From a virus: a DNA stretch of 64,000 bases. The notes beneath the pieces were generated by a model. It searched no databases, was not told where the DNA came from, and was given only the letters and a program-made list of their open reading frames with translations. Made by a program: the position numbers and the translations under genes. Below, one piece after another: positions 1 through 64,000 of this stretch; positions within the stretch are counted from its first letter, which is position 1; every line of letters starts with the position of its first letter. The DNA lies in IMG/VR virus record IMGVR_UViG_3300045988_177154, positions 32,001 through 96,000 of that record; one strand, given 5' to 3'.

Positions 1-555
1 AGGTGGGAAAGTTAGCATAGCATCTAATTCAGCAGAAATATCTGCAACTTTTTTAGATTTGTCTAAGTGTGGCCAAGCAGTAGCAATATTACTGAATAAT
101 TCTTTATAGCAATCTTCTAGGGTTTCTTTAACAATAATATTTTCATACTCAAAATTCTTTTTTCGTTTAGGTGGAATATAATAAAGTCCAAGTTGAGCAA
201 ATTTAATAGCATTTTTCTGCAAAATAAAATAAATTATATAAGGAACAACTTCATCAGGTGAGCCATAAATAAATTCGTGGTCAATCTGACACCCATAATA
301 ATTACAAGGCATAACAAAGATTTTTTCGTATGGTTTTAATTTTGAGTAATCCACAATAATAGAATCTTTTTGAATAGTAAGAGTAAATTCACCTTGCAAC
401 AATCTACTTAATTCATTTTCAATTAGTTCTTTTATAACCGGTTGGTTTTGTTCAAAAGATTTTTCATAATATTCTTTTAGTTCAAGTTCTGTTTTAAAAG
501 AGCCTGTAATTAACTCTCTTTGGATAAAATCTTTCCATTTACTTCTATAAGTCAT
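1..555 (-). CDS. hypothetical protein, C-terminal end cut by window edge
   Basis: Minus-strand frame open from ATG 555-553 (GGAG RBS upstream) to position 1. Absent from ORF track because no stop lies in the window. Confidence 0.5.
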   Translation of the reverse strand, partial: MTYRSKWKDFIQRELITGSFKTELELKEYYEKSFEQNQPVIKELIENELSRLLQGEFTLTIQKDSIIVDYSKLKPYEKIFVMPCNYYGCQIDHEFIYGSPDEVVPYIIYFILQKNAIKFAQLGLYYIPPKRKKNFEYENIIVKETLEDCYKELFSNIATAWPHLDKSKKVADISAELDAMLTFPP

Positions 556-567
556 TAACACTCCAAT

Positions 568-855
568 CTACTCTTCAAATTCACGCAAGTAAACAATTTT
601 ACCGCCATTTTTAAGGTCGATACTAATCAAAAACGAATCTTTGCTATAATGAATACTGAATAGATAGCGGTCATCATCTTCTAAAAAGAAAGCATTTGGT
701 AACTCAACTGAAACTTCAGCATTTTTAATTCGTTCCTTTAATGATTGAGCTTCTTTTGAAGTATAATCTTCCAATGCTTTTTTTACTGCATTTACAATAT
801 TATCTTCAGTTGGTTCAACATTAACTCCATTGATTGTCAAAAATTCTCTTGCCAT
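568..855 (-). CDS. hypothetical protein (95 aa)
   Basis: ORF track. First gene behind minus-strand promoter 890-918. Confidence 0.6.
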   Translation of the reverse strand: MAREFLTINGVNVEPTEDNIVNAVKKALEDYTSKEAQSLKERIKNAEVSVELPNAFFLEDDDRYLFSIHYSKDSFLISIDLKNGGKIVYLREFEE

Positions 856-889
856 TGTTTTGTCCTCTTTATTCTTTCTTTATAGTTAT

Positions 890-918
890 ATTGTATAATA
901 AAAAAGATTGCTTGTCAA
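890..918 (-). promoter_or_regulatory. sigma-A type promoter
   Basis: Minus strand reads TTGACA-17-TACAAT. Confidence 0.7.
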
Positions 919-930
919 CAATCTTTTTAA

Positions 931-1374
931 TCATTTTTTAATCTTTTTAAACCTAGCAAAAGCTTTTTGATGTAAATGAAATTCTATATTTTTATAATCA
1001 ATAAGGATATAGTCCATTTCTAAGTTGTATTTGCTTTTCAAATCAAATTTTATTTTATTGTATTTGTCTTGTACAAAGTTTGATTTTTTAACAATAGGAA
1101 GTTTAATCTTTTTAGAGATTAAGAGGAAGCAGAAAATATAAACAATCAGAAATAGAATTAAGCTTGTTTCATAAGAGATTAAATTGAATTGATTTTTTAA
1201 TACTAGTATAGTAATTACAGGTAAATAAAAGAACCATAAAATCAATTTTGGATTATGAGGTTTAAAATATTTACCATTTTCTTCATATTCATCTTGATAG
1301 ACTTTACTAAGTTCCTTTAATTGAAGTTCAATTTCTTCCAATTCTTTATTGTGAATAATATGGTTATCAGTCAT
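931..1374 (-). CDS. small membrane protein, tandem paralog family A (1 of 3)
   Basis: Shares N-terminal NxELEEIExxLKELSxxYQ coiled segment, central hydrophobic helices and the K(L)PIV(S/K)K motif with 1367-1873 and 1870-2292. Confidence 0.7.
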   Translation of the reverse strand: MTDNHIIHNKELEEIELQLKELSKVYQDEYEENGKYFKPHNPKLILWFFYLPVITILVLKNQFNLISYETSLILFLIVYIFCFLLISKKIKLPIVKKSNFVQDKYNKIKFDLKSKYNLEMDYILIDYKNIEFHLHQKAFARFKKIKK

Positions 1375-1873
1375 TTTGGCCTCCTATCTTTTGAGCTCTT
1401 TTTAACATTTTTAATTTTTTCATTGATTTATGGTCATCTTTATTTAAAGAAATTTCTAAATTTTTACTATCAATAATTACATCATCTAAATTCAGATTAT
1501 AATTATTTAATTTAGTTATTAGTAATGATTTATTTTGTTTTAAGAAACTTTTTTTGCTAACAATTGGTAATTTAAAACGAGGTATAATATAACTAGTTGT
1601 AAAATTTACTGAAGCAATAAACAGAGAAATATCCAATATAATTAAAAGAATATTCGTAATTGCTGAAAGTGGTTGCATAAATGCTAACAAATAAAGGAAC
1701 AAGAAAACAAAAACAATAGGATATAAAATAGCTGTAATCACTCTAGTAACAGTCCTCATATATAAATATTTACCATCTTCTTTATATTTTGTTTGAAGCT
1801 CGTTACTTAGTATTTTGAGATAATTTTCAAATTCTTCTAGTTCTTGATTATCAGTAATATAATTCATTTTCAT
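1367..1873 (-). CDS. small membrane protein, paralog family A (2 of 3)
   Basis: Paralog of neighbours. Overlapping start and stop codons indicate translational coupling. Confidence 0.7.
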   Translation of the reverse strand: MKMNYITDNQELEEFENYLKILSNELQTKYKEDGKYLYMRTVTRVITAILYPIVFVFLFLYLLAFMQPLSAITNILLIILDISLFIASVNFTTSYIIPRFKLPIVSKKSFLKQNKSLLITKLNNYNLNLDDVIIDSKNLEISLNKDDHKSMKKLKMLKRAQKIGGQND

Positions 1874-2292
1874 TTCTTTCTAAGTCTTGATAAAGCTTTT
1901 TGATTAAGAGTAAACTCAATTTTATCATAATCAATAGAAATGTACTGAATATCTAAATTGTAGTTACTCTTTAAGTCAAACTTAAATTTAGGATAAATCT
2001 TCTTTACATAGCTCTTTTTACTAACAATTGGCAATTTTAGATTCTTCCCAAATGTTAGAACAAATGAAACTATTAAACCATAAATTGCTACACAAATAAG
2101 TCGCCCTAAATCATCAAGCTTGATAAATATTACTAAAGTCAAAATGAAATTAAGATAAAGAATTGTAGCTTGTGCTGTTTCAGACTTAATATACTTGCCT
2201 CTTTCAGCATAATCTTGTTGATACTTCTCAGTTAATTCTTTTAACTCATTTTCTATTTCTTTTAGTTCTTCATTGTAAGAAATGTAGTTCAT
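1870..2292 (-). CDS. small membrane protein, paralog family A (3 of 3)
   Basis: Paralog of neighbours. Sits behind promoter 2329-2357. Confidence 0.7.
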   Translation of the reverse strand: MNYISYNEELKEIENELKELTEKYQQDYAERGKYIKSETAQATILYLNFILTLVIFIKLDDLGRLICVAIYGLIVSFVLTFGKNLKLPIVSKKSYVKKIYPKFKFDLKSNYNLDIQYISIDYDKIEFTLNQKALSRLRKK

Positions 2293-2328
2293 TCTAATTC
2301 CCCTTTAGTAATATATTCTTTAAGTTAT

Positions 2329-2357
2329 ATTATATAATAAAAAAGATTGTCCGTCAA
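2329..2357 (-). promoter_or_regulatory. sigma-A type promoter
   Basis: Minus strand reads TTGACG-17-TATAAT. Confidence 0.7.
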
Positions 2358-2372
2358 CAATCTTTTTATTGT

Positions 2373-2633
2373 TTAATATTCCCAATAAAGTTTATTAGCA
2401 GATTTAGCAATAAACCAACCAACAAGAAGCAATACAATCAAACTAAAGATGAATGATTTATTTTGTTCACCCATGTACCAAATAAATGTTACAAGTGCAA
2501 TTACTGCATCAAGCAATGAATGAGCAATAGTGTGGCCCCAATTCTTTTCATGAGTTTGAATCCAGTAAATTTTAAATCCAGTATATCCAATGGCAATAGC
2601 CATGGCTGATGTTGAAATAATAAATGTTAGCAT
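2373..2633 (-). CDS. small hydrophobic membrane protein (86 aa)
   Basis: ORF track. Translation is almost entirely hydrophobic helices. Confidence 0.6.
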   Translation of the reverse strand: MLTFIISTSAMAIAIGYTGFKIYWIQTHEKNWGHTIAHSLLDAVIALVTFIWYMGEQNKSFIFSLIVLLLVGWFIAKSANKLYWEY

Positions 2634-2649
2634 GTTTTATCTCTCCTTT

Positions 2650-2790
2650 TTAGTTCCAAGTAAGAAGTTCCCAGCCGAATGTTTTAGCAATTTCGTGAGC
2701 TCGTTCTTCAGCATGGAATGGCCCATTAGCTTGGAAGCCGTAAGTTGTTACAGTACCGATTTCAGTTTTAAAAGTTCCTATATATTTCAT
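2650..2790 (-). CDS. small hypothetical protein (46 aa)
   Basis: Hand-translated MKYIGTFKTEIGTVTTYGFQANGPFHAEERAHEIAKTFGWELLTWN. GAGGAA RBS 6 nt upstream. Below the ORF-track length cut-off. Confidence 0.5.
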   Translation of the reverse strand: MKYIGTFKTEIGTVTTYGFQANGPFHAEERAHEIAKTFGWELLTWN

Positions 2791-2821
2791 TTTGTTTTCC
2801 TCATTTCTTAATTTCTATATT

Positions 2822-2850
2822 CATTATACAATACAAATTATTCTTTGTCA
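2822..2850 (-). promoter_or_regulatory. sigma-A type promoter
   Basis: Minus strand reads TTGACA-17-TATAAT. Confidence 0.75.
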
Positions 2851-2881
2851 ACACTTTTTTGAAAAAATTTTAAAAAAGTTT

Positions 2882-3499
2882 TTAAGCAGTTAATTCTTTG
2901 ATTTCATAACCAACATGAGTAAGACTTCCACGGTAATATACTCCTTGCTGATTGTTCTTAACTGAGGCACTGGCGTAATAAGATTTACCTGAAGCAAAAA
3001 TAAATTCTTCGTTGTTATCACCTTTATAAATTTTATAAGGTTTGTACAATTTCATTGTACGTTTTGTGAATTTTTTGCTAGCAGGTGTTTTACCAGATGA
3101 ACTAATATTCAATTCATAAAGTTTCATTTCAAAGTCATAAGAGCCATCATTAAAATTCTTTCCTTGTACTGATAAAGCATAATGAACAAGCTCATGCTTC
3201 AAAGTATCGTAAACTTCTTCTAAATCTCCAACAATAAGAGCCGCTGTAAGATGAGTCTTGGATAATTCAATACTAATAGGCATAAACTCTCCAAAATACA
3301 TTCTTGACATATAGCGACCTAATGTACTACTTAAACGGCCATTCATTTTGATAGGAATTTCAAGTCGCATATTAAAGTTTTCCATTAAGAATTTATTAGC
3401 AAAAGCTTTTGCTTCTTTTAGGAATGCTGAAAATTCTTTTGCTTTTTCGATTTTAAGTTTTTCATATTCTCTAATTGATAGTTTTACTGTCTTTACCAT
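2882..3499 (-). CDS. SprT-like zinc metalloprotease
   Basis: KHELVHYAL (HExxH) followed by GKNFNDGSYDFE, as in Firmicutes SprT-like proteins. Start moved to MVKTVKL, which has an AAGGGGGA RBS and avoids overlap with 3513-3731. Confidence 0.7.
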   Translation of the reverse strand: MVKTVKLSIREYEKLKIEKAKEFSAFLKEAKAFANKFLMENFNMRLEIPIKMNGRLSSTLGRYMSRMYFGEFMPISIELSKTHLTAALIVGDLEEVYDTLKHELVHYALSVQGKNFNDGSYDFEMKLYELNISSSGKTPASKKFTKRTMKLYKPYKIYKGDNNEEFIFASGKSYYASASVKNNQQGVYYRGSLTHVGYEIKELTA

Positions 3500-3512
3500 A
3501 ATTTTATCCCCC

Positions 3513-3731
3513 TTATTTAACTTGATTGAATCGTGTAACCATTTCTTTCGTAACAACAACTGAAGTAGAAAGTGGATTAGCTTGATTTACAGGTTTAAAT
3601 TCCATAACAATTGGTTCATTCAAGAATGATTCAATATAGTAGCGAATAGCTTTCATTTGTTTTGAAGTAATTTTCTTGTAATCTGTAAATAGAGTAATTG
3701 TATTACCACTTTTTGTTGCAAGTTCAAACAT
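3513..3731 (-). CDS. hypothetical protein (72 aa)
   Basis: ORF track. Behind promoter 3775-3803. Confidence 0.55.
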   Translation of the reverse strand: MFELATKSGNTITLFTDYKKITSKQMKAIRYYIESFLNEPIVMEFKPVNQANPLSTSVVVTKEMVTRFNQVK

Positions 3732-3774
3732 AGTTAAATCCTCGTTTTCATTTCTTTCATTTCTTTATAGTTAT

Positions 3775-3803
3775 ATGATACAACAAAAAATATCTTTTGT
3801 CAA
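3775..3803 (-). promoter_or_regulatory. sigma-A type promoter
   Basis: Minus strand reads TTGACA-17-TATCAT. Confidence 0.65.
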
Positions 3804-3841
3804 CAATTAAATACAAAAAAGAACTATTTTTAAATAGTTCT

Positions 3842-4219
3842 TTAAGAATGGAGTAAAACTTGTATAGAGATTGAATATTGATAATGGCGGCTGCCATCTA
3901 AAGGTTGGAATATTCTATGTGATTCAATTTGAAATAATGATTCAGATTTAGATATAGCAAGCTCATAAATGATAGTATCAATATTGGAGCGCTCTTTTGA
4001 AGTTTCATTGTATGAAGAATAACTTAAAATATCTTTTTCTTTTAATTTCTCTAATGCAGATTTAGTTTTATGAATTATAAGAGAGTCAGTATTTAATTGG
4101 GAGATTTGATTTAACAAAAAGTTATAAAGCTTGTCATTAGCTTCTGTTTCTAATGGAGTAGAGAAAGTATTATAAGTATCACAGTGATTTACGCTAGTAA
4201 TTGAAATAAGGGATTTCAT
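3842..4219 (-). CDS. hypothetical protein, paralog family B (1 of 2)
   Basis: Alignable with 4244-4639 (SI(T/V)(S/N)VNH..., KE(K/Q)DILSYSSY, ELAISKSE/ELTISKSE). Confidence 0.65.
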   Translation of the reverse strand: MKSLISITSVNHCDTYNTFSTPLETEANDKLYNFLLNQISQLNTDSLIIHKTKSALEKLKEKDILSYSSYNETSKERSNIDTIIYELAISKSESLFQIESHRIFQPLDGSRHYQYSISIQVLLHS

Positions 4220-4243
4220 ATTTATTCCTTTCTATGAGTTGTT

Positions 4244-4639
4244 TTACATATTGAGTAAAACTTGTACCGAGATGGAATGAGTATAACTCCGACTATCTAC
4301 TAGGAAAGGATTTCCACTTTTTCGATTAAAAAGTCTATGTAATTCAATTCGAAGTAAAGTTTCAGATTTACTAATAGTTAGTTCATGAACTACATCATTA
4401 TCATTAGAGTATTCTGTTGAAGCTTCCTTATATGAGCTATAACTCAAAATATCTTGTTCTTTTAAGCTTTCTAGGATAGATTGAAATTTATGAGTCATAT
4501 TAGGGGTAGTATTTAACTTAACAATTTGTTTAGTGAGGAAGTTGAAGATGTAATCGTTAGTGTTTGCTTCTCCCTCATATGCAAAATGGTCGCAAGAATC
4601 ATTGTGGTTTACATTAACAATTGAGATAAAGAATTTCAT
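4244..4639 (-). CDS. hypothetical protein, paralog family B (2 of 2)
   Basis: Paralog of 3842-4219. Confidence 0.65.
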   Translation of the reverse strand: MKFFISIVNVNHNDSCDHFAYEGEANTNDYIFNFLTKQIVKLNTTPNMTHKFQSILESLKEQDILSYSSYKEASTEYSNDNDVVHELTISKSETLLRIELHRLFNRKSGNPFLVDSRSYTHSISVQVLLNM

Positions 4640-4655
4640 ATTTAGCCCTTTCTAT

Positions 4656-4768
4656 AAGCTGTTTTAAGCTGTTTTTTCATAGAGTTGATGGTTTTATCGA
4701 AAAACAGTTCAAACTGTTTTAGCGATTAACTAGTGACGATATAACGACATTCAAAATCAGTTCTAGCG
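4656..4768 (+). repeat. dispersed intergenic repeat, copy A (partial left half)
   Basis: ...TATCGAAAAACAGTTCAAACTGTTTTAGCGATTAACTAGTGACGATATAACGACATTCAAAATCAGTTCTAGCG. Confidence 0.75.
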
Positions 4769-5083
4769 TTTGAATCCATTCTGTTTATATTGTTGATTGA
4801 TAAGCATAATAATTCGCTCTGATTTTTCAGACATTCGGTTCCAAACTGTATTTGGTACCAGGTCAAATAGAATAGTAACTGATGGAGCTAAGCTTTCCTT
4901 GTGATTCCAAACGAAATCATTCAAAAATTGAGCATAATCATGAATGAATTGCCAGCGTTTTTGGAAAAGTGATTTCTTTTCTTCTTCATTTTCACAATTA
5001 ACAGCTTGTTGAGTGAGTTGTTCAAATTTCTTATTATGGTTGGTAAGAGCAATTTCTAATTCATTTCTAAGGTCTTGTGTCAT
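4763..5083 (-). CDS. hypothetical protein (106 aa)
   Basis: ORF track. Its 3' end overlaps dispersed repeat copy A. Confidence 0.55.
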   Translation of the reverse strand: MTQDLRNELEIALTNHNKKFEQLTQQAVNCENEEEKKSLFQKRWQFIHDYAQFLNDFVWNHKESLAPSVTILFDLVPNTVWNRMSEKSERIIMLINQQYKQNGFKR

Positions 5084-5110
5084 AGTTATTCTCCTTTGCT
5101 TTATTAAAAT

Positions 5111-5317
5111 TTATTCAAGTTCTAGGTAAAAATCATTGTACCAGTCTGAATCGTATTTAATCCTATTTGTTTCAAAAGAATATTGAGATACTGCAGTTGA
5201 ATCACATAGAATATATTCAGTATTGTTAATAACTTTCAAAGTGTCTTTATCATCTATTTCAAAATATTCTGATGGCAACCAAACACTTTTCACTTTTAAA
5301 TTGTTAGTTAAATTCAT
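5111..5317 (-). CDS. hypothetical protein (68 aa)
   Basis: ORF track. Behind promoter 5366-5394. Confidence 0.55.
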   Translation of the reverse strand: MNLTNNLKVKSVWLPSEYFEIDDKDTLKVINNTEYILCDSTAVSQYSFETNRIKYDSDWYNDFYLELE

Positions 5318-5365
5318 TTTGAATATTCCTTTTTATCATATTTCTTTATTTCTTTTTATAGTATT

Positions 5366-5394
5366 ATTGTACGATAACATTTCTAATTTGTCAA
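5366..5394 (-). promoter_or_regulatory. sigma-A type promoter
   Basis: Minus strand reads TTGACA-17-TACAAT. Confidence 0.7.
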
Positions 5395-5444
5395 CAGAAA
5401 AATAAAACTTTTTTGAAAAATTAAAAAAAAGAGAAACTGCTAAA

Positions 5445-6236
5445 TTAAGCAGCTTCTTCTGAATGGTATTTCTTTTTATAAAGTTCTAATGCTTCTTCAT
5501 TTTCTTTATCTGTCTTGATTGGTGGAATGACTAAATTAAGAGTATCTTCAATACCATTTTCAGTTTTGTTTCTATCTATTCCTAAGCTATAAATATTTAC
5601 TACTCCAGCATTGTTGGAACGTATATTTAATTCAGAAATTTTCCTTTCAAAATCTGAATCACCATCATTGAATTTTTTGTTTTGATACCAAAGCGCATAA
5701 TGTACAAGTTCATGCTCAAAAATCGGTTGAACTATTCCAAAATCATTAAATTTTACCATAGCATATAGGAAAGGTTCGCTTATTAAGATTTGAGTAGCAT
5801 TTCTTTCTTCAAATAGGATTTTTTGATTTGGAGTCATATTAAGAAAAGAACCTGCTGAATAATTATTATATTCTGCTAAAAGGATTTTACTATTCCATTC
5901 AACACCAGGGAAATTCTTCTTTAGAAATTCTATGGCAAATGAATTGAGCTTGAGTTTTATTTCTTCCCATTTTTCTTTTGTTAGTAGTTCTTCATCTACT
6001 TTGTAAGAAGTAATCTTTTCAACTTTAAATTTTGCTTGTGATAATGATGGCTCAGAAATTGGAGAGGGGCTTACTAATTGATAATTTTTAGAATTATCAT
6101 CGAGAATGAAACTGATAACAAGGTATAAATAGCAAAGAAGAATTATAACAAATCCTACAGTTATGTCTTGAGCATTGCCACTGCTCATTAGATACATTGC
6201 TAAGAAATTTAGCAAAATCAATATAAGTTTTTTCAT
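5445..6236 (-). CDS. membrane-anchored SprT-like zinc metalloprotease
   Basis: N-terminal hydrophobic helices. EHELVHYALWYQNKKFNDGDSDFE is the same motif block as in 2882-3499. Confidence 0.65.
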   Translation of the reverse strand: MKKLILILLNFLAMYLMSSGNAQDITVGFVIILLCYLYLVISFILDDNSKNYQLVSPSPISEPSLSQAKFKVEKITSYKVDEELLTKEKWEEIKLKLNSFAIEFLKKNFPGVEWNSKILLAEYNNYSAGSFLNMTPNQKILFEERNATQILISEPFLYAMVKFNDFGIVQPIFEHELVHYALWYQNKKFNDGDSDFERKISELNIRSNNAGVVNIYSLGIDRNKTENGIEDTLNLVIPPIKTDKENEEALELYKKKYHSEEAA

Positions 6237-6257
6237 TTTATATTTAAGTAATCCTTT

Positions 6258-6752
6258 CTATCTTTTTACAATGTAATAGTTTTTCACACTCTTAAAATAA
6301 AAATATTCTTTTAAGAAAGTAAAAACAATATATTCAAAGAAATTTCTTTTTTCTTTATTTTGCAATTTGTAATATTTTTCTATAAACTTTGGATTTAGAG
6401 TTGTATTATTGAAGTGATAACTTCGCCAAGGAAAAATAAGTGTGATGTTTTCTGATTTAGAAATAGAATTAGAATCATTAGTAATATTCTCTACTTTATA
6501 TTCAGAAGTTCCTCTATCAGAAGCATTTGCCATAACAATCATTGGTAAACTTACTAATAAATTTAAAATGAATATGCTCATTCCCAATATAAACACAATT
6601 TCAGAATTAAGATTTACAGTCATTAGAGTAGCTAATAAAAGAATAGCATTAACCAAGATTTGAAAATTAGTATTGTCTTTATTAGGAGAGCTTAAAAATA
6701 AACTCCAATCTAATATAACCCATAGAATATTTAATAACAAAAACATTAGCAA
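6258..6752 (-). CDS. membrane protein, paralog family C (1 of 2)
   Basis: Shares FPW..Y.F...TLN.KFI.KYY.LQNK...F.E(F/Y)(L/I)(I/V)FTFLKEYFYFKSV with 6746-7243. Confidence 0.65.
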   Translation of the reverse strand: MLMFLLLNILWVILDWSLFLSSPNKDNTNFQILVNAILLLATLMTVNLNSEIVFILGMSIFILNLLVSLPMIVMANASDRGTSEYKVENITNDSNSISKSENITLIFPWRSYHFNNTTLNPKFIEKYYKLQNKEKRNFFEYIVFTFLKEYFYFKSVKNYYIVKR

Positions 6753-7243
6753 TCCTTTCTATGTTTTTCTCTTTTGATAAGATGAAAACTATGAACACTC
6801 TTAAAATAGAAGTATTCCTTTAAGAAAGTAAAAATTAAAAATTCAGAAAAGCTTCTGCTCTTGTTTTGTAATTCATAATATTTAATAATGAATTTTTGAT
6901 TAAGAGTAACTTTTGAAAAATCATATTTACCCCAAGGAAAATTAAGTACAATATATGGCTCGGAAATGAAATTAAATTTATTATCTATCTTATAAGAAAC
7001 TGACTCTTGAGAATCAGAACTCACACCAATAAAAAGCCAAAGAAGAATATTACAGCCAAATAAAATTTGAAACCAAGCAGTGCTTAGATAAGCTGGATTA
7101 TAAGTAGCTTCTACTATGTTATCTACAACTATAACAATTGATGGTAACATGAATTGAAAAGATGTAATACCTTTGTTAGGCGATTTCACCAAGAAAAGAA
7201 GTAAAACAAAGGCTAATATATTAAGTGTTATAATCATTAACAA
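6746..7243 (-). CDS. membrane protein, paralog family C (2 of 2)
   Basis: Paralog of 6258-6752. The two genes overlap by 7 nt. Confidence 0.65.
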   Translation of the reverse strand: MLMIITLNILAFVLLLFLVKSPNKGITSFQFMLPSIVIVVDNIVEATYNPAYLSTAWFQILFGCNILLWLFIGVSSDSQESVSYKIDNKFNFISEPYIVLNFPWGKYDFSKVTLNQKFIIKYYELQNKSRSFSEFLIFTFLKEYFYFKSVHSFHLIKREKHRKDC

Positions 7244-7249
7244 ACCTTT

Positions 7250-7861
7250 CTAATCGTTCAAATACCAAGCTGCACAATACAACGCATCTTTTTTAAGTGT
7301 TACTAAATCTTTCCACTTTTCTTCAACTTCTGCTGTTTTGAAACGCTCTTCCAAAATAACTGCATAATAGTTAGGAGTAGTTCGCACTTCTACTTTAAAT
7401 TCACCTAACTTCTTGTTTACTTTCTTTGTTTCTTCATGTGCTAATGCCAAATCAGAAATAAATTCTTTTAATTTCTCAGCATTACTATCAAAGTCATAAA
7501 AATATTTACTTTCCAAAGCATGCTCAGGTTGAGCTGCAATCATAGCAATTCGTGAATCAAGACTACCTAAGTTCAAATCTTGATGGTCTAACAAGTAGTG
7601 CATAAGACTATGTTGAACTGTTTTATGGTTGCGTTTGTTCAATGAAACATACATACGGCTAAATTCATTCTTTTTGCCTTGTTTAGCCCAAGCTTCAAAA
7701 ATAGGAACTAATTCTTCATCAGTCATTGTACTAATAAATGAAGTCTTACGACTTGAAAAATCTTCAACTTCAATATTATCTTTTGGTCGTGATACAAAAG
7801 ATATTACTCTCAAGTCAGTTTTTTCTTCAGCTGTTTTATACCATTTGTTTAAGTTACTCAT
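7250..7861 (-). CDS. hypothetical protein, paralog family D (possible small AEP/Prim-Pol-like fold)
   Basis: Paralog of 25826-26392. Shared blocks are Y(V/M)(S/K)(L/I)N.R, (Y/L)F(Y/F)DFD and E(V)(R/H)(T/K)TPN. Start moved to MSNLNKW (AGAGGA RBS). Confidence 0.6.
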   Translation of the reverse strand: MSNLNKWYKTAEEKTDLRVISFVSRPKDNIEVEDFSSRKTSFISTMTDEELVPIFEAWAKQGKKNEFSRMYVSLNKRNHKTVQHSLMHYLLDHQDLNLGSLDSRIAMIAAQPEHALESKYFYDFDSNAEKLKEFISDLALAHEETKKVNKKLGEFKVEVRTTPNYYAVILEERFKTAEVEEKWKDLVTLKKDALYCAAWYLND

Positions 7862-7893
7862 TGTTAAATCCTCTTTCATTTCTTTATAGTTAT

Positions 7894-7922
7894 ATAATAC
7901 AATAAAGAATTTATTTTGTCAA
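7894..7922 (-). promoter_or_regulatory. sigma-A type promoter
   Basis: Minus strand reads TTGACA-17-TATTAT. Confidence 0.65.
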
Positions 7923-8083
7923 TATTAAAATAAAAAAGAAAGAGAAATTTTCTCTTTCTAGTAGATTTAAACCGAACCTAGCTCAATTTAAGATACCTGA
8001 CTGCGAATCATAGCTATTGTATCAAAAAGAGCTTTCAAAGTCAAGATTTACTTGTGATATACAAATTAAAAAGGAGTAAGTTA

Positions 8084-9316
8084 ATGGCTAAATATCATAT
8101 AACTCCAAGAGGCGAAGTTAAAAAATGTAATGCTAAAGTACATTGTCGCTATGGAGATTACAACCCTCACTTTGATGACCCAGTGACAGCTCAATTATTT
8201 GCTGATAATTGTTTTGATAGATTGAAATTTGACTCTACAATCAGAACTTTAGATACAAGTGGTTTTGATTTAAGAATGAAAAATAAAAATAGTTTACCAA
8301 GTAGAGTGAAAGATATAACTGGAGTAAAGCAAAGAGGTTTTGATTATGAATGTTACATGAGCTCTTGTTATGCTGAATCTCTAGGCCTTAGAAATGTTTT
8401 AGTGCAAGATAAAAATGGCTCATGGCATGCTATCAATCAAAACGGTGCTATTCCAGATATTGATGAAGAAAGAATAAAAAGCTTAATTGACAACGCTAAA
8501 CAAAGTTTAGAAAATGCTTATGATGTTGCTAATGAAACTAATTCAGAAAAATTCTGTCGTGCTATTTATTACAGTGACGATTCTGATTCATTATTCATTC
8601 AAACTGGAGCACCTGAGCTATTAGATGCAGCTGTTGTAGAAAATGGAGAAACTCAACTATTAGAAATCAAGAAAACTCACTCTAGTGGTGCTCAAACATT
8701 TGAAAGAACTTTAGGAATTGGCCACGATAGTTCTTTTGAATTAAGAGATGAAGATTACGATACTCTACACCCAGAAATCTTAGAACAAGTAGAGAAATTT
8801 AGAAATGATAATAGTACTAATCAATACAATCTAAAAGTTTCTAATTTTGTTGCTACTGAGCAATTCGTAAGAGATTATCAAAGAAGTGGAAGTTCTGAAT
8901 TTGTTTGTACAGATAAAAGGGGTAGAGCTATTTCAATAGATATGACTAGACCACCTGAAATTGTTGCTAAAGAATTAGTAAATAATGGATTTGTTACTAC
9001 TCTTAAAATCAGAACTAATCTAAATACTCGTAAATTAGACAGCAATGCTATATATAGATTAAGAGAAAATAAAGAAAACCTTTATACTGGTGACTATGTG
9101 AAAGCACCTGGTGGACATAGAGCTATTCCATTTGAAAACTTTGATAAATCTAAAATGACGAAAGTTAGAGGCAAAGTTAGAATTGGTGAATATATGTTGC
9201 CAGTTAAATGGGAAGATAAAGATAGCTTCACTGGCCCAATTACACTTGATAGAATGGAATATTTTGCTCCAGTTATGGGTGGCGATATTAAAAAAGTACG
9301 AGATGAAGAATACTAA
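8084..9316 (+). CDS. hypothetical protein with N-terminal Cys/His module and a possible PD-(D/E)xK-like motif
   Basis: Starts MAKYHITPRGEVKKCNAKVHC, a module shared with 28239 and 34432. Central ELLDAAVV...LLEIKK is a D...ExK pattern. Start set at the ATG with an AAGGAG RBS. Confidence 0.6.
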   Translation: MAKYHITPRGEVKKCNAKVHCRYGDYNPHFDDPVTAQLFADNCFDRLKFDSTIRTLDTSGFDLRMKNKNSLPSRVKDITGVKQRGFDYECYMSSCYAESLGLRNVLVQDKNGSWHAINQNGAIPDIDEERIKSLIDNAKQSLENAYDVANETNSEKFCRAIYYSDDSDSLFIQTGAPELLDAAVVENGETQLLEIKKTHSSGAQTFERTLGIGHDSSFELRDEDYDTLHPEILEQVEKFRNDNSTNQYNLKVSNFVATEQFVRDYQRSGSSEFVCTDKRGRAISIDMTRPPEIVAKELVNNGFVTTLKIRTNLNTRKLDSNAIYRLRENKENLYTGDYVKAPGGHRAIPFENFDKSKMTKVRGKVRIGEYMLPVKWEDKDSFTGPITLDRMEYFAPVMGGDIKKVRDEEY

Positions 9317-9346
9317 AAAAGATAGCATTGAGCTATCTTTTTTTAT
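9315..9346. terminator. bidirectional intrinsic terminator between convergent genes
   Basis: AAAGATAGC-ATTGA-GCTATCTTT flanked by A and T runs. Confidence 0.75.
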
Positions 9347-9757
9347 TTATAATTCAAGTTCATAAGTGACTTCATCATTGTTTGTTGTTTTGGTGCTATT
9401 AAATTTGTTATAAAAGTTAATAGCATTTTTATTTTTAATAGAGCAATTTAGTTTTAAGACTTTATTTTCATTTAGTAATTGCTGAATTACAGCAGTACCA
9501 TAATTCATTTTACGATACTCTGGTTTGATATACAGGTATCTTAAAATTTGAGAGTTACAAGGCGATAAGGAATAGAAACCCACAATATTGAAGTTTTCAT
9601 CATGAATGAAATAAGAGCAATCATCTAGTATTAAATCTTCAGCATAGTTCATAAATAAATTATCATGATAAGATTGCAATTCCTCATAAAAGTCACCCAA
9701 CAAATCATCAAACAAAAATATATTAGTTTGATTTGAGTAAATCTTTGAAACAATCAT
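9347..9757 (-). CDS. GNAT-family N-acetyltransferase
   Basis: 136 aa. LYIKPEYRKMNYGTAVIQQLL resembles GNAT motif A. Confidence 0.55.
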   Translation of the reverse strand: MIVSKIYSNQTNIFLFDDLLGDFYEELQSYHDNLFMNYAEDLILDDCSYFIHDENFNIVGFYSLSPCNSQILRYLYIKPEYRKMNYGTAVIQQLLNENKVLKLNCSIKNKNAINFYNKFNSTKTTNNDEVTYELEL

Positions 9758-9768
9758 AACTTATCCCC

Positions 9769-10137
9769 TTATTTAGAAAGCATTTTTTGGAAGAAGTTTT
9801 TTGGCTCTGGAAGATTTTGAGCATGAAATGATTCTAGCTTTTCTGTAAGAGTATCTGTTGCTACTGTAAGAGGGGATTTTGGAACAACTGATTTATATTC
9901 ATTTACGTTTTCCTTTTTTTCATCTTGATAGTCACAAAGATATAAATAGTCAGCATAGTATTTTAACTCATCATCAAAATTCATCATTCGAGCGAAGTCA
10001 GAAAACATGGAATTTTTCAAAAATGCGGGACTGTTACGCTCAGTTAGCCATTTGAAGTATAAATCATAAATGTAGCCAACAAGAATTTTTTCAGCTGCAG
10101 TCAATTCGTTATATTGTTTTTTGTTTGGAATAAACAT
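9769..10137 (-). CDS. hypothetical protein (122 aa)
   Basis: ORF track and operon packing. Confidence 0.55.
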   Translation of the reverse strand: MFIPNKKQYNELTAAEKILVGYIYDLYFKWLTERNSPAFLKNSMFSDFARMMNFDDELKYYADYLYLCDYQDEKKENVNEYKSVVPKSPLTVATDTLTEKLESFHAQNLPEPKNFFQKMLSK

Positions 10138-10154
10138 ATTAGTACTCCTTTATC

Positions 10155-10814
10155 TTATAAAAAGCGTTCATAGTGGCCATCATGTAGGACACTTGCTTCG
10201 TAGTGGAAGTTACAGTAAGTGAGCAAATCTTCGATTCGTTTTTTAACAATTCGTTTAGTAGTTGTTTTATGAAGCGAAGTTAATTCTTTTAATTCATCTT
10301 GTGAGAATGAATAGTTCAAATCTTTTGCTATTTTCTCCACTTGCATACCACGTAGAGCCTTTTCCCAATTATCTGTAATGTGTAATCGAGTCATAGCTGG
10401 TTGGAAGTTTTCATCAGTTAAAGTGAAAGCTTCTTTAAACAAGTTTTTGATTTCTTCAATTGTTTCAAGTCGTTCTTTTGGAGTTTTATTTTTCAAGATA
10501 ACATCAAATTCATTTTGTAAATGATAAATGAAACGAGCTTCATCGTCAACTTCCATAGCATTAAGTAGAGCTTCAATTTCATCATCAGAATCATTAAAAT
10601 AAACTTTTGAGTAAAGACTATATTTAGCTTTAATAAGTTCTGCTTTATCCAAGATAGCTTTTTCTTTTTGATAAGCTTCAATAACAGAAGCAATAGTTCG
10701 CAAATCAGTAACGTCCATATTTTCATAGTCATTGAAAGATAAGATTGTTTCAATGTGTTGAGCTTTTTCTGAATTTTTCATTTCTGCAATTTTCTTTGTT
10801 AAATCAATAATCAT
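10155..10814 (-). CDS. hypothetical protein (219 aa)
   Basis: ORF track. First gene behind a TTGACA promoter near 10851-10879. Confidence 0.6.
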   Translation of the reverse strand: MIIDLTKKIAEMKNSEKAQHIETILSFNDYENMDVTDLRTIASVIEAYQKEKAILDKAELIKAKYSLYSKVYFNDSDDEIEALLNAMEVDDEARFIYHLQNEFDVILKNKTPKERLETIEEIKNLFKEAFTLTDENFQPAMTRLHITDNWEKALRGMQVEKIAKDLNYSFSQDELKELTSLHKTTTKRIVKKRIEDLLTYCNFHYEASVLHDGHYERFL

Positions 10815-10924
10815 TTTTCATTCCTCATTTCATATTTCTTTTATAGTTATATAGTACAATAAAAATTTTACTTTGTCAACAATAAAATAAAAAAGAAAGT
10901 AACTTTTTTGTTACTTTCTTAATT

Positions 10925-11299
10925 TTAATATATAGAGGTTGTTGCAACTGCAATTTTCAAATTTGAGTTTTCAAGAGCACGATTTTTAGTCCATAAGTTA
11001 CAAACAGTATAAAACTTATCTCTTGTATCAATTTCTAAGTAGTAATCCTCATCTGGATAACGAATAAGTTCGTTTTTAATCATTAACAAGTTATTAGGAC
11101 TTGAATAATTCCATTTATCCCATTCTGCTTTGAATAAATTTGTTGAATATTCTAGTTTTTCTAAAACTTCAATCATTTTTTCTAAAACAGTATAATATTT
11201 AAATTTAATAAAAACCACACTGTTTTCAACTACAAATTTTTGAATTTTTTCGTCTAAATTTTGTGTGCTAATCCAATTTTCGTTAGTCATGTTGGTCAC
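10925..11299 (-). CDS. hypothetical protein (124 aa)
   Basis: ORF track. Confidence 0.55.
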   Translation of the reverse strand: MTNMTNENWISTQNLDEKIQKFVVENSVVFIKFKYYTVLEKMIEVLEKLEYSTNLFKAEWDKWNYSSPNNLLMIKNELIRYPDEDYYLEIDTRDKFYTVCNLWTKNRALENSNLKIAVATTSIY

Positions 11300-11591
11300 C
11301 TTCGAAAATTTTTGAAGTTCCTAAGAAGTAAGGAGCGATTGCTTCAAATTCTTCATCATTCATAACAACCATAGCTTTATCAACAATCATTGCTTGGATA
11401 GTAATGTTATCAGTCTTTAAATCAACTGGACATTCAGTAGCTACATAACGGACTGCTTCTGCCAAAACCCACGGGTCAAGATGATTTAGTAGTGCAATTG
11501 AGAAACCTTGCGTTAGAGCTCCATTTTCCTCAATATTTTTACGCAGTTCTGCTAAGCTTAATGCTTTTTTAGATTTCTTATCTGGCTTCAT
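11283..11591 (-). CDS. hypothetical protein (102 aa)
   Basis: ORF track. Confidence 0.55.
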   Translation of the reverse strand: MKPDKKSKKALSLAELRKNIEENGALTQGFSIALLNHLDPWVLAEAVRYVATECPVDLKTDNITIQAMIVDKAMVVMNDEEFEAIAPYFLGTSKIFEGDQHD

Positions 11592-11592
11592 T

Positions 11593-11757
11593 TTATTTCT
11601 CCTTAATTGTTTTGATTGTTTTGTTTTCTAATTGAGCAACTAGTTTGAAATATTCATCTGCTAAATATTTATCAGTACCAACTGTTTCTCGTTTAGTTCC
11701 ATCAGTAAAGACACAAACAAAAGTTTTGATTTCATTGTTTAGTACTACATTGTTCAT
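11593..11757 (-). CDS. small hypothetical protein (54 aa)
   Basis: Hand-translated MNNVVLNNEIKTFVCVFTDGTKRETVGTDKYLADEYFKLVAQLENKTIKTIKEK. Stop lies 1 nt before the next start. Below the ORF-track cut-off. Confidence 0.5.
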   Translation of the reverse strand: MNNVVLNNEIKTFVCVFTDGTKRETVGTDKYLADEYFKLVAQLENKTIKTIKEK

Positions 11758-11882
11758 TGTTTATCTTCCTTTTCGTTTCTTTATAGTTATATAATACAAT
11801 AAACATTTTGTTTTGTCAACAACTTTTAATAAAAAATTTAAAAAATAAAAAGGTAGTTTCCACTACCTTTTAAATTGTTATT

Positions 11883-12272
11883 TTATTTTTCTAGCAACGC
11901 TGAATTTTCATGAATATTACCGATGATTGTCATAGATGAACCATCTTCAATCAATTCAGCTAAAGCAGACTTTTTGTTGTATGTTTTTGATTCAACCATA
12001 AACAAAGCATGTTCATTATCCCAAAATACAATTACTTTAACTAAACCATCTTTAGTTTCGGTTGCCAGAATATCACCATCAAAAATTTCTTTGCTATCTT
12101 TATCAAGCAATCCTGTTGATTGCATGAGAATAGCATCTTCATCTTCAAGATAAAAGTCATAAGAATAACCACATACACATCTTGTTTTGTCATTTTCAAA
12201 AACAAGAGCTTTGACTCTTAACATTCTTTTAACATCTGGGTCTGGCAGCCATACTCGAAATTTTGGTATCAT
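11883..12272 (-). CDS. YopX-family protein
   Basis: MIPKFRVW start and C-terminal IIGNIHEN..LLE are typical of YopX (SPbeta-type phage) proteins. Confidence 0.7.
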   Translation of the reverse strand: MIPKFRVWLPDPDVKRMLRVKALVFENDKTRCVCGYSYDFYLEDEDAILMQSTGLLDKDSKEIFDGDILATETKDGLVKVIVFWDNEHALFMVESKTYNKKSALAELIEDGSSMTIIGNIHENSALLEK

Positions 12273-12478
12273 TTATCTTCCTCCTCGTAAAACTCAATCT
12301 TACCAAAATGTTTTGGGTGTAGTGTTATCATAGTTTCAGTAGGTTCAATCTGTTGTAATTGGAGGCATTGTATATTACCCACTTCTAACCAACCTAACAT
12401 ATCAGTTATATGTTTGTAACTTTCCTTTACCTTTATTTCTTCCTCAAAGTAAGGATTTTTCAATATAATCTTGGTCAT
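12269..12478 (-). CDS. hypothetical protein (69 aa)
   Basis: ORF track. 4-nt overlap with the downstream gene. Confidence 0.55.
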   Translation of the reverse strand: MTKIILKNPYFEEEIKVKESYKHITDMLGWLEVGNIQCLQLQQIEPTETMITLHPKHFGKIEFYEEEDK

Positions 12479-12487
12479 ATTATGCTC

Positions 12488-12802
12488 CTATTCAAAATTG
12501 TCGGCTGCATCTAAAACAGCATCTTCATCTTCATAATAGTTATAGTTATAATCATTGCTTTCTAATCCAATGTAAACTTCAAACAGAAGATACTCAATAG
12601 ATTCAAACGTTTCATCGTCAACACAAAATAAACAAACTTCGGTACCATCTTCTTGAATTGCTTTCTTTAAGAATGTTACCTTATCAAAGAGCGTTTTTAA
12701 AACTTCTTTGGCAGTTTGACTATCTTTGATAAGTGGATTTTCTTTAATCAAATATTGAAATGCTGTTTCTGGTTCTTCGTCCCAAAATCTTCCTTTAATC
12801 AT
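12488..12802 (-). CDS. hypothetical acidic protein (104 aa)
   Basis: ORF track. Confidence 0.55.
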   Translation of the reverse strand: MIKGRFWDEEPETAFQYLIKENPLIKDSQTAKEVLKTLFDKVTFLKKAIQEDGTEVCLFCVDDETFESIEYLLFEVYIGLESNDYNYNYYEDEDAVLDAADNFE

Positions 12803-12822
12803 ATTTTTAATCCTTTCTGAAA

Positions 12823-13071
12823 TTATAGTTCAACGTAACTTACACTAACTGGACAATTTTGTTGTTCTTCCAAAGCTTTTTCATAATTAGAGATAAAACT
12901 TTTGATTGTCTTTGGGTGGAGATTGATTTTACGATTATAGCTGTAACCAACTTCAAATGTGTAACGAGTTGCTTCAATCAATTCTTTTAATGTGCCTTCT
13001 AATGTGTAAGTACGAGTACGAGCCATGCCGTAAATATTTTTAGTAACTTGATAAATGTTTTCTTTTGCCAT
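12823..13071 (-). CDS. hypothetical protein (82 aa)
   Basis: ORF track. Behind promoter 13104-13132. Confidence 0.55.
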   Translation of the reverse strand: MAKENIYQVTKNIYGMARTRTYTLEGTLKELIEATRYTFEVGYSYNRKINLHPKTIKSFISNYEKALEEQQNCPVSVSYVEL

Positions 13072-13103
13072 TTGTATTTCCTCTTTTCATTTTTTACAAT
13101 CTT

Positions 13104-13132
13104 ATTGTATAACAACTTTTTTACTTTGTCAA
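13104..13132 (-). promoter_or_regulatory. sigma-A type promoter
   Basis: Minus strand reads TTGACA-17-TACAAT. Confidence 0.7.
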
Positions 13133-13190
13133 CAATAAAAATCAAAAAATAAAAAATATTTTTCAAATGCTAAAATCTTTAATTCTTGGA

Positions 13191-13300
13191 TTGCTTAGAC
13201 TGAATTTTAATGTCGTTATATCGTCAATAACTGCATGCTAAGACTGAAAAACTGCAATTTCGATAAATGTATCGACTTTGCAGTAAAACAGCTTAGAGTT
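13191..13300 (-). repeat. dispersed intergenic repeat, copy B (reverse orientation)
   Basis: The reverse complement reads GCAACTCTAAGCTGTTTTACTGCAAAGTCGATACATTTATCGAAA...TGACGATATAACGACATTAAAATTCAGTCTAAGCAA. Confidence 0.8.
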
Positions 13301-13311
13301 GCTTATTTTCA

Positions 13312-13686
13312 TTAGATGTACAGATGGCCATTGTGAATATATTCTGATTTTTCTAACATTGTTCCATAAGCAACTTTTTGATTATTGAAAACACCTTTTT
13401 GTACATGATAGAAAGTGGATAAGTCAATAGTTTTTCTTTCAGTACAAATATTAAGCCATAAGGATTCATAACGCTTTTTCAAATCTTCTTCAACAACTTT
13501 CAGATTCATAATACTAGTCATATCTTCCTCTTCAGTCCATTCAGAATTATAGCCCAATTGTTCAATAGCTTTAAATAATTCAATGAATTTTTCATAGTTA
13601 TTAAACTCAACAAAAATCATTTTGTAACTTTCAAGATTATTGATAATTTCTTCTTTAGTAAGTTTATTACCCAAATATTTTTTCAT
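13312..13686 (-). CDS. hypothetical protein (124 aa)
   Basis: ORF track. Confidence 0.55.
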   Translation of the reverse strand: MKKYLGNKLTKEEIINNLESYKMIFVEFNNYEKFIELFKAIEQLGYNSEWTEEEDMTSIMNLKVVEEDLKKRYESLWLNICTERKTIDLSTFYHVQKGVFNNQKVAYGTMLEKSEYIHNGHLYI

Positions 13687-13700
13687 TTTAGTAAGCCTTT

Positions 13701-14012
13701 CTAATTCTTTTCAATTCCAATAGTTGTTTCAGACCAATTAACTGGATTCCAATAAGAAATTTCAAAATAATTTTCATTTTGAATCTGTTTATAGATTTCT
13801 TTAATGATTTTAGATTTCTTAGAAATGCTTTCATCAAAATAATCATAGTTAGAGCTTATTTTTAATTTATTAAATATTAAATGGCTCAAAATCAAATTTA
13901 AAATTTGAATAGTTGATTTTTCTTCATCTTGGATTAGATATTCTTCAGGTTGACCAGAATAATTCCATGTTCCGTAATGAGCAGATTGGATTGTTACAGT
14001 ATATCTATTCAT
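13701..14012 (-). CDS. hypothetical protein (103 aa)
   Basis: ORF track. Confidence 0.55.
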   Translation of the reverse strand: MNRYTVTIQSAHYGTWNYSGQPEEYLIQDEEKSTIQILNLILSHLIFNKLKISSNYDYFDESISKKSKIIKEIYKQIQNENYFEISYWNPVNWSETTIGIEKN

Positions 14013-14015
14013 TTT

Positions 14016-14231
14016 TTAACTTTCTATATAGATTCCATAAATAATTGTAGTTGTGTAATGATAATATTCTTGTCTGTTTGTATTGACAGAAATAGCAATA
14101 ACTTTAAATCCTTTTTCAGTAATACTATCAATAAAATCATTAACTTCTTTATCAAGTTTCCAAGGTGTGTCAGCATAGATGATTTTTTGTTGTGGAACAC
14201 GAACATTAGTAGGTATCATAATTGGCTTCAT
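14016..14231 (-). CDS. hypothetical protein (71 aa)
   Basis: ORF track. Behind promoter 14264-14292. Confidence 0.55.
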   Translation of the reverse strand: MKPIMIPTNVRVPQQKIIYADTPWKLDKEVNDFIDSITEKGFKVIAISVNTNRQEYYHYTTTIIYGIYIES

Positions 14232-14263
14232 AATAAATTTCCTCTTTCTTTATTTCTACAACC

Positions 14264-14292
14264 ATTGTACAACAAAAATCTTTCATTGTCAA
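14264..14292 (-). promoter_or_regulatory. sigma-A type promoter
   Basis: Minus strand reads TTGACA-17-TACAAT. Confidence 0.7.
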
Positions 14293-14346
14293 CTAAGAAG
14301 ATTTACAAAAATAAAAAAGTAGCTATACAGCTACTTAATTGTCAAA

Positions 14347-15024
14347 TCAATTTACAATATGTTGAGATTGTTGTTTTTTATCATCGTCCTTATGAACAAA
14401 AGCTTTTAATTCTGCGACAAAATCATCTGGCAATGTTACAATTACAGAAGCTTCACGCTCTTCAAGTACTTCTTTAATATAAGGACTCGTTACTTTGTAA
14501 GTCAAGTTAATTTCTTCAATTTCTGTATAGGGAAACTCTTGCTTTTCCTTAATGAAATTCACCAAATTCTCAATCTCAGTGTATTTCATAATTTCGCTAT
14601 TTCGGATTCCAACATTACTAATACCATTTGATTTGTAAACTAATCCATTCTTTTCAATTAAATAGATTACTTCGCTAAAATAACCAGTCTTAAAAGAGAT
14701 AGTATAACCTTCATCTCGTTTGAGAATTGTTCCAGTTGAGTAATATTTAGATGTGAGTTCGCTATTCCATTCCCAAAGACTTTTTAGAGTAAAGAAAACA
14801 CTAAAAAAGGAAATCATAGAACCCATACTATAAATCAAAATAAATATTGCAAAAATCATAATGTGTGTATTGCTATTTGATACAAGAATACTCCCTACAA
14901 CAGTAGTAAATATGCTTAATATAAATTCAAAGCAGATAGCAAGACGAAAATTATCTCCAGTCGTTGCATACTTTAATTGCACTTTATTTCTTTTTAGAAT
15001 TTCAATCAAAATCTTTGTAATCAT
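14347..15024 (-). CDS. membrane protein (225 aa)
   Basis: N-terminal half contains several hydrophobic helices. Confidence 0.6.
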   Translation of the reverse strand: MITKILIEILKRNKVQLKYATTGDNFRLAICFEFILSIFTTVVGSILVSNSNTHIMIFAIFILIYSMGSMISFFSVFFTLKSLWEWNSELTSKYYSTGTILKRDEGYTISFKTGYFSEVIYLIEKNGLVYKSNGISNVGIRNSEIMKYTEIENLVNFIKEKQEFPYTEIEEINLTYKVTSPYIKEVLEEREASVIVTLPDDFVAELKAFVHKDDDKKQQSQHIVN

Positions 15025-15031
15025 TTTTTCA

Positions 15032-16021
15032 TCAACCTTTCTTTCCTAGCAAACTCATATATTTTTCATAAATCACTTCATCAATAACTCGACTAGCAGA
15101 ATCAATCTTAGAAAAATCTGTAATTAAAGCAAGTACATCTTCATCTAGTTTATCTTTCTTGATAGCTTTTGCTGAAATACCATCATGTGCTTTCATATGT
15201 TGATAAATTGCTTCAACAATCTTCAAATGTGAATCACTTAAATCATCTTTGAATTTAACAAGAGCGTACATTGCTCCAACATATTGATGGTTTGCAAACA
15301 TACTATGTGAACCATGAACTTCAACAAAGTAATCATGTGCTACTCCTTTTGACTGAGAAGGTTTCTTAGTAATTCCTTTACCCAAATCATGCAATTCTGC
15401 CAAAGTAACAATTTCATCTTTTGTGTAATGAATTGATTCAGATTGAGCTTTAGCACCATCAATAGTCATTTGAATATGTGTGTCAACATCTTCGGCATGA
15501 TATGGAGAATCGTGCTTCATTCCTTTAATCATAGCAATTTCATCTTCAAAAGCTTTGTAATCACCAATAACTTCAATTTTATCACAATCAACACTAATAC
15601 GTGGCACTTGTAAGCTTTCATACATACGGCGAATAACACTTTCAGGTACTTTTGCAAATCCACTACGTTGAGCATTTTGTTCCAAAATAGTAGCAAGAGG
15701 TTTTACTAATACAATAGCTTCAATTTCTGTATATTTCTTGAATTGTTCATAAAATCCTTTACGAAGTTTACGATTCAAGTTAGTAGCGTCATAAAAGATA
15801 GTATCATATTGTTTAGACAAAAGAGCTTCTCTCATTCGCTCATGAAGTGTTTTGAAAACAACTGGAATAGCTTCAGGTGCATTACCAGCTTCCAAATCGC
15901 CAAACAATTCAATGCGTAATTCATCAGAAGATAGTACTAATGATTTTTCTGTTTTAACTTTTTGAATATATGTTGATTTTCCTACGCCAGCAACTCCAAT
16001 CAATACTTTAATCTTAGTCAT
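15032..16021 (-). CDS. P-loop kinase fused to HD-domain phosphohydrolase (candidate polynucleotide kinase/phosphatase)
   Basis: Walker A GVAGVGKST at the N-terminus. C-terminal half has an H...HD pattern (AELHDLGK). Confidence 0.5.
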   Translation of the reverse strand: MTKIKVLIGVAGVGKSTYIQKVKTEKSLVLSSDELRIELFGDLEAGNAPEAIPVVFKTLHERMREALLSKQYDTIFYDATNLNRKLRKGFYEQFKKYTEIEAIVLVKPLATILEQNAQRSGFAKVPESVIRRMYESLQVPRISVDCDKIEVIGDYKAFEDEIAMIKGMKHDSPYHAEDVDTHIQMTIDGAKAQSESIHYTKDEIVTLAELHDLGKGITKKPSQSKGVAHDYFVEVHGSHSMFANHQYVGAMYALVKFKDDLSDSHLKIVEAIYQHMKAHDGISAKAIKKDKLDEDVLALITDFSKIDSASRVIDEVIYEKYMSLLGKKG

Positions 16022-16134
16022 TTTTCTTTACCTCGTTTCTATAATTCTATTATATGATATAATTTTCTGATTGTCTACATAAAAGTTGAAGAAAGAAGAA
16101 TAATATAACTATAAGTAAATAAAGGATTGAAAGA

Positions 16135-17898
16135 ATGAATAATAAAGAATTACTAAATGAAATATTACTTGAAAATTCAAATCTTAATGAAGCTCTAAAA
16201 GGAGCAGAATATACTTCACAAACCGAAGCAATTATCCAAATGTTAATGGGTAATAATGTTTTCCTTAGTGGCCCAGCGGGATCCGGTAAATCTTTCGTGA
16301 TTAGAAAATATTGCGAATTAGTTGAATCGTTTAATCCCAAAGTGAAAATCCATAAAACAAGTACTACTGGATTAAGTGCTATTAACATTGGTGGACAAAC
16401 TATTCAATCATTTTCAGGTATGGGTATTTATAAGCATACTTACGAAGATTATTTAAAATTACCGGGAGTTACAGATTCTGGCTTGTATAGAGGAAGTCTA
16501 TACAAAATTAGAAGTAGCCAAATCTTAATTATTGATGAAGTTTCTATGCTAAGTGCTAGAGATTTGCAATTTCTTGTAGATAGAATTAAAGACATTAAAA
16601 AGAATATTAAATACTTACAAATTATAGTATCTGGTGATTTTACTCAATTACAACCAGTTGCTACTAAAAAAGACATTGAAACATATGGCCAAGATTTAGC
16701 TGATTTTTGTTATGGAACTAAAGCTTGGGAAGAACTTAATTTCTCACTTTGCTATTTAGATAAAATCCAAAGAACAAGCGATAGAATATTGAAAGAATTA
16801 CTTGATAATATTTCTTTAGGAAATGGATTATCAAAAGAAGTGGCAGATACGATTAGAACTATTCCAATCTCTACTACTAAATACAAACCTGGTGTAGCAT
16901 TATTAGTTTCAACTAACTTCCAAGTAGACAAAATCAATGAAGATAATCACAAACTAAATAAAGGTGAATTATTTACTCATGAAACTTGGTGTAATCCAAG
17001 AACACCTGAAGATAGTGAAAAATACGCTTTTAGAGAATTAAAATTACCTGAAGTTCTAAGAGTTAAACATGGCGATACCATTATGATTACATCTAATGAA
17101 TCTGCAGCTATGCCGTATTCTACTCCACATATTAAATATATGTTAGATGATAAAGAGCGTTTAATTAGAACAAATGAAGCTAAACTTCTAAAGAATGGAA
17201 TGATTGGAACTTTTGAACTAATTGACCATGAACCTTACTTTAAATATTTCGATTCTGATTTAGATAAAACTTTCTATTATTTGCTAAGTGAAATTTACTA
17301 CACAAAAGAAGAAGTAACACCAGAGCAACTTAAGAGAAGAGAAGAATTAAAGAAAGGCATTAAAGAGAATGTTTTAAGTCATTATACTAAAGATGAGCAA
17401 AAAGCTTATAAGAAGAAAACAAACAAATGGTTAGTAGCACAAATTGATTCAGAAGTAGAAGATGAATTATTAAGAGCAACTAAAAAGAGTAAATTGTCAA
17501 TCATATTAGCAGAATGTACACAATATCCGATTAAGCTTGCTTATGCGATTTCAATTCATAAATCACAAGGACAAAGCTTTGATAATATTACTGTAGATTT
17601 AACTAATTGTTGGACTCCAGGTTTGGGTTATGTTGCATTATCAAGAGCAACTTCTCTTAAAGGAATTTCATTATTAAGAAATGCGACTAATGGAAAAGTA
17701 CTTAATAAAAATGCCATATTAGTAACAGATAAATCTATTGAAATTAAAAAAGATATTATGAGAAAAGCAAAAGAACTTAGAAAAGCAAATTTAGACTTTT
17801 ATAAGAAGTTATTTAATAATGAAATTGATTTCATAGAGTTACTTCAAGAAACAAGACCTAGAATTTTCCCTAAAATAGATGAAGATTCTCCATTTTAA
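16135..17898 (+). CDS. Pif1/RecD-like superfamily 1 DNA helicase
   Basis: Walker A GPAGSGKS, Walker B IIDEVSML, and C-terminal YAISIHKSQGQSFD and YVALSRAT motifs. Confidence 0.8.
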   Translation: MNNKELLNEILLENSNLNEALKGAEYTSQTEAIIQMLMGNNVFLSGPAGSGKSFVIRKYCELVESFNPKVKIHKTSTTGLSAINIGGQTIQSFSGMGIYKHTYEDYLKLPGVTDSGLYRGSLYKIRSSQILIIDEVSMLSARDLQFLVDRIKDIKKNIKYLQIIVSGDFTQLQPVATKKDIETYGQDLADFCYGTKAWEELNFSLCYLDKIQRTSDRILKELLDNISLGNGLSKEVADTIRTIPISTTKYKPGVALLVSTNFQVDKINEDNHKLNKGELFTHETWCNPRTPEDSEKYAFRELKLPEVLRVKHGDTIMITSNESAAMPYSTPHIKYMLDDKERLIRTNEAKLLKNGMIGTFELIDHEPYFKYFDSDLDKTFYYLLSEIYYTKEEVTPEQLKRREELKKGIKENVLSHYTKDEQKAYKKKTNKWLVAQIDSEVEDELLRATKKSKLSIILAECTQYPIKLAYAISIHKSQGQSFDNITVDLTNCWTPGLGYVALSRATSLKGISLLRNATNGKVLNKNAILVTDKSIEIKKDIMRKAKELRKANLDFYKKLFNNEIDFIELLQETRPRIFPKIDEDSPF

Positions 17899-18034
17899 AG
17901 ACGAACAAGCTTTGCTAAATGAAATTTTGAATGTTCGTAAATCAGGCTGCAATGCTGTAAAATTATGGCTATAAATGTTCGTAAACTAGGCTACATTCTC
18001 GGCTAAACAGCGGCTAAAATGTTCGTCTTTTTAA
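17897..18034 (-). repeat. divergent relative of the dispersed repeat, with three AATGTTCGT direct repeats and 11-bp terminal inverted repeats
   Basis: AAAGACGAACA (17897-17907) pairs with TGTTCGTCTTT (18024-18034). The reverse complement of 17900-17945 reads ACGAACATTCAAAATTTCATTTAGCA, similar to ACGACATTCAAAATCAGTCTAAGCA. Confidence 0.55.
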
Positions 18035-18042
18035 AAAACAGA

Positions 18043-18077
18043 AAAACCACTTAGATTTTTGTCTGAGTGGTTTCTTT
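18043..18077. terminator. bidirectional intrinsic terminator
   Basis: AAACCACTTAGA...TCTGAGTGGTTT plus a T run. Confidence 0.7.
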
Positions 18078-18484
18078 TAGTTAAAGTATATTTTTAAAAC
18101 TTTTTCATTTTCTTCTTCGTCAAAAGTTATATATTGACTTTCATTTATTCCATTCTCACCCTCAATTGGTAAGATTAGAGTTTTATTGTTATTGCTGTTT
18201 TCATAATCAATTGCAAAAGCAACAATATCATAGCATGATGTCAACCTGTTGTATGCGTCCTTTGAAAGAGCAGTCTTTTTGCCTATAAGTTTTTTAATGT
18301 TGATAACTATCAAAGCTTTTTCAGCACAAATGAAATCTTCTTTGAAAGTTTCTCCTTTAGCTGTATAGTTTGTAATAGTTTTATTTACCTCCAAAAAATG
18401 AGAAGTAATCAAATCACTAGGGTCTAAAGTTAGAGTATCTTCATCATTAAATAAAATTCTATATTCTTTTACTTTTTCAGTCAT
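18077..18484 (-). CDS. hypothetical protein, paralog family E (1 of 2)
   Basis: Alignable with 18502-18945 (common LxxxDLIxxxF, AKxALLI/VI and DIVAxxI blocks). Confidence 0.6.
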   Translation of the reverse strand: MTEKVKEYRILFNDEDTLTLDPSDLITSHFLEVNKTITNYTAKGETFKEDFICAEKALIVINIKKLIGKKTALSKDAYNRLTSCYDIVAFAIDYENSNNNKTLILPIEGENGINESQYITFDEEENEKVLKIYFN

Positions 18485-18501
18485 TATATAACCTTTCTAT
18501 A

Positions 18502-18945
18502 TTAAACAGTTGTAGAAATTTCTTGCACATTTTTACCGAAGTAAATTTCTAATCGTTCTTTTCCTTGTACTTCTTCAAGGGTAGTTTCTTGTAATTTATT
18601 TTCGTAATCGCCATCAAATGGAACATAAATAAGTTCATTTGAACTGTCACTGTAAAAAATTTCCAATGCAACAATATCTGAATGTTTTGTTACCCGTTCA
18701 TAAGCATTGTATTCGCCATTAGAGAAAGAAGTTCGTCTAGCTTTGAGATTTTCTGCATCGAAAATGAGCAAAGCATCTTTAGCTACCAGAGATTCTTTTC
18801 TAAGAACTTGATTTTCTGATTGCCAAATATCTATGTGTTTATCTAATCCAGCAAAATTAGCTTCAATTAAATCTGTTGCTGATAAGATGATTGTTTCGCA
18901 ATTTTCTAGTATAAGTTCATAGCTTGTTACTGATTTTTCGTTCAT
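18502..18945 (-). CDS. hypothetical protein, paralog family E (2 of 2)
   Basis: Paralog of 18077-18484. Confidence 0.6.
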   Translation of the reverse strand: MNEKSVTSYELILENCETIILSATDLIEANFAGLDKHIDIWQSENQVLRKESLVAKDALLIFDAENLKARRTSFSNGEYNAYERVTKHSDIVALEIFYSDSSNELIYVPFDGDYENKLQETTLEEVQGKERLEIYFGKNVQEISTTV

Positions 18946-18981
18946 TTAATCTCCTTGATTTTATATTTTCTTTAAATATAT

Positions 18982-19581
18982 CTATTTTAGAACTTTAAAT
19001 TCAACTGTTGACGCTTTTAATTTTCTTGTTAAGGTGTTGTTATTCCAATTGTTTTCAATTTTATAGATAACTAAAGTTTTATGGCTTTCTTTTTCATATA
19101 AAACTTTAAAATAGTAATCGTAAGAATCATTTCCTTTGTAATATGCTTTTCTAGTAAAATCAACAACTAAGTCATTATAAAATAATCTTGTTAATTCTTT
19201 AAAAGGCTCATCTGATTTATAAGCTTTAAAAACTTTTTCAATAGGAACAAAATCATTTCCTAACTTAGTATCTTCTAATTTAACTGATTTTAAATCTTGC
19301 TCTTCAAAAGAATTGATTACATCATCTTTAGAAATATTAACAACAAGCAACTGCTCTTTTAAAAATGTTTCCATTTTTCGTTGGGGCATAAAAATGTCAG
19401 TTTTTTTACCGTTAATAACAAGTTGGAATTGTGTTGATTTTAATTTAGCGTAGCTAGAATTGCTTGAATCTAAATACCCAATTAAATTGATTTTATCTCC
19501 AACATTTAATCTCTTAGTTAATGTAGTTTTTTTGATAACTTCTTTTACAATATATAAATCCGTTTTAACTGTAATATTCAT
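18982..19581 (-). CDS. hypothetical protein (199 aa)
   Basis: Start moved to MNITVK (AAAGGGG RBS). The longer ORF-track start would run through a terminator hairpin. Confidence 0.55.
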   Translation of the reverse strand: MNITVKTDLYIVKEVIKKTTLTKRLNVGDKINLIGYLDSSNSSYAKLKSTQFQLVINGKKTDIFMPQRKMETFLKEQLLVVNISKDDVINSFEEQDLKSVKLEDTKLGNDFVPIEKVFKAYKSDEPFKELTRLFYNDLVVDFTRKAYYKGNDSYDYYFKVLYEKESHKTLVIYKIENNWNNNTLTRKLKASTVEFKVLK

Positions 19582-19684
19582 TCTATTACCCCTTTCTTTT
19601 TCTAATTTAATTATATAATAATTTAAGAAAAAGAGCAATATATAATTAAAAATAAAAAAGAACTTCATTTAGAAGTTCTTTCTT

Positions 19685-20308
19685 TTATTTTTTATTTTTA
19701 GTAATTTCATTCATAAATATAACTTCTGAAGCTATAATATAAGGCTGTAACCATATTGATAAAATTCCCATAGTGAAAACTGATAAAAATTCCCAACCAA
19801 AGAAGCTTAAATGTTGAATGAACAATGTCATTTTATTGCCGTTCATATCAATTCTACTCTTTGTAATATTTTCCATAGGACTATTTTCTTTATAATCATT
19901 AGAATGGTATATAGCTAAAGCATAAGAAAAGCCTTTAACTGTAGCAATAAATGGCCCAGCAAGTGGAATCAATGCCCAACAAAATACTAGAACATCTGAT
20001 ACAAGGAATGTATATATATTTTCTCTAGTTAGACAGTTGAAAATGTCTTTAACTTGATTTGAAAAGCCTTCAGCAATTTCTATTTCATTTTTTACAACTT
20101 TATATAAATATATTTGGGCAGCCAAAGCATAAAAAGCCATTATAAATCCAAATGAATATACTGGAAAATGATAATTTTCAGGCATTAGAAATACTGTTAG
20201 AAAAACTATAACTGATAATATAAGATATGGTATTCCTATTGCTTTCCAAACATGATTTCTTTTAATCAAAGCTCTTGCTTGTTCTTTGATTTCAATTCTT
20301 GACATCAT
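19685..20308 (-). CDS. integral membrane protein (DUF975-like)
   Basis: N-terminal R(I)E(I)KEQAR..(I)K segment followed by multiple TM helices resembles DUF975 proteins. Confidence 0.5.
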   Translation of the reverse strand: MMSRIEIKEQARALIKRNHVWKAIGIPYLILSVIVFLTVFLMPENYHFPVYSFGFIMAFYALAAQIYLYKVVKNEIEIAEGFSNQVKDIFNCLTRENIYTFLVSDVLVFCWALIPLAGPFIATVKGFSYALAIYHSNDYKENSPMENITKSRIDMNGNKMTLFIQHLSFFGWEFLSVFTMGILSIWLQPYIIASEVIFMNEITKNKK

Positions 20309-20411
20309 AAAAATTTACCTCGATGATTTTAATATTCTGTTAAAATATCGAGGTTTATTTATAACTCAACAATTGGCTTCAAAGTTAGTAATATTACTTG
20401 CTTTTTGGCAT

Positions 20412-21068
20412 TTAATATCTGTTATATTTATAGCTAAGTTTCGGAAGAGCAGAATCTTCGGGAAGAGTATTAAGTAATTCTTTCAATTCCTTAACAGTGT
20501 TAAATTTTGTAAAATCAATAGTTTTATCAAGAGTTGTAAATGGAGTAACACCTGTATCAGAAAAATCATCATCACTATATGTGACTTTCCATTCAAAATA
20601 GTTTCCAAAATCTGTTTCTACTACATTCAAATAGGTAATTCCAACCCAATAATCGCCATATTCAAAATAAGGATAAGCTAGATGATTAAGTAATTCAATC
20701 AATTCATTTCTAGTAAGCATTGAAGCTGCTTTTGGAAGAGAGCTTATTGTTAATCCAGCACTTGGGTAAGTATCATAAGCTAATACACCAGAAATAAATT
20801 TAAGATAAAGTGGTACTAATTCTTGAGTAGGATTTTCAATTTCCTCTTTAGTAATTTCATAGTCTAAATCAACTGAATCAGAAAAATTTTCAATCGGAAC
20901 ATTTCTCGACTCGCTATTGAACATTGCAATATTTTTAATGATTTCTGATAGTTTCTTTGGAGTTAAATATTTGAGATTAGGATTTTGAAAATCTTTCCCA
21001 TGATAGTATTCATTTTTGCCCCATTCTTGTTTAAATTTCAATTCAATTTTTGTTTTAGTAATAGTCAT
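20412..21068 (-). CDS. hypothetical protein (218 aa)
   Basis: ORF track. Confidence 0.6.
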   Translation of the reverse strand: MTITKTKIELKFKQEWGKNEYYHGKDFQNPNLKYLTPKKLSEIIKNIAMFNSESRNVPIENFSDSVDLDYEITKEEIENPTQELVPLYLKFISGVLAYDTYPSAGLTISSLPKAASMLTRNELIELLNHLAYPYFEYGDYWVGITYLNVVETDFGNYFEWKVTYSDDDFSDTGVTPFTTLDKTIDFTKFNTVKELKELLNTLPEDSALPKLSYKYNRY

Positions 21069-21092
21069 ATTTAGTAAATCCTTTCTTCTTAA

Positions 21093-21890
21093 TCAATAGT
21101 GTTCTTCTTCAAAATCTGTGTAATTTAAGATTTGTTCTGCAGTTTCTTTAATTAAATCATTTAGAGAAGTTTCATCAATGCTATATCTTCTAGCTACTAA
21201 GTAAACATTAAATTCTTCATTAGGTTCAAAATCTCTATCATCAAAACTTTCTTCTGCTTCTGGTGTTACAATATGAGCGTCCAAACCATTATTATCTAAG
21301 GAAAGATTACACTTGACTGCATTGCTTAAAATTTTCTTATAAGCCATTAAATCAAAAGTAGAATAATCAAGGGTGTTGAACTTTAATAAATATAGAACTT
21401 CTTCATAATCGTGGTTGTCATAATTACATTTAAAAGATACTATGGAATCTTTGTAATTGTTGTTATATTGGCTTTTTACTCTGGTATATATTAAATTCTC
21501 GCCTAAATCTTCTAAGTATTTATAAATTGGAATAATTCTGTTTTGAAACTCAATCCATTTTTCAAGTTCATTAAGCATTGTAGAACCTGAAGTTGAAATC
21601 TCTACTGGCGAAAAATCTTCACAATAATAAATCAATGTTAACTTATTGATTGTATAATCACTTTCGATTTTAAGTTTGTGTTTGAAATGAAAATTATCAA
21701 TCTTATTTTGCAAGTCTTGAACTTTGCTTATAATAAATTCTTTGTTTAAATTGTTAGCGCTATTACTTTCTTCTTCCTCTCGTATTCGATTCTCAAAATA
21801 AGCTTTGCTCTCTTCAAGTTTTGTTATTTCTTTTTTCAGAGCTTCAATTTCTTTGTTCTTTTTCTCTACAATTTCATATAAGTTTTCCAT
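21093..21890 (-). CDS. hypothetical protein with N-terminal coiled coil (265 aa)
   Basis: ORF track. N-terminus is rich in heptad-like E/K repeats. Confidence 0.6.
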   Translation of the reverse strand: MENLYEIVEKKNKEIEALKKEITKLEESKAYFENRIREEEESNSANNLNKEFIISKVQDLQNKIDNFHFKHKLKIESDYTINKLTLIYYCEDFSPVEISTSGSTMLNELEKWIEFQNRIIPIYKYLEDLGENLIYTRVKSQYNNNYKDSIVSFKCNYDNHDYEEVLYLLKFNTLDYSTFDLMAYKKILSNAVKCNLSLDNNGLDAHIVTPEAEESFDDRDFEPNEEFNVYLVARRYSIDETSLNDLIKETAEQILNYTDFEEEHY

Positions 21891-21893
21891 TGC

Positions 21894-22430
21894 TTAATTC
21901 TCCTTACGAGCCATATCTTTTAAAACAAACTCTAAAATTGTTTCATCTTCTGGCACATGGTCGAAATTCCAATTAAGACCGTCAAGTAATCTGGTTCTTT
22001 TCCAAGCATAGACCCAATCTTCCATTCGTGATTGAATATATTTATTAGTCCAACTTGTTTCAAAATATTCTGCATCATCACCAATTTCTTTTTCTAAGTA
22101 TATAGGATTGCCTTCTAATTGCATAATTTCATTTAAGAAAGGCCCCTCGTGGTCATTCTTGTTTAATGAATCTTCATTTAGGATATTTTCTATTTCTTTC
22201 ATGGTGGTTTCTTGTAAGATATAGATTGGTAAATAAGTTTCTATTGGATAACCATTCTCAGTTTTAGCTTCTTCTAGTTCTTCGCTAGACAACCAATCAT
22301 CATCATTACAAAACTCAAAAAACAATTTATTATCTTTTGTTGTAATAATATTAAGTATTGAGCCTTCCATTCCAGCAATACCACCTAATAGATATAGACA
22401 GGTTCTGTTTTTTATTTCACTAAATTTCAT
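21894..22430 (-). CDS. hypothetical acidic protein (178 aa)
   Basis: ORF track. Confidence 0.6.
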   Translation of the reverse strand: MKFSEIKNRTCLYLLGGIAGMEGSILNIITTKDNKLFFEFCNDDDWLSSEELEEAKTENGYPIETYLPIYILQETTMKEIENILNEDSLNKNDHEGPFLNEIMQLEGNPIYLEKEIGDDAEYFETSWTNKYIQSRMEDWVYAWKRTRLLDGLNWNFDHVPEDETILEFVLKDMARKEN

Positions 22431-22438
22431 TTATAACC

Positions 22439-22867
22439 TCAATCTTTTGTTTTTAATCTTTTTAAAGTAGAATATAGAGAGCTTAATTTATGATAACTGT
22501 CATGTGTAAGTGTTTCATTCTCTGCAACAGTATTTATATTCCCTCTAATCCAATCAGCAACAGTATCACAATCTTTCAACAATTTACTTTGCTCAGCTTT
22601 AGTCAAAAGATGATTGTTTCTTTTTAGAATAATCAAAGCATGATTCACTTCAAAAGTAGAAAAACCCACCTCAAAAACCTTGAATAATCCATGCTCGAGA
22701 GCAAGTTCTATAATCTCTTTATTGAACTCATATTCAAATTGATTTACAAGATTGTAGGGTTTCTTACTTAAATAAGATAATTTATTTAATTTGTTTGTGC
22801 AGTCATTCAGAGTTATAGAATGAGGCTCTGCAATCAAAGAATGAAGAAACAGTCTATTAGTATCCAT
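22439..22867 (-). CDS. hypothetical protein (142 aa)
   Basis: ORF track. Behind promoter 22902-22930. Confidence 0.6.
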   Translation of the reverse strand: MDTNRLFLHSLIAEPHSITLNDCTNKLNKLSYLSKKPYNLVNQFEYEFNKEIIELALEHGLFKVFEVGFSTFEVNHALIILKRNNHLLTKAEQSKLLKDCDTVADWIRGNINTVAENETLTHDSYHKLSSLYSTLKRLKTKD

Positions 22868-22901
22868 TTTTTTATTTTACCTTTCAGTTTTCATTTGTAC
22901 T

Positions 22902-22930
22902 ATTATATAACATTTTTTAATTTTTATCAA
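22902..22930 (-). promoter_or_regulatory. sigma-A type promoter
   Basis: Minus strand reads TTGATA-17-TATAAT. Divergent from 22947-22975. Confidence 0.65.
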
Positions 22931-22946
22931 TTAAAAATTTTTATGA

Positions 22947-22975
22947 TTGAAAAATTAACATTTTTGTTATATAAT
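22947..22975 (+). promoter_or_regulatory. sigma-A type promoter upstream of the TnpA remnant and TnpB-like gene
   Basis: TTGAAA-17-TATAAT. Confidence 0.65.
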
Positions 22976-23202
22976 ATAACTATATTTATGAATATGAAAT
23001 AGAGGTTAGAAATGAAATTAGAAGCTTTATAACTACTAACAAAGAAAGATTAGTGGGATTTGGTTTTAAATATATAGAAGCTATATGTAATCCTCATAAT
23101 GTAGAAATAGTTGTAATACAATCAGAACAAGATAATAAATCAGTTGAACAAGAATTAACAGAAGATATTAAGAACTTATTAGCAACATTAGAAAAGGAGT
23201 AG
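22975..23202 (+). pseudogene. C-terminal remnant of an IS607-type serine-recombinase TnpA
   Basis: Frame with no ATG translates ...KERLVGFGFKYIEAICNPHNVEIVVIQSEQDNKSVEQELTEDIKNLLATLEKE*. This matches the conserved C-terminal end of IS607 TnpA (DRLxRFGFxYxE...ELxEDL). The catalytic N-terminal domain is absent. Confidence 0.55.
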
Positions 23203-23212
23203 TTATCAAATA

Positions 23213-24565
23213 ATGAGTAATGTATTTACGGTAACAACTGAATTAAAATTGAATAAAGAATATAATCAGTTGGTTGGTAAATACATTTCTGATTATATTG
23301 AAATATTCAATAAAATTCAGAGATTAACATTTCATAGAATTAAAAATTACTATATAAAAAATGGTAAAATAACTCAAAAAGATAGAAATATTATTCATGC
23401 TCAACTAAAAGAAGAATTTAATCTAACTAGTCGAGCTATTGATGCAATATTAAGTAATATGTTAGGTCGTTTTGAATCTATCAAAGAATTAAAGGAATTT
23501 GAAAGAAAAAGTTTAGAAAGAAAGATTTTTGCTCTTGAAAAAGAACTAACTAAATTAAAAGATGAAAGAACTTTACAAAGAATAAATTTAAATAACAATT
23601 TAAAAGATTTCAACTTTGTTAAATACAAAAATCTAAAAATAAAAATCTACTGGAAACAAAACAGATTAAATACTAAAAAGCAAAAACTTAAAAATCTTGA
23701 AAATGAAATTGAAACGAGTAAATATAAAGTATGTTTTGGCACTAAGAATTTACTACAAAAAGATTATAGCAAATTTATTAAGAAAAGAGATAGTGAAATC
23801 TATTTCTTAGGTAGAGCTGGCGATAAAGCTTGCAACTTCAATTTCCAAGTGGAATATAACTCTAAAACAAATCAATTCTATTTTAGAATTAGAAAAGAAA
23901 TTGACTTAGATAATGACAAATTCGTTTATGGCCAATTTCATTTTAATAATAAAAATTATACTAATTTATTAAAGAAGTTACTAAAAACCAAAGAAAGTGC
24001 TTTAACATATAGAATTAAGATAAAAAATAATCGAGTATTTCTCCAAATCATATACAACTTTGAGCATAACAAAGATTTATGTGTAACTAGAGATAGTTAT
24101 GGTGTAATTGGAGTAGATTTTAACAAAGGCTTTGTATCTGTAAGTGAAACAGATAAATACGGTAATTTAATAAACACTTTTAATATAGATTATCAATATA
24201 GTAAAGGTAATCAAACAACAAATGATTTTCAATATATAGCAACTAAATTAAAAGATTATTGCTTAAGAACTGGAAAAGATTTAGTTATAGAGAAACTTGA
24301 CTTTACTAAAAAGAAAGATAATTTAATAAGTAAGAAAGGTAAAAAATATAATGAAATGTTATCAACACTTGCTTATTCTAAATTTGATTCTATTATAACT
24401 TCTAAATGTGCTAAAAACAGAATTTTTTTACATAAAGTTAATCCGGCATGGACGAGTTGGATTGCGAAACGAAAATATTGTCTGAAAATGAAATTAAACA
24501 TACACTCTGGAGCTTCTTATGTTATTGCTCGTAGAGGTATGTTCTTAAAAGATAAAGTAAAATAA
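23213..24565 (+). CDS. tnpB: TnpB-like protein with degenerate RuvC-III and no zinc finger (possibly nuclease-dead)
   Basis: RuvC-I GVIGVDFN and RuvC-II LVIEKLDF are present. NPAWTS is followed by only about 35 aa ending NIHSGASYVIARRG, where D-x-NAA-x-NI is expected. No CxxC pairs. Confidence 0.75.
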   Translation: MSNVFTVTTELKLNKEYNQLVGKYISDYIEIFNKIQRLTFHRIKNYYIKNGKITQKDRNIIHAQLKEEFNLTSRAIDAILSNMLGRFESIKELKEFERKSLERKIFALEKELTKLKDERTLQRINLNNNLKDFNFVKYKNLKIKIYWKQNRLNTKKQKLKNLENEIETSKYKVCFGTKNLLQKDYSKFIKKRDSEIYFLGRAGDKACNFNFQVEYNSKTNQFYFRIRKEIDLDNDKFVYGQFHFNNKNYTNLLKKLLKTKESALTYRIKIKNNRVFLQIIYNFEHNKDLCVTRDSYGVIGVDFNKGFVSVSETDKYGNLINTFNIDYQYSKGNQTTNDFQYIATKLKDYCLRTGKDLVIEKLDFTKKKDNLISKKGKKYNEMLSTLAYSKFDSIITSKCAKNRIFLHKVNPAWTSWIAKRKYCLKMKLNIHSGASYVIARRGMFLKDKVK

Positions 24566-24760
24566 CATAGTATTTCTACTTAACCAGAATAAGACCAAGT
24601 GATTGATGTCTGGCTCTGTGTAGAAATTCAAAAATAAAATAACTTTTCATTATCTTTGAAGTTGTAATTCCTACGTGGTGAAACTAAAAAGAAAATGAAA
24701 TTAAAATGTTCATCTGAATTAAGATGAAATAGTCATTGTGGTCACGGACGAAAAACAATC
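24566..24760 (+). ncRNA. candidate omega/re-RNA scaffold of the TnpB-like gene 23213-24565
   Basis: Non-coding 3' flank with nested complementarity: ATTTCTAC 24571-24578 pairs with GTAGAAAT 24621-24628, CCAGA...TCTGG lies inside that stem, and CATCT-GAATTA-AGATG lies further 3'. Confidence 0.35.
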
Positions 24761-24769
24761 TTGAATTAT

Positions 24770-25036
24770 GGAATATACACTATTCTATATTTCTTGTACC
24801 ACATTCCACAAGAATTTCAAATAAAATACCCGTTAGAATTAGTCTTTAAATACCCTAATCTTGTTTCTTCTTTGAGTGACTCACAAATCTCTAATATTCC
24901 AAGCGCTAATCATTTACTTATGATTGGCTACAAAATCAAAGATTGGAATTATGACTATTTTGATGCTAGAGAAATTATGAGAGCAAGAGAAATATTTAAA
25001 AATGGCACCTATCAAGTAATTGAACATAAAAAGTGA
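24770..25036 (+). pseudogene. C-terminal fragment of a paralog family F gene
   Basis: Translation YHIPQEFQIKYPLELVFKYPNLVSSL...LLMIGYKIKDWNYDY...AREIFKNGTYQVIE aligns with the last ~85 aa of the ~330-aa family. The N-terminal ~240 aa are missing. Confidence 0.7.
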
Positions 25037-25077
25037 TAAGTCCTTTAGTTTTTACTTGTTAGATTGATGAAATAAAC

Positions 25078-25187
25078 AATTCTAAGCTGCTTTACTGCAA
25101 ATCCGATACATTGCAGTTTCTCAGTTATAGCGTTTTATTAGTGACGATATAACGACATTCAAATTCAGTCTAAGCAATTCTAAAAAT
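25078..25187 (+). repeat. dispersed intergenic repeat, copy C
   Basis: AATTCTAAGCTGCTTTACTGCAAATCCGATACATTGCAG...TAGTGACGATATAACGACATTCAAATTCAGTCTAAGCAAT. Confidence 0.8.
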
Positions 25188-25235
25188 CAACATTTCAAAC
25201 AGTTGAAACTATTTTTATTTTTTATATTTTTATTG

Positions 25236-25264
25236 TTGACAAATTATAAACTTTGTTGTATTAT
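25236..25264 (+). promoter_or_regulatory. sigma-A type promoter
   Basis: TTGACA-17-TATTAT. Confidence 0.7.
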
Positions 25265-25313
25265 ATAAATATAGAAAAGGAAATTAACAACAAAAGAAAT
25301 GGAGTTTTTTACT

Positions 25314-25490
25314 ATGACGAAAGAAGCTATTAAGAAAAATATTGCAACTCTTGCTAAATCACAAGGATTCTATGGGCGACTTCTTAATCAAATTGAAGAA
25401 GATGAAGCTGTCCTTGATTACCTTCATGAGAAATCAATTCAAGAAGGCTGGAAAGATGCTGTAGATATGGTTCTAGCTATTGAATGCTAA
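25314..25490 (+). CDS. hypothetical protein (58 aa)
   Basis: Start moved to MTKEAIKK (GGAG RBS 9 nt upstream). Behind promoter 25236-25264. Confidence 0.5.
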   Translation: MTKEAIKKNIATLAKSQGFYGRLLNQIEEDEAVLDYLHEKSIQEGWKDAVDMVLAIEC

Positions 25491-25573
25491 TCTTTTAAAA
25501 TAAATGAATTTAATATTTAAAGAGGTGGTGGAAAACTACCTTTTTATTTTTTAAAATTTTTTATTAAAAATTG

Positions 25574-25602
25574 TTGACAAACTATAAATTTTATTGTATT
25601 AT
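25574..25602 (+). promoter_or_regulatory. sigma-A type promoter
   Basis: TTGACA-17-TATTAT. Confidence 0.7.
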
Positions 25603-25642
25603 ATAACTATAATAAAACAAATGAAAAAAGAGGACATAAACA

Positions 25643-25813
25643 ATGAAAAGAAATAAAATGACAATCAAAATTACTGTAAAACCACATCATAAATCAAAAA
25701 TGACTAAGGAAGAACTACAATCTCACTTGAATGAGATGCGTAGAGGTGCCTCTGTTACTAAAAATGGAAAAGGCTTCCAGCGCCACCAAAAACATAAAAA
25801 TCGTGAATATTAA
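25643..25813 (+). CDS. small basic protein (56 aa)
   Basis: Hand-translated MKRNKMTIKITVKPHHKSKMTKEELQSHLNEMRRGASVTKNGKGFQRHQKHKNREY. AGAGGA RBS. Behind promoter 25574-25602. Confidence 0.5.
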   Translation: MKRNKMTIKITVKPHHKSKMTKEELQSHLNEMRRGASVTKNGKGFQRHQKHKNREY

Positions 25814-25825
25814 GAGGTGATGAAA

Positions 25826-26392
25826 ATGACTAAAGAACTCAAACCATTAAAATCAATTCTATTCGTAAGTAGAAATAAGGATAATAAACACTTGCCAGAT
25901 TTTAAAGAACGAAGATATGTTCGACTAACTACTAAAACAGCTGAAGAACTTAAAAAAGATTTTGACCATTGGGCTGCTAAAGGGCCTGAAGGTGAATTTT
26001 GCCGTTTCTATATGAAAATCAATGCTCGAGACCCAGAGAAAACTAAAAAGAATCTCATTAAAGAACTTATTTTTAATGACAATTTCGATTTAGTATCTGC
26101 TGAAGCAAAAATTGCTGGTATTGCTAATAAAAAAGAATGTGCAGCTGAACGAAAATGGCTATTTGACTTTGATGATACTGAAGATAAACTTGAAGAGTTC
26201 ATCAATGATATTAAGGAATATGACAAGGCTTCTGTTCCACTAGAAATAGAAGTTCATAAAACTCCAAATGGGCATGCAGTTATCGTCAATCGTGGTTTTG
26301 ATACTAGAGAATTGATGAAAAAATGGAACGCTACTGTCGAACTTAAAAAAGACGAAATGCTATGCGTTAACTGGACAGGTAAGGAGAATTAA
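25826..26392 (+). CDS. hypothetical protein, paralog family D (possible small AEP/Prim-Pol-like fold)
   Basis: Paralog of 7250-7861 (YMKINAR, WLFDFDD, EVHKTPNGHAVIV). Start set at the ATG 8 nt after the AAGAGG RBS. Confidence 0.6.
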   Translation: MTKELKPLKSILFVSRNKDNKHLPDFKERRYVRLTTKTAEELKKDFDHWAAKGPEGEFCRFYMKINARDPEKTKKNLIKELIFNDNFDLVSAEAKIAGIANKKECAAERKWLFDFDDTEDKLEEFINDIKEYDKASVPLEIEVHKTPNGHAVIVNRGFDTRELMKKWNATVELKKDEMLCVNWTGKEN

Positions 26393-26665
26393 GTGGAAAG
26401 AAAAGGATATGAAATGCTCAAAGGAATTTTTGAGCTAGATAAAGATTGGAATTTATATTCCCAAGAAGAACAAAAAGAAATTGTAGCTAAAAAAGCAAAA
26501 GTTTTGCTTCACCTAGTAGAAACAAATCCCCGATTAGAAGAAGCTCTAATCGGACACTTAAAACAAGAATATATTGCTTCAGTCGAAAAGAAAGCCAAAG
26601 AATATATTCTTGGAGGATTCCCTACTCTATCAAAGATGAATAACAAATCTCAAAAAGAAAAATAA
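26393..26665 (+). CDS. hypothetical protein (90 aa)
   Basis: GTG start 6 nt after AAGGAG. Abuts the upstream stop codon. Confidence 0.5.
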   Translation: MERKGYEMLKGIFELDKDWNLYSQEEQKEIVAKKAKVLLHLVETNPRLEEALIGHLKQEYIASVEKKAKEYILGGFPTLSKMNNKSQKEK

Positions 26666-26692
26666 ACTGCTCATTAAGGCAGTTTTTCTTTT
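26664..26692 (+). terminator. intrinsic terminator
   Basis: AAACTGC-loop-GCAGTTT plus a T run. Confidence 0.65.
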
Positions 26693-26725
26693 TATAAAAA
26701 ATTTTAAAAAAGTTTTATTTTTCTG

Positions 26726-26754
26726 TTGACAAATTAAAATTCCTATTGTATAAT
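26726..26754 (+). promoter_or_regulatory. sigma-A type promoter
   Basis: TTGACA-17-TATAAT. Confidence 0.8.
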
Positions 26755-26789
26755 GATATTATAGAAATGAGAAATGAGGAAAAATAACA

Positions 26790-27050
26790 ATGATTGAAGT
26801 ATGGTACTATGATAGAAATAAACAAGCTGACAAAACTTATCCAAACAAACTGTCAGAATATGAAGTTGCTGACCTAATCAAAAATGGCTTGACTACTACT
26901 TCAGAAGAAAATATTGCTCAATATATGAGTCCTTGGTATAGCACTTATAAAGATAAAAAAGATGCTAAGGAAAATTGTCCATATTCTAAAAAACGGGGCA
27001 ATGTAGTAATCTTCAAAAACATTAAAACAGGTAAATTTACTCGTGCTTAA
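26790..27050 (+). CDS. hypothetical protein (86 aa)
   Basis: ORF track. Behind promoter 26726-26754. Confidence 0.55.
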   Translation: MIEVWYYDRNKQADKTYPNKLSEYEVADLIKNGLTTTSEENIAQYMSPWYSTYKDKKDAKENCPYSKKRGNVVIFKNIKTGKFTRA

Positions 27051-27054
27051 TAAC

Positions 27055-27167
27055 TCTCAAACTGATTTTGAGGGTTGTTATATCGCCAATGAGTTGTTCA
27101 AAATGCTATTGTTTTCCAACTTCGATACATTTATCGAAACTTAGAAAAGAACAGCTGAGAACAGCTC
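27055..27167 (-). repeat. dispersed intergenic repeat, copy D (reverse orientation, diverged)
   Basis: The reverse complement reads GAGCTGTTCTCAGCTGTT...TCGATAAATGTATCGA...GGCGATATAACAACCCTCAAAATCAGTTTGA. Confidence 0.65.
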
Positions 27168-27198
27168 ATTTTTCTGTTTATAAAGATTTACTTTTTTG

Positions 27199-27227
27199 TT
27201 GACAAAATCAAATGTTTATGATACAAT
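27199..27227 (+). promoter_or_regulatory. sigma-A type promoter
   Basis: TTGACA-17-TACAAT. Confidence 0.75.
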
Positions 27228-27261
27228 AAAATAAATTAAAGAAATAAAGGAGTCTTATATC

Positions 27262-27630
27262 ATGGCAGAAATTGAAGTTATTAAAACTTATCGAGTAGGA
27301 AATGAATCGTTTGATACTCAAGAGGAAGCAGAACGCTACTTAGAAGAACAAAAGAAACTTGTTTTGCTAGAAAATCCAATCTATAAAGATAGTGAATTTC
27401 ATGCTACTTCTTATTATGAGCATTATGTTTATCAAGGTGGAGAGCATGAGCACCGTCATTGTGTGGGTAGATTTACTACATTAGCTGAAGCTGTAAACAA
27501 TATGAAAAATTTTCAAAATAGCATGGGTAAACCAGGCTCAGGATATATTGATTTTGTCAAAATCACAAAGCAAGAAAATACACAAGGATTAGTTAAGATT
27601 GAACGAATTACTATTTTATCCGTAGTTTAA
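27262..27630 (+). CDS. hypothetical protein (122 aa)
   Basis: ORF track. Behind promoter 27199-27227. Confidence 0.55.
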   Translation: MAEIEVIKTYRVGNESFDTQEEAERYLEEQKKLVLLENPIYKDSEFHATSYYEHYVYQGGEHEHRHCVGRFTTLAEAVNNMKNFQNSMGKPGSGYIDFVKITKQENTQGLVKIERITILSVV

Positions 27631-27662
27631 AAAATAACATTATTAAATCTAAAGGAGTCTTT

Positions 27663-28205
27663 ATGCCTAAACAAGAAAAACAAGCTAAACAATTTGCTTA
27701 TAAAGCACATAAAGGAATGAAAAGAAAAGGAAAAGACACCCCCTTTACTTATCATTTAGAATTAGTAAATAAAATTTTAAAAACTTTAACAACAGATGAT
27801 GAAATATTAGCTGTTGGATGGCTTCATGATGTTATTGAAGATACTCCAATCACATTAGATGAACTTAAAAAAGAATTTAATTCTAAGATTTGTTATTATG
27901 TAGACTTAGAAACAGAAGATAAGTCTTTGCCTTGGAAAGATAGAAAATTAAAACAAATCGAAGAATTAAGGCGAAATAATTTTGAAGTTGCTCTTATTGC
28001 TTATGCAGACAAAATGGCTAACATGACTGAAATGTTTGATGATTACAAAATTATCAAAGATGAACTATGGCAACGCTTCAATCGTGGAAAAGAAAAACAA
28101 TATTGGTACTACTTAGAGTTTTATAAGATTTTTTGCTACAATGAATTGATTGATAAAGAACATTTAAAAGAATATGAAATGTTACTAGAAAAATTATTTA
28201 AGTAA
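27663..28205 (+). CDS. RelA/SpoT-type HD-domain hydrolase (small alarmone hydrolase-like)
   Basis: AYKAHKG..R....PF..H and GWLHDVIEDT motifs match the (p)ppGpp hydrolase HD fold. No synthetase domain. Confidence 0.65.
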   Translation: MPKQEKQAKQFAYKAHKGMKRKGKDTPFTYHLELVNKILKTLTTDDEILAVGWLHDVIEDTPITLDELKKEFNSKICYYVDLETEDKSLPWKDRKLKQIEELRRNNFEVALIAYADKMANMTEMFDDYKIIKDELWQRFNRGKEKQYWYYLEFYKIFCYNELIDKEHLKEYEMLLEKLFK

Positions 28206-28238
28206 AAAGATATAACTCCTAAAAGGAGTAAATCCAAA

Positions 28239-29279
28239 ATGGGTAAGTATCATATAAATTTAAAGGGTGAAGTTGCTATTTGTAGAGCAATGGAGCATTG
28301 CCCTTTGGGGGGAGCACATTTTGAGCATCAAGCAGAAGCAATAGAATATGCTGATAGAATGAATGAAACTGTTATCAATAGTAATTTGCCTGAAGATTTA
28401 GCTAGAATGGAATATATTGAAGAAGATATTTTTAGGCATAAATTTATTCATGATGAAGATTATTCTATGCAAGAAGCTCTGAAAAGAGGTGAGTACGTTG
28501 AGAAAAGAGTAGAATATGCTAGAACAGTTGAAAAACTAGATTCTAAAAGCTTATACTATGATGAAACGATTGAAGATTATTCACCAGAAAGAAAAGCACT
28601 TCACAATAGATTGCTAAGAGAAGTCTTAGATAAATATAAAGATGTACCATGTGAAGCAAAAGTCTTTATGTCTGGTGGAATTTCAGGTGCTGGTAAAACT
28701 ACAATCCTATCAAAAATGGGAATAGATTTTCAAAACTATGCTACTGTTTCATCAGATGACTTCAAAGAATTACTTGCTAGAGAAGGTGCAATACCTCATG
28801 TAGAAGGCTTAACTCCTATGGAAGCATCAAGTCTTGTACATGAAGAATCTTCTCATTTGGCAGATAGATTATTACTCAACCTAGCTAACCAAAGAAAGAA
28901 TTTAATTTATGATTTTACTATGAAATCTGAATCAACTACTATGACTAGAATTGGAACGTTGAATAACTTCGGTTATCAAAATGAAGATATAAGGATAGTC
29001 TTTGTAGATGTTCCATTATCTGTTTCTAAAGGTAGAGCTAAAACAAGATACATGGTTGGATTAAATAACTTTGATTTAGGTGGAAGATGGGTGCCATCAT
29101 TTGTAGCAGATAAACAAAAAGCTAAGACTAATAGATTTAATACTGCTAATGCAGAAACATTAGTTACAATGGGAAGTAAATTAGAAGCAGACGGTTTCCC
29201 AACTCCAATTGTTTACGATAACACGGATGTTGCTAAGAAAATAGACTTTAATGAATTTAGAAAGGGATATAGAGAATGA
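28239..29279 (+). CDS. Zeta-toxin-like P-loop kinase with N-terminal Cys/His module
   Basis: N-terminus is MGKYHINLKGEVAICRAMEHCPLGGAHF. Walker A is SGGISGAGKTT in the C-terminal half. Confidence 0.55.
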   Translation: MGKYHINLKGEVAICRAMEHCPLGGAHFEHQAEAIEYADRMNETVINSNLPEDLARMEYIEEDIFRHKFIHDEDYSMQEALKRGEYVEKRVEYARTVEKLDSKSLYYDETIEDYSPERKALHNRLLREVLDKYKDVPCEAKVFMSGGISGAGKTTILSKMGIDFQNYATVSSDDFKELLAREGAIPHVEGLTPMEASSLVHEESSHLADRLLLNLANQRKNLIYDFTMKSESTTMTRIGTLNNFGYQNEDIRIVFVDVPLSVSKGRAKTRYMVGLNNFDLGGRWVPSFVADKQKAKTNRFNTANAETLVTMGSKLEADGFPTPIVYDNTDVAKKIDFNEFRKGYRE

Positions 29280-29515
29280 ACTTAATTAAAATTGCTGAAA
29301 AATGGAAAAACAACTTATATAAAGATGATAAAGAATTAAAGGAAGATTTAGATAAAGTTAAAATCTTTACGCCTATTACTTCTGCAACCGTTGATGAAGA
29401 TTCTATCTCATTTGACGGAAGCGGTAATAGCTTCCTTGAAGTAGGGGAACTTGTTTTCAAAGATGATTCACAAAATTATCATGAATTTGTTAAATTAGTA
29501 AAGAAATTGAAATAA
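29276..29515 (+). CDS. small acidic protein (79 aa)
   Basis: ATGA start/stop overlap with the Zeta-like kinase gene. Confidence 0.55.
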   Translation: MNLIKIAEKWKNNLYKDDKELKEDLDKVKIFTPITSATVDEDSISFDGSGNSFLEVGELVFKDDSQNYHEFVKLVKKLK

Positions 29516-29560
29516 AAATGTAACAAAAGAGCCGTATTTTTATATGGCTCTTTTTCTTAT

Positions 29561-29690
29561 TCTAAGCAGTTCTGAGCGATTTGTAGCATAACGCACACAT
29601 TCTATCAAGAGTAACATAAAACTGTCTTAGCAGCTGAATTACGGCCACTCATAACGTTTTAGCATAGAGCTAATAACTTAGATTTGCTCA
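29561..29690 (+). repeat. second intergenic repeat subfamily, copy 1
   Basis: TCTAAGCAG...AAAACTGTCTTAGCAGCTGAATTACGGCCACTCATAAC resembles 57449-57560. Confidence 0.5.
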
Positions 29691-29703
29691 AAAGGACGAA
29701 AAT

Positions 29704-29732
29704 TTGAAAAAGGTCAGTTTTTGTGATAAAAT
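29704..29732 (+). promoter_or_regulatory. sigma-A type promoter
   Basis: TTGAAA-17-TAAAAT, with TG two nt upstream of the -10 box. Confidence 0.6.
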
Positions 29733-29773
29733 AGTGATATAAAATAAATACTTTCAAAAAGGAGAAATTTTAT

Positions 29774-30634
29774 TTGAAGAAATATACTAAGAAAATAATC
29801 ATTGGATTGTTAGCAAGTACTGCCTTATTCGGTAGTGTTGCATACAGTGAAGAAATCCAAACAGTTGCTGTTGACACTTTAAATTTTGTTACTAATACAA
29901 AAGTTGCAACAGAAGAAGATGTAATTAAAGCAAAAGATACTATCAATGAGCTTAATCTAACTAAGGAATACAAAGAGTCTACAAAGGACTCTATTAAAGT
30001 TAGAATGCCTGAAGATGAAGTTTATAATATTGTTAAAACTGCTAAAACAGAATCAGAAAATAATTCTAAAGTTGAAAATAACAAAGCTTCTGAATTAGTA
30101 GACAAATATAATTCATCTAAGACAGAATATAATTATAGAACTGCTAAAGATTATATTGCTACTATTTTTGACTCATCTGAACAAAAAACTCTTTTAGAAA
30201 AATTAGATAAATCTTATAAAGACGAACAAAAGAGAATTGAGGAAGAGAAAAAGAAACAAGAAGAAGCAGAGGCGCAAGCTAGACGAAATAATATTCAATT
30301 TGGCTCTAATGGATTACTTGTGGAACATTCAAGTGATAATGCTGAAAGAGTTATTACATTATTACTTGCAATTCCAAATCATAAAAATGGCTCTGCTTAT
30401 CATGCACAAATTGACCCAATTATCGACCAATTATCTGCAGCTGAAGCGGTTCATGTTATCCATAGAATTGAAGGGGCTGGATTTGGTCAAACTGCCGATG
30501 GATTAGCTGGTGTAGATTCACCTGCAACACATAGAGCTTTTGTGGAAAGACAAGTAAATGGACGTAGGGAATTTGGGGGTTCCATTCATCAATTATTAAA
30601 ATTGTGGGGAACATTTGATTACGGCGGATATTAA
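29774..30634 (+). CDS. secreted protein with signal peptide
   Basis: TTG start after [32 protein letters not shown] is a signal-like N-terminus. Coiled-coil middle region. Confidence 0.6.
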
Positions 30635-30654
30635 AACAAAAAGGAACTAAAAAT

Positions 30655-31593
30655 ATGATTAACAAAGACTCATTTAAGAAAAACAAAAATCGAATTATTG
30701 CGGGTGGTGCTCTAATCCTTATGGTTGGAACACCAATCCTATCAATCATTGCTTCAAATACAAATCATTCTACTCATACGCAGACTGAAACTACTACTAA
30801 AGAACCTGAAACTGAAAAATTTGATTTGGATGCTGTAGCAAAAACACAAGAAGAAGTTAAAAAAGAAGCAGATGAAGCTATTGAAAAGCTAAAAGAGCTT
30901 GATTTAACAGAAACAGAAAAGACAGATATTATTCAATCATTAAAAGAAGCAAATTCTAAAGATAGAGTTAAACAAATTCTTGATGAAGCTATTCTGAAAT
31001 CTGATAATAAGAAAAAAGAAGCAGAAGCTAAAAAGGCTGAAGAAGAAAAAGCTAATAAAATCAAGAAATACTCTGATTTAGTAGATAAAGCAGAAAAAGA
31101 TAAAACAGTTGAAGCTTTCAATAAAGCAGCTACTGAAATTGCTAGTTCTGATTTATCTGATTCAGAAAAAGAAACTCTTTATGTTCGTTTAAGAAAATTA
31201 GAAGCAGAAATTACAGAACCTGAAACTACAACTCAAACAACACAAGCTTCTGCTCAATCAAATCCAACACCACAACCGACTTCTTATACATCATCTGAAC
31301 CATCTAATGTTGTATTATCAAATGGTAACACACCTGGTGAAGTTGGAACATATGCAGCTAAAAGAATGGCTGAAGCTACTGGAGTAGCACAATCTACATG
31401 GGAATATATTATTGCTAGAGAAAGCAATGGAAATCCAAATGCTTATAATCCAAGTGGTGCTTCTGGGCTATTCCAAACAATGCCTTTCTGGGGAGATACT
31501 TCAACTGTAGAAGCACAAATCCAAACAGCATTAAAAGCTTACAATGCAGCTAAATCTGCTTATGGAAATGGACTACAACCTTGGGCGCTATAA
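30655..31593 (+). CDS. membrane-anchored protein with C-terminal SLT-like lytic transglycosylase domain
   Basis: N-terminal TM helix. C-terminal [21 protein letters not shown] matches the E-S...G-A-x-G-L-(F/M)-Q pattern of SLT domains. Confidence 0.55.
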
Positions 31594-31612
31594 AATAAAA
31601 TATAAAACTAAT

Positions 31613-31638
31613 AGGAGCAATGATTTGCTCCTTTTTTA
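31613..31638 (+). terminator. intrinsic terminator
   Basis: AGGAGCAA-TGAT-TTGCTCCT plus a T run. Confidence 0.75.
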
Positions 31639-31667
31639 TTGACTTTATAAGATTAACTTGTTACAAT
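31639..31667 (+). promoter_or_regulatory. sigma-A type promoter
   Basis: TTGACT-17-TACAAT. Confidence 0.7.
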
Positions 31668-31698
31668 AAGAATGAATAAAAATATTACGGAGAATAGA

Positions 31699-32259
31699 AT
31701 GAAATATTTTGATTGCTGGTTGAGGCGGATTGATAAGAAAGAATATGCAAGAATACAGCAAAGAAAAGAATTATATGAAAAAGGTTTAGGTAGAGTTTTC
31801 GTTTTTCTTGATGTGGACGGAGTGTTAAATATTAACCGAACTGATGATAAATTTACTTATATAACTTCATCTACGGTATGGAAGATTAGAAATGAAGTTC
31901 TAGCTTGGATAAAAGAAATGAGTAACTTTATCAATGTACAATTCATCTGGTTATCAACTTGGCAAAATGAATGTAATGAGATTAACAAAGCTCTGAATAT
32001 TGAAGCTTTTCCAATTTCAAATGAATACATTAACCCTAAGGAAATGGACTCATTAACTATCAAAAAGAAACAAATAAATAAGTTGAGGAGCTTATATCCA
32101 TTAGCTAAAATTGTTTCCATTGATGATGATTTAAAGAAAACTGAAGTTAGTTCAGATTTTCATTTACAGCCTAAATCTGAATTAGGCTTAACACATGAAG
32201 ATTTAGTTATTTTAACTAATAAAATTAAAAAATACTTAGAACATAGAAAGGTATATTAA
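31699..32259 (+). CDS. HAD-superfamily phosphatase-like protein
   Basis: FLDVDGVLN (DxDG motif I). Start set at MKYFDCW (GGAGAA RBS), because the first ATG sits at the predicted transcription start of promoter 31639-31667. Confidence 0.5.
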   Translation: MKYFDCWLRRIDKKEYARIQQRKELYEKGLGRVFVFLDVDGVLNINRTDDKFTYITSSTVWKIRNEVLAWIKEMSNFINVQFIWLSTWQNECNEINKALNIEAFPISNEYINPKEMDSLTIKKKQINKLRSLYPLAKIVSIDDDLKKTEVSSDFHLQPKSELGLTHEDLVILTNKIKKYLEHRKVY

Positions 32260-32261
32260 AA

Positions 32262-33278
32262 ATGAATAATGAAGATGTACGGAAATTAGTAAGTTTCAAA
32301 ACTGTAGAAAAGATTAAACCAATTGAAAATGCAGATGCTATTGAATTAGTTTGTTTCGGTGGTTGGCAAGTTGTAGTTAAAAAAGATGAATTTAAAGTAG
32401 GAGATAAAGTTATTTATTTTGAAATTGATTCATTCTTGCCAAAAGGAGTAAAACAATTTTCTTTCTTAGTGGAAAAGAGCTCTAAAAAAGCATTAGACAC
32501 AAAAGGTAATGAAGTAGTTGGTCATGTTTTGAAAACTATTCGACTTCGTGGAGCTATCTCACAAGGATTAGTTTTAAGCCCTAAAGATTTTGATAAAGAA
32601 TTGAACACTCAAAAAGATTTAGAAGATTATTTTTACAATGAATTAGGAGTATTTAAATATGAAAAACCACTTCCATTAGACTCAGAAATTATCGGCAACT
32701 ATCCTAATTTTACAACAAAAACTGACTCTGAACGAGTACAAAATCTTTCAGATGAAATCTTGCAAAAATTAGGAGAAAAATGTACTTGGATTGCAACAGA
32801 AAAAGTTGATGGTACTTCTTCTACTTGGTGGAAAGATGAAAAGGGAATCATTCATGCGGCTTCTCGTAATTATGAAATTGCAATTGTTAAAGGAGCTGTT
32901 CATTATGAATTGATTAAAAAATACAAATTAGATGAAATCTTAAAACCAAATGAAATCATTAAAGGTGAAATTGTTGGGGAAGGTATTCAAAAGAACCCAC
33001 TAAAAATTCAAGGTAAAAAATTGCTTATTTTTGAGTGGGAAAGTCCTAATCGTGATTTACCAAAAGAATTGGAAGATTTAAAGGTTAAGGAATATGACTT
33101 ACCATTTCCTAAAACAGTTGAAGAAGCTGTTGCTCAAGTATACGGTTTGAAATCTCTAGTTAATCCAAATGTACAAGCAGAGGGTATTGTTTGGTGGAAC
33201 AAAGAACATGAGCTTTTTGAAGAATTAGACTTCCGTCCTAATTTCAAAGCTATTAACAACAAATATTTATTAAAATAA
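32262..33278 (+). CDS. ATP-dependent RNA ligase (DRB0094/Rnl5-like family)
   Basis: N-terminal I.PIENADAIE...GGWQVVVKKDEFKVGDKVIYFEIDSFLP block. Nucleotidyl-transferase motif I is EKVDGTS. Confidence 0.75.
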   Translation: MNNEDVRKLVSFKTVEKIKPIENADAIELVCFGGWQVVVKKDEFKVGDKVIYFEIDSFLPKGVKQFSFLVEKSSKKALDTKGNEVVGHVLKTIRLRGAISQGLVLSPKDFDKELNTQKDLEDYFYNELGVFKYEKPLPLDSEIIGNYPNFTTKTDSERVQNLSDEILQKLGEKCTWIATEKVDGTSSTWWKDEKGIIHAASRNYEIAIVKGAVHYELIKKYKLDEILKPNEIIKGEIVGEGIQKNPLKIQGKKLLIFEWESPNRDLPKELEDLKVKEYDLPFPKTVEEAVAQVYGLKSLVNPNVQAEGIVWWNKEHELFEELDFRPNFKAINNKYLLK

Positions 33279-33328
33279 ATAAGGGCTCTATTCAGAGCTC
33301 TTATTTTTTTATTTTTTTGCTAAAAATG

Positions 33329-33357
33329 TTGACAAAATAAAATTTTTGTTGTATCAT
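33329..33357 (+). promoter_or_regulatory. sigma-A type promoter
   Basis: TTGACA-17-TATCAT. Confidence 0.7.
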
Positions 33358-33387
33358 ATAAATATAGAAATGAAAGAGGAAAAACTC

Positions 33388-33492
33388 ATGAAAAAATTTA
33401 TTAAAATTGCAGCTGTTACTATTGCAGTTATTGCTTGGATTACTTTATCAATTTTTGTATTTTTTGCTTTGATTGAAAATGGCTTAATTTAA
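33388..33492 (+). CDS. small hydrophobic peptide (34 aa)
   Basis: Hand-translated MKKFIKIAAVTIAVIAWITLSIFVFFALIENGLI. AGAGGA RBS. Behind promoter 33329-33357. Confidence 0.45.
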   Translation: MKKFIKIAAVTIAVIAWITLSIFVFFALIENGLI

Positions 33493-33511
33493 AAGAATAG
33501 GAGAATTAACA

Positions 33512-33892
33512 ATGACAATTTTAACTGAGTTAAATGAATTAAAACAACAAGTACAAGCACAAGAAGAAAAACTTCAAGAACTTTATTCTAGTATTGATTA
33601 TGCTGATGATGAAGTTCAAGACTTTGTAATTTCTATGGTTGACAACATTTCACAAATAGAATGTTTCAAAGCTTTAGTTACTTTGGAAATCTTTACTTCA
33701 AGAAATGGCTTCCAACTCAAAGATTTAAAAGTTGGAACAAAAGTGAAAGATACTGAATCATCTAAAATTGAAGCAACTTATCTTTGTACAAATTGGATTT
33801 ATGAAAACAAAGAACGAAAAGACCGATTATGGATTGACATTTCAGAACAAGAAGTAGTTGGTATTTATTACGATTGTAAATATACTGATTAA
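33512..33892 (+). CDS. hypothetical protein (126 aa)
   Basis: ORF track. GGAG RBS. Confidence 0.55.
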   Translation: MTILTELNELKQQVQAQEEKLQELYSSIDYADDEVQDFVISMVDNISQIECFKALVTLEIFTSRNGFQLKDLKVGTKVKDTESSKIEATYLCTNWIYENKERKDRLWIDISEQEVVGIYYDCKYTD

Positions 33893-33906
33893 AAAGGAGA
33901 ATTAAA

Positions 33907-34305
33907 ATGAGTTATATTGGTGAAAATTATGACAGCTGGGAATTAGCAAATCTAATGCAAAAGGAATTAGTAGGGCATAGAATTGTTGCTATGACTGAAG
34001 AAGTTATTAAACTAGATAATGGTGTTACTCTCAACATTCAACTTAACGAGGGCTGCGGAGGTTGCTCTTCAGGTTGGTCAGAACTTGATGTTGTAAATTT
34101 CGATAAGAAATATAGTGAAGCTGCCGTCATGAATGTAGTTTATGAAAGCTATTACACTGACAAAGAAAAGAATAAGAATTATAGTCAAGATGAATTTAAA
34201 ATCTTTATTTACTTGGTAAACAAAGAAGTAATCGAAATTGACGGTGATGAAGGTGTGGGTAATGGTTATTACGGCTCAGGTTTCTGGGTGTCAGTCACAC
34301 GATAA
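33907..34305 (+). CDS. hypothetical protein (132 aa) with CGGC motif
   Basis: ORF track. Contains NEGCGGCSSGW. Confidence 0.55.
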   Translation: MSYIGENYDSWELANLMQKELVGHRIVAMTEEVIKLDNGVTLNIQLNEGCGGCSSGWSELDVVNFDKKYSEAAVMNVVYESYYTDKEKNKNYSQDEFKIFIYLVNKEVIEIDGDEGVGNGYYGSGFWVSVTR

Positions 34306-34333
34306 AAAGAACTTTTAAATAAGTTCTTTTTTC
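34305..34333 (+). terminator. intrinsic terminator
   Basis: AAAGAACTT-loop-AAGTTCTTT plus a T run. Confidence 0.7.
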
Positions 34334-34344
34334 TTAGCTTTAAT

Positions 34345-34372
34345 TTGACTTCTCACTTATTTTTGTTATAAT
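34345..34372 (+). promoter_or_regulatory. sigma-A type promoter
   Basis: TTGACT-16-TATAAT. Confidence 0.7.
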
Positions 34373-34431
34373 AGTTAAAAAGACTAGTAAAGAAATAAAA
34401 CGATATAGAAAAATAAAAAGGAGTTTTCCGA

Positions 34432-35571
34432 ATGCCAAAATTTCATATTGGAAAAAGGGGTAACACGGCTGCTTGCCACGCTAAAGGAAAATGCCCTCTT
34501 GGTGGTGACGAATCTCATGGAAAAACAAGAGAAGAAGTTCAAACTATCATAGATAGCTACTACGAAACAGAAGCAGCACTTAGACGACATCAAGAATTAC
34601 CCGAATCAACAAACGCTTTTGAAACTGCTGGAAGATTAAAAGCATATAAAGAAAAACAAGAATATCTAGCTCAACTAATCAATGGTATTGAAGAACGAAA
34701 TAGAAGTATTTTCTATTCTTCTTATGGAACTGCTGAACAAATTGAAGCTGCTATTGCAAGCAATCATGAAAGAATCGCTAATGAAAAAGCTTATCTAGCT
34801 AATAGAGAGATGGTTTTAGCTGATAGAGATGCTTACAAAGAAAAAGCATTAGCAGAAATTCAACAAAACAATCCTTTTGGTGAAAGATTAACTATTTCTC
34901 CAGCAGGTAAGCTATTTGTTAAAGACATTCAAAAAGACGAATGGTCAGCTTATAATAAGATTAAAGACAAACTAAAAGAGATTAAAGAAGAAGAACAAAA
35001 ATATATTGACGCTAGTTATGCTTATGCTCCAAAAGACAGACCATTCACTGATAATGAAATCAAAGAAATGCAAGAAGATTTAGAGAAGCTTAAACAACAA
35101 CCAGAGCGTTTTGACACTACTAAAGATAGAGAAGAATATGAAAAAGTAAGTACTGAAATTAAAAAATACGAACAGCTTCATAAAGAGCAATTATTTGAAG
35201 AACGTACTGGTCATAAACTTTCAGAATTAAACGCCATTCCTCGTACTGAAACTTCTGATAAAGTTAGAATTGATGAAAAAGGACATTTTACTAATGTTTA
35301 TGCAAAATCTGATGGTGAAGTTTACAAAGTATTAAAAACTGGCCATGAAGAAGGTGCATATGGTGGAATTGGAAGAAGTTACTTGGAAGTAGAAACACTT
35401 AATGGGGATAAAAAAGAATTAAGTATGACTACTACATGGAATTGGCGTATGACAAGAACTCATGACGCTTACAATTCATTACCACACATTTATACTGTTG
35501 ATGATAATAAAGGAACATTAACAAATGAACCAGTTCATTTCAGTAAAATTATGATTGATAGCTCAGATTAA
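34432..35571 (+). CDS. hypothetical protein with N-terminal Cys/His module and long coiled coil
   Basis: Starts MPKFHIGKRGNTAACHAKGKCPLGGDESH, a module shared with 8084 and 28239. Behind promoter 34345-34372. Confidence 0.6.
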   Translation: MPKFHIGKRGNTAACHAKGKCPLGGDESHGKTREEVQTIIDSYYETEAALRRHQELPESTNAFETAGRLKAYKEKQEYLAQLINGIEERNRSIFYSSYGTAEQIEAAIASNHERIANEKAYLANREMVLADRDAYKEKALAEIQQNNPFGERLTISPAGKLFVKDIQKDEWSAYNKIKDKLKEIKEEEQKYIDASYAYAPKDRPFTDNEIKEMQEDLEKLKQQPERFDTTKDREEYEKVSTEIKKYEQLHKEQLFEERTGHKLSELNAIPRTETSDKVRIDEKGHFTNVYAKSDGEVYKVLKTGHEEGAYGGIGRSYLEVETLNGDKKELSMTTTWNWRMTRTHDAYNSLPHIYTVDDNKGTLTNEPVHFSKIMIDSSD

Positions 35572-35596
35572 CAAAACAAAGAATGAGGTGTGATAT

Positions 35597-36364
35597 ATGC
35601 CATTTACTAAAAAAGCAAAAGAACAACTAAAAGAATTATCTTTAACTTCCGCTACTAAAAATCGTGTCAATCGTTATGAACGTAAAAAGAAAGGTAAGAT
35701 TAGAGATGTAAAGAAAGCTTTAGCTAATGGAAAATTGTGGCAAAGAGATAAAGTTCGCCAAGTAATAGGTAAAACTTATCCAATCCTATACAATTACCAT
35801 GAAAAAGAAAAACGCTTATTAGGTTATGTTGATAGCTTTGCTTCTAAAAAAGAATTGGAAGAAATCTTTGGTAAAGGTGTTTACACCGCTGAACGTTATA
35901 ATTGGGATGCTCATAATTGTGATTGGTTTTTAAGTGGAAAGCCATATGTTTCTGAATTAGATGACCGCTATATGGTTTATCAAGTATTGTATGTTTATAG
36001 ATGTAATGGTCGAAACTATTATGCTACCAAAGATTTAGATTTTGATTCTTTAGTGTTGACTGAAGAAAATATTGAAAAATACTCTAAACACTTCTTAAAT
36101 CCATTACCAACTAAAAAGAATAAAATTAGACAATGGGTTGATAATGAATCGCCATTTGATGAGTTACAAGAAATTGTTTCTAAAGAATATGATTTGTATG
36201 GTGGTATGTGGAAAGAAACAGAGGGTAGAGCTCATGTTCGTGATGAATTAAGAGAAATTGTTAGGGAAGCTAATTCTCATTTAGACGAAAACAAACTTGC
36301 TGAAAATACTCTCTTAGCTAATCCAAAAGATTATGATTATAGAAAATATACTTATATATGGTAA
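35597..36364 (+). CDS. hypothetical protein (255 aa)
   Basis: ORF track. Confidence 0.6.
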   Translation: MPFTKKAKEQLKELSLTSATKNRVNRYERKKKGKIRDVKKALANGKLWQRDKVRQVIGKTYPILYNYHEKEKRLLGYVDSFASKKELEEIFGKGVYTAERYNWDAHNCDWFLSGKPYVSELDDRYMVYQVLYVYRCNGRNYYATKDLDFDSLVLTEENIEKYSKHFLNPLPTKKNKIRQWVDNESPFDELQEIVSKEYDLYGGMWKETEGRAHVRDELREIVREANSHLDENKLAENTLLANPKDYDYRKYTYIW

Positions 36365-36370
36365 AAAATA

Positions 36371-36403
36371 AAAGAATTGCTTGAAAATAGCAATTCTTTT
36401 TTA
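36371..36403 (+). terminator. intrinsic terminator
   Basis: AAGAATTGC-loop-GCAATTCTT plus a T run. Confidence 0.75.
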
Positions 36404-36412
36404 GCGTTAAAA

Positions 36413-36527
36413 TAAGCGATTGTGAGCTGTTTTTATTAAAAGTCGATACATTTATCGAAAATCAGTTTTGACTGTTTTAGCATTAACTATATGACGATAT
36501 AGCGATGTTCAAAATCAGTTTTAGGTA
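36413..36527 (+). repeat. dispersed intergenic repeat, copy E
   Basis: GAGCTGTTTTTATTAAAAGTCGATACATTTATCGAAAATCAGTTTTGACTGTTTTAGCATTAACTATATGACGATATAGCGATGTTCAAAATCAGTTTTAGG. Confidence 0.8.
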
Positions 36528-36564
36528 TTGGAATGAGTTGTATTTTTGCTTTTCTTCTTTGATA

Positions 36565-36593
36565 TTGACAAACTTTAAAATTTTTTATATAAT
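36565..36593 (+). promoter_or_regulatory. sigma-A type promoter
   Basis: TTGACA-17-TATAAT. Confidence 0.8.
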
Positions 36594-36629
36594 ATAAATA
36601 ACTAAACAAGTAAGAAAGAGAGAAACAAA

Positions 36630-37622
36630 GTGATTATTGAGGGGTATTTGTTTTCTGAAAAAGCAAGAATGATAAACAATATTTATTATGGTATTGTTGA
36701 ATATGATAACAGTAATTGCATTTATTACAATATTACTGATTATGATTTTGCTCTACTGAAATTAAACACTTTTGTGTATAAAGTAGAAGTTGATTCAAAT
36801 GATGTTTATTCTTTAACACCAAGCCATGTTTCGGCCATTAAATACCGAGTAAAAGAAGAAATAAATTTTAATGAATGGATTAAAGCTGCTCAATTTACTG
36901 AAGATGAATTTGGTCAAGATAAAATTGAATGGGATTCAATTATTGATGGTTCTATGGTAAGTGATGAAGTTTTAAGTATCTATAATAAAATTATGCGCTG
37001 TCAACCATGGTCGTTATCATTTGCTCAAATCATAAAACTTCATGCAATCTTAAATCAAAAGACATATGAGCTTCCAATCTTAAAACTACTAATGTGGAAT
37101 AAGGAATATGCTAGAGTTTATGAATTTTATCATAGAAAATATGAAATAGATTATAATGTGTATATTGTTGTAAGAGAGGAGTTTGTAGAACGTGAAGCTC
37201 TATATGGGTCAAAAATTTTTGAAAGTATAAACAGTAAAGATAATAGTATTCAATTTCCAAATATTTTTTACTTGATAGAAACAAGGAAATTTACTCAAAA
37301 TGAATTTGAAGTATGTTGGCTGAAAAATATCTGTCGCCTAAGTGATGAAAATAAAAGAACCTATATTAGAGCTGCTTTGATAGCAAATTACAACATAACA
37401 CCTTTACATAGAGATATATATCCAGTTGCTCTTATGCTTAAATATCCGGAATTAGCAACAAAATTAACTCGTAACAATATTGGTGACCCTAGTTGCATTT
37501 CAAGACTACTTATGCTTGGATATAAAATAAAAGGAAAAGATTATAAAGGAAAATATATTTCTATTTTAAATGCTAGAAAAATCATGAAAAATGATGAATA
37601 TAAATTTATAGAAATTGATTGA
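36630..37622 (+). CDS. paralog family F protein (~330 aa)
   Basis: GTG start. Shares YLFS, YKVEVDSNDV, KLHAILNQKTYELP, RKFTQNEFE, YP.LA and LLMLGYKIK blocks with the 44789-50781 array. Confidence 0.7.
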   Translation: MIIEGYLFSEKARMINNIYYGIVEYDNSNCIYYNITDYDFALLKLNTFVYKVEVDSNDVYSLTPSHVSAIKYRVKEEINFNEWIKAAQFTEDEFGQDKIEWDSIIDGSMVSDEVLSIYNKIMRCQPWSLSFAQIIKLHAILNQKTYELPILKLLMWNKEYARVYEFYHRKYEIDYNVYIVVREEFVEREALYGSKIFESINSKDNSIQFPNIFYLIETRKFTQNEFEVCWLKNICRLSDENKRTYIRAALIANYNITPLHRDIYPVALMLKYPELATKLTRNNIGDPSCISRLLMLGYKIKGKDYKGKYISILNARKIMKNDEYKFIEID

Positions 37623-37625
37623 ATA

Positions 37626-37660
37626 AAAAGCTATCAAATATTCTTTGATAGCTTTTTTAT
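37626..37660. terminator. bidirectional intrinsic terminator between convergent genes
   Basis: AAAAGCTATCAAA-loop-TTTGATAGCTTTT. Confidence 0.75.
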
Positions 37661-38187
37661 CTTAGTTCATCTGGGTGAATATGAATAATTTTCTTATTTT
37701 TGGATAAGCCATATTTTACAGCATTAGCAGTTCCACCAGTCTTATCACCATTATAAACAGCAATTAAAACTTCACATGGCTCAATCATGCCCCAGTTTCT
37801 AGCATTAAGAATATAACCAATACTCTTGCCTGGTTTTTTTTCCTCATAAGTAACTACTTCATCAGCATATTCCATAAGTTTGAGCCATATCTTTTTACTA
37901 TTGCTATTAGGCGGCCATTTTCTCCATTGTTCCATATTAGGAACATCAGCAATAAACTTAACTCTATCGGGAAATTGCTTTTTATTATCAACAATAACTT
38001 TGGCCCAAATCGTGTCAGCACCTAATGCCATACCAGAGTGCAATTCAAGACAATCATATCTAGTAAGAGCTTGTTTAACTATATTATCTAATTTTTTATA
38101 AAGTCTTTTATAAAAAATATTATTGTAATCATAACCGGCTAATTTAGGTGGTCTATGTCCTGTAAGTGCTATTGCAAGTTTTTTCAT
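37657..38187 (-). CDS. SLOG-superfamily protein (YpsA/YoqJ, DUF1273-like)
   Basis: MKKLAIALTGHRPPKL start, SGMALGADTIWA, and overall YpsA-like layout. Start moved to the ATG with an AAGGAG RBS. Confidence 0.6.
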   Translation of the reverse strand: MKKLAIALTGHRPPKLAGYDYNNIFYKRLYKKLDNIVKQALTRYDCLELHSGMALGADTIWAKVIVDNKKQFPDRVKFIADVPNMEQWRKWPPNSNSKKIWLKLMEYADEVVTYEEKKPGKSIGYILNARNWGMIEPCEVLIAVYNGDKTGGTANAVKYGLSKNKKIIHIHPDELR

Positions 38188-38209
38188 TCTATACAATCTC
38201 CTTGAATTT

Positions 38210-38956
38210 CTATATAACTTCATTTTCTGAAATAGATAGAAGTTCAGCATATTCATCTGTAATCTTTATATTCATTTGAAATTGCTTTACGCCATACTTT
38301 TTAGCAATTTTTAAATCTTTTACAAAATCTTTATATATTGGATTGTTTACAGGCGGTTTAAATTTAGGAGCATTATATTGAAACACTGTTAAGACAATTG
38401 CTTTGGAATTGTGTGCTTTTACTTCATTAGTTAATTCTTTAATATGTTTTTGAAGTCTTTCAATTGATGGTTCTTGTTCTTTCATCAATTGTTTGAGTTG
38501 TTCAGACGCTTCAGCATAGTATTCTGCTACCATTGTTTTGACTTCTATATAACCATCACTTGATTTAAAATCAATTCTACTTTTTCCAAGTTTCTTTTCT
38601 CTCGTAATTGGGGCTTTAATGCCTAAAATATTTTGAATTGCTTCATCTTGTAAGAAATAATTAACAAATTTATTAGATTTAACTTGATTGATGCCAGCAT
38701 AAGTTAGACCATTATCCAAGCTTATTGCTTCAACAGTATATCTTGTTCGTCTATTTGGATTTTCTCCATTATCGCTCATCAAGCATGGAATATTTTTAAA
38801 TTCTTTTCTTGGTATTCCAGCTATAGTACCGCCTGATGGGCAATGTGCTTCTACTTTTGTTCCATTCAAATTTACTATAAAAATAAATCTATTTATTCGT
38901 GACTCAATTGTTGCTTTTATAAGCGGTTTGTCAAAATAAAATCTTATATTTTCCAT
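38210..38956 (-). CDS. sfsA: SfsA-like nuclease
   Basis: R.NRF...V...G....AHCPSGG near the N-terminus, then SRIDF and YIEVKT, as in SfsA. Confidence 0.75.
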   Translation of the reverse strand: MENIRFYFDKPLIKATIESRINRFIFIVNLNGTKVEAHCPSGGTIAGIPRKEFKNIPCLMSDNGENPNRRTRYTVEAISLDNGLTYAGINQVKSNKFVNYFLQDEAIQNILGIKAPITREKKLGKSRIDFKSSDGYIEVKTMVAEYYAEASEQLKQLMKEQEPSIERLQKHIKELTNEVKAHNSKAIVLTVFQYNAPKFKPPVNNPIYKDFVKDLKIAKKYGVKQFQMNIKITDEYAELLSISENEVI

Positions 38957-39160
38957 TCTTTACCTCATTTCTACTTCGCAAATGAGCACTTCTTCACCAT
39001 CATCAAAATTAAAATCATCTTTATAGGGCAAGAATAAATAAGAATCTGTACTCTTATCGTAGTAGAATTGTGCTTTCATATTGAATAGGATAGTTAGTAA
39101 ATCCGTAATTTTTTGTTTCGATTCTTTTGGATTTTAAGTTCTGAATGATTAGTAATACCA
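38957..39160 (-). pseudogene. truncated, frame-disrupted copy of the 3' part of gene 40795-41145
   Basis: About 200 nt align nucleotide for nucleotide, with scattered changes, to 40795-41003. Homology stops at CCAATATT (39155-39162), next to the TnpB-like gene's 3' end. Confidence 0.65.
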
Positions 39161-39162
39161 AT

Positions 39163-39310
39163 ATTGTTGCTTACATCTGTAACTTATTGTAATAATGAAT
39201 AAGTGAGTTGTAAGGTAATACCTCATGTAGAGGACGAACTCCTAATTCAACTTGAACCGTTGAATCAAGTACATTCGTTAGAAATGACACAATTTGACCA
39301 TTTCCTTTAA
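39163..39310 (-). ncRNA. candidate omega-RNA scaffold overlapping the 3' end of the TnpB-like gene
   Basis: Position is typical for TnpB omega-RNA. A second non-coding copy with compensatory hairpin changes exists at 52353-52491. Confidence 0.5.
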
Positions 39311-40667
39311 GCTTATTTACTTTTTCCTTAATTTCTTTTTTATTTGATTTTGGTTTAACTCTTTTAGTCTTTGCCTTTTTTGGTAAAGATTTTTTGAGCT
39401 TAATATTAGTAGAACGAATCGCAATATTGATAGCAGCTAATAAATCTCTATCAATTTTACCAGTCGTAAATTCAATAGTTCTATCATTAACTACTCCTAT
39501 TTCTTTCGTTATTGGGTGCTCCTTACTAGTATTAAATGCAGAAACCTTTTTTACCTCAATTCCATACATAGTGGCTTTCTCTATAATTTTAGAATGAATT
39601 TGAGAATGATTCCATTTACCACCTTGTGAATTTAACCAAGATAAATCTTCAATATGAATTGTTTTACACTTCTGCTCTAATGCTAAATTTACAATTTCGT
39701 TTGACAAAAGCTTTGCTTGATAATCTTTTGTGTTAATAATTTTATTAGAAATATTTGAATAAAGATTTTTCCAAATTTCATATTTAGATTGATTTGTTAA
39801 CCTTAAAGCTTCATAAGATTTAAGTTTATCATATAAGATTTGTTTATTTTCATAAAGTTTATTGATTTTATATTCTGTTTCTTGGCTTCGTTTTGTGTTG
39901 ACAAATTCATTACTGAAATTACCTTTTCTATCAACAACAACAGAACTAAATAATTTAATTTTACCTATATCCACACCTAAGATTTTATCTTCTAACACAT
40001 AATCCCCCACTTCATATTCATAAGAGCAAATACCTATATATTGATTATCTCTTTTACGTTTAATAAATCTAGGCTTCGCAATTCTGCCTGTAAATCTTTC
40101 ATCTATACTACTTGGAAAGATTATTTCATATTCAATCCAATCTTTTTTGCTCACTTTTATTTCACAAATATTACCTTGTTTCATTCTGAATATTTGCTTT
40201 TCTGAAATAGTATAATCAAGATTGAATACAGCGCTTCGTGCTAATTCGGGTATGGAATTATTACGTTTAATATTGGCAATTCTACTTCTTGTTGGGTAAA
40301 GTTTTAATTTGTGTAATGAATTAAATAAATCTTCATTTATGTTAAAATCATTTTTAACTAATTGATTCCAAATGATGATTGCTTCTTGTTTTGACTTTAT
40401 TTCTCGTCTGATGTTTTCAAACAAGATATACGAGTGCCAGGTTTTATTATGCAACGGCCAGTCTTTTATTCGGAATTTAAGACTATCCCTCATATCCCTC
40501 CAAACATCGCCTCTGAGTTTAGATAAATCAATTTTATCCAAGAGAGCTCTTGTTTCATCATTAGAGAGAATAAAATTTAACTCATTTTGTAAGAAATCAT
40601 AAATAGGTATAAGTTCTGATGGCATATTTATATTAAAACTTTTCCAATGAACTTTTTTCTTTTTCAT
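39171..40667 (-). CDS. tnpB: TnpB-like RNA-guided nuclease homolog lacking the zinc-finger cysteines
   Basis: RuvC-I ILGVDIGK, RuvC-II TIHIEDLS and RuvC-III KIDRDLLAAINIA. The segment between AFNTS and DRD has no Cys. Lys-rich tail follows. Confidence 0.8.
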   Translation of the reverse strand: MKKKKVHWKSFNINMPSELIPIYDFLQNELNFILSNDETRALLDKIDLSKLRGDVWRDMRDSLKFRIKDWPLHNKTWHSYILFENIRREIKSKQEAIIIWNQLVKNDFNINEDLFNSLHKLKLYPTRSRIANIKRNNSIPELARSAVFNLDYTISEKQIFRMKQGNICEIKVSKKDWIEYEIIFPSSIDERFTGRIAKPRFIKRKRDNQYIGICSYEYEVGDYVLEDKILGVDIGKIKLFSSVVVDRKGNFSNEFVNTKRSQETEYKINKLYENKQILYDKLKSYEALRLTNQSKYEIWKNLYSNISNKIINTKDYQAKLLSNEIVNLALEQKCKTIHIEDLSWLNSQGGKWNHSQIHSKIIEKATMYGIEVKKVSAFNTSKEHPITKEIGVVNDRTIEFTTGKIDRDLLAAINIAIRSTNIKLKKSLPKKAKTKRVKPKSNKKEIKEKVNKLKGNGQIVSFLTNVLDSTVQVELGVRPLHEVLPYNSLIHYYNKLQM

Positions 40668-40794
40668 TTTACTCCTTTTATGTTATTTATTGTTACTATT
40701 ATAACAAATCATCAGTTTATTTTCAATTAAAGTTAATCATAAAGTTATAATAATTTACAAGAAATATCTATAAAAATTATCTGCTTCTATTATT

Positions 40795-41145
40795 TTACCT
40801 CATAACAACTTCACAAATAATAACTTCTTCGCCATTATCAAAGTCAAAATCATCTTTGTATGGTAAGAATAAGTAAGAATCAGTACTATTATCGTAGTAA
40901 TATTGAGACTTCATATTGAATAGAATAATTAAGAGTTCTGTAATTTTATTCTTTGATTCATTTTGAATTTCAAGTTTGGATTGGTTTGTAACACCAATAT
41001 TATCAAAAGAGTAATTATAGATAGTAAAGTTAGAATGATGATTAACTTTATTTTTTAAGTATTCATAATTATCTTTATTGAAGTCTTTAATTTTAGATAG
41101 CGGAAAATTCAAGACTAAGTTTAATGTTTCTTCTTTAATTTTCAT
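40795..41145 (-). CDS. hypothetical protein, intact paralog of pseudogene 38957-39160
   Basis: Start set at MKIKEETL (AGAGGA RBS 8 nt upstream). Confidence 0.55.
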   Translation of the reverse strand: MKIKEETLNLVLNFPLSKIKDFNKDNYEYLKNKVNHHSNFTIYNYSFDNIGVTNQSKLEIQNESKNKITELLIILFNMKSQYYYDNSTDSYLFLPYKDDFDFDNGEEVIICEVVMR

Positions 41146-41749
41146 TATACCAATCCTCTTTAAAGTTATTTTCACCTTCACTAAATCTTACAGATTCAAA
41201 ATGTCCTTGAACGAGTTTTCTTACATAAAAATCATATTTATCCATAGGGAAGCTATTAACAGGTCGAACTACAAAACCTTCAATATCTTCAGTCAGATTA
41301 GCAGTAGCTTCTTTTACTACTTCATCAAATGTTCCAACCTTTGATAATTCTTTTACAATTGGGATTCCAAGTTCTTTAGCTCTTTTCTTAGTTGTTTCCC
41401 AATCTAAGATTAAATCATCTTCTTTAATTCCAAATAGCATATAATCAGATGGTAAATCATTATAAGGAACAGATTTTCTCCAATGAAGAAATTCTCCAAG
41501 TACAACTTCATTATCTTTTAATTTATCTTTAATTGGATAGTACCAATTGTTGATTGGATAAGTCCATTCTTTATTGTAATTATTGCCAGCTCTTGTAAAC
41601 CAAGTTTCTTTTCCTAAAGAAATATTAGAACCGTCCATTTTTTCAGTAGCAATTACTAAACCGTCATATCTATAATGATTTTTAAAGACATCATCATCTG
41701 TACCCTTTGACCCTTTCATATGAGGAGTTCTAGGAAATTTAAAAGTCAT
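41135..41749 (-). CDS. ATP-dependent RNA ligase (Rnl2/PF09414-like)
   Basis: FPRTPHM near the N-terminus. Motif I is EKMDGSN. Confidence 0.7.
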   Translation of the reverse strand: MTFKFPRTPHMKGSKGTDDDVFKNHYRYDGLVIATEKMDGSNISLGKETWFTRAGNNYNKEWTYPINNWYYPIKDKLKDNEVVLGEFLHWRKSVPYNDLPSDYMLFGIKEDDLILDWETTKKRAKELGIPIVKELSKVGTFDEVVKEATANLTEDIEGFVVRPVNSFPMDKYDFYVRKLVQGHFESVRFSEGENNFKEDWYNEN

Positions 41750-41765
41750 ATTTGTTCTCCTTTCG

Positions 41766-42017
41766 TTAATCTATATATGCTAAAACTTCTTTTACACTTT
41801 CAAATGTTTGTTCATCTTCGTGAGTTACTCCATTTTCTTCTGAGTGATAATTTCTAATTACTACAAAATATTTATCTTTTTCTGTAATTTCATAAGTTAC
41901 AATTTCAGAAGCGTAAAGTTGAATTAGTTCTAATTCATCACCTAAATCATCTAATCTAGTATATGATATTGAACTATTTTCTATTGCATCTTTCAATTCT
42001 TTTATTTTGTTACTCAT
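41766..42017 (-). CDS. hypothetical protein, paralog family G (1 of 2)
   Basis: Alignable with 42030-42293 (IKELxxAIE, YEIT(E/V)KD, GVT.E and EVL(A/D)(Y/F)I). Confidence 0.6.
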   Translation of the reverse strand: MSNKIKELKDAIENSSISYTRLDDLGDELELIQLYASEIVTYEITEKDKYFVVIRNYHSEENGVTHEDEQTFESVKEVLAYID

Positions 42018-42029
42018 TTTGGCTTCTCC

Positions 42030-42293
42030 TTAGTAAATAAAATCTAAAACTTCTTCTAATGTATTAAATTTACTATTTCCCTCGATAGTTACTCCAGTTA
42101 CTTCTGAGTAAAACTTCTCAATTACAATATAACAATCATCTTTAACTGTAATTTCATATGTAAACTCATCAAGAGCTACATGATAGATTAAAACTAGTGT
42201 ATCTCCACAAACAGTAACAAGCTCATCGTCAACTGAGTGTCTTTCTATTGCTTCTTCTAGTTCCTTAATTTTTTCTTTAATGTTTTCATTCAT
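42030..42293 (-). CDS. hypothetical protein, paralog family G (2 of 2)
   Basis: Paralog of 41766-42017. Behind promoter 42338-42366. Confidence 0.6.
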   Translation of the reverse strand: MNENIKEKIKELEEAIERHSVDDELVTVCGDTLVLIYHVALDEFTYEITVKDDCYIVIEKFYSEVTGVTIEGNSKFNTLEEVLDFIY

Positions 42294-42337
42294 TTTTCAA
42301 TTTTCCTTGCTTTTTATTTTAATTTGGTTTAAGATAT

Positions 42338-42366
42338 ATTGTAATAAAAAAAATTAAAGTTGTCAA
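42338..42366 (-). promoter_or_regulatory. sigma-A type promoter
   Basis: Minus strand reads TTGACA-17-TACAAT. Confidence 0.7.
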
Positions 42367-42409
42367 ATGAAGTTCACAATAAGAATAATAAAAATAAAAA
42401 GGAGTTAAA

Positions 42410-43411
42410 ATGACTTTAGTAGAGTATAAGGGTCTAACTGCCGATGTGATGTGGTGGGAAGAAGTCTCTGATGAAAAGTTAGAAGAATTAAGAAAAGAAT
42501 ATTATCAAAAACCAAGCATAAACGAAGTCAAAAAAGAATTAAAAACTATCTCTCGTGGTGGGAGCCTTATTAGTAAAGTTAATAAATATTATTTCAGAGA
42601 TTTACAAGCAAGAGTAAAGAAATGGAATAGTAAATGGGCAGTTGCTGATGTTTTTGAGAGTAATGCTCTAATGGGTATTTTTCTAGCTCGAATACACAAT
42701 CAAAATGTTTATACAAAAGAAGATGGCCCAGACATTAAGAAAATCGAAACTGCATTAAGAATTGGAGCAAAAGGAATAGCTGCACCTATTACTAATTTTA
42801 ATATTAAAAATATTGATAACTTATTGCTTTCAAAATATAATGTAAATAATAATTATTATGATTATTCTTGTGGTTGGGGAGTTAGACTTCTTTCAGCTAT
42901 GAGAAATAATGTTAATTATTTTGGTACAGACCCAAATCATGAGCTATATGAAAGATTACTTGAATTAGAAAAAGATTACAAATCAGTAGCAATGTTTCAT
43001 AACTCAACTGTTGACATTAGAAACACTGGCTCTGAAGTGCTTCATGAAGATTGGAAAAATAAAATGGGATTAGCTTTTTCAAGTCCTCCTTATTTCCTTT
43101 TAGAAGATTATAAGACTGGAGAACAATCTGCACAACAAGATACAAGTTATGAAGATTGGCAAGAATTATATTTAAGACCTACTTTTAGGAATATTAAAGA
43201 GTATCTTATTGATGAAGGTTATTTTATGATAAATATTAAGGATTATTCAAAATTCACTCTCGAAGCAGACAGCAAAAGAATTGCTATTGAAGAAGGCTTT
43301 GAATTTATTGAAAACATTCCACTTTCACCTATCAATAGATACAGTCCAAAAGATGAAAAAGTAGTCCAAAAATCAGATGAATATATTATGGTATTTAGAA
43401 AGAAGTTATAA
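42410..43411 (+). CDS. DNA methyltransferase (SPPY motif, N6-adenine/N4-cytosine class)
   Basis: AdoMet-binding-like YDYSCGWG...FGTDPN, followed about 70 aa later by FSSPPYF. Confidence 0.6.
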   Translation: MTLVEYKGLTADVMWWEEVSDEKLEELRKEYYQKPSINEVKKELKTISRGGSLISKVNKYYFRDLQARVKKWNSKWAVADVFESNALMGIFLARIHNQNVYTKEDGPDIKKIETALRIGAKGIAAPITNFNIKNIDNLLLSKYNVNNNYYDYSCGWGVRLLSAMRNNVNYFGTDPNHELYERLLELEKDYKSVAMFHNSTVDIRNTGSEVLHEDWKNKMGLAFSSPPYFLLEDYKTGEQSAQQDTSYEDWQELYLRPTFRNIKEYLIDEGYFMINIKDYSKFTLEADSKRIAIEEGFEFIENIPLSPINRYSPKDEKVVQKSDEYIMVFRKKL

Positions 43412-43412
43412 A

Positions 43413-43697
43413 ATGATTTTTTACCATGGAACAACTACTAATACTAAAATAAACAAAATCTTATTACCGCCAAATGAAACAGGTTTGCTTAGAGAAGATT
43501 TCAGAAAGAATTTACAAGATAAAGTTTTTATAACAATCTCTAAGCCATCTGCTATAAAATATGCTAAAAAAGCTGCTGAGCGATTTGGGGGAGAAGCAAT
43601 TGTTTATACAGTAAGACCGGAGTTTAGTTCTTTAATCAAAAAAGGAACAGAATATATTTGTAACAAAGCTTTCATAAAAAGTTTTGAGAAAATTTAA
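43413..43697 (+). CDS. mini Arr-like (ADP-ribosyltransferase-fold) protein
   Basis: MIFYHGTT..., VFITIS, AIKYAKKAA and EAIVYTVRPE are colinear with the Arr blocks FYHGT, IYFSA, AVWGAELA and GYIYIVEP. Only 94 aa, and the acidic third catalytic position is not evident. Confidence 0.35.
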   Translation: MIFYHGTTTNTKINKILLPPNETGLLREDFRKNLQDKVFITISKPSAIKYAKKAAERFGGEAIVYTVRPEFSSLIKKGTEYICNKAFIKSFEKI

Positions 43698-43706
43698 TAT
43701 AATGTG

Positions 43707-43735
43707 TTGACAAGTTGTAATCTCTATGATACAAT
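43707..43735 (+). promoter_or_regulatory. sigma-A type promoter
   Basis: TTGACA-17-TACAAT. Confidence 0.75.
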
Positions 43736-43771
43736 AGCATTGTACTTAAGAAATGAAAAGAGGAATTTACA

Positions 43772-44731
43772 ATGACTAAAACAATTAAAGGATTTATTAA
43801 AACTTTCAACAAGCACGAATTAGGAAAAGAATACAGCAAAACAAATTCTTATTTAGCTGATGCTATTAGATTTGAATTAAAAGATGTTTACAATGCTGGT
43901 TCAGATTATTCTATCATCTATCCATACATTTATGAAGTAGAAGCTAATGTTGAAGATGTTTGGAACATTTCAAAAGGACAAACATGGTTGCCTGATTATT
44001 TCCAAACTACAAAAGCTGTTGCAGTTCGTGAAGTCTCATATTTAGAATTAGTACAAGCTATTGATTTAACTTCTTCAACAAAAGAAAAATTTGAAAAAAT
44101 CTATAATGGCGATTTAACTAAAGAAGAATTTGAAACTACTTGGGCTTCTTTAACTAAGAGAAGTTTTGAAGCATTGGGCCACAATCAACGTTTTCTATAT
44201 ATTGCTTGTTTATCTCAAGATAAATATGAATTAACAAAACCTGAAAAGGAATTGTCAGAAACAACTTTAATGCTTCATGCAAAATATGGTAAATTGTTTA
44301 ATAAAGATTTACGAGTAAGTTCAAAAGTCAAAATGAACATTGCAACAGAAAATGAAATCATTAACGCTCTTGAAACAGACTTATTTGATGTTCCAAACAT
44401 TCTTGAAAATTTAGTTGAAACAGAAAATTATGATTTTGATTTTGTTCTTAAGTTATTAAAAGAATCAAATTACTTAATTTTTAATAAATTAACAACAGCT
44501 TATGGATATAACACTGGTCGTTGGGAATTTGATAAAATTGATACTAACAGAGCTAAAGCAGAATCTTATTTAAATCCAATTAAAGCTTTCAATGATTACA
44601 AAGACCATGAAGAGTTAATCTTGAAAGGATTATTATTGAATAACTTTTTAATCAAAGGAGCAGATTATTCAGAATTTGAATCTATTCTAAAAATTAAAGA
44701 AGAATTAGAAGTGGAATTAAAAACTTTATAA
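43772..44731 (+). CDS. divergent member of paralog family F
   Basis: Shares the PYIYEVEANVEDV block and overall length with family F. The rest is diverged. Confidence 0.55.
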   Translation: MTKTIKGFIKTFNKHELGKEYSKTNSYLADAIRFELKDVYNAGSDYSIIYPYIYEVEANVEDVWNISKGQTWLPDYFQTTKAVAVREVSYLELVQAIDLTSSTKEKFEKIYNGDLTKEEFETTWASLTKRSFEALGHNQRFLYIACLSQDKYELTKPEKELSETTLMLHAKYGKLFNKDLRVSSKVKMNIATENEIINALETDLFDVPNILENLVETENYDFDFVLKLLKESNYLIFNKLTTAYGYNTGRWEFDKIDTNRAKAESYLNPIKAFNDYKDHEELILKGLLLNNFLIKGADYSEFESILKIKEELEVELKTL

Positions 44732-44788
44732 GAAAAGAACAACCTAATGGTTGTTTTTCTTATGTCAAAAAAGAAAGGAGTTATTAAA

Positions 44789-45784
44789 ATGATTATTGAT
44801 TGTTATGTGTTTTCAGATGTAGCACTCAAACTAAATCACACTTATTATAACATTGATGATTACAAATTACTATTATATAACTTAAAGGATTATCGAGTTG
44901 ATTCGTTTTCAATCTTTACTTTTATTTATAAAGTAAAAGTAAATTCAGATGATGTACATTATCTTGGTAAATATGGAGTATATTCACTTAAGTATCAAGT
45001 AGTAGAAGAAGTTCCTTTTGGAGATTTTGTAGCAAAACTTTCACTTGGGGGATTAGAAAAAGCTGGACTAATGTCTATTATCAAAGGTACTATGCCCGAA
45101 GATAAAGCTATTAAAAAATATGAAGATATTCTAACTCTAAATAAGTATGGGTATTCATTAACTTTTATTCAAGCCCTCAAATTTCATGCTATACTAAGCC
45201 AAAAGAAATATGAACTACCAATCCTTTATGTAGATGAACAAGGTTGGTATTTAGTTAGATTATTTGAATATTACAATAGAAAATATGAAGCAAAAAATAC
45301 TTTGTCAAATTCTACTAATCATTGTGTAGAACAAGAAAGGATATTAGGTTCAAAAAAATTTGAGGAACATTTTGACATTCAAAATGCTACACTTGCGAAT
45401 GAAAGAGAACTTCAGACTTTTTATGATTTAATAAAAGGAAGAAAGCTAACACAAGAGAAATTTGAGCAGTGTTGTGCTGAATTTATGAATTTATTAGACG
45501 ATGATTATAGAAAGGAATATTTAGCAAAAATAGTTGTATTTTCCAATTATGAAATACCTGAAAAGTATAAAGATATATTTTTACCAGAAGCTGTATTTAA
45601 ATACCCAGATTGGATAAAAGACTTAAAAGAAGAGCATATCTCTTGGCAATATGCTGATGTAACAAGATTCCTTATGATTGGATATAAAGTGAAAAATGGT
45701 AATTACAACCTAGAATGGGCAAATTCAATTATGAATGCTAGAAGCATTTTAAAGAACGACAATTACAAATATATAGAAATTTAA
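44789..45784 (+). CDS. paralog family F protein
   Basis: MIIDCYVFSD start (AAAGGAG RBS). Family blocks are present. Confidence 0.7.
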   Translation: MIIDCYVFSDVALKLNHTYYNIDDYKLLLYNLKDYRVDSFSIFTFIYKVKVNSDDVHYLGKYGVYSLKYQVVEEVPFGDFVAKLSLGGLEKAGLMSIIKGTMPEDKAIKKYEDILTLNKYGYSLTFIQALKFHAILSQKKYELPILYVDEQGWYLVRLFEYYNRKYEAKNTLSNSTNHCVEQERILGSKKFEEHFDIQNATLANERELQTFYDLIKGRKLTQEKFEQCCAEFMNLLDDDYRKEYLAKIVVFSNYEIPEKYKDIFLPEAVFKYPDWIKDLKEEHISWQYADVTRFLMIGYKVKNGNYNLEWANSIMNARSILKNDNYKYIEI

Positions 45785-45792
45785 TTTAAAAA

Positions 45793-45820
45793 AGCAACTA
45801 AAAAGTTGCTTTTTATTTTT
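45793..45820 (+). terminator. intrinsic terminator
   Basis: AGCAACT-AAAA-AGTTGCT plus a T run. Confidence 0.75.
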
Positions 45821-45833
45821 TTACAAAAATGTG

Positions 45834-45862
45834 TTGACAAACTAAAAATCATATTATATAAT
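45834..45862 (+). promoter_or_regulatory. sigma-A type promoter
   Basis: TTGACA-17-TATAAT. Confidence 0.8.
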
Positions 45863-45901
45863 ATAACTACAATAAAGAAATGAAATGAGAGATAAACAAA
45901 A

Positions 45902-46681
45902 ATGGAAATTGCAAAACAATACCACGCAAAAATCAATACAGCCGGAGTTGCTTCAGCTTATAATATTTCTACTGTAACTCGAACTCTTAGCCAGGCAGTA
46001 AAAGATGCTAATCTTGCACTTCATTCAGTAGAAGTACTAACAGAAGTTCCAACAGATAACAAATTAAAAGCAGAAGTACTTGCTGCTCATACTTATCGAG
46101 TAACATGGCAAGGAAAACTAGACATTGAAGTGATTCTCCTTGTTAAATTAGTAAATGGTGCTCAAGTACTAACTATTGATGATGATTTTGCTAATATTGA
46201 ATTGACTAATTCAATTACTATTGAACCACAAGGGCTTATCCGTATGGTTGAAAATGGTGAATTATTCCTTGAAGCTGAATACCAACGTGGATTTGTTTGG
46301 AGCCACGAACACAAAGAAGAATTTTTGCTGGATTGGATTAAAGGTGGAGTTATTATTACTCCTTACCTTGTAAGTTATTACAATGGTGATAACCACATTT
46401 ACGAAGTTCTTGATGGCAAACAACGTTTACAAACAGTTTATGAATTTCTAACAAACAAAATTGCTGTTAAAGGATTGTTGTTTGAAGAATTGCTAGACTA
46501 TGATAAACGCAAAATCCTTAATCGTAGAATTGTAGGCTTGACTATGACTCAAAAATATGGTGACAACGCATATGAGCGCCCAGACATGAAAACTCTTGTA
46601 AATGCTTTCGTGAATTTCAATAAAGGAATTACAGTTGATGAAGAAGTAATCGCCAAAGCAAAAGAATTGATTGAAGAATAA
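45902..46681 (+). CDS. DUF262 / ParB-like nuclease-superfamily domain protein
   Basis: EYQRGFVW ... VLDGKQRLQT is the DUF262 (GmrS-like) signature. No DUF1524/HNH half. Confidence 0.65.
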   Translation: MEIAKQYHAKINTAGVASAYNISTVTRTLSQAVKDANLALHSVEVLTEVPTDNKLKAEVLAAHTYRVTWQGKLDIEVILLVKLVNGAQVLTIDDDFANIELTNSITIEPQGLIRMVENGELFLEAEYQRGFVWSHEHKEEFLLDWIKGGVIITPYLVSYYNGDNHIYEVLDGKQRLQTVYEFLTNKIAVKGLLFEELLDYDKRKILNRRIVGLTMTQKYGDNAYERPDMKTLVNAFVNFNKGITVDEEVIAKAKELIEE

Positions 46682-46704
46682 GCAACCCCACGGTTGCTTT
46701 TTTC
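46682..46704 (+). terminator. intrinsic terminator
   Basis: GCAACC-CCAC-GGTTGC plus a T run. Confidence 0.7.
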
Positions 46705-46753
46705 TTTTAAAAGTTATATAATATAATAAAGAGCGAAAGAAAGAGGTATGAAA

Positions 46754-47743
46754 TTGTTTATTGATTGTTATTTCTTATCAAACATTGTTAGAAAACCTGA
46801 CCATATTTACTATACTAATTATGATTATATGTTTGGCGAATTTTTCTATTTTGATTTAAACCTTTGTAATTTAGACAATATACGTTTTAACACGTACCCT
46901 TATAAAGTTAGAGTTGACTCAAATGATGTGTTTTATATTGCTAATAATGGCTTAAGAGCACTCAAATTTCAAATAGTAGAAGAAGTTAATATTTTAGATT
47001 GGATTGAAGCTTCATCTTTGAAAGATAGAGCAAAGAGTCATTTGAAATCAATTTGTAATGGTTCTGTACTTCAAGATAAAGTGTTAGAATTTTATGATAA
47101 AACTATTATAACTCCAACTGCTTTATTGACTACAGCTCAAATTTTTAAATTGCATGCTATTTTGAGCCAGAAAAAATATGAATTGCCTACAAGAGTAATC
47201 ACTAATGGAAATAAAAGCTATTTGCGAGCTTATGAATTTTATGGCAGAGAATATGAATTTGATTCTAATCATAAACCTTTTTTCAAAGTGTTTGAAGCTG
47301 AAGCTGCCTTGGGGTCTAAAAGATTTGAATATATTGAAAATGAAGATAGTGAAATCCTTATGTCAGATGTGTCAAGTTTTTTAAAATTAGTAGCATCAAG
47401 AAAATTAACTCAAAATCAATTTGAGTATTGTTGTATGTACAGTCCTTTTTTAACTACAGCTGACAAAAAGAAATTTGTTAATACAGCATTACGAGCAAAT
47501 TATGAAATTCCTCATGAGGGCAGACACTTATTCTTTCCCGAAATCATATTTAAACACCCAAGTTGGGTAACAGAATTAAAGACGAAACATTTAGACAATG
47601 ATTATGCTAGAGCTAGATTACTCTTGTTAGGCTATAAATTGAAAGATTATAATTATCATCATTCTTATTGGGCTACTAATATTGAAAACACTAGACGAAT
47701 TTTTAAAAATGCCGTGTATCAATATATAGAACTTGATGATTAG
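46754..47743 (+). CDS. paralog family F protein
   Basis: TTG start 7 nt after AAGAGG gives (M)FIDCYFLS, aligned with the other family N-termini. The ORF-track ATG at 46748 is only 1 nt from the RBS. Confidence 0.65.
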   Translation: MFIDCYFLSNIVRKPDHIYYTNYDYMFGEFFYFDLNLCNLDNIRFNTYPYKVRVDSNDVFYIANNGLRALKFQIVEEVNILDWIEASSLKDRAKSHLKSICNGSVLQDKVLEFYDKTIITPTALLTTAQIFKLHAILSQKKYELPTRVITNGNKSYLRAYEFYGREYEFDSNHKPFFKVFEAEAALGSKRFEYIENEDSEILMSDVSSFLKLVASRKLTQNQFEYCCMYSPFLTTADKKKFVNTALRANYEIPHEGRHLFFPEIIFKHPSWVTELKTKHLDNDYARARLLLLGYKLKDYNYHHSYWATNIENTRRIFKNAVYQYIELDD

Positions 47744-47759
47744 ATAGAAAGAGAAAACT

Positions 47760-48740
47760 ATGAAAATTAAATGCTATTTATTTACAGGTATAGCAAAACA
47801 AGAAAATCATACTTATTATTCATTAGGAGATAATCGAGGTTCAAGATTTTATTATAATTTGAGAGAGGGACTCAATAGAGAAGAAATTAAAATAGCTCCA
47901 TTTGTTTATGAAGTAGAGTTAGACTCAGAAGATATATGTACAATTACTTCTTATTATTTAGAAACAACAAAATTTAAATTAGTAAGAGCAGTTGAATTTA
48001 GAGAAGTTGTAGAAGTTTTAGATGTTTCAAGTAGAACTCGAAACGAATTGAATGCTATCCTTAGATGTGTGAGTGATAAAGCACAAATCATTCAACAATA
48101 TAAAAAATTGCTTTCAAAAGATTATAGTGATTTATCTAGGATAGAGTTTTATAAATTTATTGCTATTATAAGTCAAAAACATTATAAATTACCACTAATT
48201 GAATTTTCTTGCTTTAGAGCATTTAAATATGTTCGGCTATTGGAATTTTATAATCAGCCACATAGATATGCTCTTGCTGGAAGGGGTTATAGTTTTGTAG
48301 CTTATAATAAAGAAAAATTTTATGGAAGTAGAATATTTGAAAATCTGTCAGATTGTACTATAAATGATTTGCTTAGAGAACACGATATTAGGGTACTTTT
48401 ACAGACTAGGAAATTGTCGCAGAAAAAATTTGAAGAATATTGTGAATATAAGTTTAAAAATAAAGATAAGATTTATAATGCAGATGAATGTGTGGGGGCT
48501 GGATATGAAATTCTACCAAAATATAAAGAGCAATTCTACCCCTATATAATCTATTCTAATCCTGAGTTAGCATTAGATTTGGTAAAAAAAGGCTTGAGCA
48601 CCAATGATTATCAAACTTTATTACTTTTAAGAAAAGGATATAAAATCAGAGATTTTGATTATGATAATAATTATAGAGTCTTTGCTACAACACAAAAAGC
48701 CCAAAAGATTTTCATGAAAAATGATTATAAATATATTTAA
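47760..48740 (+). CDS. paralog family F protein
   Basis: MKIKCYLFT start. Family blocks are present. Confidence 0.7.
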   Translation: MKIKCYLFTGIAKQENHTYYSLGDNRGSRFYYNLREGLNREEIKIAPFVYEVELDSEDICTITSYYLETTKFKLVRAVEFREVVEVLDVSSRTRNELNAILRCVSDKAQIIQQYKKLLSKDYSDLSRIEFYKFIAIISQKHYKLPLIEFSCFRAFKYVRLLEFYNQPHRYALAGRGYSFVAYNKEKFYGSRIFENLSDCTINDLLREHDIRVLLQTRKLSQKKFEEYCEYKFKNKDKIYNADECVGAGYEILPKYKEQFYPYIIYSNPELALDLVKKGLSTNDYQTLLLLRKGYKIRDFDYDNNYRVFATTQKAQKIFMKNDYKYI

Positions 48741-48757
48741 GAGAAAGGATAAGAATT

Positions 48758-49741
48758 ATGGCTGTTAAATGCTATTTATTTACAAGTGTGGCTAGACAAT
48801 TAAATCATACTTATTACTCATTAGAATATAATAAATCTTTATACTTTTACCATAATTTAAATGATTATCATAAAGAAGTGAATAAAATTCTATTAAATCC
48901 CTTTGTTTATGAAGTAGAAGTTGAGCCTAAAACAGTGATTGCTTGTGATTCCTTAGGTTTAGTTGCAACGGAATTTAAACTTGTTAGAGAAGTAGAACTT
49001 ACAGAACTTATCAATGCTTATAAATTTTCAATAAAAACGAAAAATGAAATCAATTCTATTCTTAATGGGCTTGCTGATTCATCAGAAGTAATTTCTTTAT
49101 ATAAAAGATTTTTTAAAAAATCTAAATGGGACCTGTCTAAAATTGAAAAATTCAAATTCTTAGCTATATTGAGTCAAAATCACTATAAATTACCTGTTAT
49201 GAAGATTCGTGAAAATTCTGGTATGGAATATGTTAGGATATTGAAATTCTTTAACAAACCTTACATACCCGCCTTTAGAAGCAATGATAGTACGTTTGAT
49301 AGATTTATTGAAATAGAAGAACTTTATGGAAGCAAAGATTTTGAAACTGGTGTAGAATTACCTATGAAAGAACTGGTTTGCCATATTAACTTGAAACAAT
49401 ATATAGAAACAAGGAAATTATCCCAAGAACAATTTGAAGAGTATTGTGAATATATGTTTACTGAAGAAAGAACAATATATTACACTTCTCATGCTATAGC
49501 AGCTGGATATAAAATTTTACCAAAATACAAAAAACATTTTTATCCATATTTAATTTATTCTGACCCCGAAATGGCATTAGAATTGCTTAATAAAAGGAAT
49601 TTAACTCGTACTGCAGTTATTTATTTCTATGAAAAGAATTATAAAATAGGTGATTACAATTACTCTAATGATAAAGTTAGAGAAACAAAAGCAATCTTTG
49701 TAAAAGAAGATGATTATAAATGTATTGAAGTAGCAACTTGA
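48758..49741 (+). CDS. paralog family F protein
   Basis: MAVKCYLFT start. Family blocks are present. Confidence 0.7.
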   Translation: MAVKCYLFTSVARQLNHTYYSLEYNKSLYFYHNLNDYHKEVNKILLNPFVYEVEVEPKTVIACDSLGLVATEFKLVREVELTELINAYKFSIKTKNEINSILNGLADSSEVISLYKRFFKKSKWDLSKIEKFKFLAILSQNHYKLPVMKIRENSGMEYVRILKFFNKPYIPAFRSNDSTFDRFIEIEELYGSKDFETGVELPMKELVCHINLKQYIETRKLSQEQFEEYCEYMFTEERTIYYTSHAIAAGYKILPKYKKHFYPYLIYSDPEMALELLNKRNLTRTAVIYFYEKNYKIGDYNYSNDKVRETKAIFVKEDDYKCIEVAT

Positions 49742-49797
49742 TAGTTGCTTTTTCTTTTTGTTTATTATATAATATAATAGAGCGAAAGGAGTTAATT

Positions 49798-50781
49798 ATG
49801 ATTATAAAATGCTATTTGTTTTCAGATAGAACTAGACAATTAGGTCATACTTATTATTCATTAGGAATGGGAGATTATTTGTATTTTGAGCTTAGCTCAT
49901 ACCAAGATTATTTTCACATTGGTGACCCATTTGTTTACGAAGTAGAAGTTGATACAGACAAAATATTGTATTGTGATAGTGAAAGTGTACACTCTATTGA
50001 GTACAAGATAAGTAGAGTAATCAAATTTGAAGAATATATTTTTACGTTTGAGTTTCCAAAAGATGATTTAAAAGAATTACTTAATATACTTGATGGAAAT
50101 ATTGACAAAAATGAAATGATAGAATTTTATACTGCAATCATTAGTAAAGATGTTTACAAAGTAAATAGGTTTGAGCAATTAAAACTTTTTGCAATATTAA
50201 ATCAAACAAAATATGAGCTGCCAGAAGTAACAATAGAAAAAGAATTTCAAATGGATTACTATGTTAAGCTTTTAATTTATTACAATAAACCTTATCAAGC
50301 TATTTGTAAACATTCCGCCAAAATTTCTGGGTTTAGAAAAGAACTTAATAAGCAGAGAATGCGGGGAACTACTACTTTTGAAACAATTTCAGATGAAATC
50401 ACCGAAAGATTAGCTTATAATTATTTTTTAGATGAATATATACTAAATAGACAACTTACTCAAGAACAATTTGAAAGTTTATGTGAGTACTTCAAGTGGA
50501 ATACACATATTTTTAAATTTAGAATAAAACTTAGTTCAATTGCAGCTGGTTACAAAATTCTACCAGAACATAGAAGTCTTTTTTATCCTTTTGTGCTTTA
50601 TCATGGAATAGAAGATAATTTGGATATAATTGACCGTGAGAAAAAGCCTGATGAATTATTAAAGATTTTATTTAACTGCGGTTATAAATTTAAAAATGTT
50701 GATTATAGCGACATGCCTTCACATGATAAAATTACTGAAGCAAAAATCATCTTTCAAAAAGGATTTAAATATATAGAATAA
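49798..50781 (+). CDS. paralog family F protein
   Basis: Start moved to MIIKCYLFS (AAAGGAG RBS). Confidence 0.7.
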   Translation: MIIKCYLFSDRTRQLGHTYYSLGMGDYLYFELSSYQDYFHIGDPFVYEVEVDTDKILYCDSESVHSIEYKISRVIKFEEYIFTFEFPKDDLKELLNILDGNIDKNEMIEFYTAIISKDVYKVNRFEQLKLFAILNQTKYELPEVTIEKEFQMDYYVKLLIYYNKPYQAICKHSAKISGFRKELNKQRMRGTTTFETISDEITERLAYNYFLDEYILNRQLTQEQFESLCEYFKWNTHIFKFRIKLSSIAAGYKILPEHRSLFYPFVLYHGIEDNLDIIDREKKPDELLKILFNCGYKFKNVDYSDMPSHDKITEAKIIFQKGFKYIE

Positions 50782-50894
50782 GCAACTCTAAGCTGTTTTA
50801 TTTTAAAGCCGATACATTTATCGAAAATCAGTTTTAACTGTTTTACTGTTGATTATATGACGATATAACGACATTCAAAATCAGTCTAAGCAAT
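50782..50894 (+). repeat. dispersed intergenic repeat, copy F
   Basis: GCAACTCTAAGCTGTTTTATTTTAAAGCCGATACATTTATCGAAAATCAGTTTTAACTGTTTTACTGTTGATTATATGACGATATAACGACATTCAAAATCAGTCTAAGCAAT. Confidence 0.85.
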
Positions 50895-50925
50895 ATGAAA
50901 ATTATAAAAAGAACAATAAAAATAT

Positions 50926-50954
50926 TTGACAAATGAAATACTATATAATATAAT
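50926..50954 (+). promoter_or_regulatory. sigma-A type promoter of the E1/Ubl/JAB cassette
   Basis: TTGACA-17-TATAAT. Confidence 0.8.
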
Positions 50955-50983
50955 AGAATTATCAAAAGAAAGCGAGGATTAAA

Positions 50984-51409
50984 ATGGCTACTACTGAAGA
51001 ATTACTAACAGAAGCTAGAGAATATTTTGCTCAATTGGAAAAACCAAATGAAGAATTAAATGTTGACTATAATTCTGATTATGTGTTATTTGATGAAATA
51101 GATAAAGAAAATCTAAATAAAAATGGTAGACGAGTATTGCTACTTGACTTAAATAACGGAATGAAAGCTGCATTTTTACTAATACCAGATATGGAACAAA
51201 ATCGTTTTACTTTATCTAAGATTAAAGAAACTGCATCTGTACGATTACTTACAAAAGAAACAAAAAATACAGTAAAACAATTTACTTCTCATAAAGGATT
51301 TTTCCCTACTCTAACTTTAGAACAACAAGGGGATATTACTGGAGCTGTTGTTAAATTAAAAGATGGTTCTTATGCAACAATTACTGAACAATTGGAGGTA
51401 ATTAAATAA
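50984..51409 (+). CDS. hypothetical protein (141 aa, no Cys), first gene of the E1/Ubl/JAB cassette
   Basis: Behind promoter 50926-50954. Its stop overlaps the start of the E1-like gene (TAATG). Confidence 0.6.
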   Translation: MATTEELLTEAREYFAQLEKPNEELNVDYNSDYVLFDEIDKENLNKNGRRVLLLDLNNGMKAAFLLIPDMEQNRFTLSKIKETASVRLLTKETKNTVKQFTSHKGFFPTLTLEQQGDITGAVVKLKDGSYATITEQLEVIK

Positions 51410-52089
51410 TGCTGAAAATTAAAGAAGGCCGAAAATATTATATTGTACTAGGTGCTGGTGGAACTGGGTCTTGGCTTGCACAATTCCTATCTAAAATTGA
51501 AGTTCCAGTATACCTTATTGATGGTGATGTGGTGGAACCTAAAAATGTTCTCCGTCAAAACTTTGTCAATGAAGAAGTAAATATGAGCAAAGCAGAAATT
51601 GCTAAAAAATGGGATTTTGCTTATGTGCCTGAATTTTTGAGTGATACTTCTATTATTGATGAAATTATTGCTCAAGAAGAAGGCACACCAGTACTTGTAG
51701 GTTGCTTAGATAACAATGCTACTCGTAAAATTGCTCAAGATGTATTCTACAATCCTAATTACAAAGACATTTTGTGGTTAGACGGTGGAAATGCAGAGCG
51801 ACATGGTCAAGCTTATGTTGCGGCTAAATATGATAATGAAGTTCATTATGAAAGTCCTATTGCTCTTGACCCAGCATTCCAAAACTTTGAAGGTGATGAA
51901 CGTAGACCAGACCAGATTTCATGTGCTGAACAATCTGAGTCTGCGCCACAAAACGTAACTGCAAACGTTACTAGTGCTACATTGTTATTTAATCTAATTA
52001 ACTTGATTGAAGAAAATGCTATGTTGCTTGGAAATAAATTTATGTTCCACACAAAATTATGTAGTATGACAACAACAGAAATTGTTTGA
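51409..52089 (+). CDS. ThiF/MoeB/E1-like adenylyltransferase
   Basis: Rossmann GAGGTGS, then IDGDVVEPKNVLRQNF (the DxDxVExxNLxRQ signature of E1-like enzymes). Cys in PDQISCAEQ. Confidence 0.75.
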   Translation: MLKIKEGRKYYIVLGAGGTGSWLAQFLSKIEVPVYLIDGDVVEPKNVLRQNFVNEEVNMSKAEIAKKWDFAYVPEFLSDTSIIDEIIAQEEGTPVLVGCLDNNATRKIAQDVFYNPNYKDILWLDGGNAERHGQAYVAAKYDNEVHYESPIALDPAFQNFEGDERRPDQISCAEQSESAPQNVTANVTSATLLFNLINLIEENAMLLGNKFMFHTKLCSMTTTEIV

Positions 52090-52114
52090 CAAAGTTTGAT
52101 TAACCTGATAAAAT
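52086..52114 (+). promoter_or_regulatory. sigma-A type promoter overlapping the E1-like gene stop
   Basis: TTGACA-17-TAAAAT. Confidence 0.65.
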
Positions 52115-52145
52115 AAATTTATAAATATGAAAGGAGTTCATTGTC

Positions 52146-52310
52146 ATGGCTTTTAATCCTAGTCAGATTAAATTTGTTCAGTACAAAGGAGAAAAATTTC
52201 CCTTGAATGGAGCAGATTATAATAAAGTTCTTGATTTGCTGAAAATTCCAAAATCAGCAACAGTAACAATTGTAGGTAATACAATTATTGTTACCACTCG
52301 AAAAAGTTGA
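52146..52310 (+). CDS. small Ubl-like (possible beta-grasp) protein, 54 aa
   Basis: Hand-translated MAFNPSQIKFVQYKGEKFPLNGADYNKVLDLLKIPKSATVTIVGNTIIVTTRKS. AAAGGAG RBS. Behind promoter 52086-52114. Paralogous to the N-terminus of 52537-53070. Confidence 0.5.
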   Translation: MAFNPSQIKFVQYKGEKFPLNGADYNKVLDLLKIPKSATVTIVGNTIIVTTRKS

Positions 52311-52319
52311 TAAAAATAG

Positions 52320-52348
52320 TTGACAAACGCTAAATCACTTGTTATAAT
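52320..52348 (+). promoter_or_regulatory. sigma-A type promoter driving the orphan omega-RNA-like element and gene 52537
   Basis: TTGACA-17-TATAAT. Confidence 0.8.
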
Positions 52349-52352
52349 GAAA

Positions 52353-52491
52353 TTAAAGGAAATAATCAAATTGTGTTATTTCTAATAGATGTACCATATT
52401 TAATCATTAAATTTGGAGTCTATCCTCTATTTGAGGTATTACCTTGCAACTCACTTATTTATTACAATAAGTTACAGGTGTAAGCAACAAT
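52353..52491 (+). ncRNA. orphan omega-RNA-like element (copy of the 3' segment of TnpB-like gene 39171-40667)
   Basis: 139 nt alignable to 39310-39163 (minus strand) with compensatory hairpin substitutions and in-frame stops. Begins about 5 nt after the -10 box of promoter 52320-52348. Confidence 0.6.
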
Positions 52492-52536
52492 GTAAATATA
52501 AAATAAAAAATAAAATTTTGAAAGGAGCTATTTAAA

Positions 52537-53070
52537 ATGGCTACAAATATTTATGAAAACGTTACGGAGATTGTTTTCCAAAACAATCGCTTCCCACTGA
52601 ATGGTGCTTCTGTTGATGATGTACTTGCATTGCTAAACGTCCCAGACAATGCAGAATTGGCAGTAGAAGGTACTGCTCTTCTAATTACAGAAAAATCTGG
52701 TACAAAGGGTGCTGACCCTGACCCAGAATTGATTGCTAAGTTGGCTGCTACTTTTGGTGGCGAAGCAATCAAAGGTGCTAGTGTGAAACTCCACCGTGCT
52801 TCAAATGGTAAATGGGTACCAAAAATCCCTGGTTTCACTCTTGATGAAGTTGCTTACTTGCTTGAAAAAGATGTAGAACTTTCAGAAGAAATGACTGATG
52901 AACAAGTTGAAATTGCTCGTCAAGCTCTTGAACAACGTGATGCTGAAATTGAAGCACAACGTGTTGCAGAAAAACAAGCTTTAGTAACAGAAGCTCTTGA
53001 AGGCTCAGGTCTTAACTTCACTTATGACCAATTGGTCTGTTTGCAAAAAGCTCTTGATGCTATTCGCTAA
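52537..53070 (+). CDS. Ubl-like N-terminal module fused to an acidic helical C-terminal region
   Basis: EIVFQNNRFPLNGASVDDVLALLNVPDNAELAVEGTALLITEKSG aligns with the 54-aa ORF. Visibly more G/C-rich codons than neighbouring genes. Confidence 0.6.
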   Translation: MATNIYENVTEIVFQNNRFPLNGASVDDVLALLNVPDNAELAVEGTALLITEKSGTKGADPDPELIAKLAATFGGEAIKGASVKLHRASNGKWVPKIPGFTLDEVAYLLEKDVELSEEMTDEQVEIARQALEQRDAEIEAQRVAEKQALVTEALEGSGLNFTYDQLVCLQKALDAIR

Positions 53071-53098
53071 AAACAACACACTATTTAACAAAAAAAGA

Positions 53099-53130
53099 AA
53101 ATCACACTTCAGTGTGATTTTTTTATTTTT
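53099..53130 (+). terminator. intrinsic terminator after gene 52537-53070
   Basis: AAATCACAC-TTCA-GTGTGATTT plus a T run. Confidence 0.8.
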
Positions 53131-53145
53131 TAATACACTTTTCGG

Positions 53146-53174
53146 TTGACAAATTCATAATTGTTTGATAGAAT
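53146..53174 (+). promoter_or_regulatory. sigma-A type promoter
   Basis: TTGACA-17-TAGAAT. Confidence 0.7.
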
Positions 53175-53204
53175 ATATAATATAATAAGAAAGGGGAAAA
53201 TACA

Positions 53205-53942
53205 ATGCCTATTTTAGAACTAGACGCTAGTCAATATGTGAAGCAAGGTCGAATTTTTAAGAAATTTGATTCTAATTTGCTTGATTCATATATGGACGGT
53301 AGACAAAATAACTATAATATTAACTTAGCAGAATTAGATGACCAAATTTCTGATGGTATCGTTTATGCTGACCGAAATGGTAAAATGATTTACAAATTTG
53401 GAGCTAAGAAAATTATTCAAACAGCAATCACAAATGGATTGGAAATTAGTGGGTTGTCTAAGGATTTAGAAATGAAGCATTATTCATTTTGGGTACCTGA
53501 TTTATATTTTGTTTCATTTTACAGTTTTAATCCAAATGAAGATTTATATATTGCATACCGTAGCAAAGATGAAGAATTTATTTGCTTGACAAATATTTGG
53601 CCTGACGGTTCGAGCTATGCAGAGGATTATTTCCCTAATGGTGACCGATTAACTCTTAAAAGACTTTGTAAGGGTAGCATGATGTCAGATGTTAGTTCGA
53701 GCGATTATGACGCATGGAGAAATAATGCTGTCACTCGTGCTAGTCAATTTGTAAATAAATTTGTAAGTGCTCGAGGAAATTCTGACTTAGATTTTGTTGG
53801 TAGTGCATTGCGAAGCAAAGTACCGAGTCATAATATTAAAAAATGTGCAGTATTTCTTGGCACAATTACAAAAGAACAAGAAAATGTAAACACTTATGAA
53901 GAGTTCATGGAATGGACTAAAAATACAAAATGGTTTAAATAA
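53205..53942 (+). CDS. hypothetical protein, tentative E2/UBC-like candidate
   Basis: FNPNEDLYIAYRSKDEEFICLTNIW recalls the E2 HPN...ICL arrangement. Position is between the Ubl and JAB genes. Motif-level guess only. Confidence 0.3.
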   Translation: MPILELDASQYVKQGRIFKKFDSNLLDSYMDGRQNNYNINLAELDDQISDGIVYADRNGKMIYKFGAKKIIQTAITNGLEISGLSKDLEMKHYSFWVPDLYFVSFYSFNPNEDLYIAYRSKDEEFICLTNIWPDGSSYAEDYFPNGDRLTLKRLCKGSMMSDVSSSDYDAWRNNAVTRASQFVNKFVSARGNSDLDFVGSALRSKVPSHNIKKCAVFLGTITKEQENVNTYEEFMEWTKNTKWFK

Positions 53943-53965
53943 AAAGAAAGTGAGAAATAAATAAA

Positions 53966-55144
53966 ATGAAATTAGTAGAACTTTACTCATCAGAACAATT
54001 TAAAAAAGAATCTGACCGTGGTATGATTAAAACAGTTATTGTCGGAAAAGACGGTACGTATGAAGAACAAAATTCTTGGTTAGGTACTTCTCTGAAAAAA
54101 GTACATGATTATGGAGTTATTACATTCCCCGAAGTTACTGAATTTGTAAAAGTAAAAAATGTAAATGTTACAAAAATTCCAGCAATTGCCATTAAAACAG
54201 TAATGAAATGGTACAAAGACATTACTGATAAGAATGGAGAAGAAGCACAAGTAAACTTTTATCTTAAAAGTCGTAAATTGGGCGGAACTCCACAAGATGG
54301 TATTTACAAATTAACTTATACTGAAGAAGATGAATTTGGAATTGAAACAGAAAAGACAGTTAAATTAGAAGATATTCCGGGGCTTAACTTTTGGAATGAT
54401 GATGTATTCTCATATACACCAAAACAAGAAAATTCACACGGCCAAACAAGTACAGATGACCCAATCTATACAGCTCTAAATCAACAATATGGAATGTTTT
54501 TGGAAACACATTCACATAACAGCATGCCAGCATTTTGCTCAAGTACTGACTATGCAAATTCTCAAAATGACGCTGTTCAATTAGTATTTGGGAAATTCAA
54601 AGGCTCTCATATTGAAATGTATAACTGGATTACAGTAAGTCAAAAGCTTAAGGAAGGTTTTGATGCTCATGTATTGGAAAAATTTGTAGAATTTCCAACT
54701 TATTCTGTAAATACAGCAGAAAAGAAATTGAACTTTGATTTTTCTGTACTTTCAGGTGTTGATGAAACAATTCTTGAAGAATGGGATAAACAAGTTATCA
54801 AACCTAAACCTATTGTACGTTCATTTGGATATGGTAGTTATGGTGGCGGATATGCTAACACAATTTGGTCTACTTCAGATACAACTCGTTCACCTTGGAC
54901 TCCAAAACATGGTTCTACTGTAACATCATACAAATCAACTCCAGCTAAGATTGAAGAAGGTTCTGAAAAAGCAATTATTGATTTACTAGAAATGTATGGC
55001 AATGATGCAATTAGTGTGATTGAAAATCTAGTAAGTATTTACAAATCAGCTATTTCAAATGCTACTTATGTAAGCAAGACTGAAACAGAAATTCAAGATG
55101 AAATTGTCACTCTTGTATCGGATGCAATTGATGAACTTTTCTAA
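53966..55144 (+). CDS. JAMM/JAB (MPN+) metallopeptidase domain protein
   Basis: Exact JAMM core H-S-H-NSMPAFC-S-ST-D (HxHx7Sx2D) with an upstream Glu (GEEAQV). Additional ~200-aa C-terminal region. Confidence 0.75.
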   Translation: MKLVELYSSEQFKKESDRGMIKTVIVGKDGTYEEQNSWLGTSLKKVHDYGVITFPEVTEFVKVKNVNVTKIPAIAIKTVMKWYKDITDKNGEEAQVNFYLKSRKLGGTPQDGIYKLTYTEEDEFGIETEKTVKLEDIPGLNFWNDDVFSYTPKQENSHGQTSTDDPIYTALNQQYGMFLETHSHNSMPAFCSSTDYANSQNDAVQLVFGKFKGSHIEMYNWITVSQKLKEGFDAHVLEKFVEFPTYSVNTAEKKLNFDFSVLSGVDETILEEWDKQVIKPKPIVRSFGYGSYGGGYANTIWSTSDTTRSPWTPKHGSTVTSYKSTPAKIEEGSEKAIIDLLEMYGNDAISVIENLVSIYKSAISNATYVSKTETEIQDEIVTLVSDAIDELF

Positions 55145-55160
55145 ACGCTAAATTTTGAGA

Positions 55161-55190
55161 AAAGTTATCCAAAATTGGATAACTTTTTCT
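55161..55190 (+). terminator. intrinsic terminator after the JAB gene
   Basis: AAGTTATCCAA-loop-TTGGATAACTT plus a T run. Confidence 0.8.
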
Positions 55191-55246
55191 TGATTTTTTA
55201 AGCATTATATTATATAATAGAATTACCGAAAGAAAGGTAGGACAAT

Positions 55247-55726
55247 ATGAAAAAAAGATTAGAAGTAAAAATCATTGATACTGCAAGACGATTAAATAGA
55301 AGAGTCAAATCAGAATATACTTTATTAAATCTAAATGAAATCTTTACAGGTACAGAAGAATTTGACTATGTTGCAGCTGCAAAATTAGGTGTTCTTGATA
55401 AATATAAAACTATTCTTGAAACTGGTGTAATTGCTGATGTTGATAAAAGTTGGAGTTCAAATAGTGTCTTAGGAAAGATTGTTGGTAATGATAAAATCGT
55501 TAAATTAGTAAATGCAGAACTTGCTGAATTATTTCCAGCGGACGTATTTGAACAAAGTGAAAATAGCACTTATTTAAAATTTAATCCAAAAAATGCTGAT
55601 AAGATTAGAAAGATTGACATTATCACATGGCTTCGTACTCAACCTAATTTTTATAGAGATGGTTCAACTTATGGATTGTCAACAAAAGTAAACGGAGCAA
55701 CTTATCATACGAAAATTCTATTTTAA
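55247..55726 (+). CDS. hypothetical protein (159 aa)
   Basis: ORF track. Confidence 0.6.
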   Translation: MKKRLEVKIIDTARRLNRRVKSEYTLLNLNEIFTGTEEFDYVAAAKLGVLDKYKTILETGVIADVDKSWSSNSVLGKIVGNDKIVKLVNAELAELFPADVFEQSENSTYLKFNPKNADKIRKIDIITWLRTQPNFYRDGSTYGLSTKVNGATYHTKILF

Positions 55727-55738
55727 GGGGGAAGCAAA

Positions 55739-56221
55739 ATGAATGAATTTCAAAAACATTTATTCAAGTTAAATGAAGTTAAATTTTCTGATTATAACTT
55801 GAATTATATTGACAGTAATAATGAAGATGAAGAAGGTGTGATTGTTGTAATCACAAATGACTTCGAAAAAGCTTTTGCTTTCAAACCTTACAATCGTATT
55901 GCTAATAAAAATGCTTATCTTGTAATTGAAGAAGAAACTGACTTAGAAGCAATTGTAAAACAAATTTTAGGAGAAGATAACTTCTGTAATCTTCCAAATT
56001 TAAGACAATTCCATAATGGGCAACTTTGTCGCTATCTTAAAATTGTAGAATTTTCAAGTTACAATACTGATGCTTTTACTCATCTTAAAACGTATCTAAA
56101 ACATAATTTTGAAGAAACTGAAGATGATGTAAAACATTATGAACTCTTTGACAAGAATATTGTGATTGTTCCAAAAGAATTTTATGACTTAGCAAAAGAA
56201 AAAGTCATGCCAGCTGCATAG
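55739..56221 (+). CDS. hypothetical protein (160 aa)
   Basis: ORF track. Confidence 0.6.
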   Translation: MNEFQKHLFKLNEVKFSDYNLNYIDSNNEDEEGVIVVITNDFEKAFAFKPYNRIANKNAYLVIEEETDLEAIVKQILGEDNFCNLPNLRQFHNGQLCRYLKIVEFSSYNTDAFTHLKTYLKHNFEETEDDVKHYELFDKNIVIVPKEFYDLAKEKVMPAA

Positions 56222-56236
56222 AAAGGGGAGTTAAAT

Positions 56237-56428
56237 ATGTCTTTAAGTGTTTTTTTGATTTCCTTGAACAATGCTTGTCGGGAATTTAATCAACAAAATA
56301 ACATTCAATTAGAAGTTTCAGAAGTAAATATTGATTTTGACTCTGAACGCTTTAAACAATTAGACAGATTGTTTGATTGGAGTACAGAACGAGGAAAGGA
56401 AATGATTCAACGCTTGTATGTTGAATAA
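56237..56428 (+). CDS. hypothetical protein (63 aa)
   Basis: ORF track. GGGGAG RBS. Confidence 0.5.
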   Translation: MSLSVFLISLNNACREFNQQNNIQLEVSEVNIDFDSERFKQLDRLFDWSTERGKEMIQRLYVE

Positions 56429-56436
56429 GGTTAAAT

Positions 56437-57417
56437 ATGGAAAACAAAACAGAATTAGTAAAACTACTTAATCAAATTTCAACGCTTTTAGAAGGTGAAG
56501 AAGAGCGCTTTAAACATTTGCTAGAACAATTGAAAACTGCTATCAATACAAAAAGTATTGCTCGAGAAGCAGAAACATTAGCAATGAACTTGATTGAAGA
56601 ACGTTATGGTAAATTACCAGAGATTACTAAAATTCAGATTGGTAATAATAAACCAAAAGAAATTAAAGGCTTGACTCACTCTTCTTTTAAATCCATTTTG
56701 ACTTTGCTTGCAAATGGAGAAAATGTTTTGCTTAATGGTCCGTCAGGTACTGGTAAAAACGTGCTTGGTAATCAAATTGCTGAAGCATTAGGATTGGAAT
56801 TTTACTGTACTCCAGCTATTCGACAAGAATATAAATTGAGTGGCTTTATTGATGCAAACGGAAACTTTGTTGAAACTCCATTCTACAAAGCTTGGACAAA
56901 TGGCGGTGTTTATCTATTTGATGAAATGGATGCTTCAGATGCTACCGTTATTCTTAATATTAACTCTGCTCTAGCAAATGGTTATTATGAATTTCCTATC
57001 GGATTGAAAAAGAAACATAAAGATTTCTATATTCTAGGTGCAGGCAATACTTTAGGAAATGGTGGCGACCGTATCTATACTGCTCGTGAAGAATTAGATG
57101 CTTCTACAATTGACCGATTTGCTGTAGTACCATTTGGATATGATGAAAAATTAGAGCGAGAACTTGCTGGAAATGAAAAGATTTATGAATTTATTATCGC
57201 AGTTCGAAAAGCAATTGAAGAAACTGGACTTCGCTATGTTGTATCTATGCGAGCGACAAAAAGTTTAGCACAATTGTATGGCAAAATGGATATTCAAGAA
57301 CTTGTTAAATATGTTGTATGTAGAAATATGCGAACAGCAGACATTAAAACAATTCTTTCACGTTGTAAATGCCCAGTAGATAATCCATTCTATATTGCTC
57401 TTAAAAATATTGATTAA
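56437..57417 (+). CDS. MoxR/CobS-type (AAA_5) AAA+ ATPase
   Basis: Walker A LLNGPSGTGKN, Walker B VYLFDEMD, and the sensor/arginine region TIDRF. Confidence 0.7.
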   Translation: MENKTELVKLLNQISTLLEGEEERFKHLLEQLKTAINTKSIAREAETLAMNLIEERYGKLPEITKIQIGNNKPKEIKGLTHSSFKSILTLLANGENVLLNGPSGTGKNVLGNQIAEALGLEFYCTPAIRQEYKLSGFIDANGNFVETPFYKAWTNGGVYLFDEMDASDATVILNINSALANGYYEFPIGLKKKHKDFYILGAGNTLGNGGDRIYTAREELDASTIDRFAVVPFGYDEKLERELAGNEKIYEFIIAVRKAIEETGLRYVVSMRATKSLAQLYGKMDIQELVKYVVCRNMRTADIKTILSRCKCPVDNPFYIALKNID

Positions 57418-57420
57418 CTA

Positions 57421-57447
57421 AAAAGAGATTTTTATAATCTCTTTTTC
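57421..57447 (+). terminator. intrinsic terminator after the AAA+ gene
   Basis: AAAAGAGATT-TTTAT-AATCTCTTTT. Confidence 0.75.
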
Positions 57448-57448
57448 A

Positions 57449-57560
57449 GTTTAAGCAGCTTTAAGAAGAATTTCTAATAAGACATAGAAATTATCATTCA
57501 TCTATTAAAACTGTCTTAGCTGCTGAGTAACAGTCGCTAATTATCATTTAAATTATTAAC
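57449..57560 (+). repeat. second intergenic repeat subfamily, copy 2
   Basis: TTTAAGCAG...AAAACTGTCTTAGCTGCTGAGTAACAGTCGCTAATTATC resembles 29561-29690. Confidence 0.5.
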
Positions 57561-57640
57561 TATTACTTAAAGATTATTCTATAACTCACTCTTCTTTTTT
57601 ATAGGCTTTATTCCAACGAGCTTTGAAAAAGCGAGGTGGG

Positions 57641-57696
57641 TTATCTATTTAGTTATTTATTTAGTTGTTTATTAGTTATTTATAGTTATTAGCTAA
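57641..57696. repeat. AT-rich tandem repeats (~11-nt period, TAGTTATTTAT-like)
   Basis: TTATCTATTT-AGTTATTTATT-TAGTTGTTTAT-TAGTTATTTAT-AGTTATTAGC read directly. Confidence 0.7.
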
Positions 57697-57778
57697 AAAA
57701 GCGCTGTTTTGCAAAGCGCTTTAGCTGTTGTTACTCAACTGTTTAGAGCATCTGTAAAATGGCGTAATGATAAAAAAC

Positions 57779-58030
57779 AGTATTTTACCGGTGATTATCA
57801 GTATTTTACCGGTTTTTTTGAGTATTTTTGGTCATTTTTTGAGTATTTTACCGGTTTTTTTGAGTATTTTTGGGCCGATTTTAGTATTTCATTACTGAGT
57901 ATTTTACCGGATTTTTAATTGCTTTGTTTTAGTTTTGAATGATTTCACTGAGTATTTTTGGTCTGTTTTTGAATTTTATATATGAGTATTTTTAGGCTTT
58001 TTCAAAATGCTTGATGAGTATTTTACCCTT
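57779..58030 (+). repeat. iteron-like array: 10 direct copies of AGTATTTT(A/T)(C/G)(C/G)
   Basis: Copies start at 57779, 57800, 57821, 57842, 57863, 57883, 57898, 57951, 57985 and 58017. Two alternating variants occur: AGTATTTTACCGG and AGTATTTTTGG(T/G)C. Confidence 0.8.
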
Positions 58031-58040
58031 GATTTATGAT

Positions 58041-58069
58041 TTGACTTATGGGAAAGTTTATAATATAAT
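58041..58069 (+). promoter_or_regulatory. sigma-A type promoter
   Basis: TTGACT-17-TATAAT. Confidence 0.7.
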
Positions 58070-58103
58070 AAAAATAAATAAAAAATGAAAGTAATGAGAA
58101 ACT

Positions 58104-59147
58104 ATGAAAGACGTTATTGAAACAGTAAATACTAAAATCAAAATTTATAGTAAAGAAGAATTTGAAAATGTAGCAAAAGGTTTAAGATTGAGCAATCGTA
58201 ATAATCAATCTGAAATGGCTTCGCCTGAATTTGCAGGTACTGAATCTTTAGCAGAAGCAGAAAAATTACGAAGCGATGGGGATATGGATAGTTATAGACA
58301 AATCCTATATTTTGTTAATAAATTTATTTCTTATACAAAGTATAATAAAAAGATTTCAAAAAATAAAGAAGATGTAGTAGGATTTTCACCTAATGTTTCA
58401 GCGACACTTATGGGTGTTCCTAAAAATATGTTTAATCGTGAAGAACGTAGACTTCCTATGAAAGAGATTTCTATTGCAATCTCGCCTACATTTAGTGCAA
58501 AATATACCACACAAGAAATTATTACATTCGGAACTGTAATGATTAGTTTGATTGACAAATTAGAAAATGAAAATATTAAAGTTAATCTTTATGTATTGTT
58601 TAATATGGGTGTTGACTCAGAAGTCATTAAAGTAAAACATAAAAAAGAACGACATTATTACTCTCCTATCACACAAGCAAAAGCAAGTGTTTATGACATT
58701 GGAAGATTGTTTAAATTAACAGATAAGAAGATTGCTAGATACAAAGATATAGTTAAAACTTATTATGAAACTTTCAAACCAACGAAAGAAGAAGATTTTA
58801 ATACAGAGGGATTTCTTTATCAATTAAAAGCAGCTTCTGACCCATTGAATACATTTGATTGTGCTTATTATATTGTAAACCCATCATTCTTACGCAGACA
58901 TTGCTTGAAAATTCTTGAAACAGACCCATTCTTTACTGATGTTACGTTTGATAATTATGGAGTAGCTTCTCTTAAAAGTGCAGCCATGGCTGAACAAGCT
59001 ATTAAGAAAAAATATAAAGATGTAGCATTCTTTTCTGTTTGGAATAGCAAATTCACTGACCCAGAGAAAATTGGTGATTACATTGAAGCTGCTTACGCTC
59101 GACTCAATAAAGAATTTCCCGACATTTTCAAGAAAAAACAAAAATAA
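58104..59147 (+). CDS. hypothetical protein (347 aa)
   Basis: ORF track. Behind promoter 58041-58069. Confidence 0.6.
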   Translation: MKDVIETVNTKIKIYSKEEFENVAKGLRLSNRNNQSEMASPEFAGTESLAEAEKLRSDGDMDSYRQILYFVNKFISYTKYNKKISKNKEDVVGFSPNVSATLMGVPKNMFNREERRLPMKEISIAISPTFSAKYTTQEIITFGTVMISLIDKLENENIKVNLYVLFNMGVDSEVIKVKHKKERHYYSPITQAKASVYDIGRLFKLTDKKIARYKDIVKTYYETFKPTKEEDFNTEGFLYQLKAASDPLNTFDCAYYIVNPSFLRRHCLKILETDPFFTDVTFDNYGVASLKSAAMAEQAIKKKYKDVAFFSVWNSKFTDPEKIGDYIEAAYARLNKEFPDIFKKKQK

Positions 59148-59151
59148 CTAT

Positions 59152-59262
59152 AAGACGCTAAAACTGTTTCTAAGCTGTTTTACTGCAAAGTCGATACATT
59201 TATCGAAAAACAGTTTTGACTGTTTTTGCGTTTCACTAGTGACGATATAACAGGTATCAAAA
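59152..59262 (+). repeat. dispersed intergenic repeat, copy G
   Basis: CTAAGCTGTTTTACTGCAAAGTCGATACATTTATCGAAAAACAGTTTTGACTGTTTTTGCGTTTCACTAGTGACGATATAACAGGTATCAAAAC. Confidence 0.8.
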
Positions 59263-59295
59263 CAAATACTACATAAGATGAAAAGGAGAAAAATT

Positions 59296-59856
59296 ATGGC
59301 TAGATATTACATAACAACTGAAAAAGAATTTATTAAAGAAACTGACGCTCAATCAAGAGAACTAATTATTACACCTAATCAATTGCTTTGGAAAGATACT
59401 TCATTAGTAAGTTATAAAATCGAACATATGGAAGATTATAATAAGTTAGTTGAAGTTAAAGAAAATTATTTCTATTTCTTAGTGGCGAGAGAATTAGCTC
59501 GTAACGTTTACACAATGAAACAATTCTTAATGATTGATGAATTAGCTACTAGAGTAAATGATTTAGAAACAAAAACTATCGCTTATTTAAATTCTATGTT
59601 AGATGATACTAATTTAAAATACTCTGAATTAGAATTAGTATTTAATAAACGAATTATGGATTGTTTAATGAGTTTGACTCCACCATCTCATGGAGATTAT
59701 TTATATTTTATCGGATTGACTAAAAATGATGAAAAAGCTCGTGAAATTATGATTAACAAACTAGAATTAGCTTTGGAATACTCATTCATCAATAATAACA
59801 CTTTAGGAGAAGTGGAATTATGGAATGAAGCTTTAAGAACTCTTTATTATGAATAA
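59296..59856 (+). CDS. hypothetical protein (186 aa)
   Basis: Start moved to MARYYITTEKEF (AAAGGAG RBS). Confidence 0.55.
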   Translation: MARYYITTEKEFIKETDAQSRELIITPNQLLWKDTSLVSYKIEHMEDYNKLVEVKENYFYFLVARELARNVYTMKQFLMIDELATRVNDLETKTIAYLNSMLDDTNLKYSELELVFNKRIMDCLMSLTPPSHGDYLYFIGLTKNDEKAREIMINKLELALEYSFINNNTLGEVELWNEALRTLYYE

Positions 59857-60193
59857 GCCAATAACATTAGCAACTCTAAAGTCTTTTAAAAAATCATTAG
59901 CTATAACTTATAAATATGCTTATCAAGATTTACCAATGATTTATAGACGATTGCTTGAAAAAGGACATTATATAAATATTTACAAAGCAGAATTAACTGA
60001 AGAAGAATTATCTGTTATTCTTTATGCAGCTGATAACTTAATGGCTCTATATGGAAATATTGCTCATCAATTACTCTATTATTCATTGATGAAATACTTA
60101 GATTTTTTAATTGATAAATATTCAGGCACAAATTTAGATATAAACAACAATAAAGATGAAATACTAAAAGAATGGAAACGCATAGGAGAATAA
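59849..60193 (+). CDS. hypothetical protein (114 aa)
   Basis: ORF track. 8-nt overlap with the upstream gene. Confidence 0.55.
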   Translation: MNKPITLATLKSFKKSLAITYKYAYQDLPMIYRRLLEKGHYINIYKAELTEEELSVILYAADNLMALYGNIAHQLLYYSLMKYLDFLIDKYSGTNLDINNNKDEILKEWKRIGE

Positions 60194-60194
60194 A

Positions 60195-60413
60195 ATGCTA
60201 GAAATTTTTAAATATAACGCTATCAGAGATATGTTTAAGCTTAATATGACAGCTAAAGAACTAGAAACAATCTTTAAGGATTACAAAAAGAATAAAGCTA
60301 TTTCACCACAATACAAAAAACAAGCTGATGAAATTGCTAAAGTTATTTCTAACAAATTAGAGTTAAATCACTCAGCTGAAGAATGGCTAAATGCTTTGGA
60401 TAAAATGTTTTAA
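60195..60413 (+). CDS. hypothetical protein (72 aa)
   Basis: ORF track. Confidence 0.55.
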   Translation: MLEIFKYNAIRDMFKLNMTAKELETIFKDYKKNKAISPQYKKQADEIAKVISNKLELNHSAEEWLNALDKMF

Positions 60414-60442
60414 GAAAGACTTTAATTAGTCTTTCTTTTTTG
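60412..60442 (+). terminator. intrinsic terminator
   Basis: AAGAAAGACT-TTAATT-AGTCTTTCTT plus a T run. Confidence 0.8.
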
Positions 60443-60471
60443 TTGACAAAATAAAAAATGCTTGATATAAT
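60443..60471 (+). promoter_or_regulatory. sigma-A type promoter
   Basis: TTGACA-17-TATAAT. Confidence 0.8.
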
Positions 60472-60502
60472 TAAAATACAAAAATGAAATGAGGTAATTA
60501 TT

Positions 60503-60997
60503 ATGAGTAACAACAAACAACTACAAACCGCTTTAGAAATTGCAGTAATGGCTCATAAAGGTGTAACACGCCGAAATACTGACCCTTATATTTTCCATGT
60601 GCTACGTGTAGCTAATAATGCTAAATATATTCGTACAAAAACTCAAAAAGCTGCAGGTATTCTTCATGATGTTATTGAAGATACTCCACTTAACGCTGAA
60701 TTTTTACGAGAAAAAGGAATTGATGATGATGTGTTGAATATTCTATCTTTCCTAACTCATGATAAAGAAAAAACAACTTATTCTGATTACATTGATAATA
60801 TTTGTAATAACGTTGATGCTATGCTGGTCAAATTGTCTGATTTAACTGACAACCTAGACCAAGGCACACTTTCTGTTATTACAGACCGTGACCGAGAGCG
60901 TTTTATTGTTTATGAAAATGCTCGTACTAAAATTATGAGTACTCTTGCTCGTGACTACCCAGAAACATTTAAAGAAATTATGAAAACAGGTAATTAA
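60503..60997 (+). CDS. RelA/SpoT-type HD-domain hydrolase (small alarmone hydrolase-like), second copy
   Basis: ALEIAVMAHKGVTRR...PYIFHVLRV and GILHDVIEDT. Paralogous in fold to 27663-28205. Confidence 0.7.
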   Translation: MSNNKQLQTALEIAVMAHKGVTRRNTDPYIFHVLRVANNAKYIRTKTQKAAGILHDVIEDTPLNAEFLREKGIDDDVLNILSFLTHDKEKTTYSDYIDNICNNVDAMLVKLSDLTDNLDQGTLSVITDRDRERFIVYENARTKIMSTLARDYPETFKEIMKTGN

Positions 60998-61015
60998 GAA
61001 AGGAGTTATAAAATC

Positions 61016-61270
61016 ATGGATAAGCAAACAAAAATTAAAGTAACTAATAAATGGTATGGCGATTTAGCCACAATTTACTCTATTAGAAACTTGGAAGATG
61101 AAACACTTGAACCTGTATTGTTATTTTATAGTAATGGAAGTGCTCCAAACTTCATTCGTAACCAAGAAATGACTATTGAAGAAGTTGAAAATACTCGTCC
61201 TTATAAAATGATTTTATTTAACTCATGGGACGACATTCCAAATGACATGGCTATGGCACTCGGATTTTAA
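61016..61270 (+). CDS. hypothetical protein (84 aa)
   Basis: ORF track. Confidence 0.55.
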   Translation: MDKQTKIKVTNKWYGDLATIYSIRNLEDETLEPVLLFYSNGSAPNFIRNQEMTIEEVENTRPYKMILFNSWDDIPNDMAMALGF

Positions 61271-61297
61271 GAAATAAGTATTAGAAAGATAAAATAA

Positions 61298-62083
61298 ATG
61301 ACTAAACCAAAATATTTTAATGATGAACGATCAGCTAAAGCTCAAGCACATATTCAAGAAATGAGCAAGAAATACTCAGAAGATATTCTTGAAATTGTTT
61401 ATGCTTCTACTATCTATATGGAGCCATTGGATAATAAAGTTAATAAAGCTACAACTAATATTATTGTGGATAACATTGATAGTGTAAGTGCTATTTATAA
61501 ACATGGTAATTGGAAAACAGCTGTGCTTAATTTTGCTTCATTTTATAACCCAGGTGGTGGTTTTGCGTGGGGAACTATGGCACAAGAAGAAGCTTTATGT
61601 AGTGAGTCTGTTCTATACAATGTTTTATCTAATAATAAATTTAAGAGTTATTATGCAAATAATGGTAAGGAAGTTTTTGATTACAAATTTGCTGACAGAG
61701 GAGTTTACTCTCCTAGTGTAATTTTTGAGCGACCTTTTTGGTCAAATCTTCGTGGCGCTAATGTTAAAGTAATCAATACTTGTGATGTAATTACTGTAGC
61801 TGCCCCTAATCGCAGACGCCAAACAAAAACTTCTGCTGAAGAAAATTACAATGCTCTTGCTAAACGGATTGATTTTGTTTTAAGTATTGCTCAAGAACAA
61901 AAAGTAAAAACACTTATCTTAGGAGCATTTGGTTGTGGAGTGTTTGCTCAAAAACCTGAAGAAGTAGCAACTTTATTTAAAGAAGCTTTGAAACATTATC
62001 ATTTTGATAAAGTTGTTTTTGCTATTATGCCAGACAAAGAGAATACTAATTTTAAAGTATTTTCTGAAATTCTAAATGGATAA
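61298..62083 (+). CDS. microbial PARG-like macrodomain protein (TIGR02452/DUF2263 type)
   Basis: VLNFASFYNPGGGF..G..AQEEALC.ES.LY signature, plus LILGAFGCGVF near the C-terminus. Confidence 0.7.
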   Translation: MTKPKYFNDERSAKAQAHIQEMSKKYSEDILEIVYASTIYMEPLDNKVNKATTNIIVDNIDSVSAIYKHGNWKTAVLNFASFYNPGGGFAWGTMAQEEALCSESVLYNVLSNNKFKSYYANNGKEVFDYKFADRGVYSPSVIFERPFWSNLRGANVKVINTCDVITVAAPNRRRQTKTSAEENYNALAKRIDFVLSIAQEQKVKTLILGAFGCGVFAQKPEEVATLFKEALKHYHFDKVVFAIMPDKENTNFKVFSEILNG

Positions 62084-62191
62084 AAATAACTGAGAATAGG
62101 GCTTTATTCATCAAAAAGTCCTATCCTTTGTTCAGTTATTGATATTAAATAGTACTTTTTTCAAAAACATAAAATTTTTTCATAAAAAGGA

Positions 62192-62219
62192 TTGACTTAT
62201 AACTCAAACCTGATATAAT
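62192..62219 (+). promoter_or_regulatory. sigma-A type promoter P1 upstream of the tRNA cluster
   Basis: TTGACT-16-TATAAT. Confidence 0.65.
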
Positions 62220-62283
62220 TATTTCTGTTGTTGATATTTAAACAACGTTTTCAGAAAAAGATGAAAAAATTTCAAAAAACCTA

Positions 62284-62312
62284 TTGACACATGACTTTAA
62301 ATAGGTTATAAT
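62284..62312 (+). promoter_or_regulatory. sigma-A type promoter P2 upstream of the tRNA cluster
   Basis: TTGACA-17-TATAAT, preceded by TTTCAAAAAACCTA. Confidence 0.75.
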
Positions 62313-62422
62313 AGAATTATAAATGATTTGATTTATCTTTTGGAGAGATGTAGAATAATAAATCTATACCTTTGCAAAAGATGAATCATTTCAAAAAATA
62401 TAAAAATTTTTTCAAAAACCTA

Positions 62423-62451
62423 TTGACACATAATTTTTGATATGATATAAT
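62423..62451 (+). promoter_or_regulatory. sigma-A type promoter P3 directly upstream of tRNA-Leu
   Basis: TTGACA-17-TATAAT, preceded by TTTCAAAAACCTA. Confidence 0.8.
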
Positions 62452-62478
62452 CATTTATGTACTTTGAAATTTAAATAT

Positions 62479-62563
62479 GCTCGGCTGGTGAAATTTGGCA
62501 AACACAGGGGACTTAAAATCCCCCGACCATTTGGTCTTGCGGGTTCGAGTCCCGCGCTGAGCA
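62479..62563 (+). tRNA. tRNA-Leu (anticodon TAA), type II with long variable arm
   Basis: GCTCGGC/GCTGAGC acceptor stem (one G-T pair). Anticodon arm GGGGA-CTTAAAA-TCCCC. Variable arm GACC-ATTT-GGTC. T arm GCGGG-TTCGAGT-CCCGC. No encoded CCA. Confidence 0.85.
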
Positions 62564-62740
62564 TGATGTGGTGTCTAACAGCCACAAGTCCTCAATTGTT
62601 AGGTTAACCGAAAGGCTAAAATAAATTCAGCGTAATGAGGCATTATGTTTAAGTAATTTATTTTAGGGTAGCTTCCTACCGTAAAGACAGGTATGGTTTA
62701 AGTTAAAATAAGCGTAATAAATAAACAAAAGACTTATCAC

Positions 62741-62824
62741 TTAAATCGGTGACCGAAGACAATCCGTATAATGGCGGTGACTTGTTCGTTGAAATAGAAA
62801 CGGAAAACATTGGTAGTTGTTCAT
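62741..62824 (-). CDS. possible 27-aa peptide gene in a tRNA spacer
   Basis: TAGGAGGTG RBS 6 nt before the ATG. Translation is MNNYQCFPFLFQRTSHRHYTDCLRSPI. No other support. Confidence 0.25.
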   Translation of the reverse strand: MNNYQCFPFLFQRTSHRHYTDCLRSPI

Positions 62825-62840
62825 GACTGCCACCTCCTAT

Positions 62841-62912
62841 TGACCTGTAGCTCAATGGTAGAGCATCCGGCTGTTAACCGGAAGGTTGTGGGTTCGAGTC
62901 CCACCGGGTCAG
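62841..62912 (+). tRNA. tRNA-Asn (anticodon GTT)
   Basis: TGACCTG/CGGGTCA acceptor stem. D arm GCTC-AATGGTA-GAGC. Anticodon arm TCCGG-CTGTTAA-CCGGA. T arm GTGGG-TTCGAGT-CCCAC. Confidence 0.9.
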
Positions 62913-62923
62913 TTAAATTAACT

Positions 62924-63072
62924 TAATGAGCGATACGTTTTATTCCGAATGACCTCCTTAATAAATTTCGGGATTTATCCTCCTTTCATACAACACACGT
63001 TAAATTTTTACTTTTCTAATGAAAGTAAAGAAAAGTAAAAAATATTCTTTCATTGTTTTGTATCGCTCGTTA
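62924..63072 (+). ncRNA. candidate structured RNA closed by a 13-bp long-range helix, with two CCUCCUU motifs
   Basis: TAATGAGCGATAC (62924-62936) pairs with GTATCGCTCGTTA (63060-63072). Internal hairpins are ATTCCGAA...TTCGGGAT, displaying ACCTCCTTA, and TTTACTTTC-TAAT-GAAAGTAAA. Confidence 0.35.
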
Positions 63073-63081
63073 TTTTAATTT

Positions 63082-63154
63082 GGGCCCATAGCTCAGACGG
63101 CAGAGCAGCGGACTTTTAATCCGTGGGTCGCAGGTTCGATTCCTGCTGGGCCCA
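63082..63154 (+). tRNA. tRNA-Lys (anticodon TTT)
   Basis: GGGCCCA/TGGGCCC acceptor stem. D arm GCTC-AGACGGCA-GAGC. Anticodon arm GCGGA-CTTTTAA-TCCGT. T arm GCAGG-TTCGATT-CCTGC. Confidence 0.9.
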
Positions 63155-63187
63155 TTCCTAGTAAAATAAATATATATTAGGTGACCT

Positions 63188-63246
63188 TAGGCACAAACAG
63201 CAACTACTCACACTTTCTATTTGGCAGAAAAAAGATGAGGTGCCTA
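63188..63246 (+). ncRNA. tRNA-like mini-unit U1 (terminal helix plus anticodon-arm-like hairpin, loop ATTTGGC)
   Basis: TAGGCAC pairs with GTGCCTA. A-A-ACAGCAA motif follows the 5' strand. Hairpin TTTCT-ATTTGGC-AGAAA at 63214-63230. Confidence 0.4.
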
Positions 63247-63264
63247 GTTTATACATTTTATACA

Positions 63265-63339
63265 TAACGACATACAGCAAGAATTTTTTAATAACGAAAC
63301 AGACTCCAAATCTATTTTTTCATTTTTAAAAAGTCGTTA
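63265..63339 (+). ncRNA. tRNA-like mini-unit U2 (loop CTCCAAA)
   Basis: TAACGAC pairs with GTCGTTA. ATACAGCAA motif. Hairpin ACAGA-CTCCAAA-TCTAT (one mismatch) at 63299-63315. Confidence 0.4.
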
Positions 63340-63351
63340 GAGTTATATAAT

Positions 63352-63426
63352 TAGTGACACACAGCAATTCTTCAAACTTAGGAACAAAACGTCATTTTGT
63401 AATTACTAAAATAAGAATCGTCACTA
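63352..63426 (+). ncRNA. tRNA-like mini-unit U3 (loop ACGTCAT)
   Basis: TAGTGAC pairs with GTCACTA. ACACAGCAA motif. Hairpin ACAAA-ACGTCAT-TTTGT at 63384-63400. Confidence 0.4.
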
Positions 63427-63451
63427 GATTAAATAATTTTTTTGAATATAT

Positions 63452-63513
63452 TAGTGGCATACAGCAACTCTACTATGGAATGGACTTTTAATCTGTAACC
63501 CAAGAGGCCACTA
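63452..63513 (+). ncRNA. tRNA-like mini-unit U4 (loop CTTTTAA, identical to the tRNA-Lys anticodon loop)
   Basis: TAGTGGC pairs with GCCACTA. ATACAGCAA motif. Hairpin ATGGA-CTTTTAA-TCTGT at 63480-63496. No D or T arm. 62 nt in total. Confidence 0.4.
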
Positions 63514-63540
63514 GATTATATTAGATTAAATTGAATATGT

Positions 63541-63650
63541 TAGTGGCAATCAGCAATTCTTGTCAAACCAGAGGGTTGTGGGTTCGAGCCCCACCGGTTC
63601 AATTGAACCGTAGCTCAATTGGTAGAGCATCAGGCATAAAACAGCCACTA
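63541..63650 (+). ncRNA. tRNA-like unit U5 enclosing a circularly permuted tRNA-like cloverleaf
   Basis: TAGTGGC pairs with GCCACTA. AATCAGCAA motif. Inside, a tRNA 3' half (CCAGA-GGGTT-GTGGG-TTCGAGC-CCCAC-CGGTTCA) is joined by AT to a 5' half (TGAACCG-TA-GCTC-AATTGGTA-GAGC-A-TCAGG). Confidence 0.45.
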
Positions 63651-63662
63651 GATTTTTATTTT

Positions 63663-63734
63663 GGAACCTTAGCTCATAAGGCAGAGCATTCGGTTGAAGC
63701 CCGTTGCGGATAGGTTCGATTCCTATAGGTTCCG
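63663..63734 (+). tRNA. tRNA-Phe-like (anticodon GAA) with a weak anticodon stem
   Basis: GGAACCT/AGGTTCC acceptor stem. D arm GCTC-ATAAGGCA-GAGC. T arm ATAGG-TTCGATT-CCTAT. Anticodon arm TTCGG-TTGAAGC-CCGTT has only 3 Watson-Crick pairs plus two T-T mismatches. Confidence 0.55.
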
Positions 63735-63969
63735 TTAAATTTATATTTTATATTAAATTGGTTGTCCTTGAGATGTAGGTTCAAATCCTGTACTGGCCGC
63801 CGGGTCGGTTATTTTAATTGGTAAAAATACAAGTAGGCATTAAATGAATTGAGAACTGGCACTTCCTTTCATACAATTTAATATAAGGTGATTCGACCGC
63901 CAATCGAATCATTTCTAGTCTTGGGTGACTACATATAAGAAGCTTCTAACTCAAGACTATTTTTAATAA

Positions 63970-64000
63970 GGGTCTCTAGCGAAGTCTGGTTAAACGCAGC
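63970..64000 (+). tRNA. 5' part of a tRNA (type II-like D loop), cut by window end
   Basis: GGGTCTC-TA-GCG-AAGTCTGGTTAAA-CGC is a pattern typical of Ser/Leu/Tyr-type tRNAs. Only 31 nt are visible. Confidence 0.35.

Follow-up and report, generated by a model that had tools for sequence, protein, structure and literature searches.

So far, demonstrations of homing by TnpB nucleases come mostly from engineered systems, either bacterial or plasmid-based. In the TnpB/omega-RNA (OMEGA) systems of IS200/IS605 and IS607 transposons, a RuvC nuclease gene is overlapped at its 3' end by a structured RNA that stops at the right end of the transposon, and the adjacent flank serves as the guide (Karvelis 2021, PMC8612924; Meers 2023, 10.1101/2023.03.14.532601). 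Protein-less derivatives of IS200/IS605 elements, known as PATEs, carry omega-RNAs that are acted on in trans by TnpB (Meers et al., 10.1101/2023.03.14.532601). For phages, a review from 2026 (PMC13565253) discusses "transposon non-restorative homing" into co-infecting phages as theoretical or plasmid-supported, and nuclease-dead TnpB relatives (TldR) are known as prophage repressors (10.1101/2023.11.30.569447).

The DNA analyzed here, referred to as the window, is a 64,000-nt stretch (positions 32,001 to 96,000 of IMG/VR virus record IMGVR_UViG_3300045988_177154). It was found to carry a full-length mobile TnpB unit and, 12 kb away, a solo 143-nt copy of the terminal scaffold of that unit inserted in the leader of another gene. 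Related loci are referred to below by L numbers. The reading that is preferred, with a probability of roughly 0.55, is that the solo copy is an omega-RNA mini-element that acts in trans and spreads itself into relatives infecting the same cell.

The full-length TnpB unit and its carriers

The full-length unit (39163..40788, minus strand, ~1626 nt) was composed of a left end (AGAAGCAG...), its own promoter, tnpB, the scaffold and a right end (...GCAACAAT). The tnpB-like gene (39171..40667, minus strand) encoded a 498-aa protein that was matched by Pfam PF07282 (Cas12f1-like_TNB) at 35.6 bits, with a cut-off of 26.3, and from which the CxxC...CxxC cysteines were absent (TSKEHPITKE...TTGK). This cysteine-less zinc-ribbon region was located at residues ~380-410. 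The motifs GVDIG, IHIEDL, and IDRDLLAAINIA were aligned with the catalytic D, E, and D of TnpB/Cas12f chains 8j3r and 9nzq (E ~1e-5); in one L066 copy, IHIENL was present in place of IHIEDL. A tblastn self-check recovered no second tnpB-like gene in the window.

More than 120 cluster representatives were 85-91% identical to the protein and were encoded on metagenomic contigs as long as ~350 kb, and intact tnpB ORFs were present in hundreds of relatives. Given the intact RuvC D/E/D residues and these intact ORFs, the TnpB looks active. A TldR-like dead nuclease was rejected as a candidate because the catalytic triad is intact. Searches of 50,697 isolated phage records returned nothing by megablast (both loci) or tblastn (TnpB), GTDB genome representatives contained no close relative of the TnpB-like protein, and no host or autonomous parent element was found among the isolated phages and GTDB representatives. 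Since relatives were found on metagenomic contigs and not in these two collections, the carrier is best described as an uncultivated jumbo-phage lineage (29% G+C).

A scaffold-motif scan of IMG/VR and metagenome contigs returned 51 loci. Homology between the unit and L001-L004 stopped sharply at both ends and the flanks were unrelated. Approximately 45 further unit copies were located at 25 or more distinct sites on related jumbo-phage contigs, with up to 4 full copies in a single 329-kb phage contig. The unit ends were invariant, with TAAT followed by AG(A/G)AGCAG on the left and ...GT(A/G)A..AACAAT on the right. Empty sites were available for ~10 independent insertions, and all of these read (A/G)TAAT followed directly by the sequence found 3' of the filled right end. 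By comparison of filled and empty sites, insertion was scarless, 3' of TAAT, and without target duplication. In the window, TAAT abutted the left end of the unit (40789..40792, minus strand).

The tnpB-linked scaffold (39163..39310, minus strand, 148 nt) took in the 3'-terminal ~140 nt of ORF 39171-40667 and extended 8 nt beyond the stop codon, as a first-pass annotation of this DNA had proposed, and its end coincided with the right terminus of the unit. The guide position of the resident unit (ATTGGTATTACTAATCATTC) followed at 39143..39162 (minus strand). Taken together, the anatomy of 39163-40788 is, as predicted from its sequence, that of a TnpB/omega-RNA element with the TAM TAAT and the transposon-encoded terminus CAAT.

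No transposase gene was present in the 1626-nt unit, which held tnpB only and no Y1 (HUH) TnpA; TnpA may act in trans from the rest of the ~300-kb genome. The left end had no significant DNA hairpin (z +1.47), and mobilisation may be of the IS605 or the IS607 type. At the right end, a hairpin was located 7 nt from the terminus and the DNA-parameter fold had a z score of -1.6. All contigs with the identical neighbouring gene of this unit had the same filled arrangement, and no empty allele was found among them.

The TnpB/omega-RNA family, with its TAAT TAM, cysteine-less TNB domain, and new scaffold, is previously undescribed. Rfam covariance models gave no match to the scaffold at gathering thresholds and only chance-level matches at E<=10, and literature searches returned no account of this TnpB family from phages, nor of any phage promoter harbouring a solo omega-RNA.

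Several further features were observed around the unit. The promoter ahead of tnpB (within 40670-40788, minus strand) was TTGAAA-17-TATAAT with TTTGT before it, and its -10 box was followed by AGTAACAAT, which resembles a TAAT target joined to the right-terminal ...GTAACAAT; this may be the vestige of an older nested insertion, or chance. Directly 3' of the right end, positions 38957-39162 (minus strand) held a 5'-truncated and frameshifted pseudogene copy (~codon 49 to stop, 78-82% identical) of the 116-aa gene located just upstream of the unit (40795-41145, minus strand), and the same arrangement of pseudogene, unit, and gene was present in L039 and L064. The pseudogene started exactly at the site of the intact gene where TAAT is followed by ATTGG. 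The resident guide resembled the sequence TAAT-ATTGGTGTTACAAACC in that gene and matched it up to position 8 only, with the first mismatch at guide position 9. The arrangement is compatible with unequal recombination in which two IS copies, carried by different phages, were located ~350 bp from one another. Elsewhere in the window (28859-28877, minus strand), an empty site, GAGTAATAAT followed by CTATCTGCC..., was identified; a full-length unit occupies this site in L022, L031, and L049, which makes this phage a predicted target of the omega-RNAs of those loci.

A solo copy of the right end

Positions 52353-52491 (plus strand) were aligned with 39310-39163 (minus strand) at 81% identity over 148 columns (blastn E 1e-34), as the first-pass annotation had noticed, and both alignment and blastn recovered these two copies in the 64-kb window and no third. 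The covariance-model scan that it had suggested as a check gave 179 bits for the tnpB-linked copy and 143 bits for the solo copy, with a runner-up of 15 bits. The solo copy (139 nt) was, as reported, 9 nt shorter than the tnpB-linked copy (148 nt), and in both copies homology ended sharply at ...GCAACAAT. The insertion itself, determined from base-exact flanks relative to sister alleles, was 143 nt (52349..52491, plus strand) and consisted of the right-end/omega-RNA scaffold. Its boundary has a 3-nt ambiguity, with AAT common to the TAAT target and the CAAT right terminus.

Compared with full-length units, the insert corresponded to element positions ~1481-1634 only, without tnpB. The left-end sequence AGAAGCAG... 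was absent from it, and the 5' junction (TAAT followed by (G/T)AAAT(T/C)AAAGG) fell at approximately element position 1481. No protein-coding gene and no start codon were present, and the omega-RNA scaffold was retained. The first-pass annotation had argued for conservation at the RNA level from in-frame stops (TAA TAG at 52383-52388). These triplets lie outside the tnpB frame, in which the window's solo copy has no stop codon ahead of the homologous one, so that argument falls; the conclusion drawn from it holds on other grounds, namely the missing start codon, an amino acid identity to TnpB of just 58%, a premature stop in the L061 allele, and compensatory changes in the fold. The solo insert is a protein-less derivative of the TnpB element resident in this phage; it has no left end and corresponds to the final 143 nt, the scaffold. 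It could have originated by an internal deletion ending at the left end or by insertion of a pre-truncated unit. Since it lacks tnpB, it must, if functional, use TnpB in trans.

Searches that covered the window, 450 kb of related loci, and IMG/VR located solo copies only in the leader within the Ubl cassette, a distribution that does not support mobility elsewhere. An IMG/VR scan with a solo-specific motif returned 0 hits, and a scan with a looser 5' motif returned tnpB-linked copies and no further solo copies.

Filled and empty alleles of the leader site

The insert was located immediately downstream of a sigma-70-type promoter (52320..52348, plus strand; TTGACA-17-TATAAT, TG extension) that matches the consensus at 12/12 positions, in agreement with its earlier description as perfect. 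Nine perfect promoters of the TTGACA-17-TATAAT type, including this one, were present in the window, and it was also one of four near-consensus promoters ahead of successive cassette genes (50926, 52086, 52320, and 53146). The final four bases of its -10 hexamer form the TAAT target, or TAM-like motif (52345..52348, plus strand). The gene that follows (52537..53070, plus strand) encodes a 177-aa protein that was identical between filled and empty alleles, and the insert now lies in its 5' leader. Assemblies with this protein number ~440.

In empty alleles, TTGACA-17-TATAAT was followed directly by GTAAATATAAAATAAAAAAT...GGAG, promoter and leader having nothing between them. This promoter was found in the empty alleles L006, L007, L054, L055, L057-L060, L062, and L063. 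Because insert-less sister phages share the same promoter and leader, the promoter is native to gene 52537 and predates the insertion, and its inclusion in the RNA gene was rejected. Consequently, from the earlier proposal of a promoter-driven omega-RNA-like gene, a TnpB-derived non-coding scaffold with a conserved fold is retained and a promoter of its own is not. The insert landed in the -10 box because the TAM is TAAT, and since TAAT ends the -10 hexamer, the insert could borrow the promoter of gene 52537.

The 143-nt insertion was carried exactly 3' of TAAT by the window, L017, L056, and L061. Among ten contigs with the identical 177-aa protein, eight were empty and two were filled; L006 (a ~96% identical relative) and L007 (~78%) were empty and L017 was filled. 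The insertion at this site is polymorphic, and its position after TAAT agrees with the rule found for full-length units.

The putative guide (52492..52511, plus strand; GTAAATATAAAATAAAAAAT) was identical to the post-TAAT sequence of the empty alleles. As the guide is the native leader, it perfectly matches the empty allele next to TAAT, and identity to empty alleles extended to 100% over 90 nt beside TAAT in nine of them. Its composition was ~95% A/T. A target in host or competitor genes had been envisaged earlier for this guide; the perfect TAAT target turned out to be the empty allele of the same locus in relatives. Another target site in the window was rejected, as the sole near-match was its own locus, where CAAT is present instead of TAAT. 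This match of guide and empty allele is classic TnpB homing logic. In L061, the leader had a 7-nt deletion past guide position 17.

The inserts of L056 and L061 were 82% identical, whereas their downstream 1.3 kb were 99.8% identical, and the insert lineage is therefore older than its haplotypes. This is as expected if the insert was passed between genomes by recombination or homing. Around the site (52306-52345), filled alleles carried flank variants that were absent from close empty alleles, some of which were common to the distant empty allele L007. These included the stop context of the small gene (..TGATAAAA in filled and ..TAATAAAA in empty alleles) and the promoter spacer (CTAAAT.AC and CAAAAT.GC, respectively). 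They could represent a co-conversion tract or an old haplotype block.

Conservation of the RNA fold

The solo copy, the tnpB-linked copy, and the L061 copy were predicted to share the same four-hairpin architecture (z -3.3, -3.7, and -4.0, respectively). The two replacements that the first-pass annotation had pointed out between the window copies were recovered: the middle hairpin was exchanged for a different, still self-complementary sequence (ATTCAAC-GGTTCAA-GTTGAAT and ATTTAA-TCA-TTAAAT), and CTTACA/TGTAAG was changed to CTTGCA/TGTAAG, by which an A-U pair becomes G-U and pairing is kept. Across 37 distinct scaffold copies, 98.8% of pair cells were standard pairs and 7 pairs were changed on both sides. 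None of 500 shuffles reached the observed values, and 3' partners slid out of register were 34-43% paired. The solo scaffold was 19% diverged from every sampled tnpB-linked scaffold and had a shorter third hairpin.

In order to compare solo alleles directly, the window and L061 copies were aligned and found to differ at 25 of 143 positions (17.5%). Only 2 of 43 pairs were broken (11.2 +/- 2.3 expected; 0/20,000 simulations as good, P < 5e-5), with 4 compensatory and 3 wobble-compatible changes. Judging from these substitutions, selection on the fold is shown for the non-coding solo alleles. Part of this conservation could be a legacy of two separate full-length ancestors that were functional. 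The common 5' truncation point speaks against such an origin, and together with shared derived features it indicates that the two solo alleles descend from one truncated ancestor.

The conserved structure might also be a feature of the DNA, a single-stranded transposon end recognised by a transposase, with the solo copy as a one-ended transposition product. Insertion was precise at the TAAT target, and the long hairpin 7 nt from the right terminus recalls the right ends of IS200/IS605 elements. We regard this as very improbable, given that four hairpins over 140 nt are all conserved, far beyond what a transposase end site needs, that the right-end DNA fold was not significant (z -1.6) and the left end had no hairpin (z +1.5), and that the unit lacks a transposase gene. 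Furthermore, many G-U pairs were invariant; these are weak as G-T in DNA and make the structure strand-specific, which points to RNA.

Retention of the fold also bears on whether the solo copy is an inert relic, that is, a full-length unit at the TAAT site that lost its left end and tnpB and left 143 nt in the 5' leader as a neutral passenger, which an intact -10 box and ribosome binding site would allow to be tolerated. Decay of units is common, as seen from other 5'-truncated copies (L030, 171 nt; L038, 551 nt; L029, 1158 nt), and the insert is confined to one site and absent from most sister phages. These truncated copies have non-native 5' flanks and are ordinary deletions, and L030 and L038 were because of their flanks rejected as analogues of the solo copy, the flanks of which are base-exact on both sides. 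Neutral decay would have destroyed the fold, yet between two solo alleles that differ by 17.5%, 41 of 43 pairs are retained and compensatory changes are present; the insert is also much older than the surrounding haplotype and has thus persisted and been exchanged. An inert relic is accordingly thought less likely. As one finding that would refute its own guide-RNA proposal, the first-pass annotation had named a mere remnant of a recently deleted tnpB copy whose structure is not conserved; the first half describes the insert correctly, and the second is contradicted by the conserved structure.

The Ubl-like cassette and neighbouring genes

The cassette in which the insert resides extends over 50984-55144 (plus strand). 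Its label as a Ubl cassette was partly verifiable, with 51409-52089 being ThiF/E1-like by Pfam and no Pfam matches for the 54-aa ORF (52146-52310), the 177-aa ORF, or their neighbours. The N-terminal part of the 177-aa protein was paralogous to the 54-aa protein, and an FPLNGA...LL..P motif is found in both.

A functional link between RNA-guided machinery and this cassette had been suggested. Eight of the ten contigs that encode the identical 177-aa protein are without the insert, which is therefore not required by the cassette, and the link to the ThiF/Ubl-like cassette is, as far as these alleles indicate, positional and incidental. The same observation weighs against a domesticated cis-regulatory leader, in which the scaffold, with or without bound TnpB, would control stability, translation, or transcription of the 177-aa gene, for example through TnpB docking on the leader RNA or, in a TldR-like manner, binding weakly to adjacent DNA as a roadblock. 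Such a role would suit an insert located in the 5' UTR directly after the transcription start, with a conserved fold and a guide that matches the DNA immediately downstream beside the near-TAM CAAT. It is nevertheless considered improbable, because the cassette functions without the insert in most of these contigs, the RuvC triad is intact, unlike that of nuclease-dead TldR regulators, and the same scaffold terminates every mobile unit at unrelated loci.

In L057, a sister phage (positions 1-1250), a different TnpB (Pfam OrfB_IS605, ~29% identical to that of the window) was located inside, or replaced most of, the ThiF/E1 gene, the final ~45 nt of which remain ahead of the small gene. IS elements seem to have a tolerated landing site in this cassette. 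Three ~330-aa paralogues with similar N-termini (C/GYLFS...YY) were also observed (36630-37622, 48758-49741, and 49738-50781, plus strand), the latter two in tandem just upstream of the cassette, as was a cluster of four tRNA genes (62479-63734, plus strand) of a kind typical of large phages.

Predicted mechanism and significance

In the preferred reading of a self-driving mini-element, the captured promoter of gene 52537 would produce a transcript from ~52355, 2-3 nt ahead of the first stem, and in the predicted RNA the scaffold would come first, with the native leader after it serving as the guide. TnpB from the unit at 39163-40788 would bind this RNA in trans, and a co-infecting phage with the un-inserted allele (TAAT plus the identical leader, TAAT-GTAAAT...) would be cut by the complex, the predicted substrate being TAAT-GTAAATATAAAATAAA. 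Recombinational repair from the filled allele would then copy the insert in, as non-restorative homing or a gene drive. The phage's own locus would be spared, since the transposon terminus provides CAAT where TAAT is required.

A more far-reaching version is held tentatively, at somewhat less than even odds: that this is a guide-only gene drive in jumbo phages, in which a 143-nt omega-RNA mini-gene with neither left end nor nuclease borrows a promoter and a TnpB encoded 12 kb away, is kept by selection through the cutting of empty alleles, and is copied together with linked markers. If true, this would be a natural split-drive architecture for RNA-guided homing between viruses.

The locus offers filled and empty alleles of one site in one natural phage population, with the exact predicted TAM and target in the empty allele. 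A guide that is physically separate from its nuclease, combined with these alleles and with evidence of selection, makes for an unusually clean natural case, and non-restorative RNA-guided homing between co-infecting viruses becomes directly testable with natural alleles. The biology of the solo copy is predicted by current TnpB models. In addition, an undescribed TnpB/omega-RNA family is found proliferating within jumbo-phage genomes, and the view of RNA-guided machinery as functionally tied to the ThiF/Ubl-like cassette is corrected.

Comparison with known systems

Like the TnpB/omega-RNA systems of IS200/IS605-IS607 elements (Karvelis 2021, PMC8612924; Meers 2023, 10.1101/2023.03.14.532601), the full-length unit combines a RuvC nuclease gene with a structured RNA over its 3' end that stops at the right end, takes the adjacent flank as guide, and has a 4-nt TAAT both 5' of its left end and 5' of the empty-site target. 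Insertion is likewise scarless and without duplication, and with CAAT at its right terminus instead of the TAM, the unit would be protected from self-cutting. On these predictions the unit has three TnpB/OMEGA features, namely a RuvC triad, a 3'-end omega-RNA reaching the right end, and a TAM at the left end and the empty site. It differs from described systems in its carriers, which are uncultivated ~300-350-kb phages without relatives among GTDB representatives or isolated phages, in its long protein (498 aa) without zinc-ribbon cysteines, and in the absence of tnpA and of a left-end hairpin, and its scaffold falls outside Rfam families. Relative to IS200/IS605 transposons as such, insertion 3' of a specific tetranucleotide, scarless and without duplication, was found, and a TnpA in the unit was not.

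The solo copy resembles a PATE in that it has no protein gene, retains the scaffold and right end, and has to make use of a TnpB from another genomic locus. Unlike a PATE, it has no left end and so is not excisable as one, it is found at one site with no dispersed copies, and it would be expressed from a captured host-gene promoter, since the TAM coincides with the -10 box. Assignment as a PATE was rejected on the missing left end and the single site. With TldR (10.1101/2023.11.30.569447) the locus shares a phage-borne TnpB relative and a guide at a promoter or leader; it differs in its intact RuvC triad, in the relation of guide and target, which is that of an insertion flank, and in being dispensable in sister phages.

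The closest parallel to the preferred reading is found in phage homing endonuclease genes and non-restorative homing (PMC13565253). The filled/empty polymorphism among near-identical phages, an insert older than the flanking haplotype, and a nuclease target that is predicted to be the empty allele are all common to them. Here, unlike in homing endonuclease genes, it is the mobile insert whose own RNA would confer specificity, with the nuclease encoded at a distance of 12 kb, and the element being driven would carry the guide and not the enzyme.

Follow-up and report, generated by a model that had tools for sequence, protein, structure and literature searches.

How a phage uses the longest part of a sequence that appears to encode nothing is the question raised by a 686-bp gap (positions 57418-58103) in the 64,000-nucleotide stretch of viral DNA analysed here, which we call the window. 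The window has 29% GC, four tRNAs and many strong sigma-70-type promoters, and it carries accessory genes typical of large phages, which include a Dda-like helicase, RNA ligases, a polynucleotide kinase, a TnpB-like gene and PARG/macro. Among its gaps free of RNA genes this one is the longest, only the tRNA region (62084-64000) being longer. A preliminary description of the sequence had seen in it a tandem AT-rich element followed by ten direct repeats, and had suggested an origin of replication, a partition or packaging site, or a multi-operator switch. Here, the contents of the gap (Table 1) are compared with those of related phages, and these readings are weighed against the comparison.

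Table 1. Features of the gap and of the two genes that flank it, in window coordinates
Feature	Position	Strand	Evidence
Upstream gene, AAA_5 (MoxR/CobS-like) ATPase	56437..57417	+	Pfam AAA_5 4.8e-10; phrog_249 9e-52
Terminator-like hairpin of the ATPase gene, AAAAAGAGATT-loop-AATCTCTTTTT	57420..57446	+	11/11 complementary arms
IR-2 (the window's other intergenic repeat), diverged copy	57449..57560	+	weak alignment to IR-2 copies
GC-rich patch GCGAGGTGGG, left edge of the module	57631..57640	+	G/C-rich in each of the three flank contexts and also in the diverged lineage
AT-rich block, about five units of 11-12 nt, consensus AGTTATTTAT	57640..57694	+	TRF and direct reading
Spacer, 84 bp	57695..57778	+	length conservation
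Core array, five phased 21-bp units	57776..57882	+	spacing 21, 21, 21, 21
Long-array extension, five more cores, irregular spacing	57883..58029	+	starts 57883 (degenerate, AGTATTTC), 57898, 57951, 57985, 58017
Sigma-70-type promoter of the downstream gene	58041..58069	+	TTGACT-17-TATAAT, 11/12
Downstream gene, DUF7192 protein	58104..59147	+	Pfam DUF7192 2e-19; phrog_1909

Most of the layout first reported for the gap was recovered. The AT-rich tandem units and the ten same-strand repeats are present, with all ten core starts exactly as listed, and so is the promoter, which is conserved in orthologues. The terminator, placed originally at 57421-57447, corresponds to a hairpin with fully complementary arms at 57420-57430 and 57436-57446, whose stem is kept in orthologues. 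The ORF at 57709-57918 had been regarded as a mere translation of the repeats, and it is indeed a by-product, because the repeat unit has no stop codons in two frames; moreover, 22 of 84 distinct module copies lack any frame open across the array. The second intergenic repeat, IR-2 (repeat families D3/D5/D15), is found where it was said to be, but only as a diverged copy that aligns weakly; IR-2 copies precede the module described below at other loci, and folding of IR-2, on the poor alignment used, yielded nothing. Two further assignments had to be changed. The hairpin reported at about 57686-57710 (AAAGCGCT/AGCGCTTT) sits at 57697-57722 and, since other module copies do not preserve it as a hairpin, was dropped as a module feature. 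The downstream neighbour, described as DUF262/ParB-like, is a DUF7192 protein according to Pfam, and no DUF262/ParB gene flanks the gap, the sole GmrSD_N/DUF262 gene of the window (45902-46681) lying 11 kb away.

The cores, AGTATTT(T/C), are all on the + strand, and the first five, which start at 57779, 57800, 57821, 57842 and 57863, are exactly 21 bp apart. Their clustering is far from random: 9 of the 20 exact matches to AGTATTTT in the window fall within 246 bp of the gap, all on the + strand (Poisson P ~2e-21), and the remaining 11 are close to the 12 expected from shuffled sequence, so that elsewhere in the window, where matches stay at background level, there is no 'regulon' of single AGTATTTT sites. 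Each unit consists of (C/G)AGTATTTT, a G/C-rich pentamer and a T-run. When 75 units were read off at fixed 21-bp offsets, their core, A-G-T-A-T-T-T-T, proved invariant but for a pair of single substitutions, both confined to the final two positions; the base before it is C or G, and the pentamer after it is G/C-rich but otherwise free (ACCGG, ACCCC, TGGTC, TAGGC, AGGGC). A wider count of 705 units agrees on the invariance of the core, although it is partly circular, because these units were located by their core.

The comparison with relatives, which are uncultivated phage contigs of 270-335 kb found by protein and pattern searches in IMG/VR and ENA assemblies, shows that the gap holds one copy of a composite element. 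Alignment of 14 copies from four genomes defines a module of about 260 bp, made of the GC patch, a C-free block of 11-mers, the 84-bp spacer and five 21-bp units. The site is not unique, as each genome of this clade has 3-5 copies of the module, both orientations being represented. Its flanks are of three kinds: in the first, as in the window, the module stands between the AAA_5 ATPase and DUF7192 genes; in the second, it follows another intergenic repeat; and in the third, it is divergent from a gene for a 396-aa protein. The phasing of the repeats, whose conservation had been proposed as a check, is kept, with exactly five phased units in most (~80%) of some 80 mapped copies. Among orthologues there are between 0 and 10 units beyond these five, and even close relatives differ: a genome with 97-98% identical flanking proteins carries about four units that are missing from the window, and one genome carries just the five phased units.

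When the roughly 80 copies, from some 60 contigs, are mapped, the near-complete genomes, for example ODUG01000003, ODVO01000002 and ODST01000002, reveal a fixed plan. Two 'short' modules, each with exactly five units followed by a terminator, form an inverted pair about 3.67 kb apart, always around the genes for a NAD-dependent DNA ligase and the 396-aa protein. One module is always found in the ATPase/DUF7192 gap, mostly ~118-131 kb from the inverted pair, and one or two further 'long' modules are present in some genomes. Wherever the gene after a long array could be called (51 copies), it is co-oriented with the array. Every module points the same way as at least one of the genes beside it, and long arrays point the same way as both. 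Modules lie at the ends of many contigs, which is to be expected, given that assemblies break at repeats.

This dispersal brings up the idea of a selfish or neutral repeat with no function of its own. The module is multi-copy and intergenic, and one copy has been duplicated along with a gene fragment. It also parts two genes whose pairing is conserved: a homologue of the DUF7192 gene follows the AAA ATPase gene within 11-60 nt both in Twort-like phages of Staphylococcus and in other phages from metagenomes, and because the two are adjacent there, the module is an insertion between genes that belong together. However, module positions are fixed across about 12 genomes, and neighbouring bases drift while the core, the number of units and the length of the spacer stay constant. 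Furthermore, a diverged lineage, whose 396-aa protein is just 69% identical, keeps both modules of the ligase locus, with the 11-mer block and five phased AGTATT(T/A)TT units. A repeat without function is thus the least probable of the explanations considered here. The inverted pair could also recall the ends of a Tn7- or Mu-like transposon bounding the ligase and 396-aa genes, a reading that fails because no transposase family is present and the pair lies at the same place in all genomes; the other copies are solitary. Nor do the repeats form a CRISPR array, since the conserved repeat is just 8-9 nt long and 23 nt or more would be required.

The second part of the module, the AT-rich block, is almost free of C on the + strand. 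The TRF program finds its tandem units at 57640-57683 (period 12, 3.8 copies), about five units being recognizable by eye, and the 11-mer of the aligned module copies reads GTTATTTATTAAGTTATTTATTTnGTTGTTTAnTAGTTnTTTATAGTTATTAGCT. The block is conserved in every copy, including those of the diverged lineage (L167), and it is 86-94% identical to its orthologues, that is, as conserved as coding DNA; taken together with the spacer, it is 84-94% identical, like the flanking coding DNA. Within DNA that is already AT-rich, it ranks among the 0.3-0.7% least stable windows of 40-60 bp, and it is a candidate unwinding element on these sequence grounds. It is not, however, the least stable DNA of the window, which counts against an origin.

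Between this block and the first core, the spacer measures 84 nt, or eight helical turns, in each of the 115 copies from the main clade whose first core is intact; in four others the distance, counted to the next core, comes to 105-106 nt. The L167 spacer, of 85-86 nt, has a largely different sequence. A geometric constraint on the DNA is indicated, because the length is fixed while the sequence drifts. Within the spacer, CGCTTTAGCTGTTGTT (57717-57732) forms a conserved box, and GCGCTGTTTT (57701-57710) is complementary, at long range, to GTAAAATGGCG (57754-57764). An element acting as RNA was also considered, in which the transcribed module, with a structured spacer and five GAGUAUUUU motifs, would bind or sponge a protein. 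Variation in the spacer stem is tolerated solely as G-U pairs on the + strand, the fold of that strand has a z-score of -2.7, and the orientation of the modules relative to their neighbouring genes would fit as well. Against these points, the stems predicted by RNAalifold in the spacer come with zero compensatory changes, the opposite strand folds equally well relative to shuffled sequences (z = -3.1), and the structure is lost in L167 although the spacer length is kept. The module has no promoter of its own and no Rfam match: at gathering and permissive thresholds, Rfam returned tRNAs alone, and nothing in the gap with an E-value below 0.3. As the 21-bp period and the phased T-tracts are moreover properties of the DNA helix, we regard a role as RNA as very improbable.

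There are two of these T-tracts per unit, about 10.5 bp apart, and the array has a strong predicted curvature. In a modelled, as opposed to physical, trajectory (wedge model with Bolshoy-Trifonov parameters, and also a simple AA-wedge model), no other 105 bp of the window are as curved as the five-unit array, whose end-to-end/contour ratio is 0.32, the median being 0.955 and the next-best value 0.72. The prediction extends to 15 of 15 module copies (0.23-0.49, versus 0.70-0.88 for shuffled arrays). Phased direct repeats in curved superstructures are typical of parC, tubC and the sites of terminase small subunits, so that the array could be a centromere-like, packaging or genome-organizing site, on which a protein would polymerize, forming a ring or solenoid by which the large genome is moved, anchored, condensed or packaged. 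In the centromeres parC of R1, parC of pSK41 and tubC (bound by TubR), helically phased tandem repeats form curved or solenoidal complexes, often overlapping a promoter, and the presence of several sites per genome would be compatible with an organizing role. Nevertheless, those centromeres adjoin their own partition operon and have no AT-rich repeat block attached, whereas Pfam scans of the window found no ParA, ParM, TubZ, ParB or terminase family, arrays at the other loci examined adjoin no such operon, and the conserved AT-rich block at its fixed distance would have no role. Several copies in both orientations argue, in addition, against a single packaging start. Taken as a whole, this group of functions seems rather unlikely.

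The extra cores of the long arrays point in another direction, as they reach right up to a sigma-70-type promoter; in the window, 24 bp lie between the start of the last core and the -35 hexamer downstream of it. An array for transcription control, or an architectural one, would have a phage or host regulator bound to the cores, activating, repressing or insulating the neighbouring promoter, with the curved DNA serving as an upstream element. The co-oriented gene that follows every callable long array supports this, and so does the geometry of the unit: in the LytTR operators of Firmicutes (AgrA, ComE, PlnC/D), which lie upstream of the -35 element, direct repeats of 9 bp recur every 21 bp, with 12 bp between them, and the unit has the same division into a conserved 9-bp and a variable 12-bp part. 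LytTR operators normally have two repeats, though, against the 5-15 sites of the modules, and no LytTR domain or comparable regulator family was detected by Pfam in the window. Short modules precede a terminator instead of a promoter, the genes downstream of different long arrays are mutually unrelated, there are no isolated sites at other promoters of the window, and sister promoters of the same type (family D20) have no arrays. Transcription control also leaves unexplained the AT-rich block and the 84-bp distance. We consider it unlikely, more probable nonetheless than a centromere or packaging site; a transcriptional role stays alive because extra cores occur solely where a co-oriented promoter follows, which fits such a role just as well and counts as a weakness of the origin reading.

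In our opinion, the anatomy of the module is best accounted for by an iteron-plus-unwinding-element origin present in multiple copies, or by a similar assembly site for an initiator, a reading that we favour tentatively and hold to be somewhat short of probable. Of what the preliminary description had proposed, the idea of an origin or nucleoprotein assembly site has therefore gained ground, and its flanking partners and its hairpin have been lost; nor is the site unique. It gains because the two parts are conserved as one module at a separation of 84-86 bp, with an invariant core and an extreme predicted curvature. An origin in several copies is favoured because the phased sites, the curvature, the AT-rich block at a fixed helical distance, the GC boundary and the auxiliary sites match the anatomy of iteron origins, which have at least three direct repeats of about 17-22 bp in helical phase, as the array does, next to a low-stability AT-rich element with short tandem repeats, as the sequence of the 11-mer block suggests. 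The location of the inverted pair among genes of DNA metabolism (ligase, topoisomerase II, PD-(D/E)XK nuclease, DnaQ-like exonuclease) counts for an origin as well, whereas the capacity of large virulent phages to rely mostly on recombination-driven replication counts against it.

Anatomy, conservation, copy number, fixed geometry, predicted curvature and low duplex stability can be read directly from the sequence; protein binding, unwinding and initiation of replication are what we infer from them. According to such a model, a sequence-specific protein, most likely encoded by the phage, would recognize the invariant AGTATTTT core and bind cooperatively to the five sites, which follow one another at intervals of two turns along the same face of the helix. 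The DNA of the array, being already strongly curved, would wrap around the protein oligomer, and the resulting strain, or direct contact across the spacer of eight helical turns, would open the 11-mer block, bounded on its far side by the short GC patch, after which helicase and primase would be loaded. The extra, irregularly spaced cores might titrate the same protein or couple it to the downstream promoter, as auxiliary plasmid iterons do.

Several known origins resemble the module in part. In the origin of phage lambda, the O protein wraps four phased, intrinsically bent iterons that adjoin an AT-rich stretch; unlike the module, this origin is a single copy inside the O gene. In herpes simplex virus, likewise a large DNA virus, oriS and oriL are several copies of one type of origin, two of them in inverted repeats, in a genome that isomerizes; these eukaryotic origins, however, have palindromic sites around an AT spacer in place of direct repeats. 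Among plasmids, incA of P1 and the Rep_3-type theta replicons of Gram-positive bacteria are likewise comparable iteron systems. A close likeness is seen with the iteron theta origins RK2 oriV, P1 oriR, R6K gamma and pSC101, which have direct repeats of 21-22 bp on one helix face, an adjacent AT-rich element of 11-13-mers, a GC-rich boundary, irregular auxiliary iterons and repeats that reach a promoter (PMC4980987). Plasmid iterons measure 17-22 bp, and there are five of them in RK2 and P1; cooperativity between iterons is lost upon a half-turn shift; and the unwinding elements carry 13-mer repeats, one strand of which is bound by the initiator (PMC4980987). The module differs from these origins in that 8-9 bp per unit are fixed, the repeats and the AT-rich block stand 84 bp apart, 3-5 complete copies exist per ~300-kb genome, and neither an adjacent Rep gene nor DnaA boxes have been found. 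In the case of Bacillus phage SPP1, the initiator G38P binds two separate regions, oriL and oriR, of which oriL, the one described, combines iterons with an AT-rich unwinding element (PMC5737612). In SPP1, though, the initiator is known and oriL is inside its gene; there is no sequence similarity, and the modules are more numerous and include an inverted pair.

The protein that would act on the module is not evident among its neighbours. In the preliminary description, the flanking MoxR-type AAA+ and DUF262/ParB-like genes were put forward as partners of the array; since the ATPase and DUF7192 genes partner each other in other phages, both are poor candidates. The 396-aa gene beside the inverted pair was considered as the binder and set aside: although a confident structure could be predicted for its product (pLDDT 85.8), it has no family, no PDB sequence match and no fold match, and its homologues are restricted to the clade, the gene being present without modules in a more distant relative. 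Pfam scans of the 92 ORFs of the window, which represents ~20% of the genome, revealed no Rep, replisome-organizer or DnaA-type initiator family, and none was found among the neighbours of the other module copies examined. DnaA boxes (TTATCCACA, up to one mismatch), which are optional in plasmid origins, are absent from the 84 distinct module copies. The lack of an initiator family and of DnaA boxes counts against an origin. GC skew, which the preliminary description had proposed as a test, was computed across the window; it makes no turn at 57.8 kb and follows gene strand, and is uninformative.

The inverted pair deserves separate consideration. In three contigs, the 3.4-kb ligase segment is in the opposite orientation relative to its flanks, and a polar barrier to replication forks or a recombination site could be envisaged, where a bound protein would stall forks from one side, or the arrays would promote recombination, the pair serving as a trap or flip-flop switch. 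That the pair is always inverted, at its constant distance, fits this proposal, as do the three flipped segments and the orientation of the modules, never against both neighbouring genes. Homologous recombination between 260-bp inverted repeats, or assembly ambiguity, can nevertheless explain the inversion isomers; no recombinase or Tus/RTP-like gene was found, and the AT-rich block is left unexplained. We consider such a barrier or switch improbable, if slightly less so than a role as RNA. The inverted pair can also be combined with replication: the modules might be 3-5 identical origins fired by an initiator of an unrecognized kind, the pair around the ligase allowing recombination to flip the fork or the segment. 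This more elaborate proposal is quite unlikely, marginally more so than a centromere or packaging site. If true, it would represent isomerization and amplification like those of herpesviruses or the 2-micron plasmid, in a bacteriophage.

Counterparts of the module were sought outside the clade. DNA comparison with cultured phages and plasmids gave no match, and neither did a search of 185,579 reference bacterial and archaeal genomes with the module pattern. A triple-core pattern run on the same genomes returned, among the matches listed, just unrelated perfect tandem repeats (Nostoc, Prevotella and others), none of them with the 11-mer block. We found no description of the repeats of these phages in the literature. 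The kind of element is already known; what is new is the existence of several identical, complete modules, an inverted pair included, in a phage of ~300 kb, together with a fixed core of just 8 bp and no adjacent initiator. To our knowledge, which does not come from a systematic survey of the literature, the origins and initiators of jumbo phages are poorly mapped. The sequence by itself yields a sharply defined candidate, a 260-bp module with known positions in about 12 near-complete genomes. Should the modules be origins, they would reveal how replication of so large a phage genome sets out from several identical sites, and the five-unit array might be used to fish for a new initiator; otherwise, they would still mark a conserved nucleoprotein assembly site that organizes these genomes. 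As regards the host of these phages, an oral Gram-positive bacterium is suggested, because one of the relatives carries an antigen I/II adhesin with an LPXTG anchor.

The module, the approximately 260-bp intergenic repeat unit, is present three to five times per genome in this group of phages, and two of the copies form an inverted pair around the ligase gene. Compared with contigs L061, L105, L096 and L114, three contigs, namely L082 (ODXU01000003), L132 and L063, show the 3.4-kb segment between the inverted modules, carrying the NAD-dependent DNA ligase gene and the gene for a 396-residue protein, reversed with respect to the flanking DNA. This reversal reflects either true flip-flop recombination across the 260-bp inverted repeats or ambiguous assembly of the contigs. 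A second long module, the form with additional cores beyond the five phased units, is found within one genome (L011, 4001-4159, with L069, IMGVR_UViG_3300007663_000073, ~158.7-159.3 kb). In front of it lies a duplicate of the 3' part of the AAA_5 ATPase gene, covering residues 273-325 at 77% identity. Hence the module has spread through duplications that took flanking DNA along.

In the diverged lineage L167, both spacer copies (11640-11700 and 7650-7700) contain TTGACA-17-TATTTT directed into the repeats, whereas no good promoter is present at this spacer position in the main clade of 270-335 kb phages. An HU-like gene lies close to the ligase locus in diverged relatives, and its product might act on curved DNA as an architectural partner. 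IR-2, the other intergenic repeat family of the window, has a TCGATACATTTATCGA palindrome with arms GCTGTTTT/AAAACAG on its flanks and a conserved box TGACGATATAAC. At several loci the module comes immediately after IR-2, and the word GCTGTTTT is common to IR-2 and the module spacer.

Coordinates of repeats and genes in the window and in contigs of related phages
Feature	Location	Remarks
IR-2 copies	window 4650-4775, 25117-25185, 27105-27144, 36408-36533, 50774-50899, 59156-59281	
HU-like (Bac_DNA_binding) gene	L167 16477-16755; L169 4510-4782	near ligase locus, diverged relatives
RNA-repair genes	window 15032-16021, 32262-33278	and further ORFs
Seven paralogous genes, ~320-350 aa	window 36630-37622 and 43772-50781	tandem or dispersed; DNA repeats in common
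GmrSD_N (DUF262, ParB-like fold) gene	window 45902-46681	DGKQR motif; amid the seven paralogues
TnpB/Cas12f-like gene	window 39171-40667	minus strand
ThiF-family E1-like gene	window 51409-52089	
392-aa gene	window 53966-55144	near ThiF-family gene
PARG/macro gene	window 61298-62083	
Antigen I/II-family adhesin, 1277 aa	L014 7628-11461	LPXTG anchor; related phage

Elsewhere in the window, the RNA-repair set (a polynucleotide kinase/HD protein, two RNA-ligase-family proteins and a HAD_SAK_2 domain) co-occurs with four tRNA genes (62478-63735). The 392-aa gene product weakly matches PRTRC protein A (JAB-like) and, together with the ThiF-family gene and the microbial PARG/macro-domain gene downstream of both, may form a ubiquitin-like system plus an ADP-ribose-reversal system. 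The adhesin on L014 hints at an oral Gram-positive coccus as the host. The TnpB/Cas12f-like gene sits between 188-nt direct repeats (38959-39146 and 40794-40981; 78% identity).

What the first reader, a model, noticed from the sequence alone, without database searches (positions are those of the whole stretch)
63188..63650. Family of five tRNA-sized units with covarying 7-bp terminal helices, a conserved ACAGCAA motif and anticodon-arm-like hairpins, interleaved with the tRNA genes
Seen in sequence: five consecutive units are each closed by a perfect 7-bp helix whose sequence changes with full compensation. U1 is TAGGCAC/GTGCCTA (63188-63246). U2 is TAACGAC/GTCGTTA (63265-63339). U3 is TAGTGAC/GTCACTA (63352-63426). 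U4 is TAGTGGC/GCCACTA (63452-63513). U5 is TAGTGGC/GCCACTA (63541-63650). Directly after the 5' strand all carry A-N-(A/T)-CAGCAA-(C/G/T). U1-U4 each contain one 5-bp stem with a 7-nt loop built like an anticodon arm: TTTCT-ATTTGGC-AGAAA, ACAGA-CTCCAAA-TCTAT, ACAAA-ACGTCAT-TTTGT and ATGGA-CTTTTAA-TCTGT. The loop triplets at the anticodon position would read TTG, CCA, GTC and TTT. The U4 loop is identical to that of the adjacent tRNA-Lys, and CTCCAAA is the canonical tRNA-Trp loop. None has recognisable D or T arms, and lengths are 59-75 nt. As with the bona fide tRNAs here, no CCA is encoded and a G follows the 3' strand. Inference: compensatory changes argue for selection on an RNA helix, so these are not decaying pseudogenes. 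They could be armless mini-tRNAs, decoys or sponges for anticodon nucleases or tRNA-modifying enzymes, processing signals of the tRNA operon, or a new sRNA family.
Basis: partly seen in the sequence, partly recalled or inferred. Interest (0 to 1): 0.85.

Follow-up and report, generated by a model that had tools for sequence, protein, structure and literature searches.

The report
Phage Y-RNA-like RNAs displaying tRNA parts
The five units are real small-RNA genes of a widespread, apparently undescribed phage family that grafts pieces of tRNAs onto a common stem-plus-ACAGCAA "handle" and that elsewhere sits beside a Ro60-like RNA-binding protein gene, which suggests phage versions of Y RNAs that mimic tRNAs, possibly to blunt tRNA-targeting host defences.

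Summary
It is a circularly permuted copy of the neighbouring tRNA-Asn and gives a sub-threshold match to Rfam YrlA, the bacterial Y RNA.

The same handle occurs in tandem arrays beside genes of a Ro60-like protein family (DUF2828/DUF7788, phrog_850). I found it in 69 of 80 metagenomic phage loci and in E. coli phage SUSP1, Bacillus phage Tsamsa and Enterococcus phage VRE9_3, usually within tRNA arrays. Pairing is position-specific and strand-specific. Stem exceptions are G·U and never A·C, so selection acts on RNA.

Payloads are tRNA parts: anticodon-arm mimics (Lys-UUU commonest) or T/acceptor/D modules.

Best reading: these are Y-RNA-like RNAs whose handle binds the Ro60-like protein and whose modules mimic tRNAs. 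An anti-defence role is inferred, not shown.

Caveat: no Ro60-like gene lies within about 61 kb upstream or 19 kb downstream of the array in this phage lineage.

I found no Rfam family or paper describing these RNAs. Verdict: a new variant of a known kind, of high interest.

The parts
63188..63247 (+). U1 (59 nt plus 3' G). Closing stem 63188-63194/63240-63246, motif AA-ACAGCAA 63195-63203, hairpin UUUCU-AUUUGGC-AGAAA 63214-63230 (UUG-type loop).
   Evidence: CM R1 hit of 21.7 bits. Orthologues keep the stem through U·G (L003) and G·U (L005) changes. The stem sequence is identical to that of a unit in Bacillus phage Tsamsa.
63265..63340 (+). U2 (75 nt plus G). Stem 63265-63271/63333-63339, motif AU-ACAGCAA 63272-63280, hairpin ACAGA-CUCCAAA-UCUAU 63299-63315 (Trp-type loop; one C·A mismatch in the stem).
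   Evidence: CM R1 hit of 14.4 bits, fifth in the window. Conserved in L003 and L005, degenerate in L004.
63352..63427 (+). U3 (75 nt plus G). Stem 63352-63358/63420-63426, motif AC-ACAGCAA 63359-63367, hairpin ACAAA-ACGUCAU-UUUGU 63384-63400.
   Evidence: Best CM R1 hit of the window at 22.7 bits. The loop differs between close relatives (ACGUCAU, CUGCUAA, CUUCAAA) while the stem is unchanged.
63452..63514 (+). U4 (62 nt plus G). Stem 63452-63458/63507-63513, motif AU-ACAGCAA 63459-63467, 3-bp outer helix UGG/CCA, and anticodon-arm mimic AUGGA-CUUUUAA-UCUGU 63480-63496 (Lys-UUU).
   Evidence: CM R1 hit of 20.7 bits. The arm is 14/15 identical to that of the adjacent tRNA-Lys. G·U to A-U change in L004 and L005. 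CUUUUAA is the commonest loop family-wide.
63541..63651 (+). U5 (110 nt plus G), a YrlA-like unit. Stem 63541-63547/63644-63650, motif AA-UCAGCAA 63548-63556, anticodon-stem remnant 63568-63572/63630-63634, T arm 63578-63594, acceptor-like hairpin 63595-63601/63604-63610, D arm 63613-63628, 3' A-rich bulge 63635-63643.
   Evidence: Rfam YrlA 42.1 bits, E=1.5e-7, full-length, below the gathering score of 69. 61/72 identical to a circularly permuted copy of tRNA-Asn 62840-62913. Compensatory changes in both the closing stem and the acceptor-like stem in L004. The T arm and acceptor-like stem covary across 19 units from different phages.
62192..62451 (+). Three consensus sigma-70-type promoters upstream of the tRNA/unit array. 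They are the likely transcription starts of a polycistronic precursor.
   Evidence: 12/12, 12/12 and 11/12 matches, and no terminator-like site inside 63188-63650. Co-transcription is inferred.

Best explanation
U1-U5 are genes for small non-coding RNAs of a widespread phage family built like Y RNAs. Each RNA has a constant 'handle' and a variable 'payload'.

The handle is an exactly 7-bp helix formed by the 5' and 3' ends. On its 5' side sits an asymmetric internal loop, NN-ACAGCAA; on its 3' side an A-rich stretch; and an unpaired G follows the helix.

The payload is a piece of a tRNA. U5 carries the T arm, acceptor stem and D arm of a permuted tRNA-Asn without its anticodon loop. U4 carries the anticodon arm of tRNA-Lys(UUU). 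U2 has a Trp-type loop, U1 a UUG-type loop, and U3 a fast-changing loop.

Shown: the family, its RNA-level constraint, its tRNA-derived payloads, and its two-way genomic coupling in other phages to a Ro60-like protein (DUF2828/DUF7788, phrog_850) and to tRNA arrays.

Inferred: the units are co-transcribed with the tRNAs from the strong upstream promoters and cut out of the precursor. The handle is the binding site of the Ro60-like ring protein, as the stem-bulge of Y RNAs is for Ro60. The tRNA-like modules then present tRNA surfaces to tRNA-binding factors such as anticodon nucleases, modification enzymes or exonucleases. Their most likely role is as decoys or tethers that counter tRNA-targeting host defences.
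For: Family and structure.
- The same handle is found in 244 units on the gene strand against 20 on the opposite strand, in 69 of 80 loci fetched only through the Ro60-like protein.
- Anchoring on ACAGCAA alone, the 7-mer 2 nt upstream closes in 184/265 cases. Control 7-mers close in 26 and 21 of 265, and in 0/30 on the minus strand.
- Single exceptions in the stem are 17 G·U against 0 A·C, p=1.5e-5.
- Handle consensus: A-U, G-C, N4, C-G, then NN-ACAGCAA; an A-rich 3' side; a 3' G in 92%.

Membership of the window's units.
- CM R1, built from 45 units of unrelated phages, ranks U3, U1 and U4 first to third and U2 fifth in the window.
- It also hits units in Tsamsa (42.6 bits), VRE9_3 (35.8 and 35.4 bits) and SUSP1 (28.2 bits).

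Reverse association.
- Of 39 loci fetched only by an RNA junction pattern that carry a closing unit, 23 hold a Ro60-like ORF within the short locus, all on the same strand.
- Of the 41 chance matches, only 4 do.

Protein.
- An AlphaFold model (pLDDT 75.9) has Ro60 as its top five PDB matches (E 2e-7 to 3e-6, about 510-620 aligned columns), followed by vWA domains.
- The proteins belong to phrog_850 'RNA-binding protein' and are annotated 'Ro-like RNA binding protein' in mycobacteriophages.

Cultured phages.
- Units lie next to the gene, inside tRNA arrays, in SUSP1, Tsamsa and VRE9_3.

Payloads.
- U5 is a permuted tRNA-Asn (61/72 identical) and U4 matches the tRNA-Lys arm at 14/15.
- YrlA match for U5.
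- T and acceptor-like stems covary across 19 phage units.
- Anticodon-like loops number 34 against 2.9±1.6 in shuffles, with Lys-UUU commonest.

Literature.
- Bacterial Y RNAs have a terminal stem, a 5' motif and a tRNA-like module, and lie near Ro60 (PMC4201824).
- Bas63 gp130 is Ro60-like, lies upstream of tRNA genes and counters the ppl defence; its authors only speculated that some of those 'tRNAs' are Y RNAs (PMC11482910).
Against: - No Ro60-like, DUF2828 or TROVE gene was found in the 64-kb window, in the 8.7 kb beyond it, or in a further 10 kb downstream in three close relatives. This used HMMs of three subfamilies, tblastn, Pfam and hhalign.
- The canonical bacterial Ro60-binding motif GNCGAAN0-1G is absent.
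- The YrlA score is below Rfam's threshold and comes mostly from the tRNA-like part.
- Binding of the handle by the protein, expression and processing of the RNAs, and any decoy activity are all untested.
- Only about a quarter of short units have canonical anticodon-like loops, and 86 of 218 payloads were not classified.
- TM-scores to Ro60 are low (0.35-0.39).
- U2 is degenerate in one relative.
Confidence: 0.6

Rival explanations
1. The same RNA family, but in this phage the RNAs act without a dedicated Ro60-like protein. The exactly 7-bp stem plus an unpaired G imitates an acceptor stem with its discriminator base. Host tRNA-maturation enzymes would then excise and stabilise free tRNA-part decoys or competitors.
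For: No partner gene within about 80 kb of the array. The units lie among tRNA genes behind strong promoters. Stems are always 7 bp, and a 3' G follows in 92% of units. M. smegmatis YrlA is cut by RNase P and receives CCA (PMC4201824).
Against: Elsewhere the family is tightly linked to the protein, on the same strand. Short units lack the 12-bp acceptor/T minihelix that RNase P, RNase Z and the CCA-adding enzyme recognise (established knowledge; not tested here). Most of the 325-kb genome was not seen.
Confidence: 0.2
2. The units are processing or punctuation elements of the tRNA operon. They would be structured spacers that guide RNase cleavage or protect the precursor, with no function as separate RNAs.
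For: They lie between tRNA genes and are probably co-transcribed with them. In arrays the spacers are short and AU-rich (GAUA), which resembles RNase E sites (inference).
Against: Arrays of 7-11 units occur head to tail with no tRNA between them (for example L113, L048, L055). Payloads are specific tRNA parts with covariation. The conserved single-stranded ACAGCAA and the coupling to an RNA-binding protein are not needed for punctuation.
Confidence: 0.07
3. The units are functional armless or minimal tRNAs that are aminoacylated and used in translation.
For: A 7-bp terminal stem plus a discriminator-like G, and anticodon-like loops in U1, U2 and U4.
Against: Not called by ARAGORN or the Rfam tRNA model. 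The same ACAGCAA handle accompanies every 'anticodon' and also payloads with no anticodon loop at all (U5) or with a whole tRNA inside. The U3 loop lacks U33. The phage already encodes 22 tRNAs, including Lys, Trp, Gln and Asp.
Confidence: 0.03
4. The units are decaying remnants of duplicated tRNA genes, or DNA-level inverted repeats such as MITEs, integron attC-like sites or recombination sites.
For: The payloads of U5 and U4 clearly derive from the neighbouring tRNA-Asn and tRNA-Lys genes. U2 is lost in one relative. Unit sizes resemble those of attC sites.
Against: G·U but never A·C exceptions in the stems. Strong strand bias, 265 versus 30 motifs and 244 versus 20 units. The handle is conserved in phages of Proteobacteria, Bacillus and Enterococcus. 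There is no attC GTTRRRY core (visible in the sequence), and no target-site duplications were noticed, though I did not search for them systematically.
Confidence: 0.03
5. The conserved ACAGCAA core plus stem is a small self-cleaving ribozyme or another catalytic motif that releases the units.
For: Tandem units need to be cut apart. The junction CUGAUAAG superficially resembles the hammerhead CUGAUGA box (visible in the sequence).
Against: No ribozyme family is matched in Rfam even at E≤10 or at gathering score in 19 loci. The hammerhead topology is not met: there is no stem II hairpin between the boxes.
Confidence: 0.02

Closest known systems
Bacterial Y RNAs of the YrlA type (Rfam RF02553), partners of Ro60/Rsr (Chen et al. 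2014, PMC4201824)
   Same: A terminal helix formed by the 5' and 3' ends. A conserved single-stranded motif on the 5' side next to that helix. U5 and its class carry a tRNA-like module in the order T arm, acceptor-like hairpin, D arm. Several different RNAs occur per locus. They are encoded on the same strand beside a Ro60-type ring/vWA protein (true of the family, not of this window). They can share an operon with tRNAs.
   Different: The motif is ACAGCAA, not GNCGAAN0-1G. The partner is the very divergent DUF2828/DUF7788 (phrog_850) branch, not a Pfam TROVE protein. Arrays reach 11 or more units with 4-nt spacers. Most units carry only an anticodon-arm-like hairpin or other short payloads instead of the T/D module. 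The Rfam score is below threshold (42 versus 69 bits).
Thermus phage phiLo φRo60 with Yrl1/Yrl2 (PMC12135203)
   Same: A phage-encoded Ro60 homologue with adjacent phage-encoded Y-RNA-like RNAs built as stem, bulge with motif, stem. An anti-defence role has been proposed.
   Different: phiLo uses a canonical Ro60 and a CGAA motif. It has two RNAs and no tRNA-part payloads are described.
Bas63 gp130 (Ro60-like) upstream of tRNA genes, counter of the ppl defence (PhageMaP preprint, PMC11482910)
   Same: The same genomic layout as in SUSP1, a related Ounavirinae phage that I examined: a Ro60-like gene directly upstream of the tRNA array. The authors guessed that some 'tRNA genes' may be Y RNAs.
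   Different: They did not identify any RNA, motif or structure. I did not examine Bas63 itself.
Circularly permuted tRNA genes (red alga Cyanidioschyzon merolae and some archaea; from my own knowledge)
   Same: U5 has the 3' half of a tRNA followed by its 5' half, with the acceptor strands joined by a short loop and the ends closed by a helix.
   Different: U5 has no anticodon loop to restore and no bulge-helix-bulge motif. The closing helix is the shared ACAGCAA handle, so U5 is not a precursor of a working tRNA.
Phage countermeasures to anticodon nucleases: T4 RNA repair, and variant phage tRNAs that evade cleavage (eLife 2023 title seen; otherwise from my own knowledge)
   Same: They concern the same targets; tRNA-Lys(UUU) is a classic anticodon-nuclease substrate and is the commonest loop mimicked here.
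   Different: Those systems repair or replace whole tRNAs. Here isolated anticodon arms are mounted on a protein-binding handle. The decoy function is only inferred.

Membership tests
YrlA / bacterial Y RNA (RF02553) | Reaches Rfam's gathering score (69 bits) | tested here: not met
   U5 scores 42.1 bits, E=1.5e-7, over the full model length. U1-U4 give no match. No unit in 19 related loci reaches the gathering score.
YrlA / bacterial Y RNA (RF02553) | tRNA-like module in the order T arm, acceptor-like stem-loop, D arm | tested here: met
   Met for U5 only, with covariation across 19 units of this class. U1-U4 lack it; the known bacterial YrlB-type Y RNAs also lack a full tRNA-like module.
YrlA / bacterial Y RNA (RF02553) | Helix formed by the 5' and 3' termini | tested here: met
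   Perfect 7-bp stems in all five units. Position-specific closure family-wide.
YrlA / bacterial Y RNA (RF02553) | GNCGAAN0-1G motif near the 5' end (proposed Ro60 contact) | tested here: not met
   The sequence at that position reads NN-(A/U)CAGCAA-N.
YrlA / bacterial Y RNA (RF02553) | Encoded within about 4 kb of a Ro60 (TROVE) gene, on the same strand | tested here: not met
   No TROVE or DUF2828 gene from 61 kb upstream to 19 kb downstream. Other members of the handle family meet this feature with a DUF2828-type Ro60-like gene.
ACAGCAA-handle phage RNAs (family defined here) | 7-bp closing stem, 2-nt spacer, ACAGCAA, A-rich 3' side, unpaired 3' G | tested here: met
   All five units, compared with the consensus. 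U5 has U in place of the first A.
ACAGCAA-handle phage RNAs (family defined here) | Detected by a covariance model trained on members from unrelated phages | tested here: met
   U3, U1 and U4 are the top three hits of the window (E 0.02-0.06) and U2 is fifth. U5 is too long for this short-unit model.
ACAGCAA-handle phage RNAs (family defined here) | Adjacent to a phrog_850 / DUF2828 Ro60-like gene | tested here: not met
   Not present within the roughly 90 kb examined in this lineage. The rest of the 325-kb contig could not be read.
tRNA | Cloverleaf with D, anticodon and T arms recognised by tRNA finders | tested here: not met
   ARAGORN and Rfam RF00005 call only Leu, Asn, Lys and Phe in this stretch.
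Ro60 (for the partner protein family DUF2828/DUF7788) | HEAT-repeat ring (TROVE) followed by a vWA domain with a MIDAS motif | tested here: inconclusive
   The predicted fold has Ro60 as its five best PDB matches over its full length (E about 1e-7), but TM-scores are only 0.35-0.39. A DxSxS motif is conserved. There is no sequence-level match to PDB Ro60 and no Pfam TROVE hit.
Small self-cleaving ribozymes (hammerhead, twister, pistol, hatchet and others) | Match to the family covariance model | tested here: not met
   No such match at E≤10 in 62400-64000.
Integron attC sites / MITEs | Strand-symmetric DNA inverted repeats (attC: RYYYAAC...GTTRRRY cores) | tested here: not met
   The cores are absent from the sequence. 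Exceptions are G·U only, and there is strong strand bias.

The most novel reading that the evidence does not exclude
Phages carry a modular 'tRNA-part display' system. A Ro60-like ring protein binds a universal ACAGCAA handle. The array behind that handle is a fast-evolving panel of anticodon-arm and elbow mimics, each copied from a tRNA that host anticodon nucleases or other tRNA-directed defences attack. The RNP would soak up or redirect those effectors. The rapid loop swapping in U3 between phages whose adjacent PARG-like protein is 88-98% identical (ACGUCAU, CUGCUAA, CUUCAAA) and the dominance of Lys-UUU mimics would be the footprint of that arms race.
Probability: 0.27. Interest if true: 0.92.

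Novelty: new variant of a known kind. Interest (0 to 1): 0.82.

Why it matters
Y RNAs and Ro60 are conserved from bacteria to humans, yet what the RNA modules do is still largely unclear. This family offers hundreds of natural variants in which one protein-binding handle carries recognisable and different tRNA pieces. That makes the question 'what does the Y-RNA module recruit?' directly testable.

The family is present in tractable cultured phages. I saw the units in SUSP1, Tsamsa and VRE9_3. The partner protein occurs in 710 phage records, including Felixounavirus, Listeria, Staphylococcus, Enterococcus and Mycobacterium phages. One member of the protein family has already been reported to counter a defence system.

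The result would also correct annotation. Several units are currently annotated as hypothetical proteins or left blank. It would add a new RNA family to the inventory of phage tRNA regions.

If the decoy reading is right, this is a new type of RNA-based anti-defence.

Tried and rejected
1. Near-identity DNA search of the region in cultured phages found only tRNA-Asn matches.
3. My first junction pattern, CTGATAAAG-N7-ACAGCAAA, was off by one base and returned mostly coding-sequence chance matches. I discarded it and repeated the search correctly.
4. The search for the partner protein in this phage was negative throughout:
   - Pfam on the ten largest ORFs;
   - tblastn with three Ro60-like proteins;
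   - HMMs of three subfamilies against all ORFs of the window, L001 and L003-L005, and against L294-L296;
   - hhalign against four unannotated window proteins;
   - a MIDAS-motif scan;
   - PHROGs on the flanking genes;
   - a walk downstream, which failed once and then covered 10 kb more.
   A second homologue search with the Tsamsa protein did not surface a protein from the 325-kb contig among the best 120.
5. A sequence-profile search of PDB with the DUF2828-like family found nothing. Only the fold comparison showed Ro60.
6. A helicase tblastn meant to place the phage gave no close cultured relative, so the host is unknown.
7. Ribozyme, attC/MITE, pseudogene and armless-tRNA readings were considered and rejected (see the rival explanations).
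8. RNAalifold on the YrlA-like class did not recover the terminal stem, because MAFFT misaligned the 3' ends. The stem rests instead.
Full report
**The observation**

The window's last 1.6 kb is the start of a tRNA array. ARAGORN and Rfam call tRNA-Leu, Asn, Lys and Phe. Each has a perfect 7-bp closing stem (four different stem sequences), then 2 nt, then ACAGCAA (UCAGCAA in U5), and a G after the 3' strand. A scripted search for this arrangement found no comparable GC-containing unit elsewhere on the + strand of the 64-kb window. The anticodon-arm-like hairpins of U1-U4 exist as described and appear in the minimum-free-energy folds.

U5 does contain a canonical T arm, a 7-bp acceptor-like hairpin and a D arm. 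The order is permuted: T arm, then acceptor hairpin, then D arm.

**What U5 is**

A permissive Rfam scan matched U5 over the whole length of the YrlA model, the bacterial Y RNA that binds the Ro60 orthologue Rsr. The score was 42.1 bits, E=1.5e-7, below the curated 69 bits.

The interior of U5 is 61/72 identical to a circularly permuted copy of the tRNA-Asn gene 700 nt upstream. It is cut in the anticodon loop, and the changes in the acceptor stem are compensatory. The hairpin of U4 is 14/15 identical to the anticodon arm of the adjacent tRNA-Lys. The payloads are therefore tRNA parts copied from the phage's own tRNA genes.

**Source and relatives**

The window belongs to a 324,989-bp metagenomic contig, a jumbo-phage-sized genome. 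Its array holds 22 tRNAs and, outside the window, a GOLLD RNA.

Three related IMG/VR contigs of 262-315 kb carry the same five units. They show RNA-type variation:
- U·G and G·U replacements in the U1 stem;
- a double G-C to A-U change in the U5 closing stem;
- compensatory changes in its acceptor-like stem;
- a G·U to A-U change in the U4 arm.

The U3 hairpin keeps its stem, but its loop reads ACGUCAU, CUGCUAA or CUUCAAA in different relatives. U2 is degenerate in one of them.

**Discovery of the wider family**

An exact-pattern scan of viral contigs with the handle found one unrelated 59-kb phage contig. It carries two units directly downstream of a 579-aa protein with weak DUF2828 and DUF7788 matches.

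I fetched 80 loci through that protein alone. They held 244 units on the gene's strand against 20 on the other strand. 69 of the 80 loci had at least one unit, and some had up to 11 in tandem with 4-nt spacers.

Three tests bear on whether this is real structure:
- A test that does not presuppose pairing. ACAGCAA occurs 265 times on the gene strand and 30 times on the opposite strand. The 7-mer two bases upstream finds its complement within 230 nt in 184 of the 265 cases. Control 7-mers 10 or 20 nt further upstream do so in 26 and 21 cases.
- Stems with a single exception show 17 G·U and no A·C (p=1.5e-5). This rules out a DNA-level palindrome.
- The reverse test. Among loci fetched only by an RNA junction pattern, 23 of the 39 with a closing unit contain a Ro60-like ORF inside the short locus, always on the same strand. 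Only 4 of the 41 chance matches do.

**The protein**

An AlphaFold model (pLDDT 75.9) has Ro60 structures as its five best PDB matches over the full length, followed by generic vWA domains. TM-scores are low (0.35-0.39), and neither sequence profiles nor Pfam TROVE detect the relationship.

The family is PHROG 850, 'RNA-binding protein'. tblastn finds it in 710 cultured-phage records. In mycobacteriophages it is annotated 'Ro-like RNA binding protein'.

In E. coli phage SUSP1, Bacillus phage Tsamsa and Enterococcus phage VRE9_3 the gene sits in or next to the tRNA array. Units with the same handle lie beside it, including YrlA-like ones. One Tsamsa unit has the very stem of the window's U1.

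**Independent membership test**

I built a covariance model from 45 short units of the metagenomic arrays and ran it without filters over the window. It ranks U3, U1 and U4 first to third and U2 fifth. It also finds units in Tsamsa, VRE9_3, SUSP1 and the jumbo-phage relatives.

**Payload census**

Among 218 distinct units:
- 22 have T then D motifs, the YrlA-like order;
- 22 have a T loop only;
- 3 enclose a tRNA in normal order;
- about 35 have canonical anticodon-like hairpins;
- 43 have such a hairpin with one mismatch;
- 86 are unclassified.

In short units, canonical Y-U-NNN-R loops on 5-bp stems number 34, against 2.9±1.6 in dinucleotide shuffles. CUUUUAA (Lys-UUU) is the commonest. Across 19 YrlA-like units, RNAalifold recovers the T arm and the adjoining acceptor-like stem, and 8 of 10 pairs show compensatory changes.

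**Interpretation**

The architecture is a terminal helix, a conserved single-stranded motif beside it, a variable module that mimics tRNA, several RNAs per locus, and the same strand as a Ro60-type gene. That is the architecture of bacterial Y RNAs (PMC4201824) and of the phiLo phage Yrl RNAs (PMC12135203). The motif differs (ACAGCAA rather than GNCGAA), the protein branch is much more divergent, the units form tandem arrays, and many payloads are isolated anticodon arms.

I infer that the handle binds the Ro60-like protein and that the modules engage tRNA-binding factors. An anti-defence role is suggested by two things. One is the report that the Ro60-like gp130 of phage Bas63 counters the ppl system; its authors merely guessed that neighbouring 'tRNAs' might be Y RNAs (PMC11482910). 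The other is the predominance of Lys-UUU mimics. None of this has been tested.

**The main weakness for this window**

No Ro60-like gene was found from 61 kb upstream to 19 kb downstream of the array. The remaining roughly 230-250 kb of the genome could not be read. The partner may lie elsewhere in the genome or in the host, or these RNAs may work without it.

**Novelty**

Rfam 15 has no family matching U1-U4, or the units of 19 related loci, at threshold. Five literature searches found no description of these RNAs. Subscription journals were not covered.

I rate the finding a new variant of a known kind (Y RNA/Ro60-type RNPs) and of high interest.

Noticed in passing
L001 17392-17845 (about window-equivalent 68689-69142, outside the window): A GOLLD RNA (Rfam RF02032, 156.3 bits against a gathering score of 150) sits inside the same tRNA array, with an embedded tRNA-like gene whose anticodon loop ARAGORN reads as a 4-nt 'tgag'.
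   Followed up: no
window 63747-63886 (+): A second tRNA-like RNA without the ACAGCAA handle. A roughly 14-bp AU-rich closing helix encloses a T arm, a 7-bp acceptor-like hairpin (ACUGGCC/GGUCGGU) and a D-like arm. The T and acceptor stems covary in the three relatives. Two further hairpins follow at 63887-63911 and 63915-63958. Rfam YrlA does not match it.
   Followed up: partly
window 62914-63080 (+): The Asn-Lys spacer folds far better than shuffles (z=-5.8) into an element closed by a long helix that includes GAGCGAUAC/GUAUCGCUC. It shares the motif CCUUUCAUACAA with the element at 63855-63875, which hints at another repeated RNA family.
   Followed up: partly
window 62565-62839 (+): The 275-nt Leu-Asn spacer (z=-2.25) starts with GGUGUCU-AACAGCCAC, a near-variant of the handle motif, and may close on GACUGCCAC near its 3' end. 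The Leu-Asn gap is only about 80 nt in relative L004, so the element appears to be absent there.
   Followed up: partly
window 63219-63225 and 63304-63310: The U1 loop AUUUGGC can form 5 bp with the U2 loop CUCCAAA, a possible kissing pair. In relative L004, where U2 is degenerate, the U1 loop reads AUUUAGC. UUGG/GGU-type loops recur in other phages without Trp-type partners, so they might instead pair with tRNA-Trp anticodons or with 3' CCA ends.
   Followed up: no
L048 2935-3050; L117 4528-4642; L111 5244-5367: Some units enclose a complete tRNA that reaches Rfam's tRNA threshold. The handle can thus close around whole tRNAs as well as parts of them.
   Followed up: no
L124 6820-6990 (SUSP1 AVU07_agp138); L126 4823-4939 (VRE9_3 CDS0127): Annotated 'hypothetical protein' CDSs in cultured phages overlap ACAGCAA-handle units or tRNA-like genes. 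They are probably mis-annotations.
   Followed up: partly
window 39171-40667 (-): A 498-aa ORF with a Cas12f1-like TNB domain, that is, TnpB-like, inside the phage genome. I did not look for a neighbouring omega RNA.
   Followed up: no
window 51409-62083 (+): The genes just upstream of the array include a ThiF-like E1 (Pfam mark), a CobS-like AAA+ ATPase (phrog_249), a DUF7192 protein, an HD phosphohydrolase and a PARG/macro-domain protein. This mix suggests nucleotide, ADP-ribose or RNA-end metabolism.
   Followed up: partly
L001 14440-15280, 15354-15874, 17048-17392: Long ORF-free stretches inside the tRNA array, beyond the window, have no Rfam match at E≤0.01. They may hold further large structured RNAs.
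   Followed up: no
L053 5922-6281, L103 5817-6159, L057 339-672, L120 5543-5758: Loci that carry the Ro60-like gene and the unit arrays often also carry phage tmRNA genes and group I introns, in addition to tRNAs.
   Followed up: no
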